This document shows positions 1-64,000 of a DNA stretch of 64,000 bases, piece after piece. The position numbers and the translations under genes are program-made. Position 1 is the stretch's first letter. Every line of letters starts with the position of its first letter. The notes beneath the pieces are model-generated. The model was not told the DNA's origin and ran no database searches. It saw nothing but the letters and a program-made list of their open reading frames with translations. Where the stretch lies: positions 4,744 through 68,743 of the IMG/VR virus record IMGVR_UViG_3300021431_000120, one strand, 5' to 3'. The stretch is from a virus. Its lineage: Duplodnaviria; Caudoviricetes.

Positions 1-3000
1 AGATTCCTCCTTGCCGAGCTGGATGAGGTTGGTCAGAACCAATCCTCCTTCAACCATGGTAGAGCCATCCGCCAAAGCGGTCTTAAGATACTGATATCCT
101 TGAATCTGCGTCAGAGCCTGGTTGGCTTTCGTGATTGCCTCAGCGACTTCTTCGTCGGTTATTCTGACCCAATAAAAGTCGCCGTCATTAGCGGCTCTGG
201 TATACCGATATCCCTGCCCCGTAGTATTATTGACGTAGATGTCGCCCATGTGCTTGAGTCGCGTTGCATCGTCAGACCAAGCGTTTGCTGGATAATTCGC
301 CGTTCCTCCATCCTCATCAGGAAGAGGAGCAACGTCACCGGCCCATGACTGAATCTGCCCATCTATCTGGTTCTGCAGATTCTGCGTTACAGAGTTAACT
401 GTATCAATGTAGGCTGACATTGATTGATACGTCCCGTCGCTCTTGCGGACAGAAAGCCGACCTACGATATTCAATTGACCGTTCTGATACTCAGCATGTT
501 CCCCGGAGGCATTCCCTACGAACCAACGCGGGGTCTGACCGGACTGGCGTCCAGCATAGTAATACTCGTCTCCGGTAGCAGTTACGCTGTTGAGCCCCGA
601 GAGCATCCTCTCATAGCCTCCGCCGATAACGTCTCGGATAATGACATACTGTCTCGAAGTCTGAGTCTTGTTGCCATATTGGACTATTACATCGCCTTTC
701 TGGGGAACACCGCTCCCGTCTTTCGCTGTTTTAGATAAGACAATGTAATTATCGCCAACAGCAGTGACTTCGGCACAATAATACCTTGTCTCAGCGTTCT
801 CCTCGTCGAACATCTGCCCGAGAGCTATGTCTCCGACAACAAAGAGATTTGCGACAGAGCCCTGCTTCTGATCAAAGAAGCAAGTGTACCCATTAGCGTC
901 TTCCACGACTTGATTGCACTCGATTGCAGCGGCAGACATAATCTGTTTCCCGCCGACATAGGCAATCTGATTGACTACAAGCGAGTTCACGCGAAGTTCT
1001 TTCCTCACGACCACCTTGTCCAATTCCAAGACGGCATCGCCTTCATCATCGTCATAATGGCCCCAGCCAGAACCCCCAATATCTCCCTGGACGAAACTTT
1101 TACTGGAGAGTTTAGAAGCGAATGTTGTGGGTGAATTAGATGAATCGCTTTCACCCGTCTTCTTCAAGAATAGCGGAGAAGCAACCCTGCGTACAACACT
1201 TTCTATATCCGAGGTCTTGGCATAAGTAGACCGAATTACCTCAATGTCACCTTGTATCTTCTGTACCGAACTCTCGACAGATACGACTTTGTCGGATAAA
1301 ACGACATTGATATCCGGCACTAGATATGGCTGATCATCTGACGGCTCTTCCCAGTTGTAGGTAATAGTCTGAACGTATAATGTAAGGACATCTCCATTGG
1401 TGAATCGGGAGTCTTTTGTGCGGACAGTGCATCCGGCGGAAAGTCTGTCCGCCAAGAGCGTCCCATAGTCTTCGTCCTCAAGCGTGTGTACGCGAACTTT
1501 ATCGAGCGTAATCACCCAAGTCGGGCTGATGTCGCTAAGTTTCTCCAGTTCGGTAGTCTTGACCGCATTCAAGTTTTGCTCCGCCCACTGGACGTAGATG
1601 AATGGCATGTCTATTCCGGTGAAGAAGAAGTGGTCACCTGCCACGGGTTTCCCGCCGGATTGGGAATTGGGAATATACAGACCTGTAGCGTCGAACTCGG
1701 CATCGGATTTCCGCAAGGTAATCCTCCATTCGGAAGGAACGTCGCCTATCATCTTGGACTGGTCGAAAACCGGATATGAGACTATCACGAACTCGTAGTC
1801 CTGTGACAGAGCCATGAATCCGTCCGAAAAAACTATTTTCGCCTCATTCCCTACCCTGTCGCCAAGAATCGGCTCCCATACTCGTGCTGCGTATTGTGCG
1901 TCGGATTCTCCTGCTTCTTTTGTCGTGTTCCAAATGTTCTTCACCCAGATATCGAAGGTAGGCTTCCATCCTTCCACGACGCTGTCAGCCATGGTCGCCG
2001 TCAGCGAATTGACACCGAAGGTGACAGTCTGAGTTGTGCTGAGGTCGTTATACACACGGACTTCTACAGACACATAGTAAGTGCCAGCCGGCAGACCCTC
2101 CGAAGACACTCTCTGCCCGGTATTGGCATCAATAGCGACAAATTCAGAATGGTCTGTATCCACTCTGACGCCAGCGAGAGACGCACCGTTTACCAAGCAA
2201 AGCCAAGTGAGATTTAAATTGGCGGTTTTACCTTCTGGGACAGTGAAATTCTCACTACGGAATTCATGGTCTGCCCTGGAATGAGGGGCCATGTTTATCG
2301 TCACAGAAAGAGCACCGCCAATACTATTAGTCGTTGCATTTCCTGCTGCTGCTTCTTCTATGTCGTCAGTCAGTATTTCGGACACTGCCACAACCTCATC
2401 CACCCTGCCGATAGGGTCTCTTTCTACGCCTTGTATCGTAGGATAGATGTCGTCATTGTCATCCAACGCACCCCATCGCTCACCGTATTTGGCGATGGAC
2501 TCAGTATCCCGGACGAACTCCACTGGATTGAATTTTGCATCAGTCAATCCTCTGTCATAAGCGAATCTGTATTCTTCCGGGATATCGGAATAGGTAGGAT
2601 AAGTATATCCTTCGTTCTCCCAGGTCCTGTCCCTATTCGGATTCTGCATCCAGCCTCGGACATACCAGCGGAAATTAATATCCCTGAGTCTGTCGAAATA
2701 GATGCTCCGAAGTTCATATACGGCATCCGGGTCAGCCTGCCATTCGGGATTCTGCTGGTCAGTCCGCTTAAAGTATCTGTATGGCAGATTCTTTTCTCCG
2801 CCTCGTCCCAGCAGTATATTAGTAATTCCGTCGTCTTGTACTTGACGTTCGAACTTGAGTAGTCCGCCCTTATATCCGTACTCGAAATCGTGGTCTTCGA
2901 TAGCGTCACTCGGATAATTCACCTTTATGACGTATGCCGATGTCGTGGAATCATATTCTATGTTCCAACGTAACGAAAAAGTTTCGTAGAACTTGGTAAG

Positions 3001-3498
3001 GACGTCCCAAATATGGGTATAGTTTATCTCGACAATAACCGGATTGGTGCTGTAGATGCCCTGCCCCATCTGGAACAAGTCCATCCGGATTCTATCTCCG
3101 AAGTAATACTGCAGTACGCTATTAAAAAGAGTAACGAACTGCTCCACTGGCATCGTCACGGAAGCAACATACTGGTCGGCGATAGCAACTCCCGTCGTAA
3201 CCTCCGAAAGAGACATAAAGAAATATCTCTTCAACTGGTCTTCGGCCCAAGAGTAAAATGTCAAGTCAACAATGCCGTTCCTTGTCGAGTTGTCTTTAGT
3301 CGCCTGCGGAACACGTATAGGCAGAACAAAACGCTCACCCTTAAATTCCAGTTCCCACCCGGAGAAATCAGGCGTTATGTCCCCGTCAATCCGAACCTGA
3401 GTCGTGATGACGCGAGACCCCATCTCGGAGAGTGAAATATTCGCCTGGTGCAGTGTTGCATACGAGGGGAATCCTATTTCCGTAATCTGGGGTATCAT
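1..3498 (-). CDS. Large tail/baseplate (Tal/host-specificity-like) protein, 3'-truncated by the window edge
   Basis: Not in the ORF track because it has no stop in the window. ATG at 3498 overlaps the TGA of the upstream gene and reads MIPQITEIGFPSYATLHQANISLSEMG. The same frame was spot-checked as open at 2160-2041 (DTDHSEFVAIDANTGQRVSSEGLPAG) and at 60-1 (TMVEGGLVLTNLIQLGKEES). It lies downstream of the tape measure and Dit-like genes. Confidence 0.8.
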   Translation of the reverse strand, partial: MIPQITEIGFPSYATLHQANISLSEMGSRVITTQVRIDGDITPDFSGWELEFKGERFVLPIRVPQATKDNSTRNGIVDLTFYSWAEDQLKRYFFMSLSEVTTGVAIADQYVASVTMPVEQFVTLFNSVLQYYFGDRIRMDLFQMGQGIYSTNPVIVEINYTHIWDVLTKFYETFSLRWNIEYDSTTSAYVIKVNYPSDAIEDHDFEYGYKGGLLKFERQVQDDGITNILLGRGGEKNLPYRYFKRTDQQNPEWQADPDAVYELRSIYFDRLRDINFRWYVRGWMQNPNRDRTWENEGYTYPTYSDIPEEYRFAYDRGLTDAKFNPVEFVRDTESIAKYGERWGALDDNDDIYPTIQGVERDPIGRVDEVVAVSEILTDDIEEAAAGNATTNSIGGALSVTINMAPHSRADHEFRSENFTVPEGKTANLNLTWLCLVNGASLAGVRVDTDHSEFVAIDANTGQRVSSEGLPAGTYYVSVEVRVYNDLSTTQTVTFGVNSLTATMADSVVEGWKPTFDIWVKNIWNTTKEAGESDAQYAARVWEPILGDRVGNEAKIVFSDGFMALSQDYEFVIVSYPVFDQSKMIGDVPSEWRITLRKSDAEFDATGLYIPNSQSGGKPVAGDHFFFTGIDMPFIYVQWAEQNLNAVKTTELEKLSDISPTWVITLDKVRVHTLEDEDYGTLLADRLSAGCTVRTKDSRFTNGDVLTLYVQTITYNWEEPSDDQPYLVPDINVVLSDKVVSVESSVQKIQGDIEVIRSTYAKTSDIESVVRRVASPLFLKKTGESDSSNSPTTFASKLSSKSFVQGDIGGSGWGHYDDDEGDAVLELDKVVVRKELRVNSLVVNQIAYVGGKQIMSAAAIECNQVVEDANGYTCFFDQKQGSVANLFVVGDIALGQMFDEENAETRYYCAEVTAVGDNYIVLSKTAKDGSGVPQKGDVIVQYGNKTQTSRQYVIIRDVIGGGYERMLSGLNSVTATGDEYYYAGRQSGQTPRWFVGNASGEHAEYQNGQLNIVGRLSVRKSDGTYQSMSAYIDTVNSVTQNLQNQIDGQIQSWAGDVAPLPDEDGGTANYPANAWSDDATRLKHMGDIYVNNTTGQGYRYTRAANDGDFYWVRITDEEVAEAITKANQALTQIQGYQYLKTALADGSTMVEGGLVLTNLIQLGKEES

Positions 3499-3962
3499 AG
3501 GCTAAAATCGCAAAGGCTGGGTTTATTAACACGGATGGTCCATTCGACAATCACAATATCATTAAGCTGGTCGCTCGGATCCCTCCAGAAATCCTCCGCT
3601 TCTGCAATGGGCTGAGGATAACCGACTATCTTGTGCCGTTTATAATCATTGTAAAACTCGACCTGCTTGTAGGTCTTGACATCGCTATTAGCGGGCTGAG
3701 TATAAAGCAGAGCATTAAATGCTGATATCTTTGCATTCGCGTCTTCGATAGAATCAGCCTGAATGAAGAACTTGGCAGTATAATCGAAGGCGGCATCCAC
3801 CGTCTTCGGGATGATATGTTCACCTTCTTCCTCCGGATAAGATGTCGTTTCAAAGCCCTTGGAAGGGGCTCCCGTCCTCTTGTCTGAGTCTAGATAAACA
3901 AGACCATAAGTCGTGGTATCCACGACCTCTCCGTCTCCTATTTTAAGCCTTACTCTCAGCAT
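3495..3962 (-). CDS. Probable distal tail (Dit-like) structural protein
   Basis: 155-aa ORF between the tape measure gene and the large tail gene. The call rests on synteny. Confidence 0.55.
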   Translation of the reverse strand: MLRVRLKIGDGEVVDTTTYGLVYLDSDKRTGAPSKGFETTSYPEEEGEHIIPKTVDAAFDYTAKFFIQADSIEDANAKISAFNALLYTQPANSDVKTYKQVEFYNDYKRHKIVGYPQPIAEAEDFWRDPSDQLNDIVIVEWTIRVNKPSLCDFSL

Positions 3963-4314
3963 CGCTTATGTAACTGCAGTTTTTACATTTCTCGTCCAAT
4001 GCATCCTCGTGGAGCAATACCGGGCATCCGTCACCTTCGTTGGTGTATTTGCATCTGTTCGCCTTCCTGATGGATTCACGCTTATCGTCCAGTTTCTTCT
4101 CCAGACGGGCGTTCATGTTGCGGGTCTTGCGATTCTCCTCGTCCTGCTCGGCAATATAATCCTTCTGCATTTGCAGTATTTGCTGCACGTTGGTGAGTAT
4201 ATCTGACTCTTTCTTTTGCTTGGAACGAAAGACATGAGCAAACCAACCACCGCACAGCGTTAGAATCGGTATCAAGACTTTCTCAAAAGCCGCAATCACA
4301 TCAGCATCCATCAC
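3943..4314 (-). CDS. Holin-like membrane protein
   Basis: One N-terminal hydrophobic segment (VLIPILTLCGGWFAHVF), then a coiled coil and a Cys-containing tail. Confidence 0.45.
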   Translation of the reverse strand: MMDADVIAAFEKVLIPILTLCGGWFAHVFRSKQKKESDILTNVQQILQMQKDYIAEQDEENRKTRNMNARLEKKLDDKRESIRKANRCKYTNEGDGCPVLLHEDALDEKCKNCSYISDAESKA

Positions 4315-4790
4315 TTCACCGCAAATTTATAAGTTCTACATACGACGTCATCCGACTGCTCCGCTCCAATGCGGTTGTCGCCGAATATATACAACGGAAC
4401 CCGGACCTGCATAACAGAACCGGGTATCCCCTTGACATCCATGTCGCATCCGTTGGCGAAATACAACATGGGTATTATTTTCTTTTCAACATTCAGACCG
4501 ACACGAATCGTCCCGCTACAATTATGGAACACGTAAACGGTCTTGTCTGTCAAAATCTCTCCGTGGAAAACTTTGTCGATAAATATTCCATCGGCCTCAT
4601 TATTGGTGAAATCTTTCCGCAGAGTTGCCATCGAAGGGTAACCTTCTTCCAATGCCCAATCAATGGTTTTTTTATACAACTCAATCGCTTCCTCTTTAGA
4701 CGTAACTGATTCAAGCATAATGCGATTCTCCTTGCACATGTGATGCAAGGAAGCCTCCCGGCGAAGTCGTATTTTCCACTGTTGTTCCAT
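4311..4790 (-). CDS. Hypothetical phage protein
   Basis: 159-aa ORF, co-oriented with and overlapping its neighbour by 4 nt. Confidence 0.7.
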   Translation of the reverse strand: MEQQWKIRLRREASLHHMCKENRIMLESVTSKEEAIELYKKTIDWALEEGYPSMATLRKDFTNNEADGIFIDKVFHGEILTDKTVYVFHNCSGTIRVGLNVEKKIIPMLYFANGCDMDVKGIPGSVMQVRVPLYIFGDNRIGAEQSDDVVCRTYKFAVK

Positions 4791-4830
4791 TGTATCGCAA
4801 ATATAATAAAAAAACGATAATAGAAAAATA

Positions 4831-4862
4831 ACCCTGAGGTAATTTCACAACTACCCCAGGGT
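4831..4862 (-). terminator. Hairpin (12-bp stem, TTGTGAAA loop) downstream of the tape measure gene
   Basis: Minus strand ACCCTGGGGTAG-TTGTGAAA-TTACCTCAGGGT, followed by a T-rich tract. Confidence 0.6.
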
Positions 4863-4923
4863 CCATAACAAAAACAAAGGTTTTTATGGCAACTGTCTTA
4901 TTTTGTACAAAGGTTATGCCAAA

Positions 4924-7900
4924 CTACATTCTTGCCGAAACATAGTATGTCGCCGCAGCCCCAACCGGACGGATAACCCTCTCAAGCATCGCCCGGATGG
5001 AAGCCATCTCGTCCCGCATCTGAGGTAACGTGCCTACATACGCAAGCATCTGGTCTTTATACGGGTCAACATACTCGCCAGTCGTGCCAGAGCCTGCCGT
5101 GGTCGTTCCGCCAGTCAACGTCGAAAGAATCATAGCAACATTCATGTCTATGTGCTGCATATAGAAGTTCTGCGTGTTGATTCCGGCAGTTAAACCCAAG
5201 ATAGACTCCTCGGAAGCACCCGCAATATCCCGAGAAATACCCGTCATGGAACCCGCCTGGTCTCGAAGGTTGACGCCAGCCGCAAGCAACTCATTCATCA
5301 TATTGTTCATGGATGCGTCAATCATCTCCATCCTTTCGGGAAGCATTGCCGAGATGCCCCCGATCTCCTGTGCCGTTAACTCGCCGTCCTTGGAGGCCGT
5401 ATCAATGGCATCGAAGACAGGTCTAAGAACACTCTGAATTAACTGGGCGGCCAGAGAGTTGACAACCATATTCTCCACCATGTCTTTGAACTTCTCCTTC
5501 ATCGCATCTGTCGTGGAGCCGAACTGCTTATACGCCTCAATCCAGGATTCGGCAAAATCTTTAGCCGCAGATGTCAAATCGGTTCCAGACATGAACTCTG
5601 CCAACTGTCCCTCCATATCCGTTATCTGGTCCTGGACATCCCTTGCTGCGTTGTTATACTCCTCGATTTTCTTCTGGTCTTTTTTCTTGCCCTTCTGACT
5701 TTCCAACTGGGCTTGCTTCTGGTACGCTTCCATCTGGGCTCGCAACGCCTCCAACTGTTTGTTGTAATTGTAGATGTAGTCAGACCCAAACGCATCCTCC
5801 ATAGCCTTTCCAAGGCGGTTGTAGTTATACTCCATAGCAGTGATTAATCGGTCCTGCTCCTCTATCTGTTTGTTAATGCGTTTGATTTTCAACTGCTGTC
5901 CCGTGCCGAAAATACCAGAGATCATAGACCCAAGCCCCTTTATCGCTTGTGCCGTGCCACCTATGACGTCCCCAGACAAAGCCTTACCAATACCAGTAGC
6001 CATATCAGTAGCTCCAGACATCGTCTTACCAATTCCGCTTGCGATAATATCGAAGGTCTCGGCAGTGTCATCGCTAGCAAAAGTAGAGACTATCTCTCCT
6101 ATCCCTCCGAGTGCGTCATTAACATACCCGCTCCATTCACGCATAGAATCCGCCGCATCCATAATATGCTTGCTCGCTTCTCGGTATTTGTTCGCAGTCT
6201 TCTGAGCCGCTTTTGCTTCTTCTATTGCAAGGTCGGTAACGGCGGCTTGGGCTTCCATCTTAGCCTTTGCCTCCTCCGCCGCTGCTGACCCCGCAGGAAG
6301 CGATTCATACTCTTTCTTTAGCAGTTCGAGTTGACGTTTTTCGTCTTCCATACGATTGGTAGCGAGAACAGCATTGGTATCCGCCTCTTTTCTGCTTTGA
6401 GTGACGGTCAATTTGCGATATTCCTTGAGTGATTGGACAAATGCTTTAATGGGGTTTCTTCTTGCTAATTGCTGGTCCAATTCGTTGATTCTTGACTGCA
6501 ACTCCTTAAGTTCTGTAGGTGCAAGGTCAAGGTCTTTCCACTCATCCTTCATTGCAGCAAGATTGTTTCTCATGTTTTTAAGCATTGTCGCAGAGGCGGT
6601 GTCGAGATTGGCGAACAACTCGATATACATCGGAGTATCCTTGAATGCTTCGTATTGCAGTTTAGCGGTTTCTTCTGCCTCCTTCTTCGCGTTCTGCTTC
6701 AAAAATCTGTTTTTTGTGGAATCGTCAACAGTCAACGAATTAATTTGGGCAATACGCTTCGCAGATTGCCTTGCAATCTCTACTTGTTTTTCTCCGTATG
6801 TCTTGGACTTCTGTAGAGATTTTAAGAGACTCAGAACAAGGCTGTCGTTGTACTTCTCAACCTCTCCCCTAAGCCTCTTAATTACCTGAGCGACGTTATC
6901 AGGCAACTCGTTAAGATGGGCATATAAGTCATCAAAGTCGAGCGTAGTGGTATCTCCGACAAGTTGTGCAAGCAACCCCTTGTCTATCATCTTAGGGTCG
7001 ATAGAGTTCAGTGCCTCATACAACTCGCGTTGAACTCTCTCTTTGAACTCCTCCCCGGGCTGCCCGTACACAGACATGCTCATCGTGGCGGCTAAATCAT
7101 TATCGCCCGTGAGTTCAAGGATATTATTGAAGAAATTCCTCGCCGTTTCCGAGCGTTTGATTTCCTCGGAAAGTTGTTTGAGACTTTCGTCCAAATTGTG
7201 CTTTACCTTGTCAAATTTAATATTCGCAATCGCTTGCTCAATGATACGAGTCGCATCCGCATCGCCCTTATATTGAGTTAACATGGTTTCTAATGCAGTA
7301 ACCATATTCTCATAGGTGGGCTCCCACCCTTTAAGTGCGGGGAAGAAAGTCGCAATGTCCAATAATGCTTTTCCTTTTGTTTCGTATTTACGTAACTCAA
7401 TAAATTTTTTATATGCGTTAGTAATGTCATTGATTTGATTTCGCAATCTTTGGAGATGGTCATCTCTACCGCCGCTTTTCTTTTGGGTAAGATAAAAAGC
7501 ATTGTAATAATCCAACTCTTCTTTTGCAAGTTTTTTTCGTGCAGTAGTCCTGTCCAACATCCCTTGCAGTTCTTCTTTTTCTGCCCCTGTCTTTCCCTTA
7601 ATGGATGCTGTTAATGCTTTCTCTTGCTCGTCGTACTCCTTATATTTTTTTGCGATGTCTTCGAGAGCATCTGAAAGGTTTGTATAATTCTTAATTTGGT
7701 CAGGCGAAATTGTTATTATTGCTTTCCCCTCTTTGTCTACTCTGCTGTTAAACTCAATTAACTTATCTTGCCATGTTGCCGTTTCTTTAGCACTTTTGCT
7801 CGCCGCCGTGGTAACTCCATTTAGAGTGTCCTCCAATTCTTGATTCGTTTTGGATAACTTGCTGTTTTCGTCTGTCAACTTAACAATGGCTTGCGCATTT

Positions 7901-10900
7901 TCTTTGTATTGTTTTGAGGACATCGGAACAGGGATAGGAGAGAGCAAGCCGATGCCCTTGTTACGTGCCCATCCTCGATTGCTCTGTTTTGTGAGCTTGT
8001 CTATTTCTTTTTGATTCTTTCGTATTTGTTTTGCATTTTCTTTTATTTCGGACTCCATCCCCTTCCGTAATGCTTTTTCAGCCTGTTCATTGTATTCTCT
8101 TAATTTTGCGATATTAAGAGTGAGTGCTCCAGTCTGTTGATTGATACCTTCCGTCGTTTTAGGGAAAATATTACTTAAATCGCGAGAAATATCCCGCAGT
8201 TTTTTGGCTTCGTCCGCTGTCAATTTTTCCTTCTTCGACAATTCCTCATACTCATCAATCATTTGAGCAGTATCCTTTGTTGTCCTATTGAATGCCTCAA
8301 TAGAGGCTGTCGCTTGGTCTATAGATTGGTTGATATCGTGAGTCTTTTTCGATAAAGACCCAAACAAAGCGATAAGGCTTCCGACTACAACCGCAATCGC
8401 ACCAAAGGGGGTTTTTAACATAGCCGCTGCAAGCCCCCACATAGCTTTTGAAAGAGCGGTTGTCGCGACTCTTGCTCGCCCCATAGCCCACGTGTGGGCA
8501 TCCGTCGCCGCAGTCGAGATTTTTTCTGCGGTAGTTTTGCCTATCAAGGACGTTATGAATCGTCGCATCCCTTTTTCCCTAATAGACTCGGCGGCAGAGG
8601 CTTCCGCAGTCGCTTTTGCTGCCAACTTAGTTACGCCGGCAACACTTTTTGCTATTCCGTAATAGGTTAATAGCCCAGAACCGACTACTTTAATAACACT
8701 AGCCCAATCCCTCCAATGCTTCAGCATAGAACGAGTAAGAGCAATTATGTCTTCCATCGCTTGATGAACGCCTTCTGTATTGCCTATTTCATCGTACATT
8801 ATGCTTGCAGCATCTTTCAAGTTAGCCCACTGGCCAGCCAGGGTTTTAGCTTGTTTTTCTTGCATCTTATAGAAGATGCCCCCCGCACTTGTCATGTCAT
8901 TAAATATCTCCTCAATCATTCGAAAAGGGACGGCTCGTTCGGAAATGAGTTGGAAGACCTCTCCTGTAGATACCATCTCTCCTCGTAATTCAGAGAATTT
9001 CTCCGCGAGTTTATCCACTAATGGTACGCCAGCCTCCGTAAACTGCCGTAATTCCTGACCGCGAAGCACTGATGCGGCTCGTACTTGGCCGTAGGCAAGA
9101 ATCAATCGCCCCATATCGACACCAAGACCGGCGGAAACATCCGCAAGTTTCTTGGTCGTATCAAACAACTTATCTGTCTCTATTTGATAGGCCGAAAGTT
9201 GCTTTGTATATGATACAAGGTCTTTTATTTCAAACGGAGATTCTATAGCCGCAGCCTTAATTTTACGGAAAAGGCTCTCCGCTCTTTCTGTATCCTGTAT
9301 AATTGAACCTAACGAGACGCGTTGGAGTTCGAATTCGGCAGTAACTTCGCGCACGTTCCTTACAAATCTTCCTGCCGCATGCAACCCAATAAGCCGAATA
9401 GAATTCTTAACCAAGTTCTCCAACTTGCTGTCTGTCTTGTCAACCTCGCCATTGACTTTCGCCAATTCAGCACGAACACGTTCAAGTTCTTGCTTTAATC
9501 GTTCATATCTACTTGACCCAATTACAGCCTTCGAAAGCCGAGAAGAAAGAATCCTCTCTTTTTCTTGTAAAAGACTGATTGTATTAACTGTGGAATTTAA
9601 AATGGCATTCTCTCGTTTATAGACGTTTTGCAATTCCTCAGCTTTTTTCTTTCGAGATTGTTCTTTCTGTAAGATTTGCTCCATTGAAACGCCTTGCTCT
9701 TGCAATTTTTTGACCATCGCTTTATAATAGTCATATATAGCTCGAGCCTCAGAAGTCATTGCTCCGCCATCCCACTTCTTATTAAAATCAAGAGAATTCC
9801 ATGATTCCGTTAATCGCTGAATAGTTGCATTCGTTCGGTCAATATTCTTAGATGATAAGCCTATGGCTTTCAATTCTGTATTAACCTTTGCAATCTCTTC
9901 TGACAATTCTCTAATATGGATCGCTGCATCACGCCACTCAGGGGAGTCTATTTCGGCGGCATTCAATACTTGTCGCCATGCAGCGAGTTTTGCGTTTAAG
10001 TCGTTCATGGATTTTGCTTCCATATTGAGGGTGTCACGCAACTTCAAACCCTCCTCCCGCAATCTCGCTTTTTCTGCCGCTTCCCTCTTCCGCGCTTCGG
10101 CCTCCTTCTCGGCCTCTTCTCGGGCTCTCTTTCTTGCATCATATTCGGCATGTAGAGCCTCAGCAATCTTCTCCGATTCTTCCCGTGTGTCCGCATATTC
10201 TTTTTGAAGCCTTTCTAACTCTGCGGTGGGGTTCCCCTCTGCATCGAACAACTTAACCTTCCCCATTGAACTAAACTCTTTTTGCAAATCTTGGAGTTTT
10301 GAATTCAATGCATCAAGGCTCCCTGTTTCCTGTCCTAAGTCTCGGATGTCTTTTTGTACTTGTTCAATTTCAGTACGCATTTGTTTAATGGTCTCCAATA
10401 ACTGAAGCCATTCATCGGAACCGATAGTAGTATTCTGAAGTTGTCCTTGCAAAGCAGCCATTTTTTCGCTCATCTGCGACATTGTAGTCGCAGACTTTTG
10501 AATAATAAACAGCCGTTCTTCTTCCGCACGTTTTGCATTTATCGTTGTTTGGGCTTGTCTATCAACTAGTTCTGCATTGTGCGAACGCAAATCTATTTCT
10601 TGTCGCAGAAGAAAGATTGCTTCTTGTAACGATTTCTGCTCGCCAAGTTGCTCTGAGGAAAGTCCGTACCGCTGTTGTATCGCGGAAAGTTCTTGCAACC
10701 GCTCCTTAGCGCTTTGGATGCCTTCGCTCAATTCTTCAAAACTAGACATCGAATATTTAACAACGCCATCTATTTCTTTCCGCGTAACTGTTAATAATTC
10801 GTTGACTGTCTTTATCCTGTCAATAAATTCTTTATCCTTACCCTCACCGACAACATCGACTCCAACTTTCAATTCCAAGTCTTTTGTTTCTTGTCGTATC

Positions 10901-10995
10901 TTCCCTTCGAGCGGTTTAATTGCGGATGAAACTCTATTCGCGGCGTCTTGAAACGCTTTCTCGATGTCAACTACTACCGGTATTTCAACTGCCAT
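4924..10995 (-). CDS. Tail tape measure protein
   Basis: 2023-aa mostly helical/coiled-coil ORF. It has a tape-measure core (SPFEIKDLVSYTKQLSAY...LILAYGQVRAASVLRGQELRQFTEAG) and follows the tail tube and chaperone genes. Confidence 0.93.
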   Translation of the reverse strand: MAVEIPVVVDIEKAFQDAANRVSSAIKPLEGKIRQETKDLELKVGVDVVGEGKDKEFIDRIKTVNELLTVTRKEIDGVVKYSMSSFEELSEGIQSAKERLQELSAIQQRYGLSSEQLGEQKSLQEAIFLLRQEIDLRSHNAELVDRQAQTTINAKRAEEERLFIIQKSATTMSQMSEKMAALQGQLQNTTIGSDEWLQLLETIKQMRTEIEQVQKDIRDLGQETGSLDALNSKLQDLQKEFSSMGKVKLFDAEGNPTAELERLQKEYADTREESEKIAEALHAEYDARKRAREEAEKEAEARKREAAEKARLREEGLKLRDTLNMEAKSMNDLNAKLAAWRQVLNAAEIDSPEWRDAAIHIRELSEEIAKVNTELKAIGLSSKNIDRTNATIQRLTESWNSLDFNKKWDGGAMTSEARAIYDYYKAMVKKLQEQGVSMEQILQKEQSRKKKAEELQNVYKRENAILNSTVNTISLLQEKERILSSRLSKAVIGSSRYERLKQELERVRAELAKVNGEVDKTDSKLENLVKNSIRLIGLHAAGRFVRNVREVTAEFELQRVSLGSIIQDTERAESLFRKIKAAAIESPFEIKDLVSYTKQLSAYQIETDKLFDTTKKLADVSAGLGVDMGRLILAYGQVRAASVLRGQELRQFTEAGVPLVDKLAEKFSELRGEMVSTGEVFQLISERAVPFRMIEEIFNDMTSAGGIFYKMQEKQAKTLAGQWANLKDAASIMYDEIGNTEGVHQAMEDIIALTRSMLKHWRDWASVIKVVGSGLLTYYGIAKSVAGVTKLAAKATAEASAAESIREKGMRRFITSLIGKTTAEKISTAATDAHTWAMGRARVATTALSKAMWGLAAAMLKTPFGAIAVVVGSLIALFGSLSKKTHDINQSIDQATASIEAFNRTTKDTAQMIDEYEELSKKEKLTADEAKKLRDISRDLSNIFPKTTEGINQQTGALTLNIAKLREYNEQAEKALRKGMESEIKENAKQIRKNQKEIDKLTKQSNRGWARNKGIGLLSPIPVPMSSKQYKENAQAIVKLTDENSKLSKTNQELEDTLNGVTTAASKSAKETATWQDKLIEFNSRVDKEGKAIITISPDQIKNYTNLSDALEDIAKKYKEYDEQEKALTASIKGKTGAEKEELQGMLDRTTARKKLAKEELDYYNAFYLTQKKSGGRDDHLQRLRNQINDITNAYKKFIELRKYETKGKALLDIATFFPALKGWEPTYENMVTALETMLTQYKGDADATRIIEQAIANIKFDKVKHNLDESLKQLSEEIKRSETARNFFNNILELTGDNDLAATMSMSVYGQPGEEFKERVQRELYEALNSIDPKMIDKGLLAQLVGDTTTLDFDDLYAHLNELPDNVAQVIKRLRGEVEKYNDSLVLSLLKSLQKSKTYGEKQVEIARQSAKRIAQINSLTVDDSTKNRFLKQNAKKEAEETAKLQYEAFKDTPMYIELFANLDTASATMLKNMRNNLAAMKDEWKDLDLAPTELKELQSRINELDQQLARRNPIKAFVQSLKEYRKLTVTQSRKEADTNAVLATNRMEDEKRQLELLKKEYESLPAGSAAAEEAKAKMEAQAAVTDLAIEEAKAAQKTANKYREASKHIMDAADSMREWSGYVNDALGGIGEIVSTFASDDTAETFDIIASGIGKTMSGATDMATGIGKALSGDVIGGTAQAIKGLGSMISGIFGTGQQLKIKRINKQIEEQDRLITAMEYNYNRLGKAMEDAFGSDYIYNYNKQLEALRAQMEAYQKQAQLESQKGKKKDQKKIEEYNNAARDVQDQITDMEGQLAEFMSGTDLTSAAKDFAESWIEAYKQFGSTTDAMKEKFKDMVENMVVNSLAAQLIQSVLRPVFDAIDTASKDGELTAQEIGGISAMLPERMEMIDASMNNMMNELLAAGVNLRDQAGSMTGISRDIAGASEESILGLTAGINTQNFYMQHIDMNVAMILSTLTGGTTTAGSGTTGEYVDPYKDQMLAYVGTLPQMRDEMASIRAMLERVIRPVGAAATYYVSARM

Positions 10996-11302
10996 ATTTC
11001 TCTTGTTTTATAATGTGTTCTTGAATTTCTTCCAAAGTCTCTGGCTTCTTCTTTCGTTTTACTCCGATTCCGAAGCCAGCCATGATGTCTCGGATTTCCT
11101 CGTCAGACTTAACAGTCTCTTCCCACGTCACCACCGATTCTTTTTCTGTCCTTTCGTAATCATAGTCGAAGTATCCCTTATCCAGTAACAAAAATGTTAC
11201 ATAATTTGCGGAATCGAGATACCAATACCTTAACCATGACCAGAAATTATAGTTTCCATAGACATGCTTTATCTTTTCGTTGTGGGTTGCTTCATCGAAC
11301 AT
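10985..11302 (-). CDS. Second tail assembly chaperone ORF (T-like; possible frameshift extension)
   Basis: 105 aa, between the chaperone and tape measure genes, in the -1 frame relative to the upstream ORF. Confidence 0.6.
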   Translation of the reverse strand: MFDEATHNEKIKHVYGNYNFWSWLRYWYLDSANYVTFLLLDKGYFDYDYERTEKESVVTWEETVKSDEEIRDIMAGFGIGVKRKKKPETLEEIQEHIIKQEKYGS

Positions 11303-11307
11303 GGAGG

Positions 11308-11835
11308 TTATTTGTTTTCCTCCTTTATCCCCAAAGCGTCCGTTTCCAACATATTCATTACGCTTTCCAGCCGCTCTAGCGTTTGCTTGGCGGATTCGCC
11401 AACCGGCCTCATATAAAGCTCGCGTTCCTGCTTTGAGAGATCCCAGTTGGCCTTGGAAAAACCCATGTCTTCACTGATGGCCCCCGCTCCATTGATTTTG
11501 AATGTCACTTCATTCCCCCGCATCTGCAGGATTCTCCAACGAATGCTCCATAGCCACGGGCAAAATATTGCCCAATTACCCAGCAGATAATATGCGGCTT
11601 TTTTCGAATGAAGGGAATATAATTTCTTCGTTATCTTTTTTGCCTCTTTCTGAGATACCCCTTCCTTACCTCTGGCCTCCAGAACTTGTGCTTCTTGTTC
11701 CAGAAGTGCGATGCGTTTCTTGACTTCTTGAGCCACTTGACGGACCTTGTATTTCCTCCCTCCAGCCACCACGGTACAAGGAGCCTGCAATACGGTCTCA
11801 TAAGCACCATTCAAAAATCTTTCAGACTTAGTCAT
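11308..11835 (-). CDS. Tail assembly chaperone (G-like)
   Basis: 175 aa, between the tail tube and tape measure genes. A phased T-TTG-GGG heptamer lies near its 3' end. Confidence 0.6.
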   Translation of the reverse strand: MTKSERFLNGAYETVLQAPCTVVAGGRKYKVRQVAQEVKKRIALLEQEAQVLEARGKEGVSQKEAKKITKKLYSLHSKKAAYYLLGNWAIFCPWLWSIRWRILQMRGNEVTFKINGAGAISEDMGFSKANWDLSKQERELYMRPVGESAKQTLERLESVMNMLETDALGIKEENK

Positions 11836-11907
11836 GTCTATTTTAACTTAAAAAGGGCAAGCAGACCCGATTGCCTGCCTGCCCCGGTTTTGGTTTCAGA
11901 GGGTCAA

Positions 11908-12498
11908 CTACTTCTCGACAATCATACCGGTTGTGAGAACAGCCTGTCCCTGATCGTTGCGGTTGTCTACGTTCTCTGCGAGGACCACAGCGTGGATGCG
12001 ATAGAGACCGTCAGCCAGTGTCAGGTTGGCGGTAATCTTCGCCTTGGGATAAATCCATGCACGGTTGAGCTCGTCGTTGAGGACACCGATAGGACGGGTC
12101 ATAACGGGGAGAGCGGTTCCGAAACCGACAGCGGAAACGGTGTTGTCGCCAGTGTCTCCATCCCAGAACAGACCGGTGAGGGTCGTGCCAGTGATATCAA
12201 CTCCGGAGAGGAAGGTCTTCACCATGTTGGGGGAAGTGGAGGCGATATCGAAGGAGAAGCCGAGCGTACCAGCGGTGACGCGGGCGGTGATGAGGTTACC
12301 CTGCTCGTCGAGGATTTCGTCAGTGGAGACGTCCTCGCCTTCCCAGGTGGTGGAATCCTGGACTATCTGTCCAAGAGATTTGGGGTTAGTAAGGCTCGAA
12401 AGAGTCGCACCGCTATAGTCGGCGATAGCATCGAAGATTACCAAGTCGCCCTGTCCGGCGAACAATTTCTGAGCAGCTTCAAATTTAGGAATTGCCAT
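11908..12498 (-). CDS. Major tail tube protein
   Basis: 196 aa, beta-rich, with biased codon usage. Its position in the tail module and a downstream hairpin (about 11855-11890) support the call. Confidence 0.7.
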   Translation of the reverse strand: MAIPKFEAAQKLFAGQGDLVIFDAIADYSGATLSSLTNPKSLGQIVQDSTTWEGEDVSTDEILDEQGNLITARVTAGTLGFSFDIASTSPNMVKTFLSGVDITGTTLTGLFWDGDTGDNTVSAVGFGTALPVMTRPIGVLNDELNRAWIYPKAKITANLTLADGLYRIHAVVLAENVDNRNDQGQAVLTTGMIVEK

Positions 12499-12500
12499 GA

Positions 12501-12953
12501 TTATTCAGTATTAAAATTGTTGTTTGTATGCCACCGCAAGCTAAGCACGGTGGAGGAATATCCCGAAGTCTGATTCGGGGTCGTCGGAGTTATGAATTGA
12601 GGCATAGCATATTCAAAGTGATAGTTAGCAGTTATCAACTTCTCGATGAGAGTGTCGAACTGGACCAAGATGTTCTGGATACGGTTGTTTTTCACAGAGC
12701 CGTCATCATTCATCTTGCAGTACAAACCGACAGCGATATAGCCTTTGGCGAAATTGATATCCGAACCGACACCTTCCATGTCCCCATTAAGGTAAATCAC
12801 CAAGAAATCTTCGGGCAGGCCGTTGGTCGGACGCTCCCAGTCGCTGTAAACAGTGACGGTCTCCGTCGTCCCATCCGGCATCCCGACAGATACTCTCCCT
12901 CGCAGAAAATCACGAAGTTCCTGGGCGGGTTTTATGAGGGCGGGGTGCATCAT
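12501..12953 (-). CDS. Tail completion/terminator-like protein
   Basis: 150 aa directly upstream of the tail tube gene (synteny). Confidence 0.5.
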   Translation of the reverse strand: MMHPALIKPAQELRDFLRGRVSVGMPDGTTETVTVYSDWERPTNGLPEDFLVIYLNGDMEGVGSDINFAKGYIAVGLYCKMNDDGSVKNNRIQNILVQFDTLIEKLITANYHFEYAMPQFITPTTPNQTSGYSSTVLSLRWHTNNNFNTE

Positions 12954-13507
12954 CTTATTACCAAATTCTTAATTTCACTTAATCTCGATTCGATTGTACT
13001 CGCAAAGTCCCTTTCGAACTCTTCAACATACCCGGCATGGTCTGTAGTCCTATTCACCGTCTCAGCATAAGGCACTCCGATATAAAGCTGTGCTTGCAAG
13101 CCTGGGAGAAGGACGTGGGAGCCGCGATTCGCAGCCAAAAGTCCCCACTCCGTTCCATCAATCGACCCATAACGCTGGTCATATTGTAGAATCGCAGCCT
13201 TGGGTTCCATCTGGCGGATGCTGATTGTCCTGCTCCCGATTCCGACTCTTGTCGCCATACTATCATGGAGGTTTCCAGTGTACCAAGGGTAGTATTCACT
13301 TCCTCCCTTATAGCCAGACCGATAAGAAGTCCCAATGGAACTATGCGGCCAAGCATCATCCTGCTCCTTCAGCCAGTCCTCACAGGCTCTGGTTAAGATG
13401 GTCGCTCCCTGAGGCGTCAGTTTCTTACCAGCCTCCGTCAATGCGACAGAAAAGCCTTTGTAAGTCTTGCCCCAACGAGCCCTACCATTTGTTAACCTAA
13501 CAGCCAT
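12950..13507 (-). CDS. Neck/tail-completion protein
   Basis: Likely start is ATG 13507 (MAVRLTNGR), just after the stop of the upstream gene. The ORF track extends it to 13567. Confidence 0.55.
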   Translation of the reverse strand: MAVRLTNGRARWGKTYKGFSVALTEAGKKLTPQGATILTRACEDWLKEQDDAWPHSSIGTSYRSGYKGGSEYYPWYTGNLHDSMATRVGIGSRTISIRQMEPKAAILQYDQRYGSIDGTEWGLLAANRGSHVLLPGLQAQLYIGVPYAETVNRTTDHAGYVEEFERDFASTIESRLSEIKNLVIR

Positions 13508-13509
13508 AC

Positions 13510-13845
13510 CTAATTGCCTTGTGCTTGTTTGAGTTCGATTCTCGTGACCATTACGCCAGCTCTCCATGGCATATTGATGTCCCGTACTACCTTAACGACA
13601 GACTTTATTTCCCTACCGAATTCGGTGGTCACAGTCACTGCATCGTTAATCTGCACCTGGACATCCACGCCAGGAATAAAGATAGTAGGAGCCCTTGTTA
13701 TAATCGACCTGCTGTATCCGGACCCGCCTTCTTCATAAAGGCATTCTCCCGAATAAATAGTGTCTCTTACGAGGTTGTCCCACTCGTCTTTCTCCCCAGT
13801 CGCCCTGGCGATAACGCAAGTGTCACGAAAATCAATGAACTTCAT
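13510..13845 (-). CDS. Head closure/head-tail joining protein
   Basis: 111-aa beta-rich ORF in the head-tail connector position. Confidence 0.55.
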   Translation of the reverse strand: MKFIDFRDTCVIARATGEKDEWDNLVRDTIYSGECLYEEGGSGYSRSIITRAPTIFIPGVDVQVQINDAVTVTTEFGREIKSVVKVVRDINMPWRAGVMVTRIELKQAQGN

Positions 13846-14239
13846 GCCTCAAATAACTCACATCATACATTTCGCTGGAGGATTCGTCATCCTCTACGTC
13901 GAAGCCCCATTTCGCCCGAAGAGCGTCACCCATAGACTTAAACCTTGCACGGTCCGCCATCGTAATGGTATAACCGCCTCTCGTAGCACGGACATCTCCG
14001 ACTTGCTCGGAATAACCACCTCCAGCAAAAACTCCTAAAACGGAGTAATAGATTGTCGAAGATGCGTAGTCAAGCCGCTTGTGGAAATCCTCATCCGAAA
14101 GGGAAGACGAATCCACCTCCTCCTCCAGGTCGATTGCTTGTAAATCGACCTCAATCGGGCTCAGAGCAGCCCGCGCGACAACATTGTCTTGCAGGTCCAA
14201 CCCCTGCACAAGACTACGCAGATATTCTTCGACAGTCAT
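13832..14239 (-). CDS. Head-tail adaptor protein
   Basis: 135-aa ORF immediately after the major capsid gene. Confidence 0.55.
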   Translation of the reverse strand: MTVEEYLRSLVQGLDLQDNVVARAALSPIEVDLQAIDLEEEVDSSSLSDEDFHKRLDYASSTIYYSVLGVFAGGGYSEQVGDVRATRGGYTITMADRARFKSMGDALRAKWGFDVEDDESSSEMYDVSYLRHEVH

Positions 14240-14241
14240 AA

Positions 14242-15459
14242 TTACTTCGTATGGAGGATGAACATATCACGAGGACGGGTAGGAACGCACAGCACGGTGA
14301 GTTCGGAAACCCAATCCTGATACTTGGTACGAGCGTCGTAACGATATTCGATGATACCGTGTCCGCCGAAAATGGTAGTGCTGATAGCACTGGGATCCGG
14401 GCGAAGAGGAACGACGTTCTTCTTGATGCCGACCTTACCGGAAGGACGCACAAGATAGGTGTCCTTATTGAAGGCCCACAGCTTGTTGCGGACGAGTTTC
14501 TTGTTTGTGTCATCCCAAACCTCGACTCCACAGCGGGTCTTGTTGAAGATGACCTCGTCAGCGCCGACGATAGCCTTGAATGCAGCCTTGGTAGCATCGT
14601 CAGAAGCGGTCGCCGCGATAGCCTTGGCGGTGTTCTGAGCGTCAGCGGTAACACCTGCGGAAACGAGCAGGGCGGGAGAGAGCTGATAGCCGAGAGCGAT
14701 AGCCCACTTGCTGTGCTTCATATCCTCGAAGAAGGACTCTTCGTTGACCTCGACGGTCACAGAGTCGTAAACCTCCTTGGCGTCGCGAACCATCTTCTTG
14801 ATGTCGTTGACAGGGTCGGAAGCGGAGCCCTCTTCGGTCTTTGCGTCGTTGGTAAACCAGCGAGCAGTGCTAGTCAGGGTCGTGATGTTGGCCTGAGGGA
14901 TCTGGGCGCTGAAGGTGATGTTCTGAATACCGCGAGGGTTGTTGGTGTTGGTCAAAGTGACAGCACCATTGGACTTCATCTGGCCGACCTGATAGGAGAT
15001 AGAGCCGATGTGGGCGTCCTGAATCTCGGACAGACCGCCGAAGAGCAGTTTGGCGAGGTAGTTCTGGATGCTGTCAGCGGGAGACTGGTTCATGAAGGTG
15101 GCGGCTACCTGGAGGTTCTGAAGGGTAATCAGTTCCTTGCGGTAGTCGTTCTCGCCAAGTTCCCAGCGGGCTTTCTGACGAGGGATGGAGCCGGAGAGGG
15201 TGTTGAAGCCCTTGGTTCCGAGAGGAATCGGGTCGGAGTTGAGGTCTACGTAGGTAGCCATCACCTTAATCTGATCCTCGACCTCAAGCATCTTGTAGTC
15301 GAAGTCAATCTGAGGGACGTCCCACTCTTCGAAACCGATTTCATTCAGGTTCTGGTCTTCGCGACGAGAAAGAACCTGAAGGTAGTATGCCATGAAGGCG
15401 TCAGACGAGGTGATGCCATTGGAGGCCATCAAAGTGTCAAGTCCAAAATACTGATTCAT
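14242..15459 (-). CDS. Major capsid protein
   Basis: 405 aa with strong codon bias, in a portal-scaffold-decoration-capsid gene order. Confidence 0.85.
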   Translation of the reverse strand: MNQYFGLDTLMASNGITSSDAFMAYYLQVLSRREDQNLNEIGFEEWDVPQIDFDYKMLEVEDQIKVMATYVDLNSDPIPLGTKGFNTLSGSIPRQKARWELGENDYRKELITLQNLQVAATFMNQSPADSIQNYLAKLLFGGLSEIQDAHIGSISYQVGQMKSNGAVTLTNTNNPRGIQNITFSAQIPQANITTLTSTARWFTNDAKTEEGSASDPVNDIKKMVRDAKEVYDSVTVEVNEESFFEDMKHSKWAIALGYQLSPALLVSAGVTADAQNTAKAIAATASDDATKAAFKAIVGADEVIFNKTRCGVEVWDDTNKKLVRNKLWAFNKDTYLVRPSGKVGIKKNVVPLRPDPSAISTTIFGGHGIIEYRYDARTKYQDWVSELTVLCVPTRPRDMFILHTK

Positions 15460-15463
15460 AATT

Positions 15464-15835
15464 CTACTCGTTTACGAAGGTTATACCAGGAAGAAGAGCC
15501 TTAACGGCAGCAGAGACAGAAGGGATGCGTTTTGCAAGCACCTGTCCCTTGGTAACGACAGTGCCGGTAGCACCGACATTGCCGATGTAGACGTCCTCAA
15601 GAAGGAGTCCAGTCACGCCAGATTCGGGAGCGGCGGCGTCAGCAGCGAGGACAGTCGCCTCGCCACCCATCTTCGGGACATACACGACAGAGCCGGCGGG
15701 GATGGTCGTGCCCTGAGTCTGATTGTTCAGAGTGCAACCGCCCGGATAATGCTCGTCATCGTGAAGCCAAATGGGAACTTTTCCGGCAGCATAACTCTGG
15801 GAGTCTTTGTTGAAAGAGTTTCCGTAATTTTTCAT
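15464..15835 (-). CDS. Head decoration protein-like
   Basis: 123 aa between the scaffold and capsid genes. The TIPAGS...GLLLED...VVTKG pattern resembles decoration proteins. Confidence 0.6.
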   Translation of the reverse strand: MKNYGNSFNKDSQSYAAGKVPIWLHDDEHYPGGCTLNNQTQGTTIPAGSVVYVPKMGGEATVLAADAAAPESGVTGLLLEDVYIGNVGATGTVVTKGQVLAKRIPSVSAAVKALLPGITFVNE

Positions 15836-15859
15836 AGGTCACATCTTTGGGGGTTAAAC

Positions 15860-16552
15860 TTACTTTTTCTCTTCGGGGATCAGCCCTTCCGACTCGAGGT
15901 ACTTCGCCTGTTTGGAGAAGTCAAAGTTGCCATTGTTCCCGTCCGAAGATTCAAACGGCTTGGTGGCATCTGCACCTTTCCTCTGGACATACTTGTTGAA
16001 AAGCTCGGTAGCCTTTCCTGTCAGTTCCTCTTGCGTCATGCTGTCTCCCTTCGCTTCATTCAGTTGAGAAGCCATGTCCCATGCGTCATCAGCCTCCTCC
16101 TTGAACTTGGTTGTCCACTTGTTCTCGAAGAATTTTGTCTTCGCAAGGGCTTTCGCCTCCTTTGCCGAAGTCTGCGATTTAAACGTCTCGAATGCATCCT
16201 GAACTGGCTTGACGGCAGCGGCGACAGCTTCGGCCACAATCTTGGCGATATCTGGCTTCTGCTCTCCACCTTCTCCGCCTTCGCCCTCGTTGGGCTGCGT
16301 CTCGGGATGTTTTGCCTTGTAGTCGTCATGTTCGCGCTGCAGGTCGGTTCGTTTCTGAATCTCCGAGTCGCGCATCTTCTGCAACTCCTTGGCGATTAAG
16401 TCCATCGTAGCGACATCAGCAATGCCCGCTTCAATGTCCTCTTCTTTGGTGACTGTCTCTTCTTTTGCTGAGGCGATCCGGTCCCAAGCCTCATTGCTCA
16501 ATCCAAAGCTCTTGTACTTCGTCTTAAGCGCTTCCGCAATTTTCTTTTTCAT
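15860..16552 (-). CDS. Capsid scaffolding protein
   Basis: 230 aa, charged and helical with an acidic Gly linker, between portal and capsid. Confidence 0.65.
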   Translation of the reverse strand: MKKKIAEALKTKYKSFGLSNEAWDRIASAKEETVTKEEDIEAGIADVATMDLIAKELQKMRDSEIQKRTDLQREHDDYKAKHPETQPNEGEGGEGGEQKPDIAKIVAEAVAAAVKPVQDAFETFKSQTSAKEAKALAKTKFFENKWTTKFKEEADDAWDMASQLNEAKGDSMTQEELTGKATELFNKYVQRKGADATKPFESSDGNNGNFDFSKQAKYLESEGLIPEEKK

Positions 16553-16754
16553 AGGTAGAAATTTCTTTTGGGGCGAATATAATCATTATTTTTTTTGTAT
16601 CAAAAAAGTTTGGCACAAGAATTGCACAAAAATGGCGCCTCGATAATGAGACGCCGTATTTGTTTTTTGGCACATTCTTTGCTATATTTGCCATGTGACT
16701 TTTGTTATGCATTTGTACGGGAAAGAGGACGGCTGTGAAGTTCTCCTCTTTTTT

Positions 16755-18335
16755 TTATTTGTTCCTCGGCTGATTCTCCGCCTGATTTGTCACATTGGGA
16801 ACATTCGGGTCGTTCACCTCTGTCGTGGTTTTGTACTTCGCGTCAAGAGCCTTGTCTGCCTCCTTTTCCTTCATTATCTGGTCAGCATCACCGAGGTGGC
16901 TATTGCCAATATCCGACATGGTGGCCTTCCTCGACTTGACACCAGCATAATACTGGTCGAGTTCCATCTTGATGCGCTCTGACTCGTTCTGCGGTATCCA
17001 GATGTTCTGCCCACAAGACATTTTCAAATCGCCATATCTTGCAATATCGCCTTCTGCCTTTCCGACCAAACGCTTAAAGACTTCCACGAGCTGTCTTACA
17101 GGCTTAGCGTAGAATTTCCACCGGTTCTTGCACCACTGGATATCTGGAGCAAACATGATCTTGATGGTTGTGCTGCTGTCTGCTCCCTGGCGAATATCCA
17201 CCGGCTCGACCAAAGCGGACAGAGAACCGCGAAGGATATTATCCCACAAGGTGTCCAGATGAGTCTTGGAAATATTGCTCATGTCGGGAGGAGCCAGGAA
17301 TTTGGCATCAGCATGAGCCAGACTGTCCGCAGTCCCTTTTACTCCGATGGTCTTGCCGTTGACTTTAGAGGGCGGAAGATTGGTGATTTTCTCGCTCTTT
17401 AAGAACAGAATCGGGAAAGCGCTCGTTTTTGCCTCCTCTGCGACATAACTGTTTGCACGCTCATATTTACAAATGCAGTCTTGGACTGGTCCTGTAGCGA
17501 TGTCCGGGACCCAGAAATATATGACTTGCAGGATATCGTTCCCGATCTGGGATTCCTTTCTGGACAGTAATTTATATCCATCCTCGCTGACCTCGCTGAA
17601 ATTGACTCCGTTCTTAATGGTCCGGAGAACCCTAGTAAACCAATCTTTGCCGGCATCTTCGTCCGTATCGACCTTCACCCAAGTTTCCTTGTATCGGACA
17701 GTAAAGACATCGACAGCATGTTTACCATTCAAACTATATGCTCTATAAAGAGTCGGTTTCCCATCTTCGTCCACACCGGGATAGAGAGAGTCGCCTTTCT
17801 CATAAGAGAAAACCTCATAATTCAGAGAGGTCCCGTCATACCACCAATAAAGAGCGGCATCGCACTCCCTCTCAGTATATGATACGGCTTCGACCCAAGC
17901 GTCCCAGAAGCCAGCATAATCCATCCATGACTCTATCTTCTGAAAGGCTTCTTCGTCTTTATCCTCGCTCGCTACCCAGAAATTATCGCCAGTAAGATGG
18001 GCGATTTTCTTGGATACAATCATCTCTTGTATTGCCAAGGCGACAGTCTCGACATCGTCGTAGCCGTCCAAGACATACTTTGTCTTCCCGTCTTCGGTCT
18101 TTTCAGCCTTGTAGATCGGACGCTGGCTCCTGTATCTTGAATTAATCTCATGAGCAGCGGGATTAATCTCGTTCAAAAATTGGTCTTGAGTGAGATTAAC
18201 ATATCCTACTCCAAGACCGCCAGTGCGGGTCTGTCTGTATCCTATCTGGTTGCCAGCAGGAGGATACATGCTAACACTATCGGGCGTGACCCTCCGTACC
18301 CAATAGTCTTTTTTTAAATGTTCAGAAATGTTCAT
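16755..18335 (-). CDS. Portal protein
   Basis: 526 aa directly downstream of the terminase large subunit. Confidence 0.8.
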   Translation of the reverse strand: MNISEHLKKDYWVRRVTPDSVSMYPPAGNQIGYRQTRTGGLGVGYVNLTQDQFLNEINPAAHEINSRYRSQRPIYKAEKTEDGKTKYVLDGYDDVETVALAIQEMIVSKKIAHLTGDNFWVASEDKDEEAFQKIESWMDYAGFWDAWVEAVSYTERECDAALYWWYDGTSLNYEVFSYEKGDSLYPGVDEDGKPTLYRAYSLNGKHAVDVFTVRYKETWVKVDTDEDAGKDWFTRVLRTIKNGVNFSEVSEDGYKLLSRKESQIGNDILQVIYFWVPDIATGPVQDCICKYERANSYVAEEAKTSAFPILFLKSEKITNLPPSKVNGKTIGVKGTADSLAHADAKFLAPPDMSNISKTHLDTLWDNILRGSLSALVEPVDIRQGADSSTTIKIMFAPDIQWCKNRWKFYAKPVRQLVEVFKRLVGKAEGDIARYGDLKMSCGQNIWIPQNESERIKMELDQYYAGVKSRKATMSDIGNSHLGDADQIMKEKEADKALDAKYKTTTEVNDPNVPNVTNQAENQPRNK

Positions 18336-18358
18336 AGGTCAAATCGCGATTTTTAGGT

Positions 18359-20098
18359 TTATATATATACAACGCTGCGTCCAGCGCTGTAATCTTCGTA
18401 AAGCCCATCGTAGGCGTCGTCTTCGATCTCGGGCGACGGCTGCTTCTTCGGGCGGGCGTCGAGGTCCCATATCATACGAAGGTACATCGTGTCTATGATG
18501 TTTGGCGAAGCGTGGAACTTCGCTTTGTATTCATCCTTGCTCCTATAGTAAATACGCTTGTTCTTTTGGAGCCTGCGGAATGTATTGCTTTCGTCGTAGA
18601 GCACATCTATAAGCCGCCGGTGTTGTCCTTTCTTTCCGTATGGGATTTGCATGTTAAGGTCAAGCGTGGTCGATATCGCCCCGGTCTTTAATGCGACCTC
18701 TAGCTTACCCATTAACTGCGACCTTAAATTGAAGTAGAGCTCCATCTGCACCTGGTTCCCGTTTACATCGTATTCCTGCATGGCGGTTCTGTTGGCGGTA
18801 ACGGGCCATCCCTCGGTATATGCCCTTAAATAGTTTCCAAGACCAGTGGCGTCAAACGCAAAGTTTTTTTTGGGAATATTATACTTTTCCAGCATTCTGT
18901 CAATCCAGGCAACCAACTCTTTCGGGTCGCCTCGAAAAAACTCTATGCCGACAATAGTATGGCCTTTCCATGCAATAAACGGGTTATCGTCGGAGTCCGC
19001 ATTGCCACCAGATACATCCATCGTGCCGTACATTGTTTCATCCTCGTCGTATGCTGCCGTCTGTATGTCTCGCATCATCTGCTTGGATACGGTTTGCTCT
19101 TCTTCCTCGATTTCGCCGAAATAAGCCTCAGCGAGGACGGCGCGTTGGTCGCCGCCGACATTGTGAAGATTAGCGACAGACTGTCCTCTTGTTGCCGCGA
19201 CAAGTTTACGATTCCCCGCAGCCGTGCCGGTAAACAGCGTGAAGGACTTTACCATATCCACCTCACGTAGACCTGCGGCAATATCATCCTTGTTTAACTT
19301 AATATGAGCGGCACGAACAACCTCTTCTTTCGTGTCTCCCCATACGACTGACTGCGGCGTGTTTCCCTGGATGTAGAAGTACCTAGTAGCGCCGTCCATC
19401 TCTGGCTTGATATACCAGGTCTCGGTATCAATATACCCGCCACAAACCAACCATTCTGTAGTCCAGTGATTATGCTTCGGATTGAATGTCGCAACAAACT
19501 GAGGTTCTACGCCTGAAGAGTCTCTATTTCGAGAGAAGATATAGGTAAACATCTTAAACTGCTCTATAGCAGTAATTTCATCTCCAGCTATAAAACTCGC
19601 CTGTTGCTTCTTGATATACTCAACGAAATCTTCCCACTCGCTTGGATTGTCCGCATTGAAGTTCGCATGTATCATCTGGATAGCGTTATTCCATTGCGGC
19701 CAAGCAAATGTTGGTAGCTCTCCAGTTGTTACCTGGCAGTTAGAGAACTGTCCCCAGCACAAACTCGCGTCCCTAAACATTGATGTGCCCTTAGCCGAGT
19801 CGAGTTTTCGAACATTTATGAGACGGCCAGTATAATTTGGGATTCCAACACCCTGCAAAGCTTTAAGAAACAGAGAAAACGACTTTCCGGATGTTGCCTG
19901 CCCGCAGGCAAAAATAAGATTCGATGAACATTTGCAGATGTTCTCCTGCATCCCTTCTTGCGGGATCAGGTCAACACCATCCCTTAGAATATAATTCCCG
20001 ACCTTATCATACCCCTTATCTCCTACAGTAGCTAATTTCCTCTCTACATGCTCGTAAAGAGGAGGAAATGGAGCGTGATTGGGCTTTAATCTGAACAT
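18359..20098 (-). CDS. terL: Terminase large subunit
   Basis: Walker A-like GQATSGKS, Walker B-like IAGDE, ATFNP coupling motif, and an RNase H-like nuclease with MDVSGG and FAFDATGLG. Confidence 0.9.
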   Translation of the reverse strand: MFRLKPNHAPFPPLYEHVERKLATVGDKGYDKVGNYILRDGVDLIPQEGMQENICKCSSNLIFACGQATSGKSFSLFLKALQGVGIPNYTGRLINVRKLDSAKGTSMFRDASLCWGQFSNCQVTTGELPTFAWPQWNNAIQMIHANFNADNPSEWEDFVEYIKKQQASFIAGDEITAIEQFKMFTYIFSRNRDSSGVEPQFVATFNPKHNHWTTEWLVCGGYIDTETWYIKPEMDGATRYFYIQGNTPQSVVWGDTKEEVVRAAHIKLNKDDIAAGLREVDMVKSFTLFTGTAAGNRKLVAATRGQSVANLHNVGGDQRAVLAEAYFGEIEEEEQTVSKQMMRDIQTAAYDEDETMYGTMDVSGGNADSDDNPFIAWKGHTIVGIEFFRGDPKELVAWIDRMLEKYNIPKKNFAFDATGLGNYLRAYTEGWPVTANRTAMQEYDVNGNQVQMELYFNLRSQLMGKLEVALKTGAISTTLDLNMQIPYGKKGQHRRLIDVLYDESNTFRRLQKNKRIYYRSKDEYKAKFHASPNIIDTMYLRMIWDLDARPKKQPSPEIEDDAYDGLYEDYSAGRSVVYI

Positions 20099-20124
20099 AC
20101 GGCAAAAATAAAAATTTTGCCGTA
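20098..20124 (-). promoter_or_regulatory. terL promoter (-7 box TATTTTTG) inside a 10-bp inverted repeat
   Basis: Plus strand TACGGCAAAA-ataaaat-TTTTGCCGTA, overlapping the TAnnTTTG box and the start codon. Confidence 0.55.
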
Positions 20125-20134
20125 CATTTCAAAA

Positions 20135-20893
20135 TTAGTCAGTGATTTCTACTTCATAACGCATCAACGCATCATATAATCGCTTGGTTATCTCGCCTCT
20201 GTCGTAGTATTCCTGGGCAACCTTCTTGATGTATTCTTCTTTTGCTTTCTTGTATGCAGCGAAGGCATCTTCTGGTGTATCAAACAGTCCGATGAAAGCC
20301 TCTCTCCCGTCGCGACGCAATCTCGCACGATATCTTCCTTTATAGGCTGTTACGCCAAGCGGGAATAGGCCCCTGTCAGCTTTTCGGTTCACGATAAGAG
20401 AATTTATAGATTTTGGCACATATACGCAGTATTGCGGGCAATAGACCCTGTTTCCCTTTTTGATAAGGTCTTTGTCAAGGCTCCATCCGCTAACTCCATT
20501 CTCGTCGTACCATTTCTTAAATCCTGGAAAATCTCGCCAATCATCGCAAACCGTACATCCAATATATGACGGGTACTTTTTCAATTTTTTCGTATCATAA
20601 CATCGGTGCATCATATTCTTCCATTCTTGATATGCTACGGTACCAAAAACCTTTTCGTATGAATTATTCCTACCAAAACCAGCAACTCGAAAAGGTCTAT
20701 TTTCGGCTGCGCATTTCGGGCATCCTTCACTGCACAGATGGTTGCTGGCATTTTGCGTAAAGGGGCCGTGCTTTTTACAAACGACTGTAACTGGAGACCG
20801 AAAACCGTTATATTCAGTAGAGGAGTAATCGTTCTTGTCGCCCCACTTCCTGACGGCTTTCGCTATAAATTCTTCCCTCGTTAACTTTTTCAT
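20135..20893 (-). CDS. Free-standing homing-endonuclease-like protein (DUF723-like Zn ribbon, HNH-like core, AP2 domain)
   Basis: N-terminal TREEFIAKA...YDYS...CKKHGPFTQ...GCPKC; middle WKNMMHRCY...LDKDL; C-terminal AP2-like LGVTAYKGRYRARL...IGLFDTPEDAFAAY. Confidence 0.75.
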   Translation of the reverse strand: MKKLTREEFIAKAVRKWGDKNDYSSTEYNGFRSPVTVVCKKHGPFTQNASNHLCSEGCPKCAAENRPFRVAGFGRNNSYEKVFGTVAYQEWKNMMHRCYDTKKLKKYPSYIGCTVCDDWRDFPGFKKWYDENGVSGWSLDKDLIKKGNRVYCPQYCVYVPKSINSLIVNRKADRGLFPLGVTAYKGRYRARLRRDGREAFIGLFDTPEDAFAAYKKAKEEYIKKVAQEYYDRGEITKRLYDALMRYEVEITD

Positions 20894-20905
20894 ATCAACA
20901 AAAAT

Positions 20906-20988
20906 CCCACAACTTTCGGCGGTGGGTCCAGCACGCGCCTACTCGTTGTGGGGCTTTAAGTTTCTATCTGTGGTAACTGGACCTTACC
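20906..20988 (-). ncRNA. Kissing-loop/loop-E structured leader, copy A
   Basis: Hairpin 1 GGTAA-GGTCCAG-TTACC. Hairpin 2 CCCACAAC-G-AGTA-GGCGCGTG-CTGGACC-CACCGCC-GAA-A-GTTGTGGG. Promoter TATCTTTG at 21002-20995. Confidence 0.75.
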
Positions 20989-21024
20989 GTACCGCAAAGA
21001 TAGCAAAAGATTTTTAACTTTCAA

Positions 21025-21120
21025 AAAAAAACCGAGCACATCGTCACGACGGGCTCGGCGAACGTGTATAGAAAAAATGGAAAAGAAAAAAGTAGTCCGC
21101 TCTCCTTAAACGGACTTTTT
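21025..21120 (-). terminator. Two tandem intrinsic terminator-like hairpins
   Basis: AGTCCG...CGGACT plus a T-tract, then CCGAGC...GCTCGG plus T8, downstream of the DUF3127-like gene. Confidence 0.6.
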
Positions 21121-21134
21121 GTTAAGTTCGAAGG

Positions 21135-21422
21135 TTATATCGGATCGACCTGCGCTTGGTCTATACTCCATGACCAGCAGTTGAGGTCGGTAAAATATTT
21201 CCCATTATATTCGCGGGTCTTTGCATCAAATTTAAAAGTCCCGGTCTGACCGACTCGCAATTTCGCAAAATTCTCCGCATCTTTCGAGTTCTGAAGGGCA
21301 ATTGATTTAGGGAACTGTCCCGATTCATATTCAACGACCACAGTCTGACGAGCCCAGGGACCCCTCTGCCCCATGCCTCTTTCAATTGGCGGCATCGCCG
21401 TTATTTTTCCATGAATTTCCAT
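21135..21422 (-). CDS. DUF3127-like OB-fold (SSB-like) protein
   Basis: MEIHGKITAMPP...GPWARQTVVVEYE...FPKSIAL...REYNGKYFTDLNCW is the pattern of the Bacteroidota DUF3127 family. Confidence 0.75.
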   Translation of the reverse strand: MEIHGKITAMPPIERGMGQRGPWARQTVVVEYESGQFPKSIALQNSKDAENFAKLRVGQTGTFKFDAKTREYNGKYFTDLNCWSWSIDQAQVDPI

Positions 21423-21432
21423 ATATTAATTT

Positions 21433-21981
21433 TTACTTTTCTTCTTCAATTTCCGTGCCATCCTCGACTTCTTCGCAATTTTCTTCGACAAATTTTCGGT
21501 AAGCACATTCATTGCATGTTACCGGCAGATACCGCCTCGGTTGCTCTTCCACTTGCTCATCCCCGTCGAGAAGGCCTACCTTATCCATAAGCTTTAGAAC
21601 TGTCTCGGGATCCTCGGCTTGTTCAATATTGTCTGCCAGGCTCATAGCAAACTCCATCGCTTTGGTCCTTGCCTTTGCCTTCCTTTCCTCTAAACTCCCA
21701 CTCTGAACTGGCTTAACTGGCTCTGGATGCAATACTTTGTCTATCGTGGCAGTGTAAGCGTCGATATATTCCTTTACTTCTTTCCTTGCATAGAATTGCT
21801 TAATAGCATCCTCCACCGCTGCCTTCGAACTGGATGCCCTCATGTCGGGTCTAGCGAAGGTGAAAAATGCGTCCCGCTTCGTACAACCAGACAAGACATA
21901 CCACGTTAAAGCCGCTTGTTCTGGCTGAGAAAGAGAAGACAAAAATCCTTCCGGACGGAGCGGTATTAATGATTTAGCCAT
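21433..21981 (-). CDS. Possible terminase small subunit
   Basis: 182 aa with an N-terminal HTH-like part and a helical oligomerisation-like part, near terL. Confidence 0.45.
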   Translation of the reverse strand: MAKSLIPLRPEGFLSSLSQPEQAALTWYVLSGCTKRDAFFTFARPDMRASSSKAAVEDAIKQFYARKEVKEYIDAYTATIDKVLHPEPVKPVQSGSLEERKAKARTKAMEFAMSLADNIEQAEDPETVLKLMDKVGLLDGDEQVEEQPRRYLPVTCNECAYRKFVEENCEEVEDGTEIEEEK

Positions 21982-21984
21982 ATC

Positions 21985-23022
21985 CTAAGCATAAAACGGG
22001 AATAACTTGACAGATAGATTGCGCACTGATTTGTCAAACACATCAAACTCAAGTTCCAAAAAGCCCGTGTGTGCCGCCAATTTTTTTCCTCTCATAAAAT
22101 TAGTCTGCATCTGCATACAAGGAACGGAAATCGCGTGAATGTTGCGTTCAAGAATATAGCAAAACTTATGAACATGCCCTGCAAGCAAAATGTTCGGCTT
22201 GTCTCCGCCGGTTATCGCTTCGCACAACTTCTGGAGCCGATAACTGACTGCATACGAATTTGAGCCGTCTCCGCCATGGAACAGTCGCACGATAGCCCCA
22301 TCCACGTCAATATCTGCCGAATCGTGCCCGATATAAGTTACATTGGGCAACTCGTCTGCTATCGTCTTAATAATGTTCGCTCCAGCATATTCCTGGTAAT
22401 AGAAATCATGATTGCCGCTGATGATAAAAACGGGGACGTCGTACTTTTTCAGCAACGCCGCAGCCTTCGACTTCTGTGCTTCATAACCGATATCTGACAG
22501 CTCGTAAATCTGCGTTCCTATCCTGCCTATTTTCATCCCTTCGACAAGGTCGCCACAATGAAGTACGGCCTCGACATCGTGAGTATTAACATATTCAGAC
22601 ACTATGTCATGCCATTCTTCCGGAGAATAGACGCTCCCGATGTGGGTGTCGCTGATAACAATGAATTTATGGTGAACCCCTGACAGTTTTATTTCAGGAA
22701 AGACGACTTTTCTGCGCTCAATACCCTCTCCCCGTGCTATCGCGTCAATCTCAGCATCGGAATATCGTCTTTTAAGTCTCGCAATAATGGGGTCTTGATA
22801 TTTTTGTACTGGGGCGGACTTCGGTTTGGGGATTGGCTTTATGTCCGGTTCCTCCTCGCCTTCCGGTCCCTCATATATCCTAAAGGAATGGCCCTTAATC
22901 AAACAATAACCAGAGTCTCTTAGCCTATTAAATTCCTTTCCCCCATACGTCAGCCCATTTGCCTTAGTCGCCTTCCAGAGAGTCTTGAATTTACGACCAT
23001 CTTCGTCCAATACGTATCTCAT
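21985..23022 (-). CDS. Calcineurin-like metallophosphoesterase
   Basis: Motifs ISDTHIG, HCGDLVEG, ISGNHD, RLFHG and LAGHVH. Confidence 0.88.
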   Translation of the reverse strand: MRYVLDEDGRKFKTLWKATKANGLTYGGKEFNRLRDSGYCLIKGHSFRIYEGPEGEEEPDIKPIPKPKSAPVQKYQDPIIARLKRRYSDAEIDAIARGEGIERRKVVFPEIKLSGVHHKFIVISDTHIGSVYSPEEWHDIVSEYVNTHDVEAVLHCGDLVEGMKIGRIGTQIYELSDIGYEAQKSKAAALLKKYDVPVFIISGNHDFYYQEYAGANIIKTIADELPNVTYIGHDSADIDVDGAIVRLFHGGDGSNSYAVSYRLQKLCEAITGGDKPNILLAGHVHKFCYILERNIHAISVPCMQMQTNFMRGKKLAAHTGFLELEFDVFDKSVRNLSVKLFPFYA

Positions 23023-23049
23023 TCTTAAGCGGTTTTGGAGTTAATGCCG

Positions 23050-23057
23050 CAAATATA
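23050..23057 (-). promoter_or_regulatory. Bacteroidota-type promoter -7 box
   Basis: TATATTTG with an upstream TTTG, ahead of the phosphoesterase gene. Confidence 0.6.
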
Positions 23058-23080
23058 GTGTTTTTCGCGAGAAAAGCAAA

Positions 23081-23482
23081 TTATAGTTTACTATTTAAAT
23101 AATTATTGATTATCTGTTTAAACTGTTCGAGGGATCGGCAGATGTAATAAGCATATCCGTTTTGCTCAAGCCTAGCCTGAAAAGCCTTTTGCTCTTGGCT
23201 CTGGACGCCCGTATCCGTTTTAAATTCTATCGCAAGGCCGTGCAATCCATGACGCGACATAAACAAGAAAGTATCTGGAGCACCAGCAACAAGACCAAGT
23301 GCCTTTCGCATAGCACCGTCCATCTTACTATCACGATTGCCTTCATTTGGGATATGTATAAAGTTCCCCCTCGTTTCGGGATATGTGTTCCAAAGCCATT
23401 CCACACATGATGCTTGTATCCTTGCCTCGGGCTGGGTGTGCTTACGCTTCTTCGGTTGTGGCGGGGTCTCAATGATTGCCAT
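23081..23482 (-). CDS. VRR-NUC domain nuclease
   Basis: EARIQASCVEW...HIPNEG...GLVAGAPD...IEFK...QSQEQKAF. Confidence 0.88.
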   Translation of the reverse strand: MAIIETPPQPKKRKHTQPEARIQASCVEWLWNTYPETRGNFIHIPNEGNRDSKMDGAMRKALGLVAGAPDTFLFMSRHGLHGLAIEFKTDTGVQSQEQKAFQARLEQNGYAYYICRSLEQFKQIINNYLNSKL

Positions 23483-23699
23483 CTCTCAGCTCCTTTGCTT
23501 TATTCTCATACCATGCGGCCTTCGCGCGATCCTGCTCGGCAGAGTTGCCTTCTTTCAGCCCAGCACGCCATTCGTACTTGAACTGGTTACACTCGCAGAA
23601 GTTGATGACAGCCTCTGTGCCAAATCGCTCTATCATAACATCAATGCACTCTCTGCCATTCTTCAAGTAGTGAGAGGGATGGTTGACTTGTTCACTCAT
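23469..23699 (-). CDS. DUF3310-like protein
   Basis: VNHPSHY...ECID...FCECNQFKYEWRAGLK. Likely start is ATG 23699 (MSEQ). Confidence 0.8.
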   Translation of the reverse strand: MSEQVNHPSHYLKNGRECIDVMIERFGTEAVINFCECNQFKYEWRAGLKEGNSAEQDRAKAAWYENKAKELRDGNH

Positions 23700-23701
23700 A
23701 T

Positions 23702-23845
23702 TTAAACGTAGTTCATTATATCCGGTTTTTCCCCTTTCCTGACGAGCCGTTCTATCTCGCGGCGGGTGCGGCGGTCGAAGGTGTACCAATAGTCTCCGAT
23801 GGTCGCGTCCTTGAACGGCTGTGCCTTGTATTCTTCGATGGTCAT
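23702..23845 (-). CDS. Small hypothetical protein (47 aa)
   Basis: Read by hand as MTIEEYKAQPFKDATIGDYWYTFDRR...; it fills the gap in a tightly packed operon. Confidence 0.55.
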   Translation of the reverse strand: MTIEEYKAQPFKDATIGDYWYTFDRRTRREIERLVRKGEKPDIMNYV

Positions 23846-23852
23846 AGTATCG

Positions 23853-24071
23853 TTACTTTTGTTTTTCTCTTATCCATACACCCATCAGCGGAGGAACATA
23901 TATTCCAGCCTCTCTTGCCTTTTGTGCAGCGGACTCAAACATCTCTTTTTGTTCACCGGGGACAAGAAGGGGATTCTCCCGATAAGACTTCGCTTCTTTG
24001 ACTACCGACTTCAAATCATCTACCGGGCTTCTTTCTTCCGTCTCATACCCTTCTTCAAACCAACGTGCCAT
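23853..24071 (-). CDS. Hypothetical protein
   Basis: 72-aa ORF in operon context. Confidence 0.55.
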   Translation of the reverse strand: MARWFEEGYETEERSPVDDLKSVVKEAKSYRENPLLVPGEQKEMFESAAQKAREAGIYVPPLMGVWIREKQK

Positions 24072-24072
24072 G

Positions 24073-24231
24073 TCATTTAAGAATTTTTGGCATGCTTACG
24101 GTTGAACCGCACTTCGGGCACAGGAAATGACGGTATCGTTCATTCTCGTCCTCGTATTTCATCTTTTTTCGACAAATAGGGCACGTCGCTCTCTTAATGC
24201 CGAGGCGGTACAATAAACTATCAATACTCAT
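24073..24231 (-). CDS. Small Zn-ribbon protein (52 aa)
   Basis: Read by hand: CPICRKK...CPKCG. Confidence 0.6.
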   Translation of the reverse strand: MSIDSLLYRLGIKRATCPICRKKMKYEDENERYRHFLCPKCGSTVSMPKILK

Positions 24232-24232
24232 A

Positions 24233-24451
24233 TCACTCAAATATTTTTCTATAATGCTCGCACAATGCCTCGCGGGTGGGGAAAATGCGATAAGGAAGGC
24301 GCATTACCACCCGCATATCTCCGTTCGGATAATGCCCATCAATCACAACGCCGAACACATCCTCCTGCGGCACATCGTCCAGAATAAACTCCATTATTCT
24401 TTCCGCCTGTGGTTCAAACCACCACACCTTGTCTCCTGGTTTCATAGTCAA
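24233..24451 (-). CDS. Hypothetical protein
   Basis: 72-aa ORF in operon context. Confidence 0.6.
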   Translation of the reverse strand: MTMKPGDKVWWFEPQAERIMEFILDDVPQEDVFGVVIDGHYPNGDMRVVMRLPYRIFPTREALCEHYRKIFE

Positions 24452-24774
24452 TGACGATATGATGCGCCGATCTCAAACTCATTTACTCTTGGAAAAGTTT
24501 CCAAAGGGGACTGTTTTACACCAACTATTTCCTGTTCTGTATCAGCATCCCAGACCTTACCATCATTAGTATGGTAATGGTCTTCATCATCAAGCTCATA
24601 ACAATCCGGGCAATAGTGCTTGTCCCCGAATTTTAGCCACTCGCTATCAAGAGCGGACTGCTCGATAAGTTCTCCGTTCTCATCGTCAATGTATGAGCAA
24701 AAGTCATCTCCGTCGTGGAAGTGCGTCCCGCACCCATCACAGACAATAATCATTGATTTCACTTCTTGTTTCAT
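24448..24774 (-). CDS. Acidic Zn-finger-like hypothetical protein
   Basis: CDGCG...HYCPDC. Confidence 0.65.
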   Translation of the reverse strand: MKQEVKSMIIVCDGCGTHFHDGDDFCSYIDDENGELIEQSALDSEWLKFGDKHYCPDCYELDDEDHYHTNDGKVWDADTEQEIVGVKQSPLETFPRVNEFEIGASYRH

Positions 24775-24826
24775 TTCTCGTATTCGCTTTTCTTGGGACT
24801 GTTCCGTCTAATCTCGATGTCCATAA

Positions 24827-25108
24827 CTACTCTAACCAGTACTTTGTTACTTCAAACCCAGCGTCGGTCTCTTTTACTTCAAAATCGTACTCGTTCAGCC
24901 GGTTGTACTCTTCCTTAAATGTCTCCTTAAAGCCACGTATAGACTGGAAGGCTAAGGAAACTTCTTCGACTTCCACGTCAGAACATAACTTCTTTGGTCC
25001 ATAACCGATAACCGAAGAATCATTAAGAATCAGATTATCTTCGACCAAAATCTCAATGGTCTTCGCAAAGGCTAACAAAGCCGCTTTAGAATTACCTAAC
25101 TCCATCAC
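24827..25108 (-). CDS. Hypothetical protein
   Basis: 93-aa ORF in operon context. Confidence 0.55.
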   Translation of the reverse strand: MMELGNSKAALLAFAKTIEILVEDNLILNDSSVIGYGPKKLCSDVEVEEVSLAFQSIRGFKETFKEEYNRLNEYDFEVKETDAGFEVTKYWLE

Positions 25109-25320
25109 TAATCCTCCTCAATTTCTACAGTTATCTTCACTCGTTTTCCACGGAATTCGTCGAGGTCAAAGGCTTTCGGTCTGTTCTGATTGAATGGGAA
25201 ATAAAAACTTTGTGGCACGCCATTCAGACTGTCAGGATACGCATCAACTTGGAATAGAAATCCATCTTCTCTGTTGTATTGAAAACCAACCATATGTCCG
25301 ATTTGTTCTGAAATAATCAT
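25108..25320 (-). CDS. Hypothetical protein
   Basis: 70-aa ORF in operon context. Confidence 0.55.
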   Translation of the reverse strand: MIISEQIGHMVGFQYNREDGFLFQVDAYPDSLNGVPQSFYFPFNQNRPKAFDLDEFRGKRVKITVEIEED

Positions 25321-25357
25321 ATTCTTACTTTTCTGCTTCTCCCTTCAAATCCCGTGC

Positions 25358-25963
25358 CTAAAACAGTTTCGGCGAGGCGGGCTTCACAAAACTGAACCTC
25401 CCGTGGTTTCTTTTATTCTGTACTTCGTCGCCCGGTTTCGGAGGATAACCATCTGGACGCCAAAAGAACCCGCCGTGCGTCCTGTTCTCGCCTCGATAAC
25501 AAGCTGATATATGAGCTCGGCATAGTCCAGTTTCTCTCGCCGCCTCTGATATACTCCGAAACACTTTGATGAGATTACAGTTTATGTCGTACTGTAAAAC
25601 ACTCTTTCTTTTACCTCTTACCATCTTCTCCCTTGCGGAGCCATAGTTTAAATTGTATTTATTTGTGCACCACTCCAAGTTATCCGCGTTGTTATTAGTT
25701 TTATTCTCGTCTTTATGGTTTACAATCGGATAACCATTCGGATTCGGCACAAAAGCAATGGCGACTAAACGATGGACAAAAAATTGCTTTGTCTTTCCGT
25801 TTTTAGATAGACCAACGACCTTATATCCATAACAAGAGGTGGATTGTCGTATAATTTTGACTATGCCCAAACATTTATAGTTAAGGGCTTTTACATTGCC
25901 ATAATTGCTGATTTCATATAGGCCCTCATACCCCAGAACGGTCTTCCAAACTTCTATCTTCAT
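25358..25963 (-). CDS. NUMOD4-HNH-NUMOD1 homing endonuclease
   Basis: EVWKTVLGYEGLYEISNYG; VHRLVAIAF...VNHKDENKTNNNADNLEWCT; SISEAARETG. Confidence 0.9.
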   Translation of the reverse strand: MKIEVWKTVLGYEGLYEISNYGNVKALNYKCLGIVKIIRQSTSCYGYKVVGLSKNGKTKQFFVHRLVAIAFVPNPNGYPIVNHKDENKTNNNADNLEWCTNKYNLNYGSAREKMVRGKRKSVLQYDINCNLIKVFRSISEAARETGLCRAHISACYRGENRTHGGFFWRPDGYPPKPGDEVQNKRNHGRFSFVKPASPKLF

Positions 25964-25976
25964 CTTAAAAACAACA

Positions 25977-26059
25977 ATCCCCTGTGTTCAAATAGCGGTG
26001 GAAGCACTATCCTACTGGCAGGGGATGCGATATTTCTACTTGCTATCTTCCACATAGCA
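25977..26059 (-). ncRNA. Kissing-loop/loop-E structured leader, copy B
   Basis: Hairpin 1 TGCTAT-GTGGAAG-ATAGCA. Hairpin 2 ATCCCCTG-CC-AGTA-GGATAGTG-CTTCCAC-CGCTATTT-GAA-CA-CAGGGGAT. Promoter TATCTTTG at 26075-26068. Confidence 0.75.
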
Positions 26060-26081
26060 TTGTTATGCAAAGATAGTAATT

Positions 26082-27584
26082 TTATTTAAACAACGAAGGA
26101 TTCTCGTCTTTTTTCTTAACCTTTACCTTGCTCAAGATATTAGTCCGAAAAGCCCACCAATACTTCGGACTGATACTCTCCCCGTGTTTGGTCCGAAGAA
26201 CTTCTATCGCTCGCATAAAAGCTCCCTTCTGGTTGTCGGGATTCTTTATGCAAACTTGAATCAATATCCAGTTCGTCTTTTTCCCTTCAAGTTTCTTTCT
26301 TGCGACATACCCCTCAATCGTTTCTTCATCGTTTTTTGCGACTATTTCTTGTAAATCTGATTGATAGATTTCTTGCTGTGTCGGAAAGTGGTACTGGCAA
26401 TACGGGCAATCTTGATATTGAACCGGAATCATCTTCTGGCACTGCGGACAGATTTTCATAGGCGGCACTCCGCCGCCAGCGCCCTCCTTATGCCAAAGTC
26501 CCCAAACGCGAGAATCTTCATAACGACCGAGGCGAGAGTAATTGAGGCCGAAATCCAAACAGATAAACTCGCCATTCTTCCCGTCAGCGGGCCTGCTGCA
26601 ACGGCCTAACACTTGATACCACTTAACTATCGAGGTCGTAGCGAACAAGACAAGCACGGTCTTTATATCAGGTATATCCAGGCCAGCAGTTCCTATTCCA
26701 AGCAGCACAAGAACTTGAAACTCTCCGCGCTTAAACTGAGCCATAATCTCTTTTCTTTCCCCACTAAAGTCCTCGTCCTCATCAAAGTTGGCTGATAGCA
26801 GGTATTTCGCTTTAATACCCGCAGCGCAGAATTGCTCCGTGATTCCAATAACTTGCTCGGAACTACATCCGAAACATACGGCCTTAGCGCCGGGACAAAT
26901 ACGCTGATAATTCTCCACTGCCCCGATGTACCTTGCGCGAGACTTGAACTTCTGAGCCATCTGACCAAGCGAGTAATCTCCACGACCGTAGTCCCACTCG
27001 ACATCATCCATCGACGGAGCATCCAAGGAATACAACTTGCATCGGCACAAAAAACCTTGGTCTATTAGGTCTTGGACTGATGGGCCAACTACCATCGCCT
27101 CATACATAAGCGCGAGTTGCTTCATTCGCCCATACCGAGCAGGGGTGGCACTAAGACCTACCACATACACCCTCGGATTAACATACTCAAAGATGACGTC
27201 GAATTCACTTCTATGACATTCATCAAGTATCATGAACTTAAACTCGTCGAACCAAGCCCGCCAAGAATCCTTCTTGAGCCTCTGCCGTAGTGTCTGCACC
27301 ATCATACAGCAGCAGTCATTCTCCGGCATCTTCCGTGTCTTAGCATACACTTCGGCAACATCAACGCCCCACTTACGAGCGTGATTGGCGTCTTGTCTTA
27401 AGATTTCCTCGCTATGGGCAAGGATTAAAACACGATTATGTTTAGCCGTTGACATTGATGCCATTGAACCGATAAGGACCCCCTTCCCGCTTCCGGTCGG
27501 GGACTGTACAATAATATGCTTGTGCTTCGCGAGAGCCTGACGAGACTCGGTAATAAGCGTTTGTTGGTATTCGCGTAACTGCAT
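26082..27584 (-). CDS. SF2 DEAD/DEAH-box helicase with C-terminal Zn finger
   Basis: LREYQ, SPTGSGK, LDECH, LSATP, GRCSR, and CPQC...CPYC. Confidence 0.92.
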   Translation of the reverse strand: MQLREYQQTLITESRQALAKHKHIIVQSPTGSGKGVLIGSMASMSTAKHNRVLILAHSEEILRQDANHARKWGVDVAEVYAKTRKMPENDCCCMMVQTLRQRLKKDSWRAWFDEFKFMILDECHRSEFDVIFEYVNPRVYVVGLSATPARYGRMKQLALMYEAMVVGPSVQDLIDQGFLCRCKLYSLDAPSMDDVEWDYGRGDYSLGQMAQKFKSRARYIGAVENYQRICPGAKAVCFGCSSEQVIGITEQFCAAGIKAKYLLSANFDEDEDFSGERKEIMAQFKRGEFQVLVLLGIGTAGLDIPDIKTVLVLFATTSIVKWYQVLGRCSRPADGKNGEFICLDFGLNYSRLGRYEDSRVWGLWHKEGAGGGVPPMKICPQCQKMIPVQYQDCPYCQYHFPTQQEIYQSDLQEIVAKNDEETIEGYVARKKLEGKKTNWILIQVCIKNPDNQKGAFMRAIEVLRTKHGESISPKYWWAFRTNILSKVKVKKKDENPSLFK

Positions 27585-27585
27585 A

Positions 27586-28362
27586 TCAGAACAGCCTCCC
27601 CGCCTTATCTTCCTCGGCCTTCTTTATGCGTTTGGAAGCGATGTTAAAGTATTCTTCATTCAGTTCTATGCCGATGAAATTCCTTCCCATGTTCACGCAA
27701 GCAACACCGGTCGAGCCAGAGCCCATAGTGTTGTCAAGAACAGTCTCGCCTTCGTTGGTGTATGTCTTGATAAGGTATTCAAGAAGCGCGACGGGCTTCT
27801 GAGTTGGATGCGATTGTCCCTCGCTGCAATGTACGGCTTTGATTTTGATTATAGACCTCGGGTGTTTCTTGTCCTCGTATGTCGGATTTATACGCTTTAC
27901 ATTCCCGTAGCACTGATTCTTCTCGTTATGATTACCGTGACCCTGCGGATGGTTTCTTTCCCTCCCATTCAAATCCTCCATCTGCGGGTTATAGGTCGGA
28001 AGACTTTTATAGAAAACGCATATATCCTCGTGATACCGAAGTGGCATCCTATTCGCGTTCAGAAAACCAGTCGCACGGCACTTGTCCCATACCAGATTAT
28101 ACCTCCACATCTTAGGATTCGACATCATCAGTCGCGCCGTAAACATTCCTTGAGCGAACAAGACTATCGCGCCGTTGTCCTTGATTATCCTGCTGTATTG
28201 TTCCCAAAGAGGCTCGAAAGGTATTATCCTATCCCATTGTGCTGACTTGTTTCCTTTATTAAGCACCTCGTATGGCAAATCGCAGAGTATCATATCGACA
28301 CTCTTGTCTGCAATCTTCTGCATCTCTACGAGGCAGTCTCCGTGGTATAGTTGAATTGCCAT
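27586..28362 (-). CDS. Site-specific DNA methyltransferase (N6/N4 family)
   Basis: LYHGDCL, CDLPY, HPTQKPVALLEYLI, and VLDNTMGSGSTG. Confidence 0.92.
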   Translation of the reverse strand: MAIQLYHGDCLVEMQKIADKSVDMILCDLPYEVLNKGNKSAQWDRIIPFEPLWEQYSRIIKDNGAIVLFAQGMFTARLMMSNPKMWRYNLVWDKCRATGFLNANRMPLRYHEDICVFYKSLPTYNPQMEDLNGRERNHPQGHGNHNEKNQCYGNVKRINPTYEDKKHPRSIIKIKAVHCSEGQSHPTQKPVALLEYLIKTYTNEGETVLDNTMGSGSTGVACVNMGRNFIGIELNEEYFNIASKRIKKAEEDKAGRLF

Positions 28363-28363
28363 A

Positions 28364-28789
28364 TCAGAATACTACTACCATTGACGGGAACGGTGCTCCC
28401 TGCTTTGAGTCGTTGAAATGAAGCCTACCACGGATGAATCGGATTTCCTTGGCCTTGTGATAGATGTAATCGTGGAAGTAAGCCGTATCTGTCCTTGCCG
28501 GGATGAGCATGACCACGACCTCGCAGTTCTTGCTTTCCTCGTAGCATTTTTTGACCCATTTGCCGATTTCTCTGCCGTAAGGAGGATTGCAAAACACTCT
28601 CGTTCCTTCCCTCCCCCATTTTTGCGTAAGACCGTCATCTTCAAGAGTATAGTGTCTCTCGCACTTAGCGTTCTCGTGCGTACAGCATGGATCAAGGTTG
28701 AAATGGAACTCCGCATCCAGCTTCTTATAGAAGTCGGTCGGAGTCGCCCACTCATTACTGTTCGATGAAAATAGTCCTTTGTTAATCAT
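28364..28789 (-). CDS. Phage N6-adenine methyltransferase (Dam-like)
   Basis: EWATP...FNLDPCC...VFCNPPYG...LIPARTDT...IRFIRGRLHF. Likely start is ATG 28789 (MINKGLFSS); the track's longer start runs into the tRNA-like element. Confidence 0.88.
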   Translation of the reverse strand: MINKGLFSSNSNEWATPTDFYKKLDAEFHFNLDPCCTHENAKCERHYTLEDDGLTQKWGREGTRVFCNPPYGREIGKWVKKCYEESKNCEVVVMLIPARTDTAYFHDYIYHKAKEIRFIRGRLHFNDSKQGAPFPSMVVVF

Positions 28790-28794
28790 ATCTG

Positions 28795-28868
28795 CGGATG
28801 GAGAAGGACTCGAACCTTCGACTTGCGGTCTCAACTCTTACCGCGCTCTACCACTGAGCTACCCATCC
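28795..28868 (-). tRNA. Atypical tRNA-like element with an enlarged, non-canonical anticodon loop (no anticodon assignable)
   Basis: GGATGGG-TA-GCTC-AGTGGTA-GAGC-GCGGT-AAGAGTTGAG-ACCGC-AAGTC-GAAGG-TTCGAGT-CCTTC-TCCATCC-G. The acceptor, D and T arms are intact; there is no encoded CCA. Confidence 0.6.
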
Positions 28869-28871
28869 AAA

Positions 28872-29023
28872 AATCGGTGCGGAGTTCCTTGGCCTCACGC
28901 TTGGCCAGTTTGCGCTTCTCGAAGCAGGCGGCTCCAAGAGGAATCCGTATGCCACATTCAACTCAATTAACCTCGACCCGCACCGATGCGCCGCCGTTAG
29001 CGCACTCATGGTCTCACGCGGCG
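28872..29023 (-). ncRNA. Putative structured RNA upstream of the tRNA-like element
   Basis: Stems CCGCCG/CGGCGG, ATCGGTGCGG/CCGCACCGAT, TTCC..TTGG/CCAAGGAA and GGCC/GGCC lie in a non-coding gap. Confidence 0.4.
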
Positions 29024-29025
29024 GA

Positions 29026-29400
29026 TTACTCTACTATAATATAAGTTTTTTCCTCGCCTTCACGTCCCGAGCGGAGCCTGTCCGTGCTCATTTCTGCTCT
29101 TCGGAATCCAGAAATAAAATCATGAACAGCGAATAATGTGTCGTCTCCTAGACCCGCCTTTTCCATAGCCTTCTTCAGATTCCCCCATGTCGGTTCAATC
29201 CTACGGTCCTCAAAAAGCGTCTTCGGCTCCTTCCAAATGTCGTAAGTGCCCTCTGAGAAAGAACGCAGAGGCACATTACTTTCCCCCCAAGGGAACACAT
29301 CAATACTACCCGGTCGAATAGCATTAACCGCAAACCTCTTACCGGCGTCCTTGCCTTCCTTTGGCGTCACGCCATACTTAAATAAATCTTCTGTATTCAT
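29026..29400 (-). CDS. Hypothetical protein
   Basis: 124-aa ORF in operon context. Confidence 0.65.
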   Translation of the reverse strand: MNTEDLFKYGVTPKEGKDAGKRFAVNAIRPGSIDVFPWGESNVPLRSFSEGTYDIWKEPKTLFEDRRIEPTWGNLKKAMEKAGLGDDTLFAVHDFISGFRRAEMSTDRLRSGREGEEKTYIIVE

Positions 29401-29675
29401 AATTCTACCATTTTAACTAAATGCCAATAATTGTCAACCCGGTCAAGTCGGCTAATCCATAACGAGCGTATGGTCTTAAATGGGAATCCGAATTTCTCTT
29501 GGCATAGTTCATCCAATTCATTATCAAATATCCCTCCCGTGTTGTTCCAGACAGCATGTACCATAATTTGGCACAATCTACCATCTTCGGTCTGATACTC
29601 ACCCGCGATTGCCGGACCGAATGCATTTGCGGGGGCCAATACCCATTCGGCAAATTTACACTTTATCTTTTGCAT
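29397..29675 (-). CDS. Hypothetical protein
   Basis: 92-aa ORF overlapping its neighbours. Confidence 0.6.
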   Translation of the reverse strand: MQKIKCKFAEWVLAPANAFGPAIAGEYQTEDGRLCQIMVHAVWNNTGGIFDNELDELCQEKFGFPFKTIRSLWISRLDRVDNYWHLVKMVEL

Positions 29676-30039
29676 TGTATATAACTAAGATGCATTTCTC
29701 TTTATCCAAGATATCCTTGCCGTGACCTTCTAGCCTTGCATAACGCAGCCATTGTTGATAAGCAATGTCCCATGTGATACCATACTTCATTTTGCATAGG
29801 AAATTACACATCTTATCACATGGGATAAGCATCACACTCTCGATCCTTACATCCGGTCCGTTAAAAAAACGAAGAATATCTCCGGCAGAGGCATCCAATA
29901 GCACGCGGGTCTTCTCATAATACATCCCATAAGGGAGTAAGACGTAACCCAACCATGGCTCCCCAGACGCCTCCTGGTATGCCTTATATTCTTTTCCTTT
30001 TACCATAACGCGAAGAAAGGTCATAAAGGGCCGAAACAA
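29656..30039 (-). CDS. Hypothetical protein
   Basis: 127-aa ORF; the true start may be slightly downstream. Confidence 0.6.
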   Translation of the reverse strand: MFRPFMTFLRVMVKGKEYKAYQEASGEPWLGYVLLPYGMYYEKTRVLLDASAGDILRFFNGPDVRIESVMLIPCDKMCNFLCKMKYGITWDIAYQQWLRYARLEGHGKDILDKEKCILVIYNAKDKV

Positions 30040-30559
30040 AACTGTCCATCATGGTCGAGCTAACGGTCTGCTTATCTTCTGGAATCTGGCTGTATTGGAA
30101 GTAGAAATCGTGCAAATAAGAGAAGTAATCCGGACGGATAAATTTCTTTATCGGGCCCTTCGGTGACCAATGTAACTTGGGAGTCGATTTGAATATCTCG
30201 ATGTTCGCTGGATTCGGGTAATCTAACCATTCCTCGATGCCTAATAGATAAAACTGCATACAATAGGGAAGCAAACACCAAGATACGTCTTTCTTTCGCA
30301 AAGCGAAGAAATACTTCTCCGCCAAGGTCATTAACTTCGCATTCCTCGCCCACCAATAGAGATTTGAACAGAAAAATTGCCAACTGGAATCCTCTTTGCC
30401 AAGGATCCCCAGAGACCACTCGTTCTTCCTCGCCTGCAAAAACTCTCGTGTGTCAAGGTCGTCTCCGTAGTCCATGGCATCAATAACGCCTCGCTTAAAG
30501 CAGACGTCAAAGAACCGCAAAATCTGCGGGGCTGTAGTCCTATTGAGTGCTGATATCAT
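29984..30559 (-). CDS. Hypothetical protein
   Basis: 191-aa aromatic-rich ORF in operon context. Confidence 0.65.
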   Translation of the reverse strand: MISALNRTTAPQILRFFDVCFKRGVIDAMDYGDDLDTREFLQARKNEWSLGILGKEDSSWQFFCSNLYWWARNAKLMTLAEKYFFALRKKDVSWCLLPYCMQFYLLGIEEWLDYPNPANIEIFKSTPKLHWSPKGPIKKFIRPDYFSYLHDFYFQYSQIPEDKQTVSSTMMDSFVSALYDLSSRYGKRKRI

Positions 30560-30747
30560 TTTACATTAAAACCCAATTGAGTAAGATACATGAGAATGTA
30601 AAAATACATCCCAATACTACATGCCGGTGTCCGCTCCACAACAACATAACCTTCATCTTCATGCAAAGACGCGAGAGCGATACCCCTCTCGTCCTTCACC
30701 CAGCAGTCATTGATATCCAGTATCTCCAAATTACTTATCTCTTGCAT
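30556..30747 (-). CDS. Hypothetical protein
   Basis: 63-aa ORF filling a gap between overlapping neighbours. Confidence 0.5.
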   Translation of the reverse strand: MQEISNLEILDINDCWVKDERGIALASLHEDEGYVVVERTPACSIGMYFYILMYLTQLGFNVK

Positions 30748-31466
30748 AACTTCCCGTTATCATCTACATACCACTCGCCCTTCTTGAACTCGGAAGGATT
30801 AATCGGAGCATCAATCATCTTGTCGATAAGAATAATACGGTCCTTCATCTCGGCAAGACTGGCAGTGTAGTCTTTGCGCTTAAAAACAAAAACCATGCCA
30901 CGCCAGGGAGCAAGAGGGTCCGCAGGCTCAAAGTCGTTAAACTCGTCGCAATAAATGTGCTTAACTATCCAAACTTCCTCGGCCTTCGGCTTTGATAGGA
31001 ATAATCCCAAAATCTGGTCTCCATGTTCATCCCACACCTTCGCTTTCTTTTCCTCTAATGGGGTGTATTCGTCTGCAAAGAACTCGATGTTGCTATTACT
31101 GACAACAGTCTTGCAGTCAATAATTATTCTCTCGTCTTCTGTGAAAGCATCCGGCGAAGCGCCAAACTTAGCCCAATCAACAGTCCAAAAAGGTATTCCA
31201 CTCTCTACCTCCTGAGAATAGATTATCGGGACATTAGGATATTGGTTACGGAACCACTCGATAACATAAGGCTCGTTTTGTGTGCCTATTTCCATCGTCC
31301 TGGAAGATACCTGCAATGGAAATCCATATCTCCTTTCAAATCTTTTTGAGCGGATTGCGGCAACGGTGCCATCTATAATCCTGCCAGACTTCGATGTTAT
31401 ATCCGACAGCATAGACGCTGTTAGATACCCACACCGTTCAAGTCTCCATTTGTGCTCTTTGTCCAT
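30735..31466 (-). CDS. YqaJ/lambda-exonuclease-like recombination nuclease
   Basis: WRLERCGYLTAS...MEIGTQNEP...GASPDAF...DCK. Confidence 0.8.
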   Translation of the reverse strand: MDKEHKWRLERCGYLTASMLSDITSKSGRIIDGTVAAIRSKRFERRYGFPLQVSSRTMEIGTQNEPYVIEWFRNQYPNVPIIYSQEVESGIPFWTVDWAKFGASPDAFTEDERIIIDCKTVVSNSNIEFFADEYTPLEEKKAKVWDEHGDQILGLFLSKPKAEEVWIVKHIYCDEFNDFEPADPLAPWRGMVFVFKRKDYTASLAEMKDRIILIDKMIDAPINPSEFKKGEWYVDDNGKLCKR

Positions 31467-31468
31467 AA

Positions 31469-32008
31469 CTATTCAGGCAAGTCCTCCAACTGGTCGATGA
31501 TAGCCTGCTTAACCGCATCAGAGGAGAAGTCGTACTTCTCGGCAATCTGAGCAATGCCGTATCCGTTCTTCTTCGCCCAATCGACAATGGTCTGAATCTG
31601 GCTCTCCTGGATGGCCTTCTTTGCGGGAGCCTCGGGCTGTTTGGCCGGTATAAGGCTGACCCTAAGTCCCCAGCATTCTCCGCCCTCTTGTGGATCTCTG
31701 GTTTTTTCCTTCGTGAGACGGATTGCCACATTGTGTAGCCTTGCGAGGTATCCCTCGCATTCAGGGAAGAGTTTGGCGAGCCTGCGGCGATTTGTACTAT
31801 TGATCACCCACGGAAGGCTCGTGTATGGGTTTTTAGCAAAATGGGCAATCCAGACACCGGCTTGCTTACGACCGTTAATCTGTTCGGACTCCTTGAACTC
31901 GATGCTCTCGATAACGATGTACTCGATGTCCTTACCGGACGGAAGTACCTCAATTCCGGCATGTGTAATATTACCGCCAGTGCGGAAGTGAATGTCGTTT
32001 TGATTCAT
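31469..32008 (-). CDS. Hypothetical protein, possible recombination/ssDNA-binding partner of the exonuclease
   Basis: Likely start is ATG 32008 (MNQNDIHF). It is adjacent to the YqaJ-like gene; the function is inferred from synteny only. Confidence 0.5.
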   Translation of the reverse strand: MNQNDIHFRTGGNITHAGIEVLPSGKDIEYIVIESIEFKESEQINGRKQAGVWIAHFAKNPYTSLPWVINSTNRRRLAKLFPECEGYLARLHNVAIRLTKEKTRDPQEGGECWGLRVSLIPAKQPEAPAKKAIQESQIQTIVDWAKKNGYGIAQIAEKYDFSSDAVKQAIIDQLEDLPE

Positions 32009-32009
32009 A

Positions 32010-32600
32010 TTATTGTTTTTTGTTGTCAACTTCAAAATTTGTGCCAGATGCATATTCCCATCGGAATCCGCCAGCTGATTTAGAGCGCCCTATGCAATTA
32101 TTAGATATTGCTCCCTGATAACACCCGACGGCCCTTGCTGCTGACGCGGTGCTTTCATGCATGCATATAAGGTTATAATTCATATCGTATTGTAGAACGG
32201 CTTTGAATCCTTTCTTATTCTTCATTCTGGTCGATGCTGCACGACACTGACGATTATTGTAGCTTTGGTTATAAGCGACAGTACACCACTCAAGATTCTC
32301 AACCCGATTATCTGTTTTAATTTCGTTTTTGTGATTGATAACTGGGTAATTGTTTGGATTCGGAATAAAGGCCATAGCTACAAGCCTATGTATGCGCCAA
32401 TATCTACGAGTCCCATTTTTGCAAAGCATTACAATATAATATCCATCCACATTTACCATGGGTTTGAGGACTCTTCCTTTCCTTGTCTGAATACCGCCGC
32501 GCACTGGAATTTTCATATCATAAGAACGGACTCTCCCAATACTGCTTACGGCATACAACCCTTCAAATCCAGGAATGTCCTTCCAAGTTCCTTCTTCCAT
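32010..32600 (-). CDS. NUMOD4-HNH-NUMOD1 homing endonuclease
   Basis: WKDIPGFEGLYAVSSIG; IHRLVAMAF...INHKNEIKTDNRVENLEWCT. Likely start is ATG 32600; the track start at 32645 lies inside the RNA leader. Confidence 0.9.
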   Translation of the reverse strand: MEEGTWKDIPGFEGLYAVSSIGRVRSYDMKIPVRGGIQTRKGRVLKPMVNVDGYYIVMLCKNGTRRYWRIHRLVAMAFIPNPNNYPVINHKNEIKTDNRVENLEWCTVAYNQSYNNRQCRAASTRMKNKKGFKAVLQYDMNYNLICMHESTASAARAVGCYQGAISNNCIGRSKSAGGFRWEYASGTNFEVDNKKQ

Positions 32601-32614
32601 TTTTGTAAAAGTAG

Positions 32615-32696
32615 TGCCCGAACTTTCAGAGAATGGGTCGAGCATCCGCCTACTTATCCGGGCATCCTATATATCTTCCGCTATCTCGACCATAGC
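32615..32696 (-). ncRNA. Kissing-loop/loop-E structured leader, copy C
   Basis: Hairpin 1 GCTAT-GGTCGAG-ATAGC. Hairpin 2 TGCCCGGA-TA-AGTA-GGCGGATG-CTCGACC-CATTCTCT-GAA-AG-TTCGGGCA. Promoter TATCTTTG at 32709-32702. Confidence 0.75.
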
Positions 32697-32735
32697 AAGA
32701 GCAAAGATAGCAAATTATTCGGAATTATGCAAGTC

Positions 32736-33221
32736 TCATGCCTCCTTCTCTGGCAATTCCCGTGCCACCGACTTCTTGAAACGTCCGTTCGCATCTCTCT
32801 CAAGCTTCCTTCTCTCTTTGGGGCTCTTCTCTACGTAATCCTGGACCTTCTTCACTTCCTCGACAGCAACCTTCTCTTCGGTTTCGTCCTCGACAACTTC
32901 GCCTTTGGCTTTCTTCTCCAGCCTCTTGCTGTACTTCTGGACGGCTCTCTGGATATCATCCACGAATCCTTGATCGGTAGTGAGCATCTTGCCGATTTCA
33001 TACATGGTGAGAGCAAATCCATGCATATTCTCGTCGTCATTCCCCGCCAAGAGATACCCATAGGGGTGCTCGTCCGCCACAAAACGGCATTTAAAGTTAC
33101 CACTCACTGTCGAGATGTCCAGCCAAAAACGCCTGAACTTCCAACGGAAACCTCCGACTTCACCCTTGCGAATAACTGGGTTTTTTACCGTGAACCACCA
33201 CCATTTGAGGAACTTCTTCAT
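32736..33221 (-). CDS. Hypothetical protein
   Basis: 161-aa ORF in operon context. Confidence 0.7.
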   Translation of the reverse strand: MKKFLKWWWFTVKNPVIRKGEVGGFRWKFRRFWLDISTVSGNFKCRFVADEHPYGYLLAGNDDENMHGFALTMYEIGKMLTTDQGFVDDIQRAVQKYSKRLEKKAKGEVVEDETEEKVAVEEVKKVQDYVEKSPKERRKLERDANGRFKKSVARELPEKEA

Positions 33222-33601
33222 AACATTTTTATTTTTTGTTGAAAACTATCCCAAATCTTCGTTTCGCGAGGGTACATCCTCGGATATTTCAGCATATTTC
33301 CTATCGCAGCCAACCCGTGCAAGACTGTCGTGTGATGCAACCCCAAAGCGCGACCGATAGACCCTAGTGAGTACCCTTCGAGCCGCATCTGATACGCAAT
33401 CATATACCTTCCCCACACAAAAATAGGCTTTTTTGTCCTAATAAGCACATTTTTCCCTAAAATTTCCGCGAAAATATCCACATAATACTCCGCTACCGAG
33501 CTGGCATCGGGCTTGAATTCAATCGGATACTTCTCGCATCCTCCCCGGAACGAGCAGAACTCGCAGTGACGATCCGCTTCTTTTACTGACCAGATACACA
33601 T
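33218..33601 (-). CDS. DnaA domain IV-like helix-turn-helix protein
   Basis: GRYMIAYQMR...SLGSIGRALGLHHTTVLHG resembles the DnaA C-terminal signature (SL..IG..FG.RDHTTV.HA). Confidence 0.6.
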   Translation of the reverse strand: MCIWSVKEADRHCEFCSFRGGCEKYPIEFKPDASSVAEYYVDIFAEILGKNVLIRTKKPIFVWGRYMIAYQMRLEGYSLGSIGRALGLHHTTVLHGLAAIGNMLKYPRMYPRETKIWDSFQQKIKML

Positions 33602-34518
33602 AACTTTCTCTCTATAAGGTCACCTATATCCGCATGGTCCGGCACGACCTCTCCCTCCGGCCATTTCTGCCACCATTCCCATACCGGCCCTCTCTCTTCC
33701 CATTCCATCCTGGCATCCATGTCCGGAACCAGCATCATATTCGGCTCTATCTCCCGTAAATTTCCCTTTCCACCAGTCGCAAGAAACCGACGTCCCCCGT
33801 AATATAACGATGCAAGTATCGCAGACTTCTCAGACTCGACGATGAAGGCTTTATGACCGTCGTCAGGCACGCAGGCTCCAAAATAGCATCTCCCAGAGTA
33901 TCCGTCGGCGACACGGAACTGTCTTCCCGGAAAAAAACTCTTATCCCTGTGCCCGTCTTCCCTATAACATATCCTTTTGTCATATAATATCTTACCATTT
34001 TGATTAACATACCAGAACACGGCGTTCCCATGCGAATCCGTCGTCACATTATACTCATTCCAAACCTCTCTCACCCGATCTTCCGGGAACAACTTACACA
34101 TCCAACGGAACAAAGGACAGCCCTCCAACGGGTATTGCCTCGCTCCTTCCAATACGTCCGGTGAAACGAATTGCTCTTTCACGGCTGCCTTCTCTCGAAA
34201 CTCACGGTTCCATTCTATCGCCTGAGGCTGGCCCTTGATTATCCGCAATGCATCCTTAAAGTCGCTCGCTCCTCCAAATTCTATCAGCCATTGAGGCAAA
34301 GATATGCAGCGATCACCTTCTTCCTTAACCCAGATACTCCCTCTACCGATAAACACCTTCAACTTATCTCTCCGATAAGCGTGCTTATCCCCGTTGAGAT
34401 AATAGCCGCCTTGCCACTCCTGCCCGTGTTTGGTCAACTCCATCCCGAGTAATGTCGGGATGTTCTGCATCGTCGTGACCGGGTCATATAGACCCCTGTA
34501 TTTATCTTCCTTACTCAT
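33583..34518 (-). CDS. Primase-like (TOPRIM-like) protein
   Basis: VFWY...KRICY...FIVESEKSAILAS...ATGG...PDMD, next to an SF3 helicase. Confidence 0.65.
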   Translation of the reverse strand: MSKEDKYRGLYDPVTTMQNIPTLLGMELTKHGQEWQGGYYLNGDKHAYRRDKLKVFIGRGSIWVKEEGDRCISLPQWLIEFGGASDFKDALRIIKGQPQAIEWNREFREKAAVKEQFVSPDVLEGARQYPLEGCPLFRWMCKLFPEDRVREVWNEYNVTTDSHGNAVFWYVNQNGKILYDKRICYREDGHRDKSFFPGRQFRVADGYSGRCYFGACVPDDGHKAFIVESEKSAILASLYYGGRRFLATGGKGNLREIEPNMMLVPDMDARMEWEERGPVWEWWQKWPEGEVVPDHADIGDLIERKLCVSGQ

Positions 34519-34521
34519 AGA

Positions 34522-36027
34522 CTAAAAAGGCAAATCGCTTTCTTCCGGCATTTTCTCCGCCAGAACATCAATCTTTGAAAGCGGAGAGTCCCTTAAAACA
34601 TCCTGCTCTTGGTCTTCCTCCTCAGGAAGCACCTCCAAGTAATACCAGATGCCACCGGCACGACGCTTCTTCAACACTCCCTTCTTGCTGAACATCTCGG
34701 TAAGAGACGATACCGACTTCGGAGGCTCATTCAACTCCTTACAATAAGACAGATAGTCCTGCACCCATTCCTGGTAGGATTTCCAACCCGGGGCATTGCG
34801 ATCTCCGGGGTCATCCGCCACCTTATACCGGCGGAAGGCAAACCATCTCGTCATAGAGTTCGCGTTCTCCTTCATCTCGTCAACCAGATCCTTGACACTG
34901 GATGCGACCTCTATCTTGCCTCCGTTCTTGACAAATGTCTTGTAACCCTCGTACATCCAATTGAAAATGGCGGCTCTCACATCATCAGCCTGCAGCTTCT
35001 TCTCCAATGTGACGTCCTTATCCCTGTCATCAATCCTATTTGGAGCGAGAATTATCAAGAATCTGCGGAAATATCCGTCCGTATCATCGGTGGTCGGCGG
35101 CATACCGTTGGCACAACATAGCATAAGAGGCACTTTGGTCACTTTCGTCGGCCTTCTGGAGTACGGATGCCTGCCGGTGAACTCCCCTCCGGACACAAAC
35201 GCCTTGAAATCGCCACCGGAGAAGTCTTTCTTGCTCACATCGTCGCAATAATTCACAATCTTGCCGTTCACGTCCGCTAAGTGGTATTCCGCCTGGTTTC
35301 CGCCCTTAAAAAGCTGTTCCGGACTGTAGGAAGAGGCTACATTATGCCCCAACATATTGATAACAGCCTTGCAAATGATACTCTTGCCGTTCTGGCCCTC
35401 ACCAACGACGAAACAGATGTACTCAATCTTGTACTCAGAGCGCTTGGCAAGAAAACAACCGCAATACTGATGGAAAGTTTCCCTCATATTCACGTCCGGG
35501 ACGGTCTGGGCGAGCACCTTGTCCCATAATGCCGACTTAGCATCAGCCACATAGTTGAAATCCAAGATAATATCAGTCTTGTACTTCACATCAAAAGGCT
35601 CCAGACGCCCGGTTTCGCAATCAAAAATGCCGTTCTTGAAGCATACGTACCTTCGGTCAGCCTCAAAACGGCATCTCTCGTCCGCTTTTAACTTATTTAC
35701 GCAGAAATCCTTGATCCGGACAGCCGAATTCGCCAGATAAACCACACCTACGTTCATCCTCTGCATCGTCTCCAAGATAATCTCGGACAACATCTCTTCC
35801 TTCGTCAGCTCATAATACTGCCCGTTGAACACGAAAAGCTGGTCATCCTCGTCCATCTTGAAGAAATCGCAGCCCTTATCCCCGTCTACACCGCAGACAT
35901 ACCTACGGAAAGCCAGGCACATCGCCCCCTCCGTCGATTTATTGATGCTTTGGTCCGACGCCCCTGCTCCGTCAATAGACGGACCGGCAGTCGAACATAG
36001 ATAATCTATGATGTAATCGTATTTCAC
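34522..36027 (-). CDS. D5/P4-type SF3 helicase (phage-plasmid primase family)
   Basis: FKNGIFD, Walker A GEGQNGKS, NYCDD, ANGMP and DTDGYFRR. Start codon is GTG. Confidence 0.88.
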   Translation of the reverse strand: MKYDYIIDYLCSTAGPSIDGAGASDQSINKSTEGAMCLAFRRYVCGVDGDKGCDFFKMDEDDQLFVFNGQYYELTKEEMLSEIILETMQRMNVGVVYLANSAVRIKDFCVNKLKADERCRFEADRRYVCFKNGIFDCETGRLEPFDVKYKTDIILDFNYVADAKSALWDKVLAQTVPDVNMRETFHQYCGCFLAKRSEYKIEYICFVVGEGQNGKSIICKAVINMLGHNVASSYSPEQLFKGGNQAEYHLADVNGKIVNYCDDVSKKDFSGGDFKAFVSGGEFTGRHPYSRRPTKVTKVPLMLCCANGMPPTTDDTDGYFRRFLIILAPNRIDDRDKDVTLEKKLQADDVRAAIFNWMYEGYKTFVKNGGKIEVASSVKDLVDEMKENANSMTRWFAFRRYKVADDPGDRNAPGWKSYQEWVQDYLSYCKELNEPPKSVSSLTEMFSKKGVLKKRRAGGIWYYLEVLPEEEDQEQDVLRDSPLSKIDVLAEKMPEESDLPF

Positions 36028-36185
36028 TGAATTCTTGCGGTTTTCAGTTAAAAAAGCCGGGACAGACAGGGCCTCTCATAAGAAAGGTGGGCACTCCCTG
36101 GCTGCTCCGGCTGTATTTCCCTTTTCTGCGCCGTACCCCTAAGCGCCGGATTGCAAAAATAAAAAAGACTTCTCGAAAAAACAAG

Positions 36186-36253
36186 CGACGCGGGGAGGAT
36201 TCGAACCTCCCAAACCACTGTCCGCGTCCAATGCGGGTCTCTCCCCGCCGTCA
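36186..36253 (-). ncRNA. Degenerate/minimal tRNA-like element
   Basis: Perfect T-arm GGAGG-TTCGAAT-CCTCC followed by CCGCGTC-G. It can pair with GACGCGG as a 43-nt mini-tRNA (36186-36228), or form a D-armless cloverleaf with a CCGC-ATTGGAC-GCGG arm (UGG, Pro). Confidence 0.5.
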
Positions 36254-36418
36254 CACCTGCCTGCAATTGCCGTATGAGCTTTACATCGGGACAACTTTCT
36301 CCGAGGAACCTACATACTATTAACCACACAAGAAAAGCCGGCGGGGTTCAGTCCCTCATATTGCAGACGTACCCGGATGCGGTGTCGGCATCCACGCTAT
36401 TTACTCCCGATACCGCCG

Positions 36419-36697
36419 TTATTCAGAAAAGAACTTCCTGTACGCTTCCTTGCACTCCGACTCGCTCGCGAAAAGCACGTCCGCATCCACGATGCCCTGA
36501 TGACCGCAGAGCTGATACTGCTCCTTCACTATCATCTGGCCGGCATCCAGCTTCTCCTTGATGCTCTTCCCGGAGTCCTGCTGAACTCCCTCAAGAGGAA
36601 CAGGCACATACAAAGCACCATAGACATCATCCTCCTCGATCCGCATCGAGAGGCTGTTGAACAAATACACATGTTCGCCACAATTGAATTTACTCAT
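36419..36697 (-). CDS. Hypothetical protein
   Basis: 92-aa ORF in operon context. Confidence 0.65.
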   Translation of the reverse strand: MSKFNCGEHVYLFNSLSMRIEEDDVYGALYVPVPLEGVQQDSGKSIKEKLDAGQMIVKEQYQLCGHQGIVDADVLFASESECKEAYRKFFSE

Positions 36698-37211
36698 CTT
36701 TCTCAGTATTTATTGTTATCAATTCCTTCGCCATCGGCAATGACTCAATCCACTTGCAAAACCCGTGCCATTCCGGAAGACGGTGGTTCTTCCTCTGCAA
36801 CCATATCCGACGCAGGCACTGGTACGAGAAGTACCCCACCTTCGTCAGTTCCTTCCCCATCGGAATCTCGGACTTCGCCTTCTGCAACTCAGCCCCGCTC
36901 AGCCCCCTGCAGTCGATATGCATCGTGCTCTCGCTCATCAGCCTCTCGTGACCCGCCCGGTATGTCTCCTCCTCGCACCACCAGTACACCGGTGCGGTCA
37001 CCCTCGCCCAGACCACCACTCCACGCAACACCTTCGCGTGCTCGTCGCCAGCCCTCACCAGCCGCTGAAGCAACTCCAGGTCGCGGGGATCCACACCGAC
37101 AACCACCCCTCCTTGCAGACGAGCGTCGCTCCGCTCCTCCTTCCCATAAGACAGCCTCAACGCATTGAAAGCACTGCGGAATCCCGCAATCTCCAATGTC
37201 TCTATCTTCAT
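36690..37211 (-). CDS. Hypothetical protein, possibly ThyX-like fold
   Basis: Likely start is ATG 37211 (MKIETLEIAGFRSAFNALRL). It contains EHAKVLRG...APVYWW.E.ETYR...ESTMH...NHRLPEW. The fold call is weak. Confidence 0.45.
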   Translation of the reverse strand: MKIETLEIAGFRSAFNALRLSYGKEERSDARLQGGVVVGVDPRDLELLQRLVRAGDEHAKVLRGVVVWARVTAPVYWWCEEETYRAGHERLMSESTMHIDCRGLSGAELQKAKSEIPMGKELTKVGYFSYQCLRRIWLQRKNHRLPEWHGFCKWIESLPMAKELITINTEKDE

Positions 37212-37579
37212 CGGTAATCGCCCTCCCCGGCTACGACACCCCTGGCCTTCCTGCTCGACAACTTCTCCAGGTTCCGCTTGGCTACCGTCTCCAAATCCCA
37301 GCCCATCACACTGCACAGACCGCTCAACTGCCAGAGCACGTCGCCGGCTTCCAGCATAAGACCCTCCTCGGCAGCCTCCCACTCATCCATGTCCATGCCA
37401 TCCTCCACGGGTAGCAACTCGTTCTCGCTCACCTCCAGCTTGCCCTTCCGGACCAACTTGCCGACCTTGCTGGCAAACTCACCCAGCTCGCCCGCCAGGT
37501 TGAGGAACATATAAGCGAAATTCTCGCTCTCCGGCAGACATGTCTCCATCGCCGCCTTCTGGTACTCATTCAACTGCAT
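37208..37579 (-). CDS. MazG-like nucleotide pyrophosphohydrolase
   Basis: LNEYQKAA...LAGELGE...EAGDVLWQLSGLC...NLEKL.SR...G.G..R. Confidence 0.85.
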   Translation of the reverse strand: MQLNEYQKAAMETCLPESENFAYMFLNLAGELGEFASKVGKLVRKGKLEVSENELLPVEDGMDMDEWEAAEEGLMLEAGDVLWQLSGLCSVMGWDLETVAKRNLEKLSSRKARGVVAGEGDYR

Positions 37580-37757
37580 CTTCTTCTACGTATTTACAGT
37601 AATCCACTTCGACACTGGGCCTACCGACCATCCGGTCCCTCCGGTCCAGCTCGTCTCGCACCTCTATCAGTGCCGCCTTGCGGACCTCGAACTCCCGCTC
37701 CAGGTCCTCCCTTTTTAGATTCATCAGATTCATAATTTCCGGCCACAAATCTACCAC
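37566..37757 (-). CDS. Small coiled-coil hypothetical protein
   Basis: 63-aa ORF in operon context. Confidence 0.5.
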   Translation of the reverse strand: MVDLWPEIMNLMNLKREDLEREFEVRKAALIEVRDELDRRDRMVGRPSVEVDYCKYVEEDAVE

Positions 37758-37778
37758 TTTTCTACGACATATCCAAAC

Positions 37779-38240
37779 TCAGGCGTCCTGCCAGTACAGT
37801 CCCCCAGCAGTCTTCTGCCTGCCGTTGAGGCACGACCGGATCAAATCCTCCCGCACCCCGGAGCCCAGGCTGGCATCCCGGACTGACTGCCACATCCCTA
37901 TCAACTCTCCTTCGCGGTCCCATGCCTTACACCACCTCACCGCAGGCTTCCTGCCCCTCTTCCCTCCTTCCTTCTCGTCGCACCACTCCAGGTTCTCCGC
38001 CCTGTTATCCGCAACGTCCCCGTTCTTGTGACGCACGTACCTCCGGCACTCGCTGTTCGGCACGAACGCCCTGGCAACCAGGTACGCTATCTTCACCCTC
38101 TTGCCGTGCAGGTTCACCCCCACACCGCCGATGGGCTCCAAAGGCAACCCGCCGGACCAGACCCGACCGTCGTCGCTCACGCTGTAACGACCGTCCACCT
38201 TCGCGAACCGGACGTCACGCCTGCCCCTGAACACACCCAT
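37779..38240 (-). CDS. Compact NUMOD4/HNH/NUMOD1-like protein
   Basis: RYSVSDDGRV; LVARAFVPN...VRHKNGDVADNRAENLEW; SVRDASLGSG. Confidence 0.7.
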   Translation of the reverse strand: MGVFRGRRDVRFAKVDGRYSVSDDGRVWSGGLPLEPIGGVGVNLHGKRVKIAYLVARAFVPNSECRRYVRHKNGDVADNRAENLEWCDEKEGGKRGRKPAVRWCKAWDREGELIGMWQSVRDASLGSGVREDLIRSCLNGRQKTAGGLYWQDA

Positions 38241-38388
38241 ACACGTCTCCGTATCCTGTTATCACCTCGCCCTCGCCGGGAACCGACAGGACCGCAAACG
38301 TCTGGGCCAGCATCTCAACAACAGACTTCACGCGGGACTCGCCGTAAAGGACGCTCTGCCCCAGCCTCAATGACTCTTTAGCTATCAT
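38215..38388 (-). CDS. Small hypothetical protein
   Basis: Likely start is ATG 38388 (MIAKESLRLG). Confidence 0.45.
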   Translation of the reverse strand: MIAKESLRLGQSVLYGESRVKSVVEMLAQTFAVLSVPGEGEVITGYGDVYGCVQGQA

Positions 38389-38393
38389 ATCTC

Positions 38394-38738
38394 TTAATGC
38401 TTTTTGAAATCGACTCCACCAGCAAACTCCGTGCCATACCAACACGGGGTGATCTCCTTCACCTTCTCTACATCCGACCTCTTTATTATAACGGGCATGT
38501 CCCCGGGAGCCACATACCTCCGGTTATCTCCCGAGAGCCCCGCCACTACCCAGCCTCCGCCCTTCACCTTCACCGCGTACATCCTCTCGACCCACCTCAG
38601 CAACACGCCCTGGCATTCCCGGCACTCCTTGACAGCCTTCGACACCGCCACCGGCGTCACTCCCAGGACCTCGGATGCCTCCTCCAGACCCGAAAACATG
38701 CGAAAATCCCGCATCGACAACAAAATCCGCTTACTCAT
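38394..38738 (-). CDS. NUMOD1-like HTH protein, first gene of the leftward operon
   Basis: FSGLEEASEVLGVTPVAVSKAV; it follows the promoter at 38769-38776. Confidence 0.55.
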   Translation of the reverse strand: MSKRILLSMRDFRMFSGLEEASEVLGVTPVAVSKAVKECRECQGVLLRWVERMYAVKVKGGGWVVAGLSGDNRRYVAPGDMPVIIKRSDVEKVKEITPCWYGTEFAGGVDFKKH

Positions 38739-38768
38739 ACTGCGAAAAATTTAAACTTGAATTTTCGG

Positions 38769-38776
38769 CAAAAATA
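38769..38776 (-). promoter_or_regulatory. Leftward promoter -7 box
   Basis: TATTTTTG, about 30 nt upstream of ATG 38738. Confidence 0.6.
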
Positions 38777-38804
38777 GACCTTTTTCTGAAAAATGCAAAA
38801 AAAA

Positions 38805-39072
38805 TGTAGGGTCCGTGTAGGGAGACTACACAAAAAATCGCCCTCTCAGCACTCTCGGTGCAGGGTCGTGTAGGCAGTGTAGGCTGAAACCCTTATATAT
38901 TCTATTTTCTCTGCACTATATACCTATTTGCCAACAACCCACTTGATAATTAATACCTAACTACACAAACTACACAACACAGATAAAGTATTTGATAACT
39001 ACATACTTAAGTTGTGTAGGGAAGTGTGAACACTGGTCGGTTATTCGCGTTTTGCCATACATCACCCTACAC
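38805..39072. repeat. Iterated GTGTAG/CTACAC motifs (candidate origin or packaging signal)
   Basis: About nine copies in both orientations, at about 38805, 38815, 38826, 38868, 38877, 38961, 38970, 39014 and 39067, in non-coding DNA. Confidence 0.6.
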
Positions 39073-39161
39073 AGCCAAAAAATCATGAAAAAAAATTTCA
39101 GAATCTAACCACGGTCTTTCCCGCGTTGCCCTGGCCCTACCCCTTGCACCCCTTTCCGGAT

Positions 39162-39397
39162 TTAAAACGTTTTAACCCTTTGCATTTCAGTATTAAAACG
39201 GTCGTTTTGATGTTGGTAACGCTTTGATTATCAATTAGTTACAACGTTTTAATTTTATGTAACATTTTTGTTACATTTTGGCCTGACATTTTGTCATGCC
39301 ATTTTGTCAGTCTGACTGCCATTTTGTCAGGTTGAGTGTATTAGGTAGGTAGGACACATTTTTTTTGTGTGGTGCTGTCTGGATCTAAAACGTTTTA
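39162..39397. repeat. Palindromes and short repeats in an AT-rich region
   Basis: TTAAAACGTTTTAA (39162-39175), TAAAACGTTTTA (39386-39397), ATGTAAC...GTTACAT, and three CATTTTGTCA copies at about 39285-39330. Confidence 0.6.
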
Positions 39398-39533
39398 ATA
39401 GGTAGTTCCGTATTATATTATATAGGTATAATGTAACTAATTGAAAATCAATGTTTTAACAAAAAGCGTAAAAAAGGACATTTTTGGAGAAGTTTTGACC
39501 ATCATTTTTTTTGGTAGTATTAAATTTTTGCCG

Positions 39534-39541
39534 TATCTTTG
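39534..39541 (+). promoter_or_regulatory. Rightward early promoter 1
   Basis: TATCTTTG, preceded by TTTTGGTAGTAT. Confidence 0.65.
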
Positions 39542-39583
39542 TAGTGGAAAAAGGAAAGAAAGAAATATTAAAAACTTATAGTT

Positions 39584-39757
39584 ATGAGCAATTTTTGGAA
39601 ATGGCAAAAAGTATGGAACAAAGCGGACGCAAAATGTAAAGAAACATTTAATGCATGGAAAAATGCAGACGGATTTGCACTAGATTTATGGAATGTTTAC
39701 GATAGATACTACAAACTTCGCAAATATATCTTTGATAGACAATTAGCAAGTGAATAG
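39584..39757 (+). CDS. Small hypothetical protein (57 aa), first rightward gene
   Basis: Read by hand as MSNFWKWQKVWNKADAKCKETFNAWKNADGFALDLWNVYDRYYKLRKYIFDRQLASE. Confidence 0.6.
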   Translation: MSNFWKWQKVWNKADAKCKETFNAWKNADGFALDLWNVYDRYYKLRKYIFDRQLASE

Positions 39758-39811
39758 TAAAGAAAGATAAAAAAAGTTGTATAAAATTTTGGTAGTATAA
39801 AAAATAAATAC

Positions 39812-39819
39812 TATATTTG
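39812..39819 (+). promoter_or_regulatory. Rightward early promoter 2
   Basis: TATATTTG, preceded by TTTTGGTAGTAT. Confidence 0.65.
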
Positions 39820-39857
39820 TAGCAAACAAAGTAAAACACATTAAAAACTATTTTATT

Positions 39858-40409
39858 ATGAAAACAATTGATATTAAAAAAGTTGCGGAGCAAATTGCGG
39901 TAAATTGCACCACATGCAAAGACGTTGCAAACCGTTTTTCAGAACTTGTTAACAAGTTCGGAAAAGATGATGCAAAGCAAATTCAAGCACTTGCAAAAAG
40001 TATCGTAAAAGAAAGTACACTAAACAAAACCACGGAAACAAACGATACAATTTTATTCCTTAAATCTAACAAAGTTGCAAAAATTGCTTTTCGTGAATAT
40101 TTGAAAGAGAATGGGAATAACGGTTTTGTTGATACTTTGGTAAATCGTGTTTTCGGTGGGGATATTGACAAACTTTGCAAAAAGTATTATACCCTTGTAT
40201 CGGATAAGGACGAATTTTTGAACGCATACAAAACCGAAAACGAAAACGGCACTGTTTCAATTGAGTACAAGGTGAAAAACACGGAAACTGTTGTAGGTTA
40301 TCTTGCAGTCCTCAAAAAAGCAATAAAAAACGCTTTGTATTGTGCAAAGGGTGGAAATTTCGAAAAAATTCACACCGTTATAAGTTCCGAAAATGTAACA
40401 AGGGAATAA
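39858..40409 (+). CDS. AT-rich hypothetical protein
   Basis: 183-aa Lys-rich ORF with visibly lower GC than the rest of the genome. Confidence 0.7.
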   Translation: MKTIDIKKVAEQIAVNCTTCKDVANRFSELVNKFGKDDAKQIQALAKSIVKESTLNKTTETNDTILFLKSNKVAKIAFREYLKENGNNGFVDTLVNRVFGGDIDKLCKKYYTLVSDKDEFLNAYKTENENGTVSIEYKVKNTETVVGYLAVLKKAIKNALYCAKGGNFEKIHTVISSENVTRE

Positions 40410-41088
40410 AAAACCTTTTTTAATCTTTGCAAGGGTGAAACTTTGCAAAGGTTCTAAAAATCCGGATAAATTTATATTTTAATATTCCGGTATTGCATGA
40501 ATTTGCAATTTTGTTGTTTTGTGGTCTGAATTGATTCCAAAACGGCAAAAAATCAAAGGACATAGTAAACAGATTTTTTCAAGGGTTTGCAAATAATAGG
40601 GTTTGCAAGTTTTTGAAAAAATCCGGTTGCGTCGGAAAGTCCCGAACACGTTGCAGTGAAAGAGAAAGTAACGCGGGGCGTTTTTTATCCATATACATAA
40701 CGATTTGAACGGTTGAACTATATCCGAACGGTTCCGCCTGGTAGGTCGTTATGGGGTTTGAACGGTAGCGGAAAAAGAACGAATAACGAGAACGATAAGG
40801 GACTATAATAAAAGTGTGGCCTGGCACAACTCAGGCGAGCGAGGGCGTTGCTATAAATGCCGTATGATCCGGAAGCGACCCGACCCGATGACCTCGAACC
40901 AGGACGAACGAAAAGCGAAATTACGATGTTGCAAGGGAGCCGAAGATCCCGAGCGACAGATTTGCTATGGCGTTGAAAGTTATTACCATACTTGTCCGAA
41001 GTGGACGAGGCAAAGGGATTGACGCGAACGGCTGCCGGAGCGTGGAGCGTTACCACGTGCCGGCACGAACTATTTAAATGAGCGAGTT

Positions 41089-41343
41089 ATGAAAACAATT
41101 CAGATTGCCCCCTATAGGGAGGACTGCCGGATAGACGGCAAAAAAGTTATTGGAACGATGGCTGGACGAACGTTTGTCTTTGAACTGCCTGCACGGGTGC
41201 GGATGCCCGAGGACGGAGCAACCAGAGCAACGATGATTAGCAATTTCTGTGAAGCGATTGCCCTATCGAGCAAGCCATGGCAGGTCGAACAGCTCTTGAA
41301 CGAGCATTGGCAGATTAAGGGTGGAAAATTCTACGAGTTATGA
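41089..41343 (+). CDS. Hypothetical early protein
   Basis: 84-aa ORF with an AGTTATG start context. Confidence 0.6.
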   Translation: MKTIQIAPYREDCRIDGKKVIGTMAGRTFVFELPARVRMPEDGATRATMISNFCEAIALSSKPWQVEQLLNEHWQIKGGKFYEL

Positions 41344-41512
41344 GCAATTACACGCAGTATGACTGGGCGACCGATAGGCTGGCCCGGACGACATGGGACG
41401 AGGATTCATTCCTGTCAGGAATCGACCGCCGGATGAACAAGCGGGCGAAGAGGACGAACAAGATGCGGAAGAGCCACCGCAATTATGTATAACCAACAAA
41501 AACAAAGCAACG

Positions 41513-41731
41513 ATGAAAGCAACGATTAACGGCAATTGGCTTGTGGACGCTGAATTTTTGGACAGCGCGGACAAGGATTACACATGGTTTCGCTTCCCTA
41601 TCGGGGACGAGCGGACGAACGTGGGCGAACTGCTCGAGGCGGTTTCCGAGGGGACTATTTTGAAGGTCTTCAAGGGGTACCGTTCATGGATGGTTATGGT
41701 GAGGACTGAAACGATAAAGTGGGATGAATAG
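41513..41731 (+). CDS. Hypothetical early protein
   Basis: Likely start is ATG 41513 (MKATINGNW). Confidence 0.5.
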   Translation: MKATINGNWLVDAEFLDSADKDYTWFRFPIGDERTNVGELLEAVSEGTILKVFKGYRSWMVMVRTETIKWDE

Positions 41732-41921
41732 TTTCGAGAAGATAGTGGTGGCGTTGCTGGGAGTGATTGCCATCAGTGGGGCCGTAACGGCTTACGAGAT
41801 CAGGCAGATAGCGAAGGAGGGGTTTGATGTGGAGTTGACGTTGGAGCAGGCGGACGAGTTGGAGGAAGAGGTGAACGGTGCAGCGGAGGCGGCTTTCGAA
41901 GATATGGAGGGCGAGCGATGA
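41724..41921 (+). CDS. Small membrane-anchored acidic protein
   Basis: N-terminal hydrophobic helix (IVVALLGVIAISGAVTAY) and an acidic tail. Confidence 0.55.
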   Translation: MNSFEKIVVALLGVIAISGAVTAYEIRQIAKEGFDVELTLEQADELEEEVNGAAEAAFEDMEGER

Positions 41922-42076
41922 TTGGGATAATGATTCTTAGCGTCCTTGTTCTCCGCTGGTGTGCGGAGCAGGGCGAAGAGTAGTGAACGGGCCGGCTCTG
42001 GGGGACTGGGGCCGGCTTGCAAATAAGCGATGGGACCGGCTTGGACGGGTTCCGAAGACGAGCAAAAGAGTTTACA

Positions 42077-42388
42077 ATGAAGACTTACACAATTCTGCTG
42101 GGTCTGAATGACAAGGACAGCAAAACACAGAAGTACGACACGATTGAGGCGTACAAGGTGACGAACAATCTGGTTCTATCGAGGATTGGATTTGGAACTA
42201 TCAGCCAGGCGTATGGTGTTTATACGCACGAGGACGGGACGCCCGTAGTGGAAACGAGTTTGAGGATTGAGATAGCGGGCGACGACATCCGGCCGAAGGT
42301 GACCGGTTTGATCGAGTCACTGAAGGAAGTGTTCAACCAGGAATCCGTAATGCTGAGCGAAACGGAGTCCGCAGTGAGTTATCTGTAG
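42077..42388 (+). CDS. SAM lyase/DUF3574-like small protein
   Basis: GVYTHEDG..VVETS.RIE......LKEVFNQESVML resembles the G.Y..E...E.S/T...F.Q(E/D)SV signature. Likely start is ATG 42077. Confidence 0.55.
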   Translation: MKTYTILLGLNDKDSKTQKYDTIEAYKVTNNLVLSRIGFGTISQAYGVYTHEDGTPVVETSLRIEIAGDDIRPKVTGLIESLKEVFNQESVMLSETESAVSYL

Positions 42389-42390
42389 TT

Positions 42391-42606
42391 ATGAAAGCGA
42401 TTGAAGGTGATGCTCGGATGTGGTTGATTATCAACACGGCCGAGTACAACAATGACGGTCTATGGGCTGCCCAGGCGGCCAAGTACGATGAGCTTGATGG
42501 GCTCGGGTTTGATGTTGAGGAACGCGGGCGGATTGAGCAGATGTCGGTCAGCGAGGTGCTGATGGACTTTGTTTACAACGGGGTGATAGTGGTGAGAGTG
42601 TCATAA
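42391..42606 (+). CDS. Hypothetical early protein
   Basis: 71-aa ORF with a TAGTTATG start context. Confidence 0.55.
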   Translation: MKAIEGDARMWLIINTAEYNNDGLWAAQAAKYDELDGLGFDVEERGRIEQMSVSEVLMDFVYNGVIVVRVS

Positions 42607-42627
42607 TATCAAGTAGGAGGAATAGTT

Positions 42628-43002
42628 ATGGAAAAGGAAACATTAAAAAGCGATTTTGGACTGTCTATTGGGCAGTTCTTCAGACCTAACAAGAAGAGGG
42701 TCGAGAAAATGATTGAGAACATTCAGAAGTTGATGCCGATAATTGATTCGGTGCTCGACAAGCCGGTGGACGAGAATAACCCGCATTTCTGCTGCGGAGA
42801 CCTTTTGGAAAACCTGAAGGATGCGCTTTCCGACCTGACCGGGGAGATGGACCACTACGAAAAGATGTTCCGAGCAAAAGCGGCTGCATGGGATAGGTTC
42901 CCGGAGGAAGAGTATGCGGACGAGGACGAGAGGAACGCCCAAGACTCTTGCCGTCGCGGATTTATTTATGGTTTTCTTGATGCATTAGACAACAAAGAAT
43001 AG
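42628..43002 (+). CDS. Hypothetical early protein
   Basis: 124-aa ORF. Confidence 0.6.
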   Translation: MEKETLKSDFGLSIGQFFRPNKKRVEKMIENIQKLMPIIDSVLDKPVDENNPHFCCGDLLENLKDALSDLTGEMDHYEKMFRAKAAAWDRFPEEEYADEDERNAQDSCRRGFIYGFLDALDNKE

Positions 43003-43004
43003 TT

Positions 43005-43424
43005 ATGGAAACATTTATCGACTACTGCAAGAACTACGTACTTGAGCACATTGACGGGTACGAGGGACAAGAGGTGTATTTGTGCGACCTGGGATTCACT
43101 CTGACAGAGGGACCGAACTGCGATGGGACACTGACTTACTCGACGGCTAAGGCGATGGATTACCTCGCCGAGTGGCGTTGGGAAGCTGCCGACTATTGGC
43201 AGTATGAGAAGGACAATTTCGGAGATAATTTGCACAACCCATTTGACAATCCCGAAGCCTATATGGTCTGCATGGTCATTGAAGGCGTGCGAGCACTGAT
43301 TGACGGAGCCATCTGGAAATTGGGGTTGGATGATGAATGGAACGATGAGGTTGAACTGACTGCCGACCTCATTGAGAAGATTAAGGGTGCAGTCAAAGAG
43401 TTTGACGGAGAAAGTTTGTTTTAG
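43005..43424 (+). CDS. Highly acidic early protein
   Basis: 139 aa, rich in D/E and aromatic residues. Confidence 0.7.
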   Translation: METFIDYCKNYVLEHIDGYEGQEVYLCDLGFTLTEGPNCDGTLTYSTAKAMDYLAEWRWEAADYWQYEKDNFGDNLHNPFDNPEAYMVCMVIEGVRALIDGAIWKLGLDDEWNDEVELTADLIEKIKGAVKEFDGESLF

Positions 43425-43426
43425 TT

Positions 43427-43855
43427 ATGGAATACAAAGTAGAAAGCAGCCTGTGGGACTTCCCGGCATGGTCTGGCGGCAAGGATACGCTGGACACACT
43501 GAAAGAAAAGAACGATGTGGATGCGGTCGAGAGTTGGATTGACGGATTGGGTTTGGATGATCCGACCGATACAACCATCAATGACATCCTGTGGTTCGAG
43601 CGAGATATGATTGCGGAGGGGTTGGGTTATCGCGATTGGGAGGCATACGAGGAGGGATGGAGTGAGAGTGACTTGGAGGATGCCGAGGATTGGTTTCCCG
43701 GCACCGACTTCGATATGATGGAGAAGATTTCGGGATTGAAGAGGACGGATTATAGTGAAGAGGATGGATACGAGGAGTTTGTGGAGGCGGTTCAAGAATG
43801 GTGGGATTCTTTGGATGACGCGAAGAAAGTGGAGGTGTATTATGAGTACGATTAA
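43427..43855 (+). CDS. Highly acidic early protein
   Basis: 142 aa; FPAWSGGKDTL...TTINDILWFE; D/E/W-rich. Confidence 0.7.
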   Translation: MEYKVESSLWDFPAWSGGKDTLDTLKEKNDVDAVESWIDGLGLDDPTDTTINDILWFERDMIAEGLGYRDWEAYEEGWSESDLEDAEDWFPGTDFDMMEKISGLKRTDYSEEDGYEEFVEAVQEWWDSLDDAKKVEVYYEYD

Positions 43856-44051
43856 GGAGTTGGATAATTTGTGCCGGCGAAGCATCGAGGACTATGACGA
43901 GAAAGTGAGTATTGCTTGGGGTTACATGGACCGGATGCGATGCCCTCTAAGCATGGCCTTCCCGGGGCTGTATGACGAGATTGTTGGAGTCCTGGAGGAT
44001 AACGAGATAGAGTGGGAAGAGTTGGATATAGAGGAGATAATAAGCGTATGA
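43842..44051 (+). CDS. Small acidic early protein
   Basis: Likely start is ATG 43842 (MSTIKELD). Confidence 0.55.
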   Translation: MSTIKELDNLCRRSIEDYDEKVSIAWGYMDRMRCPLSMAFPGLYDEIVGVLEDNEIEWEELDIEEIISV

Positions 44052-44311
44052 AGACAGTTTATGCTTTTGGAGAGCCCGTGCCGGAGGAGTTTTTGGCCGG
44101 GCTTTTGGCTGATGGATGGTCGGAGGATGAACTGACGACCGAGAATTTAGAAACGTATTTAGAGTATGAGCGACGCGATTGTGAATGATGTGTGGGCAGT
44201 GATTCACAGGATAGAATCGGCCACGAAGAAAGACGATGTAACGAGCCTTGACCGAAAGGTCTTGGAGGACTTGTTGTTGGATGTGTATGGGAAATTAATA
44301 GGAATGGTATT

Positions 44312-44626
44312 ATGAAAAAGTTTGAAGATTTTACGAGAGAAGATTTGTGGGCACTCCGTCAAGAGATTGTCCTGAATTCACTATTCATTGCGGACTATGA
44401 GAACAGCTTTGGCATTGACGCTCATTCTGTCTGCGAGTTTTTCGATTCGTTTATGAGCTATGCCCAGGGGGAAGAGCGAGAGGACGGCTTTGAGGGTGAG
44501 AGTATCGAGGAGTTCTTCGAGCGGTACGACAATGCCGACCTGCTTTGGGAATGGTATTGCTGCTACGAGGATTTCTCATGGGTGGATTACGAAGAGGAAG
44601 AATATGAAATGATGGAGGCTGCGTGA
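44312..44626 (+). CDS. Extremely acidic early protein
   Basis: 104 aa, about 31 D/E versus 6 K/R by hand count. Confidence 0.7.
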   Translation: MKKFEDFTREDLWALRQEIVLNSLFIADYENSFGIDAHSVCEFFDSFMSYAQGEEREDGFEGESIEEFFERYDNADLLWEWYCCYEDFSWVDYEEEEYEMMEAA

Positions 44627-44795
44627 TGAAAAAGATTCAGTTGTTGGGCGAGCGTGGCATGTGCCTCGTTTTGCCGGAGCTAAGTTATGGCCCGTCCTTT
44701 GGGCCGTGTCCGAGAGAGCACAGAGAGTTCAAGAGCGAGCAGGAGGCGAGAGAGTACATTAAGGAAAACATTAAAGGTATAGGAGTAGAAATAGT

Positions 44796-45071
44796 ATGAA
44801 AGAAATCAACTACAGCCCAGACCTGTGGGCGAAGGACAGGGACGGCATCATGCGAAATGAGCAGATTGCCTTTGCTTTGGACATGGCCGACAAGAACGGC
44901 ATCCGTCAGCTGAGGGGGGAAGGAAACACGCTGCGCTTCACGACTTACGGAACGAGGAAAATTCAGGGCGGGTACAACTCGACCGAGTACATCTTCCGGC
45001 CCGCGACCTGGGCGGTGCGGAAGTATGATGTGCGAACCAACAGAACGGAAACGAAAACCTATGCGTATTAG
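44796..45071 (+). CDS. Hypothetical early protein
   Basis: 91-aa ORF. Confidence 0.6.
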   Translation: MKEINYSPDLWAKDRDGIMRNEQIAFALDMADKNGIRQLRGEGNTLRFTTYGTRKIQGGYNSTEYIFRPATWAVRKYDVRTNRTETKTYAY

Positions 45072-45246
45072 TTATGAAATGGTTATTCAAGACAATCGTT
45101 GACGGAGTGGTTAACTCTTCTTACGAATTTGATAGCAAGGAGAAAGCCGAGGATTATCAAAAGCGGTATATCGCTGATATGAAGAAAATCGGTTGGTATC
45201 CGTTAAAGGGACTGAAGTTGAAAGTTGAGCAAGCATAAAAAAAAGA

Positions 45247-45945
45247 GTGGTAATTATGAACGCAGCAGAATACATAGCGGTGCTAACAAGCGGCAATCTC
45301 GACAAGGCCGCATCGGTAATGAAGGACATCCTTTCGGACAAGGAGTTTGCCTGGAGCGAGAATTACGGTTGGAAGTCCATTTCTTTCGACAGGGAGTATG
45401 TCCACGACAACTACAACTGGTCGCACGGCATCGAGGGAGTGCACCTCAACTCAGAGGGCAGGGTTTCAATTGACATCTATTGGCAGGGCGACAGGACTGA
45501 CGGGACCGAATGTATGCCTCTGTGGAACGCCATCAGTGGAAACAATAAAATCCCTGGCAAGTGGTATAATGACGGGGAGTGTGAGCGTTATCCCATCACC
45601 GTAGAGCGCAAAGAACTTGTCGCAATGTTCAAGGAGGTGGCACGCCTTCTGTCTGATGAGGAGATCCAAAAACGCAAGGATGGGAAGATGAGGCAAGCGG
45701 TTTCCGATAGGATCTTCCCAGAGTTCTATCGCAGGTTTGAATCCGGCATATTTGGTGGGAACACCAGGGCGCACAACGGTTTCGAGGCAGTGTGTGCGCT
45801 TGTAGATGAAGAATGGCGAAGGCTTAAGGATTTGTCGGAGGACGAACTTTGGGCGGTAGTTGTCAAGGTGCGCAATCAGAACTACAAGTTCAACCACGAA
45901 CTCACTAAGGTGGGCGAGAAATATCAATACAACCTCAATTTCTAA
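45247..45945 (+). CDS. Hypothetical protein
   Basis: 232-aa ORF. Confidence 0.7.
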   Translation: MVIMNAAEYIAVLTSGNLDKAASVMKDILSDKEFAWSENYGWKSISFDREYVHDNYNWSHGIEGVHLNSEGRVSIDIYWQGDRTDGTECMPLWNAISGNNKIPGKWYNDGECERYPITVERKELVAMFKEVARLLSDEEIQKRKDGKMRQAVSDRIFPEFYRRFESGIFGGNTRAHNGFEAVCALVDEEWRRLKDLSEDELWAVVVKVRNQNYKFNHELTKVGEKYQYNLNF

Positions 45946-45950
45946 TAATT

Positions 45951-46421
45951 ATGACAATCTTATGTTTATGGCTGGCCAATGCTGAGATGTTTGACCGTGC
46001 ATGGTTGGAGCAGGCATCCGACTGCGTTATTTTTGAGTGTTTATGGAAGCATCGAGAAGATATAGGGGCAAGGTTTTTCGATATGAATGACCGCTACGGA
46101 TTCCGTGGCGAGCTAAACCAGTATCTCGGATCATCCGATGACTTCGAGACAGACTACAATGACGAACTGTTTGATGGAGGCCATTGGTGTAGGGTGGTTC
46201 ATCTATTACCGAGCGTGGTTAAGGCAATAATTGAAAGGTGCGAGAAGAAAAAGTACACCTTCCGATTCCACCGCCACGAATGGACGGACATCACGGTTGA
46301 GGCCGAGTCCGAGGAGGAGGCCGCAGAACTTGCGAGCGACAAGTACAACGCAGGCGAGTACGAGGATGACCCGGAGGCTTTCGAGAATACCGATATGGAA
46401 AATATAACGGAGGAGGACTAA
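45951..46421 (+). CDS. Hypothetical protein with acidic C-terminal domain
   Basis: 156 aa; C-terminal DITVEAESEEEAAELA pattern. Confidence 0.6.
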   Translation: MTILCLWLANAEMFDRAWLEQASDCVIFECLWKHREDIGARFFDMNDRYGFRGELNQYLGSSDDFETDYNDELFDGGHWCRVVHLLPSVVKAIIERCEKKKYTFRFHRHEWTDITVEAESEEEAAELASDKYNAGEYEDDPEAFENTDMENITEED

Positions 46422-46423
46422 CG

Positions 46424-46765
46424 ATGCAGATTAAATTAGAGAGCGCCGGCTATCGTGGCGCATTCAATACGCAGCCCAAGAACGTGCTGGTTAAGGTCAA
46501 TCGCGACAAACCCGAATACTATCCGTGGGAGAGGGTGCTTGACATCTACTTCCACGTGGAGAAGTACCCGAAGGAGTTGGGCGGAGGTTGGCACATCACG
46601 AGTTGGACAGACAAGTCTGACAAGTATATGGTCGAGAAGTTCGGCACAGAGCATGTGCAGTGCGATGACCTCAAGACTTTCCTCGTAGTATTGGAACAGA
46701 TCGTTCCCGACTGGATAGGCAAGGACTATTCGGGTGGACAAGTCAGAGAATTTCAATTCATTTAA
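46424..46765 (+). CDS. Hypothetical protein
   Basis: 113-aa ORF. Confidence 0.6.
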   Translation: MQIKLESAGYRGAFNTQPKNVLVKVNRDKPEYYPWERVLDIYFHVEKYPKELGGGWHITSWTDKSDKYMVEKFGTEHVQCDDLKTFLVVLEQIVPDWIGKDYSGGQVREFQFI

Positions 46766-46781
46766 TTAAAAACACCACAGT

Positions 46782-47474
46782 ATGAAACAGACATCAATCA
46801 CCAAACTTTCCGAGGTTTACAATAACCTCAACGCACGTTACAACGGAGAATCTTACACTTATGATGACAAATACATGGCGGACCTTATCAAGGAGGTCAT
46901 CCGTGCGGAATCCATCTCCAAGCCGAAAGGCAGCAAGTTTGACATCTATAACTATGTTTATAGAGCAGATAACCTCCGTCCAGTCATGACCGGGGTCTTC
47001 CATGACGAGGGGTGGCGTGTTGCTTCCGACACTCATCTCTTATTCGCGGAGAAGGCGGAATATGCAGAAGAATTCGAGCATACCATTCTCAAGAAGGATG
47101 GCAGTTTCGTAGAGCCGGCTACTTATCCGAAATGGAGGAGTGTTCTCCCGAGAGATGACGAGGATGGCTATAAGCCGTATGAGTTCGACGCACAGAAGTT
47201 CTACGATTGGCTCGAAGAGAAGCGGACACAGTACAAGACGGAGTACGGAAAGGGCACTAAGTTCGCGTATTCATGGAGAGTGTCTGTCGGTCCTGCCTGC
47301 CTCAAAGCAGAACTGTTCGATAAAATCGTAACAGCAATGAAGTACCTAGGGGCAACGCAACTCTATGTCAAAGATGCACGCAGAGCGGTCTATGCCAAGA
47401 CGGACAAAGGCATTATCCTTCTGATGCCTGTCATACAAGACGGGAAGGAGGAGGACATACTGACTTTGGTATAG
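46782..47474 (+). CDS. Protein with a beta-sliding-clamp-like segment
   Basis: RPVMTGVFH...VASDTHLL...YPKWRSVLP parallels the DnaN motifs RP.L.GV...VATDGHRL and YPDY..VIP. Confidence 0.45.
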   Translation: MKQTSITKLSEVYNNLNARYNGESYTYDDKYMADLIKEVIRAESISKPKGSKFDIYNYVYRADNLRPVMTGVFHDEGWRVASDTHLLFAEKAEYAEEFEHTILKKDGSFVEPATYPKWRSVLPRDDEDGYKPYEFDAQKFYDWLEEKRTQYKTEYGKGTKFAYSWRVSVGPACLKAELFDKIVTAMKYLGATQLYVKDARRAVYAKTDKGIILLMPVIQDGKEEDILTLV

Positions 47475-47618
47475 TTTTTGTAAGTACAAAACCTATGAAA
47501 TATTTGATTACGATAGGACTGGCCGTGGCATTGGGGCTCCATTGGAACACTGATATGGGCTGGCTAATAGTAGGAATTGCTACAGTATTTATTATTAACT
47601 TTTTAAAGGACAGAGATT

Positions 47619-47846
47619 ATGAACGCGAAAAGAAGGAAAGAGATTGAAAGGGTAGTGGACAAACTTATGGAATTGCAAGCAGACCTGCAATGGATTCACG
47701 ACGAAGAGCAGGAGGCTTACGACAACACTCCGGAGAGTCTACAGGAGACTGACAGGTATTCCGAGTCTGAGGAGGCTATCAGCACAATGGAGGATGCAGA
47801 TTCCTCCATTCAGGAGGCAATTGATTACCTTAATGACCTCGTATGA
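47619..47846 (+). CDS. Acidic coiled-coil hypothetical protein
   Basis: MNAKRRKEIE...DEEQEAYDNTPESLQ. Confidence 0.65.
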   Translation: MNAKRRKEIERVVDKLMELQADLQWIHDEEQEAYDNTPESLQETDRYSESEEAISTMEDADSSIQEAIDYLNDLV

Positions 47847-47946
47847 CAGCACTGATAGTTTACGAGGGATTCACCCTTTACGAATGGGGGAAAGGTTACA
47901 AGAGCCTTATTGGTGATGAATGGCGGATGTTTGACACCGCAGGTCA

Positions 47947-48210
47947 GTGGAAAAAATACATAGATTTATTGACAAGATGAGAGTATTTAAGAAAAGGACA
48001 ATTGTTCTCGTCAATGAGGAGACGGGAGAGAAACAACATTTTGACAGCATCAACGGAGCGGCAAAGTTCGCGAGGTCAACCTTCGCCCACATCCAGAGGG
48101 CTGCGATCTACAACGGAGTCGCGAATGGATGGCGAGTCTACGAAGGGCCGGAGACAATCCGGGAACATATCGAGGAACTGAAACGGCAACTTGAAATAGT
48201 TGAAAAATGA
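47947..48210 (+). CDS. NUMOD1-like DNA-binding protein
   Basis: HFDSINGAAKF motif. Confidence 0.5.
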   Translation: MEKIHRFIDKMRVFKKRTIVLVNEETGEKQHFDSINGAAKFARSTFAHIQRAAIYNGVANGWRVYEGPETIREHIEELKRQLEIVEK

Positions 48211-48265
48211 GTGCATATTAAAACTGGAAAAACAATTATCAGAACCCTATTATCTTTAATTTATT

Positions 48266-48568
48266 ATGAAAACGAAAGAGAATCTTGTCAGTCTCGGTCT
48301 GACAGAAATTAAAGCCGACGAAGTGATGCTGCTCGAAAGCGAAATGATGAAGAGGGCAGTGAAGTTCAGTTTTACCAAGAAGGATGGCTCGTTGAGAGAG
48401 GCGATCGGAACGCTTTGCAGAGAGAAGATGGTGCAGGAGGATGGCACGCTCTGGGAGCCGAAGGGTGAGGCGAAGCCGGATGTGCCGACGCTGGTGAAGT
48501 TCTGGGACTGCGTGGCGAAAGGATGGAGGTGCTTTACTGTAGGAAGTCTTATAGCAGTGGAGGGATAA
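48266..48568 (+). CDS. SH3-like beta-barrel (WYL_2-like) protein
   Basis: AVKFSFTKKDGSLREAIGTL...FWDCVAKGWRCF. Confidence 0.7.
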   Translation: MKTKENLVSLGLTEIKADEVMLLESEMMKRAVKFSFTKKDGSLREAIGTLCREKMVQEDGTLWEPKGEAKPDVPTLVKFWDCVAKGWRCFTVGSLIAVEG

Positions 48569-48654
48569 GTCATGGCACGCACAATATCAATCACAGATAA
48601 TAGAACGGCATAATTCTTGTTAGGAACATAAAAAAAAAGAGATGTTTATATTAG

Positions 48655-48662
48655 TATATTTG
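48655..48662 (+). promoter_or_regulatory. Internal promoter -7 box
   Basis: TATATTTG upstream of the alpha-CTD-like and recombinase genes. Confidence 0.55.
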
Positions 48663-48696
48663 CTCTGCGGACTCGCATTTATTCCGGAGCTGTTCA

Positions 48697-49107
48697 ATGA
48701 AAAGCGATAATATTATGGCAAAAGCAAAAATCAAAGGCTCTCCTTTCGAGGTTGACGTGCAGCCTCACTTCTCGCAGACAGGGTGTTTCGACGGATTCTC
48801 TGACGGATATCATGTATTCGCTCCCGAATACTTGGACTTCGATATGGGAGGCGATGTCGAAGTTGTCCCCGCTAAAGACCCTGCTGACCCTCGCAATAAG
48901 ATTCTGGTGGATTGCGGTATACCCGTCCGCCTCTATAATGCAGTCAGGTTCTCTAAATTCTTCTTTAATAAAGATGCTGATGAGATTACTCTCGGCGATA
49001 TTGTTTCAATCCCGAAGACGGAATTCATGAAACTCCGCAACTTTGGAGCGAAATCAATGATGGACCTCGAAGATCTTCTCAAAAGAAACGGTCTTAAACT
49101 CTCATGA
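48697..49107 (+). CDS. RNA polymerase alpha-CTD-like domain protein
   Basis: PVRLYNAV...TLGDIV...EFMKLRNFGAKSMMDLEDLLKRNGLKL matches the RNA_pol_A_CTD pattern. Confidence 0.7.
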   Translation: MKSDNIMAKAKIKGSPFEVDVQPHFSQTGCFDGFSDGYHVFAPEYLDFDMGGDVEVVPAKDPADPRNKILVDCGIPVRLYNAVRFSKFFFNKDADEITLGDIVSIPKTEFMKLRNFGAKSMMDLEDLLKRNGLKLS

Positions 49108-49865
49108 CATACGCATATATCCGCTTCAGTACAACATCGCAGGATAAAATCCAGCAAGTCCAGGCCATCAAGGAATGGTCCGAGCCTCGCGGTATCACTA
49201 TAGATGCCGTGGTCGAGGATGAAGGCGTTTCTGGTGGAGTATCCTACAAGGATAGACATCTGCAGGGGCTCGTTGAGAAGATGAAGGAAGGCGACATATT
49301 GGTCGTCTCTGAGATTTCGCGTCTGGGCAGGTCTATGAGTGACTTGAATATGCTAATCAATGCGGAACTCAAACCGAGAAAGGTCCGCTTGGTAGTAATC
49401 AAGATGGGGCTTGATTTGGATTGTGCTCACTTGAAGGCAGTTGACGAGATGATATTCTTCTCGCTGTCTTTTGCCGCCCAGGTTGAAAAGGAGATGATTG
49501 TCCAAAGGACACAATCCGCGATCGACGCGAGAAAAGATGCGATACGCACGCAGGGAGGTTTTATCTCCAAGAAGGGCTTGTGGACTAAAAAACTAGGTCG
49601 GCCTAAAGGAGCGGATACGACACCGGCAGTAACTGCTGCTGCATTATCGCACGCGACAGACGCGGAAAAATGGAGGAAAGCCTCTCCATTATATTCTGCG
49701 GTGAAACGCGAGATTCTGAGAGGGACATCACAAAAAGAAATTCTGCAAATTGCAGGAGAACTTTATGATGAGAATCCTTCTTTATATAGTTCACGGAATG
49801 GGAAAAAATTATCCGCAGCGACTCTTTGCAGATGGGCAAAGGAACTGCGGTTTAAAGCACGCTAA
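49104..49865 (+). CDS. Serine recombinase (resolvase/invertase family)
   Basis: YAYIRFST (catalytic Ser), GVSG, GDILVVSEISRLGRS, and EKEMIVQRT. Confidence 0.9.
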   Translation: MTYAYIRFSTTSQDKIQQVQAIKEWSEPRGITIDAVVEDEGVSGGVSYKDRHLQGLVEKMKEGDILVVSEISRLGRSMSDLNMLINAELKPRKVRLVVIKMGLDLDCAHLKAVDEMIFFSLSFAAQVEKEMIVQRTQSAIDARKDAIRTQGGFISKKGLWTKKLGRPKGADTTPAVTAAALSHATDAEKWRKASPLYSAVKREILRGTSQKEILQIAGELYDENPSLYSSRNGKKLSAATLCRWAKELRFKAR

Positions 49866-49869
49866 GAAT

Positions 49870-50193
49870 ATGACAAAGGAATTGAAACGGAAGCTCTACA
49901 ATGCAGAGCGGAGCAAGATTATCCCGATATGGCAGGGGATTAAGACTGCCTTTAACAAGGCGATACCGATGCGACCAAAGACGTTTTCCGCCGTCTCTGT
50001 CGAGAATGGAGTATGGGAGATAATGGCAGAGGGCACAAGGATTGGCGGGGTCTTCGCTGATAGTAAAGCTGTGGAAATCGCCATGAGAATGATGGCAGGT
50101 AAACTCAGTTGCCATTTGGTCCACGACGAAGTTGAGTTCTTCGCTTCGGAAATCAATGTGGAATGTTTTACAATTATCCTCTTTGAATCATGA
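49870..50193 (+). CDS. Hypothetical protein
   Basis: Likely start is ATG 49870 (MTKELKRKL). Confidence 0.5.
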   Translation: MTKELKRKLYNAERSKIIPIWQGIKTAFNKAIPMRPKTFSAVSVENGVWEIMAEGTRIGGVFADSKAVEIAMRMMAGKLSCHLVHDEVEFFASEINVECFTIILFES

Positions 50194-50529
50194 CCGCCTT
50201 CTGTTTTCGCGAGTCCGGCAAGGTCGGGCGGCTGAAGGTAGAACCCAGGGAAGGGTTCACGAAGGACGCGATTGCCGAGGACATCCTGCGGCATCTGCGG
50301 GCACAGGTAAAGAAAGATCAATTTATAAAAGTGATAGTGATATGAAAACAAGACTCGTGAAGCGACTGACTATAGATGGAGAGACGCAGTTCATCATCCA
50401 GAAGCGAGGTCTTTTCGGTTGGCGGTTCGCCGGGTGGCTACTAAAGGATACCCTTGAAGAAGCCCTTGACGTGTTCAACCAGTACAACCAGGGTGAAGAA
50501 GTGATTGCCATAGGACGGAGGAAGAAAGC

Positions 50530-51051
50530 ATGAAAGAAGCAAAACGCCAACTGGCTGACAAGATAATCGCCCATATCGAGGGCGACACTACCATCCCCTA
50601 TGAGATGGTGCTGCTCCAGCTCCTGCTCTCCATGTCGGAACTGGTGCTCAACCACCTCGACGGACGCATTTCCGAGGCGTATAACGAAGTCTTACGCAAG
50701 GAAGGATATGAGGACTACAAGCACGGCATCGGAACGGATATACGCGATTCTTTCCACAACTACTCCCGCTACTTGCGGCAGGCGAAGGTCGAGTACCAGA
50801 GGGTGCTGTCCGGCTGGGTGGAGAGGACTACCTACGGAGCGGGCATCAAGTCGGGCGACGACTTCCGGCTCCATGCCAACGAACTCGTCCAATGGATGAT
50901 GCGGATTGTGTCGGTGGCTTGGACGGACGAGGAGAAAGTCAAGTGGCACACCATCCTCCAGAACTTGGAGATGGGTTCGCACAGACACGATGAAGTCCCG
51001 TACAAGGGGACGTTCACGGAACAAGATTACGATGATTTCAAATTAAGGTGA
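50530..51051 (+). CDS. Hypothetical protein
   Basis: 173-aa ORF. Confidence 0.65.
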   Translation: MKEAKRQLADKIIAHIEGDTTIPYEMVLLQLLLSMSELVLNHLDGRISEAYNEVLRKEGYEDYKHGIGTDIRDSFHNYSRYLRQAKVEYQRVLSGWVERTTYGAGIKSGDDFRLHANELVQWMMRIVSVAWTDEEKVKWHTILQNLEMGSHRHDEVPYKGTFTEQDYDDFKLR

Positions 51052-51054
51052 GAT

Positions 51055-51369
51055 ATGATACATATTACGAAAGACGACTACCGCAGGATACAGGAGGAGA
51101 TTGACCGCCAGGTGGACTCCGACGGAGGGCCGATAGAGATTGAGGTCATGGTCGGGGACGAAGGGGAATACCTGCTGACAGTGGAAGGCTGGTACACTGC
51201 GGACTACACGGAGACAAGGTTTAGTGACGGGGCATGGGGGAACTGGCAGACCTTCACTGAATGCGATGTCCACTACGAAGTGACCGACCTCACTGCTGAG
51301 TGCTCGGACGAAGACGGGGAATCCGTGGAAACCGACTTTGATGTTAAACAATTACAACTGGAATGGTAA
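51055..51369 (+). CDS. Acidic hypothetical protein
   Basis: 104-aa D/E-rich ORF. Confidence 0.65.
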   Translation: MIHITKDDYRRIQEEIDRQVDSDGGPIEIEVMVGDEGEYLLTVEGWYTADYTETRFSDGAWGNWQTFTECDVHYEVTDLTAECSDEDGESVETDFDVKQLQLEW

Positions 51370-52679
51370 TAATTATGGACTACGAAAAGATGTACAAGGC
51401 CGCGCTCAAAACGGCAACGCAATGGATTAAGGACGGCTGTTCTGACAAGGAGAAGATATGTCTTGAGAGTATCTTCCCCGAACTCCGCGAGAGCGAGGAC
51501 GAGAAGATAAGGAAAGAGTTATTAGATGCCGTTGATAAAGCAAGAGTCTTTGATATTGACAAGGATGTCGCAGATAGATGGACGGCTTGGCTCGAAAAGC
51601 AGAAAGTTCCGAAACACGCACCCGATGATTTACAAAAGTCCTTTGAGGCTGGCCAAACGAGCATCGTTGAAAACCCGGAGCAATACGGGTTATGCAAGAA
51701 AGCAGAGAGCGAGGACGAGAAGATAAGGAAGGAGATAATACACTATATTTTGTATAAGGCAAGCGGAGTGCCAGAGAAACAAGAACATGAATGGGTTTCC
51801 TACCTCGAAAGGCAGAAAGAATGTGTTGCTGATAGTAGCAAAACATCAGCAGAAGAGGACGAAAGTATAAGGAAATTCCTTGTTGATTATTTCACATCAT
51901 ATAAGATTGGCAATGTAGCAACCAAACTAAATGGAGTCAGAATAGATGATATCCTTAACTACCTCGAAAAGCAGAAAGAGCAGAAGCCAGTCGCCGCGGA
52001 AGATATGCCATATGTCACTGATGAGCATTTCTATGAAAGAGAGCCAGTCGATTCGTTCAAATACAAACTTGCGGAGTATATGACGAGGAGCTGCACCAAG
52101 AAAGAAGGGCCATACGGATATGAATATGGCATCAGTGCCGAGACCATCTTGAAAATGGCAGAAGAAGAACTCCTCAAGAGGGGTGTTGTTCAGAAGCCCG
52201 CAGAGTGGAACGAAGATACTTTGGATGAATTTACCGAGAACATTCGCTCGCTTATCACAAGGAAGCTCACCTATCATGACCCAAATGGTTCTGGCATATC
52301 ATCAACAGTATTCATTGACGATGAAACTGCAAAAGATATTGCTAATGGTATTCTGTTCTACGTTGGCAAGGAAGCCGTAAAGAATCCACACAGAGAGATT
52401 CCAGAGTGGAGCGAGGAGGATAAGGAAATGCTTAACTCTTGCATTTCATCCATTGAGGAATCGAAGGAGAACCGATATGCCTACAAAGAGACGGATGGAG
52501 ATACTTCCTATGATAGAGAAGTTGATTGGCTCAAATCCCTCCGCCCCCAGCCTCATTGGAAGCCCAACGAGAATCAGATGTCTATGCTCTTGGCGGTAGT
52601 CAATGACCCGAATAATGCCGGTTCTGAGTCCTGCCACCTTAGTCTTAAGTCACTTTACAACGATCTAAAAAAATTGTAA
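51363..52679 (+). CDS. Mosaic protein with repeated ESEDEKIRKE and W(S/N)EED modules
   Basis: 438 aa, with an exact 26-bp direct repeat at 51489-51514 and 51705-51730. Confidence 0.75.
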   Translation: MVIIMDYEKMYKAALKTATQWIKDGCSDKEKICLESIFPELRESEDEKIRKELLDAVDKARVFDIDKDVADRWTAWLEKQKVPKHAPDDLQKSFEAGQTSIVENPEQYGLCKKAESEDEKIRKEIIHYILYKASGVPEKQEHEWVSYLERQKECVADSSKTSAEEDESIRKFLVDYFTSYKIGNVATKLNGVRIDDILNYLEKQKEQKPVAAEDMPYVTDEHFYEREPVDSFKYKLAEYMTRSCTKKEGPYGYEYGISAETILKMAEEELLKRGVVQKPAEWNEDTLDEFTENIRSLITRKLTYHDPNGSGISSTVFIDDETAKDIANGILFYVGKEAVKNPHREIPEWSEEDKEMLNSCISSIEESKENRYAYKETDGDTSYDREVDWLKSLRPQPHWKPNENQMSMLLAVVNDPNNAGSESCHLSLKSLYNDLKKL

Positions 52680-52768
52680 ACCATAGGGTGCGAACCAACT
52701 GCCATTGGAAAAGCCAGAGGGTTTTTGCATTTTCCCGAAAGCATCGCACCCTTTCTATTGATTTAGAT

Positions 52769-53281
52769 ATGGACAAGATAGAGAAGATACGCCAAGAGAT
52801 TGAAAGGCGAAGGCTTCATTTCAACAAGGAAGCCGAAAAGTATCAAGCCCTTAACAACGGCTACTCGCAGAACTGTTATGGGGCACGTGATGCTTTGAGA
52901 GACCTTGAAAATTTCCTCGACACCCTCTCGGAAGAGCCCGACAAGAGTCTTGACGAAGCGGCGGAGAAATACTCCGATAAATATTGCTCGGATTGGGCAT
53001 ATCGCCTTGAATATGAAGATGCTTTCCAAGCCGGAGCAGAGTGGCAGTACCAAAAAGACCGTGGAGAATTTGCTAAGATTAAAGCAAAGACTTGGTGCGA
53101 AGGATTCGATGCTCACAAACAGCAGATGCTCAATGATGCGGTGGAAGCAGAAGTTCTATATTTTGGAGAAACACAGGATGTATCTCGCACGATTAAAATT
53201 CCACGGATGCAGGAATGGCTCAAACCCTTCAAGGACGGTGATAAAGTTCGCATAGTTATCTTAAAGGAAGAGGAGGAATAA
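52769..53281 (+). CDS. Hypothetical protein
   Basis: Likely start is ATG 52769 (MDKIEKIRQ); contains LDEAAEKY...AFQAGAEWQ. Confidence 0.65.
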   Translation: MDKIEKIRQEIERRRLHFNKEAEKYQALNNGYSQNCYGARDALRDLENFLDTLSEEPDKSLDEAAEKYSDKYCSDWAYRLEYEDAFQAGAEWQYQKDRGEFAKIKAKTWCEGFDAHKQQMLNDAVEAEVLYFGETQDVSRTIKIPRMQEWLKPFKDGDKVRIVILKEEEE

Positions 53282-53283
53282 CT

Positions 53284-53592
53284 ATGCCAAATGTAAAAAC
53301 AATAAATGTTGATGTCGGATATGAGGATGATGGAAAGATCATCTTTGTAGATATTAACAAGGAGGACATCCCGCTTGTAAGGAGGGCTCTCGCATATCTT
53401 TACAAGCAAGAACAAGAGGAAAAGCAAAAAGCCAGAAAACAGTCATCTACTTGTCGTAATTGTCAATTCTCACAACAGAGGGCTAGATACGACAATACCC
53501 TCTGTTGCTCTAAGAGAATAGTAAACAAATACTACAAAAAAGTAGTTCGGTCAACTGAAACTTGTGAATTGTTTGAACGAAAGGAGGAATAA
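53284..53592 (+). CDS. Cys-rich hypothetical protein
   Basis: CRNCQF...CC...TCELF. Confidence 0.6.
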   Translation: MPNVKTINVDVGYEDDGKIIFVDINKEDIPLVRRALAYLYKQEQEEKQKARKQSSTCRNCQFSQQRARYDNTLCCSKRIVNKYYKKVVRSTETCELFERKEE

Positions 53593-53836
53593 AAAAAATA
53601 CAGGTGATAGCCGAAGCCACCACCCTGTACAAGAGACGAAATTACACTTTTTGCACAGGGCAAATATACTAAAAAGATATGGAAAATCAAACAGACGAAG
53701 ATATAATAACAATTCATCTTGGGAGGATAGTTTCGGATGAACTCTATGACCAGATTGTAAAGGACATAGTGAAACTTATGGAAAGGAAATATCCCAGTGA
53801 TGCTAATTGGTATCTTGAAAATTAAGGAGGACTGAT

Positions 53837-54082
53837 ATGAAAGCACCAGATAAGATATACATAAGCCATTTATGTGATACAACTATTGACGGAGAAGAGG
53901 GACATTTAATGGCTATGTCCTTTGAAGACAATGGTGGTGAAAAGTACATCCGCAAGGACGCTCTGTTAGAGTGGTTAGAACAGGAGGTACTTAAACTTGA
54001 TGTCCGTTCAGATAATGATGCTGTTGCTTGGGGACAAAGAAACGCATTTAAGCAAGCTATCGACAAACTAAATTCGATGTAA
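53837..54082 (+). CDS. Hypothetical protein
   Basis: MKAPDKIYI...KYIRKDALLEWLE. Confidence 0.6.
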   Translation: MKAPDKIYISHLCDTTIDGEEGHLMAMSFEDNGGEKYIRKDALLEWLEQEVLKLDVRSDNDAVAWGQRNAFKQAIDKLNSM

Positions 54083-54249
54083 AATAATGACACTTAACGA
54101 ATTAATCAGAAAAGCCCAGGCCCTTTCATTTCAACTATCCTCAGGGGACGTGCCTCTTGTCCTGGAAGATGAAGTCCTTGACGACGTGACTTTTGAATAC
54201 ATCGACACGGAAGAAGGAGGTCCTGCCGTTAAAATATCATTGTGGTAAC

Positions 54250-54693
54250 ATGGCGAAGAAATACATCATTGAACTAACAGAGAAGCAGGCAAGATTACTC
54301 TCGTATGTCTGCGACCAGTTCCCTCGCCTCATTGAGGGACAATCTCATGCTTATCAAGACCTATTTGAGATGGCATGGGAGAAGCGATGCAAAGATGCCA
54401 CAGGGAAGATGATGGACGATGAGTTTGAAGGTGGCTGGCAAAAGATGCGGGAGGATGCCGAGAACACTTGCAAGGAAATCAAACGTAGGTTCTGGAATCA
54501 GCCATTCAATGCTGATTATGGAATCCACTATGACGATGATGCGGATATAGTATGGGATTTATATCAAGCAATTCGTTATGAACTGTGGAAGAATCGTCCA
54601 GAGCCAAAACCTCATTACACGGTAGATGCTTTCCCAGCAACTCAGTTCGGTAAAGAGCCTCTGGCTAAAGTAACATCAAAGGAGGAAAAATAA
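54250..54693 (+). CDS. Hypothetical protein
   Basis: Likely start is ATG 54250 (MAKKYIIELT). Confidence 0.65.
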   Translation: MAKKYIIELTEKQARLLSYVCDQFPRLIEGQSHAYQDLFEMAWEKRCKDATGKMMDDEFEGGWQKMREDAENTCKEIKRRFWNQPFNADYGIHYDDDADIVWDLYQAIRYELWKNRPEPKPHYTVDAFPATQFGKEPLAKVTSKEEK

Positions 54694-54694
54694 T

Positions 54695-54934
54695 ATGGAT
54701 TTCGGAAAAGCATTTAGAGAACTCCGGGAAGAACAGAATCTATCCCGAGCGGAAGTGGCAAAACAGATCGGTTGCACGGCTTCAGCATTGTCGAAAATAG
54801 AGCGGGGGAAAGTTATCCCGAAGCATGTCACTATTGAGACATTCTGCATTATGATGCGAGTGCCGCTTGCGGGGTTTTATTTTCGTGCGTTCACGATGGA
54901 AGACTTCGGTAGCGTAGATCCGATACACTACTAA
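54695..54934 (+). CDS. XRE-family helix-turn-helix regulator
   Basis: FGKAFRELREEQNLSRAEVAKQIGCTASALSKIERG. Confidence 0.85.
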   Translation: MDFGKAFRELREEQNLSRAEVAKQIGCTASALSKIERGKVIPKHVTIETFCIMMRVPLAGFYFRAFTMEDFGSVDPIHY

Positions 54935-54938
54935 AGAT

Positions 54939-55000
54939 AAGCCCCAGAGGAAAACCGCAAGAACCTCCGGGGCTTATTGCCGTAAGCGAAACTTGCCTCA
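54939..55000. terminator. Convergent terminator hairpins
   Basis: AAGCCCCAGAGG...CCTCCGGGGCTT and GCCGTAAG...CTTACGGC lie between convergent operons. Confidence 0.6.
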
Positions 55001-55405
55001 GACCTTACGGCTACAGTGCGGGCAGGATAACTCGCAGACGACATACGATATGTCGTGTGATATATCTCCCATGAGATAAGCCAGCTCCTCGCTATACGGA
55101 TCTATGCCGTCCTCCTCTGCGATGTGCATGGCGACATGTGCTATCTCGTGGATTGTCGTATTGAGGAATTCCGGTCCGGATACGGTCTCGCTGACACCGA
55201 CAACGCTCCTGCGCAGTTTTGGATTGCTAAAACAGAATCCCTCATTAAGGTTTCCGGAACCGACTCTTTCTGTCGCCTGTCGAATTATAGAAGCGGGAGC
55301 GTCCGCCCAGACAAGGGCGTCCTTGATAATCCCTTTATCATAGGCGTTAAAGGAAAAGTAGAAAGCAATTTGCCAGTTCCGGATATGTGTCTTGCGAATG
55401 GTCAA
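54998..55405 (-). CDS. Hypothetical protein with an HExxH motif
   Basis: TTIHEIAH...SEELAYLMG, a metallopeptidase-like motif. Confidence 0.6.
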   Translation of the reverse strand: MTIRKTHIRNWQIAFYFSFNAYDKGIIKDALVWADAPASIIRQATERVGSGNLNEGFCFSNPKLRRSVVGVSETVSGPEFLNTTIHEIAHVAMHIAEEDGIDPYSEELAYLMGDISHDISYVVCELSCPHCSRKV

Positions 55406-55414
55406 TTTTTTTTA

Positions 55415-55484
55415 TACCTTTGTAGAGCGGATAGGACGGGAGTAGCTACCCTCCGAAAAGCGAAGCAACGGCGCCTTCCGCTCT
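55415..55484 (+). promoter_or_regulatory. Promoter plus a structured leader of a different class
   Basis: TACCTTTG (55415-55422), then an AGAGCGGA...TCCGCTCT stem enclosing GGG-AGTAGCTA-CCC. Confidence 0.5.
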
Positions 55485-55520
55485 TTATTTTTCCGTTGTT
55501 CAATTATAAACCGTTGTTCT

Positions 55521-56060
55521 ATGTTACCGTATCAAAATCTATCTCTTGAAGATATGCCGGGCGAGGTCTGGAAGGACATTCCCGGGCTGGAAGGTTCTTA
55601 TCAAGCCTCAACGACCGGTCGCATAAAATCTTTTCTCACAAATCGAATTCTTCGTCAAACAGTTATGCCTAATGATTACTTGATAGTGCAATTACGCAAA
55701 GACGGGAAAACCATTCACAAGTATGTGCACAGGCTTGTACTGTCCACGTTTTTCTCGTTGGATAATGCACGAAATCAAGTTGATCATATAAACTGCATCA
55801 GGTTTGACAACAGAATAGAAAACTTACGCTGGTCAACATGTTATGAAAACCATCATAACACAAAGACCGAAAAAAATTATTCTATCGCCAATCGTTGTAT
55901 GGGGAAGGCAATAGTCTGCACAAATTCAAGCGGTAACGAAATAGAATACTATTCATTGCGGGAAGCCGAAAGGAATGGTTTCAATAGAAGATGTATTATG
56001 TGTTGTCTTAAAGGAAAGCATAAAACTCATAAAGGCTGTACTTTCCGATATGCAGACTAA
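55521..56060 (+). CDS. NUMOD4-HNH homing endonuclease, inverted relative to its operon
   Basis: EVWKDIPGLEGSYQAS; VHRLVL...VDHINCIRFDNRIENLRW; YSLREAERNG. Confidence 0.88.
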   Translation: MLPYQNLSLEDMPGEVWKDIPGLEGSYQASTTGRIKSFLTNRILRQTVMPNDYLIVQLRKDGKTIHKYVHRLVLSTFFSLDNARNQVDHINCIRFDNRIENLRWSTCYENHHNTKTEKNYSIANRCMGKAIVCTNSSGNEIEYYSLREAERNGFNRRCIMCCLKGKHKTHKGCTFRYAD

Positions 56061-56461
56061 AGCACATCCTCCCATGGAATAGGGATGCCCAATGCCATTG
56101 TCTTCGCATAGAATTCGTCGAATGCCCGCGTCGGTGATCCGTCTGGATCGTCAAGGTAGTCCTTGACAAATTTCGCCAGGTGCATTTCGTCGCTTATCGA
56201 CGACCCCATATAATCAGAAGTCGCCATACACCAGACATACGGGCCGTCGTAGCCCTTGTCGTTTTTTAGCGTAACGCCGTTCGCCCTCATACGTTCATCG
56301 AAGAGAGTCTTTTCGACCGGCTTAATCTTCTCGCCATTCCTTCCGTCCATCATGCGGACAGCCCACTCATAAAGCGGCTTGCTGAAATGGCGACCATTGT
56401 ATGACAAATATTCCCGCATTCCTTTCGGGATATAGTCGTAATCGTCGAATCTTTCTGCCAT
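56057..56461 (-). CDS. Hypothetical protein (module gene)
   Basis: 134 aa; YLSYNGRHFSKPL...AFDEFYAK...GIPIPWED. Confidence 0.7.
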   Translation of the reverse strand: MAERFDDYDYIPKGMREYLSYNGRHFSKPLYEWAVRMMDGRNGEKIKPVEKTLFDERMRANGVTLKNDKGYDGPYVWCMATSDYMGSSISDEMHLAKFVKDYLDDPDGSPTRAFDEFYAKTMALGIPIPWEDVL

Positions 56462-56506
56462 AATTTTTTAGTTAAGGGGCGAGTTCCCCCGCCCCGTTGT
56501 TCTACA

Positions 56507-56755
56507 TTAGCGGTAGCGACCCATAGAATCCCGACGACGGCGTTCGCCGTACATATCGTCGTCATCCCAGTCTCGCCGGCCATAGTCTCCGCGCATACCG
56601 TAACGGTCACCGTAGTTTCCGCGCTCTCCGTAACGGTCGCGCATTTCTTCGGCCAGCTCACAAACGCGAGCCATGCCTTCCTTCGCCATTTCAAGAGCCT
56701 CGTCAAACTCGTGACTTTCGCTCCTGCCTCGGAAGCTAATTACTCTGTAAGACAT
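56507..56755 (-). CDS. Low-complexity R/G/D/Y-rich small protein (module gene)
   Basis: RYGERGNYGDRYGMRGDYGRRDWDDDDMYGERRRRDSMGRY. Confidence 0.7.
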   Translation of the reverse strand: MSYRVISFRGRSESHEFDEALEMAKEGMARVCELAEEMRDRYGERGNYGDRYGMRGDYGRRDWDDDDMYGERRRRDSMGRYR

Positions 56756-56757
56756 TT

Positions 56758-57273
56758 TTATTCCTCCTTTTTCTTGCTAAGTGACTTAGACAGCATCCCA
56801 GTCAGGGCCGCTATCTGGTCGCTCATTCCCGCCAGTTGCTCTTCCAACCTTGCTATCTTCCCGGCCTGCTCCTGCTCGTGCTTGAGCTGGGGGTTAAGGT
56901 CCAAGAGAAGCTGGTCGCAAGACGCTATGATGCGCCTGTGCAAATCCACCTGGTCAATCGCAGTCTGGCTTGCGTTACGGATAACATTGATCTCGTTGAC
57001 GATTCCGTCCCTGGTCTCGCTCAAAATGACTCCCTTGTCGGGGAATTCCGCTATTGAGGAATTGATCGGGATTCTCGGATATGTCTCCGTCTTGCCGTCC
57101 ACTTCTATAGAGAGATCCACCATCATCCCCATTGTGTTGGGGTTGAGAGGTTGCTGAAAATTAAACTGCGGCGGGTATTGGTTGCTGACTTGTGCAACTT
57201 TGCCTACAGCAAATCGCGGTTCGTTCTTGTACAGAACGTAAACTGGGGTTCCTTGCCTAAGTCCACTTAACAT
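56758..57273 (-). CDS. Hypothetical protein with C-terminal coiled coil (module gene)
   Basis: 171-aa ORF. Confidence 0.7.
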   Translation of the reverse strand: MLSGLRQGTPVYVLYKNEPRFAVGKVAQVSNQYPPQFNFQQPLNPNTMGMMVDLSIEVDGKTETYPRIPINSSIAEFPDKGVILSETRDGIVNEINVIRNASQTAIDQVDLHRRIIASCDQLLLDLNPQLKHEQEQAGKIARLEEQLAGMSDQIAALTGMLSKSLSKKKEE

Positions 57274-57292
57274 AGGTTAAACTTTTTAATAA

Positions 57293-57628
57293 TTAAACAA
57301 TTGGTGACACGGTTTGCAGGGTGCTATTGAACCAGTCGTAGAAGACTGTTATGATCCCCGCTCCCGTGAGGTCGGCCGCCGTCACTGCGACGCCGCCAAA
57401 CGAAGTCAACGCGCGGGTCTGCCCATTGAGGGTGAAACGGACCGGGAGAGTCCCGGTTGTTCCCTCGGGAATTGCCTCAGCGATGCGGATCGTCAGGTAA
57501 CCAACGCGGGGGATACTCCGGAAACCCAGAGTAAAATCCACCGCGTCAGTACCCACGGTCACACCGGTTGTGGTGAGATAGGGCACTCCACGTGTATTGG
57601 TCGTTGCGATGCAAACACAATCACACAT
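57293..57628 (-). CDS. Small beta-rich protein (module gene)
   Basis: 111 aa, Thr/Gly/Val-rich, N-terminal CDCVC. Confidence 0.7.
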   Translation of the reverse strand: MCDCVCIATTNTRGVPYLTTTGVTVGTDAVDFTLGFRSIPRVGYLTIRIAEAIPEGTTGTLPVRFTLNGQTRALTSFGGVAVTAADLTGAGIITVFYDWFNSTLQTVSPIV

Positions 57629-57640
57629 GGTCTTGCCCTC

Positions 57641-58606
57641 CTAAAATATAAGTCCGTTATTGCCATAGCCCCATCCGGGTCCATAGTAAGCACCGTTACC
57701 ATATCCGCCCTGATAAAAACCTCCGGCCACATACGGTGTGGCATTTACAGCAACGAGATTGGGGTACTGAACGCTGACAGTTGAAGGCTGTTTGCACTTG
57801 ATGTCATCAACTTCACGAGCGAGAGCTGCCAATGCCGCGTTAACGGGAGCGACGGCCTGCTGTACAACGCCCGCAGTGAAGTTCTGAGACTCGAGCTTGG
57901 CGACCTGGGCAGTCAGAGAAGTAATCTCGCGGTCCTTACGGCTTGACTCAAGAGCGTCAATCTTGTTGTCAAGAGCCAAGTAATTCCTATTCATTGTGTC
58001 CGTCAGATTGTACGTCTGCTGGCACATTGCGAGCTGGTCTGCTGCGGCCTTTGCCTCGATAGCGGTACGCACTCCTGCGATGTCGCTCTGAAGGGCATTG
58101 GTCTGCTGACAGATGGCAAGCTGGTTGTCGCAGCAGCACTTCTGGAATGCACTCATGAGGCTAGCGTCGCCGGACTGGAGGGAGTTGATGATCTGAGGAA
58201 CGGAGACGGCCTGCTGGAGGGCGAGAGTCTGGAGGGCATTCTGGACATTCATAACCCCAGCGTTGACAAGGTTGAAGTCCTGTCCGAGAGTGTTGGCCAG
58301 GTTGGAAATTGCCGTGCGGGACGCTTCGCCCTGAGACGTTACGGCATTCATGATAAGTTCACGACCGCTGTCGTTGTTGAGTTGGTTGGAAAGGAAGCCT
58401 GCGCCGGAGTTGCCGCCCCAGCCTCCGAAGCCGCCGCCCCAGTTGCCACCGCCCCAACCGAACATGGAAGCGATTATTGCCAGACCAAAGAGATCGGCGA
58501 TGGAGTTGAAGGAGCCGAAGCCGTTGCCAAAGCCCCCAAATGCCGGATACGCGTAACCAGGATGCTGGCTGTTATCCGGGAGAATTATAGTTTTATCTTC
58601 TGCCAT
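57641..58606 (-). CDS. Gly-rich, membrane-associated coiled-coil protein with a CCC motif (module gene)
   Basis: GFGNGFG...LFGLAIIASMFGWGGG...FQKCCCDNQLAICQQTN...; strong codon bias. Confidence 0.8.
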   Translation of the reverse strand: MAEDKTIILPDNSQHPGYAYPAFGGFGNGFGSFNSIADLFGLAIIASMFGWGGGNWGGGFGGWGGNSGAGFLSNQLNNDSGRELIMNAVTSQGEASRTAISNLANTLGQDFNLVNAGVMNVQNALQTLALQQAVSVPQIINSLQSGDASLMSAFQKCCCDNQLAICQQTNALQSDIAGVRTAIEAKAAADQLAMCQQTYNLTDTMNRNYLALDNKIDALESSRKDREITSLTAQVAKLESQNFTAGVVQQAVAPVNAALAALAREVDDIKCKQPSTVSVQYPNLVAVNATPYVAGGFYQGGYGNGAYYGPGWGYGNNGLIF

Positions 58607-58701
58607 TTTGGTAAAGTTTTATGGTTAAACACTTCACAAAATTCGACAGAAAAACCCACTACTGTTTAGTAATGGGCAACATTTCCGTATTTATCTGAGT
58701 A

Positions 58702-58986
58702 TCAGTGAGATTTTCGCCAAGATGACGGAATCTTTCGACAAAACTCCTTAAAATTATAGAGAGTTACGTTTCTCTTTGGCTTGGAAAACATCTTATTCTT
58801 AATAACGCTATGGACGGCATCTCTAGATTTGCCGTAATGAGCAGCAATCTCTTCTGCTGTGGCAGAGATATCCATGTTCTCTATGATAGCACGATAAACA
58901 GCATCTGTTTGTTCTATCGTGCATTCTTTCCGTTTAATTTTAGACTTGAATAAATCCAAGACCTCTATAATAAAGTCGTCCTCCAT
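58702..58986 (-). CDS. HTH-like hypothetical protein
   Basis: ATAEEIAAHYGKSRDAVHSVI. Confidence 0.55.
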   Translation of the reverse strand: MEDDFIIEVLDLFKSKIKRKECTIEQTDAVYRAIIENMDISATAEEIAAHYGKSRDAVHSVIKNKMFSKPKRNVTLYNFKEFCRKIPSSWRKSH

Positions 58987-58987
58987 A

Positions 58988-59377
58988 CTATTTTAAAAAC
59001 ACATGATAAGCCGCAATAAGCAGAAGCACAAACATCATAATAACCATTATTATATGCGCCAACTCTGCATGTACTGAAAATTGATAAATATATCTATCTA
59101 TAAATAGATTAATCTGAGGAAAGAAGGGTAATATGCAAGCAGTCTTATGCCATCGGCACAATTTCAAGATTCTGGACTCCAAAAGATTGCCGATAATTAC
59201 GACTGGAGATAAATACAATAGCGTATCTACCATAGTCATCACTGACTCCGATGCGAAAAGATACGTGATTAACGCACATATATACAGGAAGGCATACAAG
59301 AATGGCATTATCTGCACAGCCGTTGTAATACTTCTTAGTTTTGCTATAATGTATTTAATCGCGTCTTGGTTGTCCAC
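58988..59377 (-). CDS. Multi-pass membrane protein
   Basis: Three to four hydrophobic segments. Likely start is GTG 59377; the track extends it to 59488. Confidence 0.6.
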   Translation of the reverse strand: MDNQDAIKYIIAKLRSITTAVQIMPFLYAFLYICALITYLFASESVMTMVDTLLYLSPVVIIGNLLESRILKLCRWHKTACILPFFPQINLFIDRYIYQFSVHAELAHIIMVIMMFVLLLIAAYHVFLK

Positions 59378-59543
59378 CGCTCGTCGTATAAATCCTCGTG
59401 TGGAGTTGAGCCTTCGTCTGATAAACAGGTTTACCAGTAATACGAGGTTTCCCTCCTGTTTTAGTAACACGAAGATTTGCCGATGCAAGTTTTATGCCAC
59501 TTTTGCCGGCTTTGACACTTATTTTTACACGAGCCTTCGACAT
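59355..59543 (-). CDS. Small basic protein
   Basis: 62 aa, K/R/G-rich. Confidence 0.4.
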   Translation of the reverse strand: MSKARVKISVKAGKSGIKLASANLRVTKTGGKPRITGKPVYQTKAQLHTRIYTTSGGQPRRD

Positions 59544-60013
59544 AGATTAAAAAGCGGTTTACGGAATATCCAAATTCCGAATAGAACAACAAATAAAAGA
59601 AGCCACCAGAATGTCCTCAAACGGAAATTCTGCCACCAGGTCAATTCCTTTGGAACCTTGACGTATCGTGTCAGAATTTCGGAATGATTGCTCGTGGCGG
59701 AGGATACAATAATACGCTCCGGATATGTCAAGTGGAACGGTAATGGATTCCTCTTGTTCGCTATCGTATGGTGCAGTCCGGTACTGTCCACCCAGGCATC
59801 GGACTCAGCGACGGAAGTCTCCAGATGGGACCTGTCGCCTAATGCCAGATGATTGGTCGAGGATTCCACGGGAAGCGTTATATAGACAAGACTATCACGA
59901 TAGACTGTCGAATCCCGGTATTCCGTCTTATACTCTGTACGGACATGCTCCACAATTCGGGGGGAACACGACACCATAGACAAGACAAAGAGTAATATGA
60001 ATGCTTTTTTCAT
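59525..60013 (-). CDS. Spanin-like lipoprotein (u-spanin topology)
   Basis: Signal peptide with lipobox (MVSC) and a C-terminal TM segment (FWWLLLFVVLFGIWIF), directly after the endolysin candidate. Confidence 0.65.
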   Translation of the reverse strand: MKKAFILLFVLSMVSCSPRIVEHVRTEYKTEYRDSTVYRDSLVYITLPVESSTNHLALGDRSHLETSVAESDAWVDSTGLHHTIANKRNPLPFHLTYPERIIVSSATSNHSEILTRYVKVPKELTWWQNFRLRTFWWLLLFVVLFGIWIFRKPLFNLCRRLV

Positions 60014-60474
60014 CGTATGGTAATATAAATTTTTTCTCCTCGCATGTGTGCCGGAAACAGATAGTCCCGCATTAAAATGTCATACCACTTGACACTATTT
60101 AGTACCATCCCTTTCTTTTTGTTTTCCCCGATAGCAATACAGCCAAGTATCTCTTCTGCCGTGTTCGCTGGATGGATCCTCACCCCGGAATAGCATTTGA
60201 TATTACAGATTTCAGGAACAAGCCCGCCGTATTTCTTCGCCCAACTTCTGGTGGAGAATTTAGGGGACTGAGTCAGTTTAACCTCATATCGGCCTTTTGG
60301 TATAGCAGTCTTGCCATATACTTTTTTATATAATATCTCTGTAGCGGGCATAGAATCGAGGAGACCACGGTCGGTATCCTCCAGCGATTCGCAAAGGCGC
60401 TTGTCGTTAACGAAGAACTTACCTATCGTATATGTTTCTTTGGGCCAAGCCCGCAATACTACTAATTCAATCAT
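60010..60474 (-). CDS. DUF5675-like putative endolysin
   Basis: YTIGKFFV...CESLEDTDR...TAIPKGRYEV...GVRIHPANT...LGCIAIG. Confidence 0.75.
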   Translation of the reverse strand: MIELVVLRAWPKETYTIGKFFVNDKRLCESLEDTDRGLLDSMPATEILYKKVYGKTAIPKGRYEVKLTQSPKFSTRSWAKKYGGLVPEICNIKCYSGVRIHPANTAEEILGCIAIGENKKKGMVLNSVKWYDILMRDYLFPAHMRGEKIYITIR

Positions 60475-60485
60475 ATTATCCTATT

Positions 60486-61796
60486 TTAATGCCAGGTCCC
60501 GCCACTCTTGGCAAGGACTTTAGTCGCCAGTACCCAAGAGCCGTTTTGTCTAACTAATATTTTTGATGGTGTTTTCCATGTGCCATTGTCTTTAACTCGG
60601 ACGGTATATGATGTTCCGCTCACAGAGAACACTATCGCATGGTCTGCGACGATATTGGAAATCGTATAGACGTATCCGCTCGATTCATACTCGACAGTCC
60701 AAGTGATGCCGCAGACAAGACCGCCGTAGTACCCAACAGTGAATCTCAAGACTGCCGATTGCAATTCTTCTCTTGTCCATGTGCCGGGATTAGAAATCGT
60801 AATCATTGCGTTGCTTGTGCTGGTAAAATCTTGGTCGTCTCCTTTCGTAGTCGTGCCGCTCATAAGTTGTATATTGGCGACGTGAGTAGAGTCGATGGAT
60901 GAATTCTCCCTGTGCCCATAAACTTTAACAGATATGGACTGTATGGTCGCTCCTGCAGGTATTGCTGAGAAGTCAAACGAATAATCTACATGTCCTGTCG
61001 AGCCGGAGGAAGCATACATATTGCTCGTCGAAGAATACGGGTCTTCGGCGGTTCTCCCGACCGCATACTCCGCATAACTCGATCCCGATTGGATGCCGCT
61101 ATGCGTCTCCGATTCTGCCGCTTGGCTTTCACTCCCGGACTGCCCCTGCACAAACTGGCTTGTGACGTCAGTACCATTATCGGTAACTATAATCCCTTCA
61201 AGAGTGTCGGTGGTTACTGTAACATCATCGCCCTCCATAGGAGTCGTGTCGCTCACGGAAGCATTGGCGGTAGTATTATTAGTCAGGCTTACATTATGGG
61301 GAATCGGGATAGTATAGTCAACCTCTATCTCAGCGCCATAACAATAGAAATATCCAGTGGTATTTCTGCTCGCTCTTCGCACATAAACCATGATAGTAAA
61401 ATTACTACCGTAATTCTCTATCTGTTCCCAAGTCAATGCCCCAGTCGGGATAGTTATTGTATGTGCTGATGTGTTAAAGTTGCTTGATGCCGTAGTATTG
61501 GATAAAGCGGACGTCCCGTTCGCAAGCCTTGGAGCATAGGAAGTGGATGTCGACAAGCCAGACTCATAGCCCTTAATCTTTACCTCAAACGAATTTATGA
61601 CAGCCCCGGCAGGGATGTCGTCAAAATTGAATCCACGTAGATAAAGATATCGGGAAGAAGTGGAAGCATTGGTATTGGTTATGGTGGCATACGTCGTATT
61701 ATCCGTATTGTGGTACATATTCGCCGCATTTGATACGGATAAATACGATGCACTTGACACCGCATACGTGCTCGGTATGAGCCTTATTGTCGCCAT
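60486..61796 (-). CDS. Tail fibre/virion accessory protein
   Basis: 436 aa, Ser/Thr-rich and beta-rich, with two similar F..IPAGA.I.S..VK domains. Confidence 0.65.
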   Translation of the reverse strand: MATIRLIPSTYAVSSASYLSVSNAANMYHNTDNTTYATITNTNASTSSRYLYLRGFNFDDIPAGAVINSFEVKIKGYESGLSTSTSYAPRLANGTSALSNTTASSNFNTSAHTITIPTGALTWEQIENYGSNFTIMVYVRRASRNTTGYFYCYGAEIEVDYTIPIPHNVSLTNNTTANASVSDTTPMEGDDVTVTTDTLEGIIVTDNGTDVTSQFVQGQSGSESQAAESETHSGIQSGSSYAEYAVGRTAEDPYSSTSNMYASSGSTGHVDYSFDFSAIPAGATIQSISVKVYGHRENSSIDSTHVANIQLMSGTTTKGDDQDFTSTSNAMITISNPGTWTREELQSAVLRFTVGYYGGLVCGITWTVEYESSGYVYTISNIVADHAIVFSVSGTSYTVRVKDNGTWKTPSKILVRQNGSWVLATKVLAKSGGTWH

Positions 61797-61996
61797 TATA
61801 TCACTATCCAGATGTCGCCGTCACTCCCTTGCGAGGAGGTAGGCTCAGAAGATGAAATAGTAATGTTCGGAACAGATACGAGCCCCGCTATCTGATCCGG
61901 AGTGATGTACTGCGTATCAGATACAGGTATCTTCTCCGTCCCCGCTACCGAAGGCTTCTGTGAAAGTTGCCCTATGTCCTTGTAAGTAACTGCCAT
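61796..61996 (-). CDS. Small tail-associated protein
   Basis: SSSEPTSSQGSDGDIWIV, a tail-fibre-type motif. Confidence 0.6.
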   Translation of the reverse strand: MAVTYKDIGQLSQKPSVAGTEKIPVSDTQYITPDQIAGLVSVPNITISSSEPTSSQGSDGDIWIVI

Positions 61997-61997
61997 G

Positions 61998-62285
61998 TTA
62001 TTGCTCGAATCCTATTGCAACGTCGTTCCTTGTTATTGCCGTGTCGTTGCGGGTGATTATCGTAATGTCTTTCCCGCTTTGGACTACCGTCAGTGTGCGG
62101 CTGATGGTAGTCCCTCCTGCGGAAACTCGAAATACTATGTCGCGGCTTCTCGATTCGTACCCAGCAAAGGGGTCGGAGGAAACCGATACGGTCTGTGTCC
62201 CCTCCGAAGCCCCATAAGTGAGATAAATCTTATCCCCGCTTCCGTCGTTCCAACTGACCTGTGTTGTCATTAGCTGATAGACCAA
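61998..62285 (-). CDS. BACON/Ig-like virion protein
   Basis: VSVSSDP..G..SRSRDIVF...RTLTVVQ. Confidence 0.65.
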   Translation of the reverse strand: MVYQLMTTQVSWNDGSGDKIYLTYGASEGTQTVSVSSDPFAGYESRSRDIVFRVSAGGTTISRTLTVVQSGKDITIITRNDTAITRNDVAIGFEQ

Positions 62286-62875
62286 GAGGTGTTGGAAGAA
62301 ACGGTGACATTCACTGCCGTACCCTCATCAGTGAGGTTAATAGTTGTAGGCTCAATAGTAAGGTAAGCCTCTCCAGCAGCCTGAGAAATATCGCAAGTAG
62401 CCGTATTGCTGTTATTCGCCGTAACCGTTAACTGCGAGGTTAATGCCGCGACACTCGTATTGGCTCCGATATTAGTAAAAGTAATAGAGAAAGCATACTC
62501 TTGGGCTGCTCCAGGGTCGCCAACAATAGCAGCGCCATTACTGGTTGCCACCGAGTTTGCTGTGTAGGAAGACGGAAGGACAAGCCCGATGCCGTTGGTC
62601 CCCGTCAAAGAAAAAGTAAGTTTTGAAGAGTTCGATCTTCCTGTGATTGTGATACTACCTCCAGATTGGGGCACAGAGGCAGTGTCATCAATAATGACAA
62701 ATTCAGCCTTGCCTGCCTGGATAATTGTCAATGTTTTACTTTCGACTCCAGAAGCGGAGAAAGTAGCGGTAGTCTGTCTCGGAGAACGGCCAGTATGGAC
62801 TGACCCTGTCCAAGAAACGGTATCATTCCCGTTACCGCTTGTTTTATTGGGATTAACCCATGATGCGTATGCCAT
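62270..62875 (-). CDS. BACON/Ig-like virion protein
   Basis: SWVNPNKTSGNGNDTVS...RSPRQTTATF...TLTIIQAG; C-terminal VTVSSNTSWSIS. Confidence 0.75.
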   Translation of the reverse strand: MAYASWVNPNKTSGNGNDTVSWTGSVHTGRSPRQTTATFSASGVESKTLTIIQAGKAEFVIIDDTASVPQSGGSITITGRSNSSKLTFSLTGTNGIGLVLPSSYTANSVATSNGAAIVGDPGAAQEYAFSITFTNIGANTSVAALTSQLTVTANNSNTATCDISQAAGEAYLTIEPTTINLTDEGTAVNVTVSSNTSWSIS

Positions 62876-62893
62876 ATTCTTATTTATTTAATA

Positions 62894-63364
62894 TTAGTCA
62901 ATATCCCAATGTGTATTGCTGAATACATCATTACTTGTCCAGCCGGCCAATATCCACACCACCGTGGGTGATATCTCCAGATATGGCTCGCGAGATCCAA
63001 TCGTGCAGACCAAGTACATTTGGCAGTCTATCCCACCATCACGGTTCATTTCCGCATTCATACTCCTCATATCTTTGGTCTTGACGTTCAATCCCCCTTC
63101 TCGGTTGATTTTAATTGCCATCCCGCAATCATGCCGTTTTGCCCGAACCGAGAGTCCACTATCTTTCTTCGCTTTAACTATTAGCCCGCTTTCTTGCTTA
63201 AAAATACATGAAAAATTTTTCTTTGTTCCGCCATCTACGGCAACGGACATACTGACGGAGATATCGTCAATTGGAACAATAGAAACACTGATATCTCCAT
63301 CTTGTCTCTCCATAAAACTGGAAAGACCCCCTATCCTTGCAAAAGATACGGAGAGGCAACTCAT
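62894..63364 (-). CDS. Hypothetical tail-region protein
   Basis: 156 aa; C-terminal PYLEISPTVVW...VFSNTHWDI. Confidence 0.6.
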   Translation of the reverse strand: MSCLSVSFARIGGLSSFMERQDGDISVSIVPIDDISVSMSVAVDGGTKKNFSCIFKQESGLIVKAKKDSGLSVRAKRHDCGMAIKINREGGLNVKTKDMRSMNAEMNRDGGIDCQMYLVCTIGSREPYLEISPTVVWILAGWTSNDVFSNTHWDID

Positions 63365-63687
63365 AAAGTTTTGGGTGTAAGCAAGTCAAATTTATCTATC
63401 TCAGTCCTGAGCCCGTCAGGGAAATGCGTGTCGGGGACATAAGCGGTAACAATAGCAACGATATTCCCGGCTCCGAACTCTGACGTGTCAAAGCAAAGAT
63501 AATAATTATGCTTATCTGTACCGTCTTCCGAGACAACCTCATGAACAAGATCGGATTTCTCGTATGTCTTCTGAACCGAACCGCGTTTTAATACGATATT
63601 GAAATTGTCCGTGTACATATTAAAACCCGGAGACGTTATCTCAATCTTATATTTTACTTCAGTTCCGACGAATACATTACTATTCAT
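63361..63687 (-). CDS. Ig-like tail-region protein
   Basis: 108 aa, beta-rich; AYVPDTHFPDGLRTE. Confidence 0.65.
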   Translation of the reverse strand: MNSNVFVGTEVKYKIEITSPGFNMYTDNFNIVLKRGSVQKTYEKSDLVHEVVSEDGTDKHNYYLCFDTSEFGAGNIVAIVTAYVPDTHFPDGLRTEIDKFDLLTPKTL

Positions 63688-63750
63688 AGTCTTTTCGTTT
63701 TTTAATGCCCCGCCGTCCCAGTAACGGCGGAGCGATGAAGAAAAGCACGG

Positions 63751-64000
63751 CTACTGGGCCGCAGGTATGTCGGCACTTACGGACGCGATGGCGTTCTTGA
63801 AGGCCGTGAGGGCGGTCTTGAAGGCGGTTATGTCCACCACGCTGTCGAAGTTGTAGGCGAAGCCGTCCTCCCCGCCGTTGTTCCACCCATTGAAGTGGAA
63901 CAGCACCTTGTCCTCCGAGTCGCGGACAGTGCCGTTGCACCCCAGCATGGCCTTGTTGGCATTGGCGTTGAACGTCCCGGTGACGGTGTAGTTACCATCG
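63751..64000 (-). CDS. Partial tail-region gene entering from the right edge
   Basis: The frame is open from the window end (DGNYTVTGTFNANANKAMLGC...DIPAAQ*); codons mostly end in C/G. Confidence 0.65.
   Translation of the reverse strand, partial: DGNYTVTGTFNANANKAMLGCNGTVRDSEDKVLFHFNGWNNGGEDGFAYNFDSVVDITAFKTALTAFKNAIASVSADIPAAQ

Follow-up and report, generated by a model that had tools for sequence, protein, structure and literature searches.

Three copies of a compact leader RNA, each set between a promoter box and the ATG of a nuclease gene, have been identified in the window (the whole 64,000-nt stretch analysed, part of IMG/VR virus record IMGVR_UViG_3300021431_000120). An earlier note on this DNA had placed three minus-strand copies here, and matches to a covariance model (R1) agree with it to within a base or so at either end. 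The complete 68.7-kb record contains exactly these three, and a pattern combining promoter and core finds three matches in the window, against none in 100 shuffles. The parts of each copy are as follows.

20995-21002, minus strand: copy 1, predicted -7 promoter box TATCTTTG, in a full -33/-7 pattern match
21022-21025, minus strand: copy 1, -33 TTTG of the same full -33/-7 pattern match
20906-20988, minus strand: copy 1, leader RNA (P1, linker, P2/putative S-turn/P3), model R1, 69.3 bits, E 2e-13
20977-20983, minus strand: copy 1, P1 loop GGUCCAG, exact complement of 20925-20931
20925-20931, minus strand: copy 1, P3 loop CUGGACC, complement of the P1 loop
20940-20943, minus strand: copy 1, AGUA strand of the internal loop, invariant in all copies
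20915-20917, minus strand: copy 1, GAA strand of the internal loop, invariant in all copies
20894-20905, minus strand: copy 1, U-rich spacer of 12 nt, directly 3' of P2
20135-20893, minus strand: copy 1, nuclease gene, 252 aa, DUF723 (Pfam), PHROG 953/374 "HNH endonuclease"
26068-26075, minus strand: copy 2, predicted -7 promoter box TATCTTTG, starting 7 nt past the helicase stop
25978-26058, minus strand: copy 2, leader RNA, model R1, 76.3 bits, E 5e-15
26047-26053, minus strand: copy 2, P1 loop GUGGAAG, exact complement of 25998-26004
25998-26004, minus strand: copy 2, P3 loop CUUCCAC, complement of the P1 loop
26013-26016, minus strand: copy 2, AGUA strand of the internal loop
25987-25989, minus strand: copy 2, GAA strand of the internal loop
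25964-25977, minus strand: copy 2, U-rich spacer of 14 nt
25358-25963, minus strand: copy 2, NUMOD4-HNH_3-NUMOD1 homing endonuclease gene, 201 aa
32702-32709, minus strand: copy 3, predicted -7 promoter box TATCTTTG
32616-32696, minus strand: copy 3, leader RNA, model R1, 79.7 bits, E 8e-16
32685-32691, minus strand: copy 3, P1 loop GGUCGAG, exact complement of 32636-32642
32636-32642, minus strand: copy 3, P3 loop CUCGACC, complement of the P1 loop
32651-32654, minus strand: copy 3, AGUA strand of the internal loop
32625-32627, minus strand: copy 3, GAA strand of the internal loop
32601-32615, minus strand: copy 3, spacer of 15 nt, its U-run weaker than those of the other two copies (tail score about 1.9)
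32010-32600, minus strand: copy 3, NUMOD4-HNH_3 homing endonuclease gene, 196 aa

All three copies share one order of parts: a TAnnTTTG box, the hairpin P1, a purine-rich linker, P2, AGUA, P3, GAA, the closing strand of P2, the spacer and the ATG. P1 has 5 bp, P2 and P3 have 7-8 bp each, the loops of P1 and P3 are 7 nt each, and in these copies the linker measures 16-19 nt and the spacer 12-15 nt. This is the order originally described, with small corrections to the pairing: a bulged C in P3 of copy 1, one C-A mismatch in P2 of copy 2 and one C-U mismatch in P3 of copy 3. The two loops of each copy had been read as exact reverse complements, and they are (GGUCCAG/CUGGACC, GUGGAAG/CUUCCAC and GGUCGAG/CUCGACC).

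The search for homologues in phage databases that had been suggested found 39 copies of the leader, about 81 nt long, in IMG/VR (33 of them distinct in the main set), spread over 20-odd related phage records; the group that carries them consists of uncultured Bacteroidota-type phages of 67-85 kb. Parabacteroides phage PF672P2, the nearest cultured relative, has no covariance-model match; no leader match was obtained by megablast or blastn in 50,697 GenBank phage records, and a pattern scan of 185,579 bacterial and archaeal species genomes gave two matches, both due to chance. With Rfam 15 (4227 models) a tRNA was the sole match at gathering thresholds, and even at E<=10 nothing in region 20000-33500 overlapped the three copies, in keeping with the first impression that no Rfam family corresponds. 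A full-text literature search found no description of the leader, though the unnamed automatic candidates of an IMG/VR-based survey (PMC10690425) could include the motif; its core strings are absent from those supplementary alignments of PMC8040213 that were examined. The leader is an undescribed RNA family with no Rfam counterpart.

The natural covariation that the three copies had suggested, loop-loop helix included, is borne out in the homologues, where all four helices (P1, P2, P3 and loop-loop) covary. Covarying pairs make up 5 of 5 in P1, 6 of 8 in P2 and 6 of 8 in P3; in the loop-loop helix pairing is complete (100%), and double changes occur at 6 of the 7 positions. Over the alignment 95.8% of the paired cells hold a pair, as compared to 70.7% in shuffles and about 41% with the partners slid, and RNAalifold independently returns the same nested fold. 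Thirteen different loop codes occur, the two 7-nt loops being exact complements in every copy and the central four loop positions varying freely. Pair 50/73 is always G-U, G-C or A-U, and is G-U in 21 of 29 cases; given such frequent G-U pairs, only a sense-strand RNA fits. AGUA and GAA (alignment columns 46-49 and 74-76), with a canonical pair next to them on the P3 side, are the only invariant unpaired bases, an AGAAA in the linker being loosely conserved. With the alignment extended to the promoter, spacer and first codons, examination of all column pairs yielded no alternative conserved helix; it recovered only P1, the kissing helix and P2, plus an invariant AGUA/UGCU match that does not covary, P3 falling under the threshold because of gaps. 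Pairing of the linker with the U-rich spacer was considered and set aside as generic A/U complementarity with no cognate preference (cognate duplexes -3.04, non-cognate -3.19 kcal/mol, p 0.73). No conserved ligand pocket is evident from the alignment, since the loops form seven fully Watson-Crick pairs with 13 interchangeable codes, and as no antiterminator helix covaries, nothing shows a switch.

The proposed link to free-standing nuclease genes holds throughout the family: every copy precedes a homing-endonuclease gene or its remnant. Tabulation of the downstream ORFs first gave 28 nucleases out of 29, belonging to at least four unrelated families, and the copies found later likewise precede nucleases; the exceptions are one deleted and one truncated gene, leaving 2 of 39 copies with no intact gene behind them. 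By Pfam and PHROG the genes are I-HmuI-like, HNH, GIY-YIG and other homing nucleases. The endonuclease gene of copy 2 has inserted into the 3' end of the helicase gene and has taken over the former helicase stop codon. At this site a relative (G012) lacks promoter, leader and gene together, an empty site which shows that all three insert as one; in two others (G001 and G006) the common unit starts exactly at the promoter box, and the same insertion site in relatives holds different leaders and nucleases. Nuclease domains and presence/absence polymorphism at a conserved site, as expected of homing-endonuclease cassettes, are thus both found, and the leader belongs to a mobile cassette of free-standing homing-endonuclease genes, inserting inside operons and travelling as a unit. 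Because near-identical leaders (L005 and L028) stand ahead of unrelated nucleases, binding of a leader by its cognate nuclease appears unlikely. A DNA-level operator for the nuclease was rejected on the same observation, and also because the G-U pairs fit one RNA strand only.

The placement of the leader relative to its signals is equally regular. In every copy a box of the form TAnnTTT(G/A) lies 4-13 nt upstream of P1, which would put P1 at or near the 5' end of the transcript, and the ATG follows 11-17 nt downstream of P2. TAnnTTTG is the Bacteroidetes-type promoter box, and nine full -33/-7 promoters are found in the window where 1.35 are expected. The box lies upstream of P1 and outside the fold, no promoter is embedded in the structure, and the region of the start codon and ribosome-binding site is not paired in a hairpin, nor was any conserved pairing of spacer or start found. 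An AUG or GUG at the junction of P1 and its loop in some copies was considered as the start of a conserved upstream ORF, but this was rejected because other lineages lack it or have it in a different frame. In copy 2 the frame from this junction would be 32 codons long and would end at the nuclease ATG.

The long hairpin resembles an intrinsic terminator: a U-run comes immediately after its GC-rich base (P2 begins mostly with C-G pairs), and the ATG comes next. T makes up 56% of the leader spacer, as compared to 30% of the 16 nt upstream of 61 other ORFs, and the U-tail score is 3.39 for the leaders, 1.43 for those ORFs and 1.09 for random positions. Tail quality varies among the copies, with scores of 1.9-4.9; that of copy 3 has only four U, five bases past the stem. 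A terminator scan did not call the leader hairpins because it models simple stems only, not long ones with internal loops.

The reading that we favor, at about even odds, is that the leader is a cassette-borne cis element which attenuates nuclease expression and is built like a guanidine-IV riboswitch, but with no ligand. Host RNA polymerase would start at the -33 TTTG and -7 TAnnTTTG, a few bases before P1, and the first 81 nt or so fold into the short hairpin P1 and the long hairpin formed by P2, the AGUA/GAA internal loop and P3. The 7-nt loops of P1 and P3 join in a full 7-bp helix, and the long hairpin would act as an intrinsic terminator, premature termination setting the dose of nuclease; the leader may also keep the ribosome off. 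With both the kissing helix and P2 formed, the 15-19 nt of the linker must span about 88 A, while the tether is slack before P2 closes, and the kissing helix and short, taut linker would set how easily the terminator base P2 closes. This would be the logic of guanidine-IV, where a kissing loop competes in the same way with the terminator stem and linker length sets the competition between kissing helix and full stem (PMC11611296), though hard-wired and with no ligand pocket. Both RNAs consist of two hairpins, connected by a linker, with kissing loops, and in both a U-run follows the base of the 3' hairpin to give a terminator, a putative one in the leader. In guanidine-IV (the mepA motif), however, the loops are conserved, form the ligand site and pair weakly without guanidine, and the genes downstream are transporters; in the leader the loops form seven Watson-Crick pairs in 13 codes, conserved guanidine-site nucleotides are not found, no Rfam model matches, and all downstream genes are nucleases or remnants of them rather than guanidine exporter or detoxification genes. 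Of the earlier suggestion of an attenuator or riboswitch-like regulator, the attenuator part thus fits the terminator-like U-run after P2, while ligand sensing is not supported, the loops being hypervariable, AGUA and GAA the only invariant unpaired bases and no alternative helix conserved.

Some features sit less easily with attenuation: the constant spacing from the ATG is compatible with a translational role as well, a plain terminator does not explain the invariant AGUA/GAA, and transcripts reading through from phage genes upstream would also be subject to a polar effect of a terminator placed behind a strong promoter. Motifs of the AGUA/GAA kind are often docking sites for protein or RNA, and it is conceivable, if unlikely, that the folded leader works instead on translation, hindering or recruiting ribosomes at the start codon 11-17 nt away. 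It would lie where the Shine-Dalgarno helix sits on the 30S platform, in hosts that do without Shine-Dalgarno pairing; the S-turn could contact a ribosomal protein or S1, and the U-run could be a landing pad for S1. The tight spacing of P2 and ATG in all copies suits such a role, as does the control of T-even homing endonucleases at translation (PMC2988022). Yet no leader pairing with spacer or start codon covaries, cognate duplexes are no better than others, and the U-run is not a general initiation signal, since other genes of the same phage lack U-rich upstream regions. A role in RNA stability or processing seems rather improbable: P1 and the rod-like stack could cap the 5' end against 5'-end-dependent decay, or a T7-like, RNase III-type site could separate the nuclease message from upstream phage transcripts. 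P1 would be suitably placed near the 5' end, the cassette does insert inside operons, and T7 RNase III sites consist of two stems around an internal loop, which P2 and P3 resemble with their 8-bp stems; but a stabilizer would need no invariant S-turn, 7-bp kissing helix, U-run or fixed distance to the ATG, and no known processing motif was matched.

Other readings turn on the loops. ColE1 RNA I and RNA II have 7-nt loops, and pT181 and pIP501 use attenuation by antisense-RNA kissing, the outcome in pT181-type systems being a terminator just before the controlled gene. The leader is like these in its fully complementary 7-nt loops, whose sequence is the specificity code, but the plasmid systems use separate antisense transcripts in trans whereas both loops here are on one sense transcript. 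In phi29-family pRNA, as in the leader, one RNA carries two complementary loops that covary between relatives; there they pair between molecules, in a ring on the packaging motor and not in an mRNA leader, and the loops of the leader may pair within one molecule or between two. We regard as improbable the view that the loops are an address and not a mere brace, serving in a head-to-tail dimer or in a short terminated RNA that acts in trans on nascent copies; a related version would be a ligand-free mechanical switch, with the kissing helix and taut linker set against closure of the terminator base. Quite improbable also is a small RNA with a private address, in which a terminated leader of about 95 nt would accumulate and its loops pair between molecules, either as a phi29 pRNA-like dimer or as free leaders on nascent cognate leaders, and each cassette would own an orthogonal feedback channel. 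The intramolecular fold would need a taut linker and a head-to-tail dimer would not; loop cores in moderately diverged pairs change about as fast as the unpaired linker (0.23 and 0.16), despite the double changes required; and co-resident copies share no code (0 of 25 pairs, 2.7 expected, P about 0.05), in a test that is weak and confounded by site-specific lineages and patchy recombination. Some co-resident codes are only one base apart, however, the loops in cis are always close and should pair first, and with only 2 of 39 copies lacking an intact gene the leader is not a free-standing RNA gene. A small-molecule riboswitch or self-cleaving ribozyme is very improbable. Small ribozymes are common in phages, and the 5' hairpin, kissing loop and terminator-like hairpin do resemble guanidine-IV, but among the Rfam riboswitch and ribozyme models none gives a match, even at E<=10, the would-be pocket loops are hypervariable, invariance is confined to AGUA/GAA with the loosely conserved AGAAA, and the genes regulated are selfish nucleases with no metabolic theme.

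The cis-attenuation reading has a precedent in the T-even phages, which hold back homing endonucleases with terminators, RNA processing and hairpins, known examples being the hairpins of I-TevI/II/III, segB and Aeh1 mobE and the terminators of T4 mobE and segF (PMC2988022). As proposed for the leader, a selfish nuclease gene there starts with an RNA structure or terminator that holds its expression low or times it, and the cassette must fit the transcription program of the phage. The T-even elements, however, are simple lineage-specific hairpins over the Shine-Dalgarno site with a late promoter inside, or terminators within the coding region, whereas the leader has its promoter upstream of the fold, an unpaired start codon, a covarying kissing helix and an invariant internal loop, and one RNA family serves at least four nuclease families. 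The internal loop, with AGUA opposite GAA and a Watson-Crick or G-U closing pair on the P3 side, carries the sequence signature of the loop E/sarcin-ricin (bulged-G, S-turn) motif, a likeness at the level of signature. Like the HEARO/omega RNA of IscB, the leader is a structured RNA adjoining an HNH-domain gene, but it has no Rfam match, its proteins are I-HmuI-like, GIY-YIG and other homing nucleases rather than IscB, and it has no guide-like variable segment except the two loops, which pair with each other.

To our knowledge homing endonucleases are among the commonest selfish genes of phages, and their control is known almost only from the T-even coliphages. Here HNH, GIY-YIG and other nuclease families of Bacteroidota-type phages share a single RNA family, which shows strong covariation and moves with the cassette and is a practical marker for nuclease cassettes in viromes. 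The leader appears to be a compact natural case of an intramolecular kissing helix that spans a full 7 bp and has interchangeable codes, beside an invariant, putative S-turn, and is a candidate ligand-free relative of the kissing-loop riboswitches. In Bacteroides engineering it could serve as a portable part for dosing expression. Should the codes work in trans, mobile genes would have private regulatory channels of a new kind, and if the loops are indeed read as addresses, each selfish nuclease gene would have its own orthogonal feedback, with the logic of plasmid copy control built into a sense leader.

An RNA leader repeated three times ahead of nuclease genes, as proposed in the earlier note, is seen on the minus strand at all three sites:

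20906-20988, minus strand: leader copy 1, ahead of the nuclease gene at 20135-20893
25978-26058, minus strand: leader copy 2, ahead of the nuclease gene at 25358-25963
32616-32696, minus strand: leader copy 3, ahead of the nuclease gene at 32010-32600

Elements of the three window copies, in minus-strand reading
Shared order: TATCTTTG box; P1; linker; P2; AGUA; P3; GAA; P2 closing strand; spacer; ATG
P1 (5' hairpin): 5 bp, 7-nt loop
Linker: 16-19 nt, purine-rich
P2: 8-position stem
P3: 8-position stem with a 7-nt loop, between AGUA and GAA
Spacer: 12-15 nt, U-rich, between the P2 closing strand and the ATG
Gene downstream of copy 1: DUF723 / PHROG 953-374 'HNH endonuclease' type, 252 aa
Genes downstream of copies 2 and 3: NUMOD4-HNH_3, I-HmuI-like, 201 and 196 aa

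P2, the loop-E-like AGUA/GAA internal loop (the putative S-turn) and P3 form one long hairpin, and the ATG follows 11-17 nt after the leader in every copy. In each of the three copies the P1 loop is the exact reverse complement of the P3 loop, while compensating changes distinguish the stems, so that the natural covariation claimed earlier holds within the window itself. The promoter-plus-core pattern has three matches here versus none in 100 shuffles, and exactly three leader copies are present in the entire 68.7-kb virus record (rated 95% complete). When single copies are folded by minimum free energy, both P1 and the long hairpin come out; the z-scores are -2.0, -3.3 and -0.8. Copy 2 also has a 32-codon frame (25964-26056, minus strand) that starts with an AUG at the P1/loop junction and whose UGA overlaps the nuclease ATG; this frame is not conserved in other leader lineages.

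A TAnnTTT(G/A) box lies 4-13 nt ahead of P1 in every copy, usually with TTTG or a near match about 20 nt further upstream; together we take these to be the -33/-7 promoter type of Bacteroidota, full matches to which number nine in the window against 1.35 expected. The host is likely a member of the Bacteroidota, since the helicase neighbouring copy 2 has its closest counterparts in Parabacteroides phages (43% amino acid identity) and Flavobacterium phages (about 30%). The phage gene downstream of the copy-1 nuclease gene has a promoter to itself: another full -33/-7 match (20103-20133, minus strand) directly follows the nuclease stop, an arrangement similar to that of T4 mobE/nrdB (PMC2988022).

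An exact pattern scan of IMG/VR gave 36 loci, 23 of them true relatives. The covariance model R1, built from 20 trimmed copies, has 35 hits in those loci, with 1-4 copies per record in 22 related virus records (67-85 kb where complete); a core pattern without the promoter, together with a protein-led search, yielded six further copies. Among the 33 distinct sequences of the main set there are 13 different loop codes, a code being the matched 7-nt loop pair of one leader. The loops are exact complements in every copy, and even their usually conserved end positions co-vary in two. For the pair count, the loop-loop helix was entered in the model alignment as a pseudoknot: 95.8% of the cells hold a pair, against 70.7% when shuffled and about 41% with partners slid. 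The covariation check on homologues that had been called for thus finds all four helices covarying, with 5/5 pairs in P1, 6/8 in each of P2 and P3, and a loop-loop helix that is 100% paired with double changes at 6/7 positions. RNAalifold recovers the identical nested fold unaided, and AGUA and GAA are invariant across copies. G-U pairs are frequent in the helices, which places the structure in the sense-strand RNA rather than in the DNA or the antisense strand. AGUA (columns 46-49 of alignment A6) is also complementary to UGCU at the top of P3 (columns 56-59; for example, window 32651-32654 with 32641-32644); both are invariant, and while the RNA is being transcribed they could pair briefly as a 4-bp hairpin, though neither side varies.

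Of 29 downstream ORFs in the first tabulation, 28 confirm the tie to nuclease genes (19 NUMOD4-HNH, seven of the PHROG 374/953 type, one GIY-YIG and one endonuclease-VII-like), and the copies found later likewise precede nucleases. The two exceptions are L015:3733-3850, where the nuclease gene is cleanly deleted and the leader stands 30 nt ahead of the small phage gene whose window counterpart comes after the nuclease, and L034:7797-8040, where the leader is fused to a 5'-truncated HNH remnant, the C-terminal DNA-binding tail. Five different HNH proteins stand behind one leader lineage. It seems that a leader can stay in place while the ORF behind it is exchanged, because the leaders at L005:3413-4118 and L028:2874-3507, one base apart, precede unrelated nucleases (NUMOD4-HNH and endonuclease-VII-like, respectively). 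Two further HNH_3-like ORFs of the window phage genome lack the leader:

55415-56060, plus strand: fourth NUMOD4-HNH gene (55521-56060; true start likely the ATG at 55554) with its upstream region
37779-38240, minus strand: fifth HNH_3-like ORF, 153 aa, in a GC-rich stretch

The fourth gene again has a promoter-hairpin-U-run layout, with a TAccTTTG box at 55415-55422, a long hairpin and a U-run after the hairpin base; this hairpin folds no better than shuffles. The fifth ORF, with neither promoter box nor leader upstream, may encode a nuclease that has decayed or is expressed in another way. Elsewhere in the window (28794-28868, minus strand) lies a tRNA-like gene (Rfam tRNA, 47.9 bits) whose anticodon region carries 19 extra nt; ARAGORN calls it 'tRNA-???' with a four-base anticodon agtt, and it may not decode normally.

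Comparison of insertion sites indicates that the leader belongs to a mobile cassette. In the related genome G012 (locus L078), promoter, leader and nuclease are all absent and an uninterrupted helicase gene runs straight into a conserved stretch. The window, at copy 2, carries inside the helicase 3' end an insertion of recoded helicase end, promoter, leader and nuclease, seen at 25340-25377 and 26082-26115 on the minus strand; the helicase has a recoded C-terminus and a new stop, and the nuclease ORF extends into what was the helicase end, stopping at the old helicase TAG. Other relatives have different leader lineages and different nucleases at the same site. The unit common to genomes G001 and G006 (84% identity) extends from exactly the promoter box to 29 nt past the nuclease stop.

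T makes up 56% of the spacer after P2, compared with 30% of the 16-nt stretches ahead of 61 other ORFs of this phage; the spacer scores 3.39 as a terminator tail, whereas those ORFs score 1.43 and random positions 1.09. Intrinsic terminators are recognised by just such a layout, a GC-rich stem base with a U-run behind it, and the long hairpin is therefore a plausible attenuator just ahead of the start codon. To this extent the attenuator idea of the earlier note stands; its riboswitch-like side, taken as ligand sensing, is not supported. Among all column pairs of the extended alignment there is no second conserved fold, the scan returning the known helices and the AGUA/UGCU match without covariation, and linker-spacer pairing has no cognate preference; this speaks for neither a classical two-state switch nor a ligand pocket. 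A riboswitch or ribozyme likewise finds no support, given variable loops with 13 codes and no Rfam match.

By simple A-form arithmetic, forming the kissing helix and P2 together would stretch the 15-19 nt linker over about 88 Å. This is 4.4-5.5 Å per linker bond, much of the way to full extension; as long as P2 is open, the tether would be slack. As the linker would be taut only with both formed, closure of P2, the putative terminator base, and the kissing helix would load each other and so compete through the linker; we read the leader as a hard-wired dosing device for nuclease expression. Both ends of the transcript and the direction in which the leader would shift expression are inferred. 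In the guanidine-IV riboswitch a kissing loop is similarly reported to compete with closure of the terminator stem (PMC11611296), but the kissing helix here is a full Watson-Crick 7-mer that needs no ligand.

The constant spacing to the ATG and the invariance of the S-turn would also suit a translational role, and the 5'-terminal position one in stability or processing. An intermolecular 'address' role of the loops is hinted at by the taut linker, by co-resident copies sharing a code in 0 of 25 pairs where 2.7 are expected (P about 0.05), and by loop cores whose rate of change in moderately diverged pairs is about that of the unpaired linker, though lineage structure and patchy leader recombination confound both the code-sharing and the loop-rate tests.

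As the earlier note had supposed, the leader matches no named family in a covariance-model scan against Rfam. It is absent from 50,697 GenBank phage records and was not found by pattern scan in 185,579 bacterial and archaeal species genomes, where two hits were due to chance; no published description was found, though the RNA may figure without a name among the automatic candidates in supplements of virome surveys. T-even phages hold back their homing endonucleases by terminators, RNA processing and hairpins (PMC2988022), which provides a biological rationale for dosing by the leader. We judge this to be a structured leader that would control a selfish gene, unusual in its kissing architecture and interchangeable codes.
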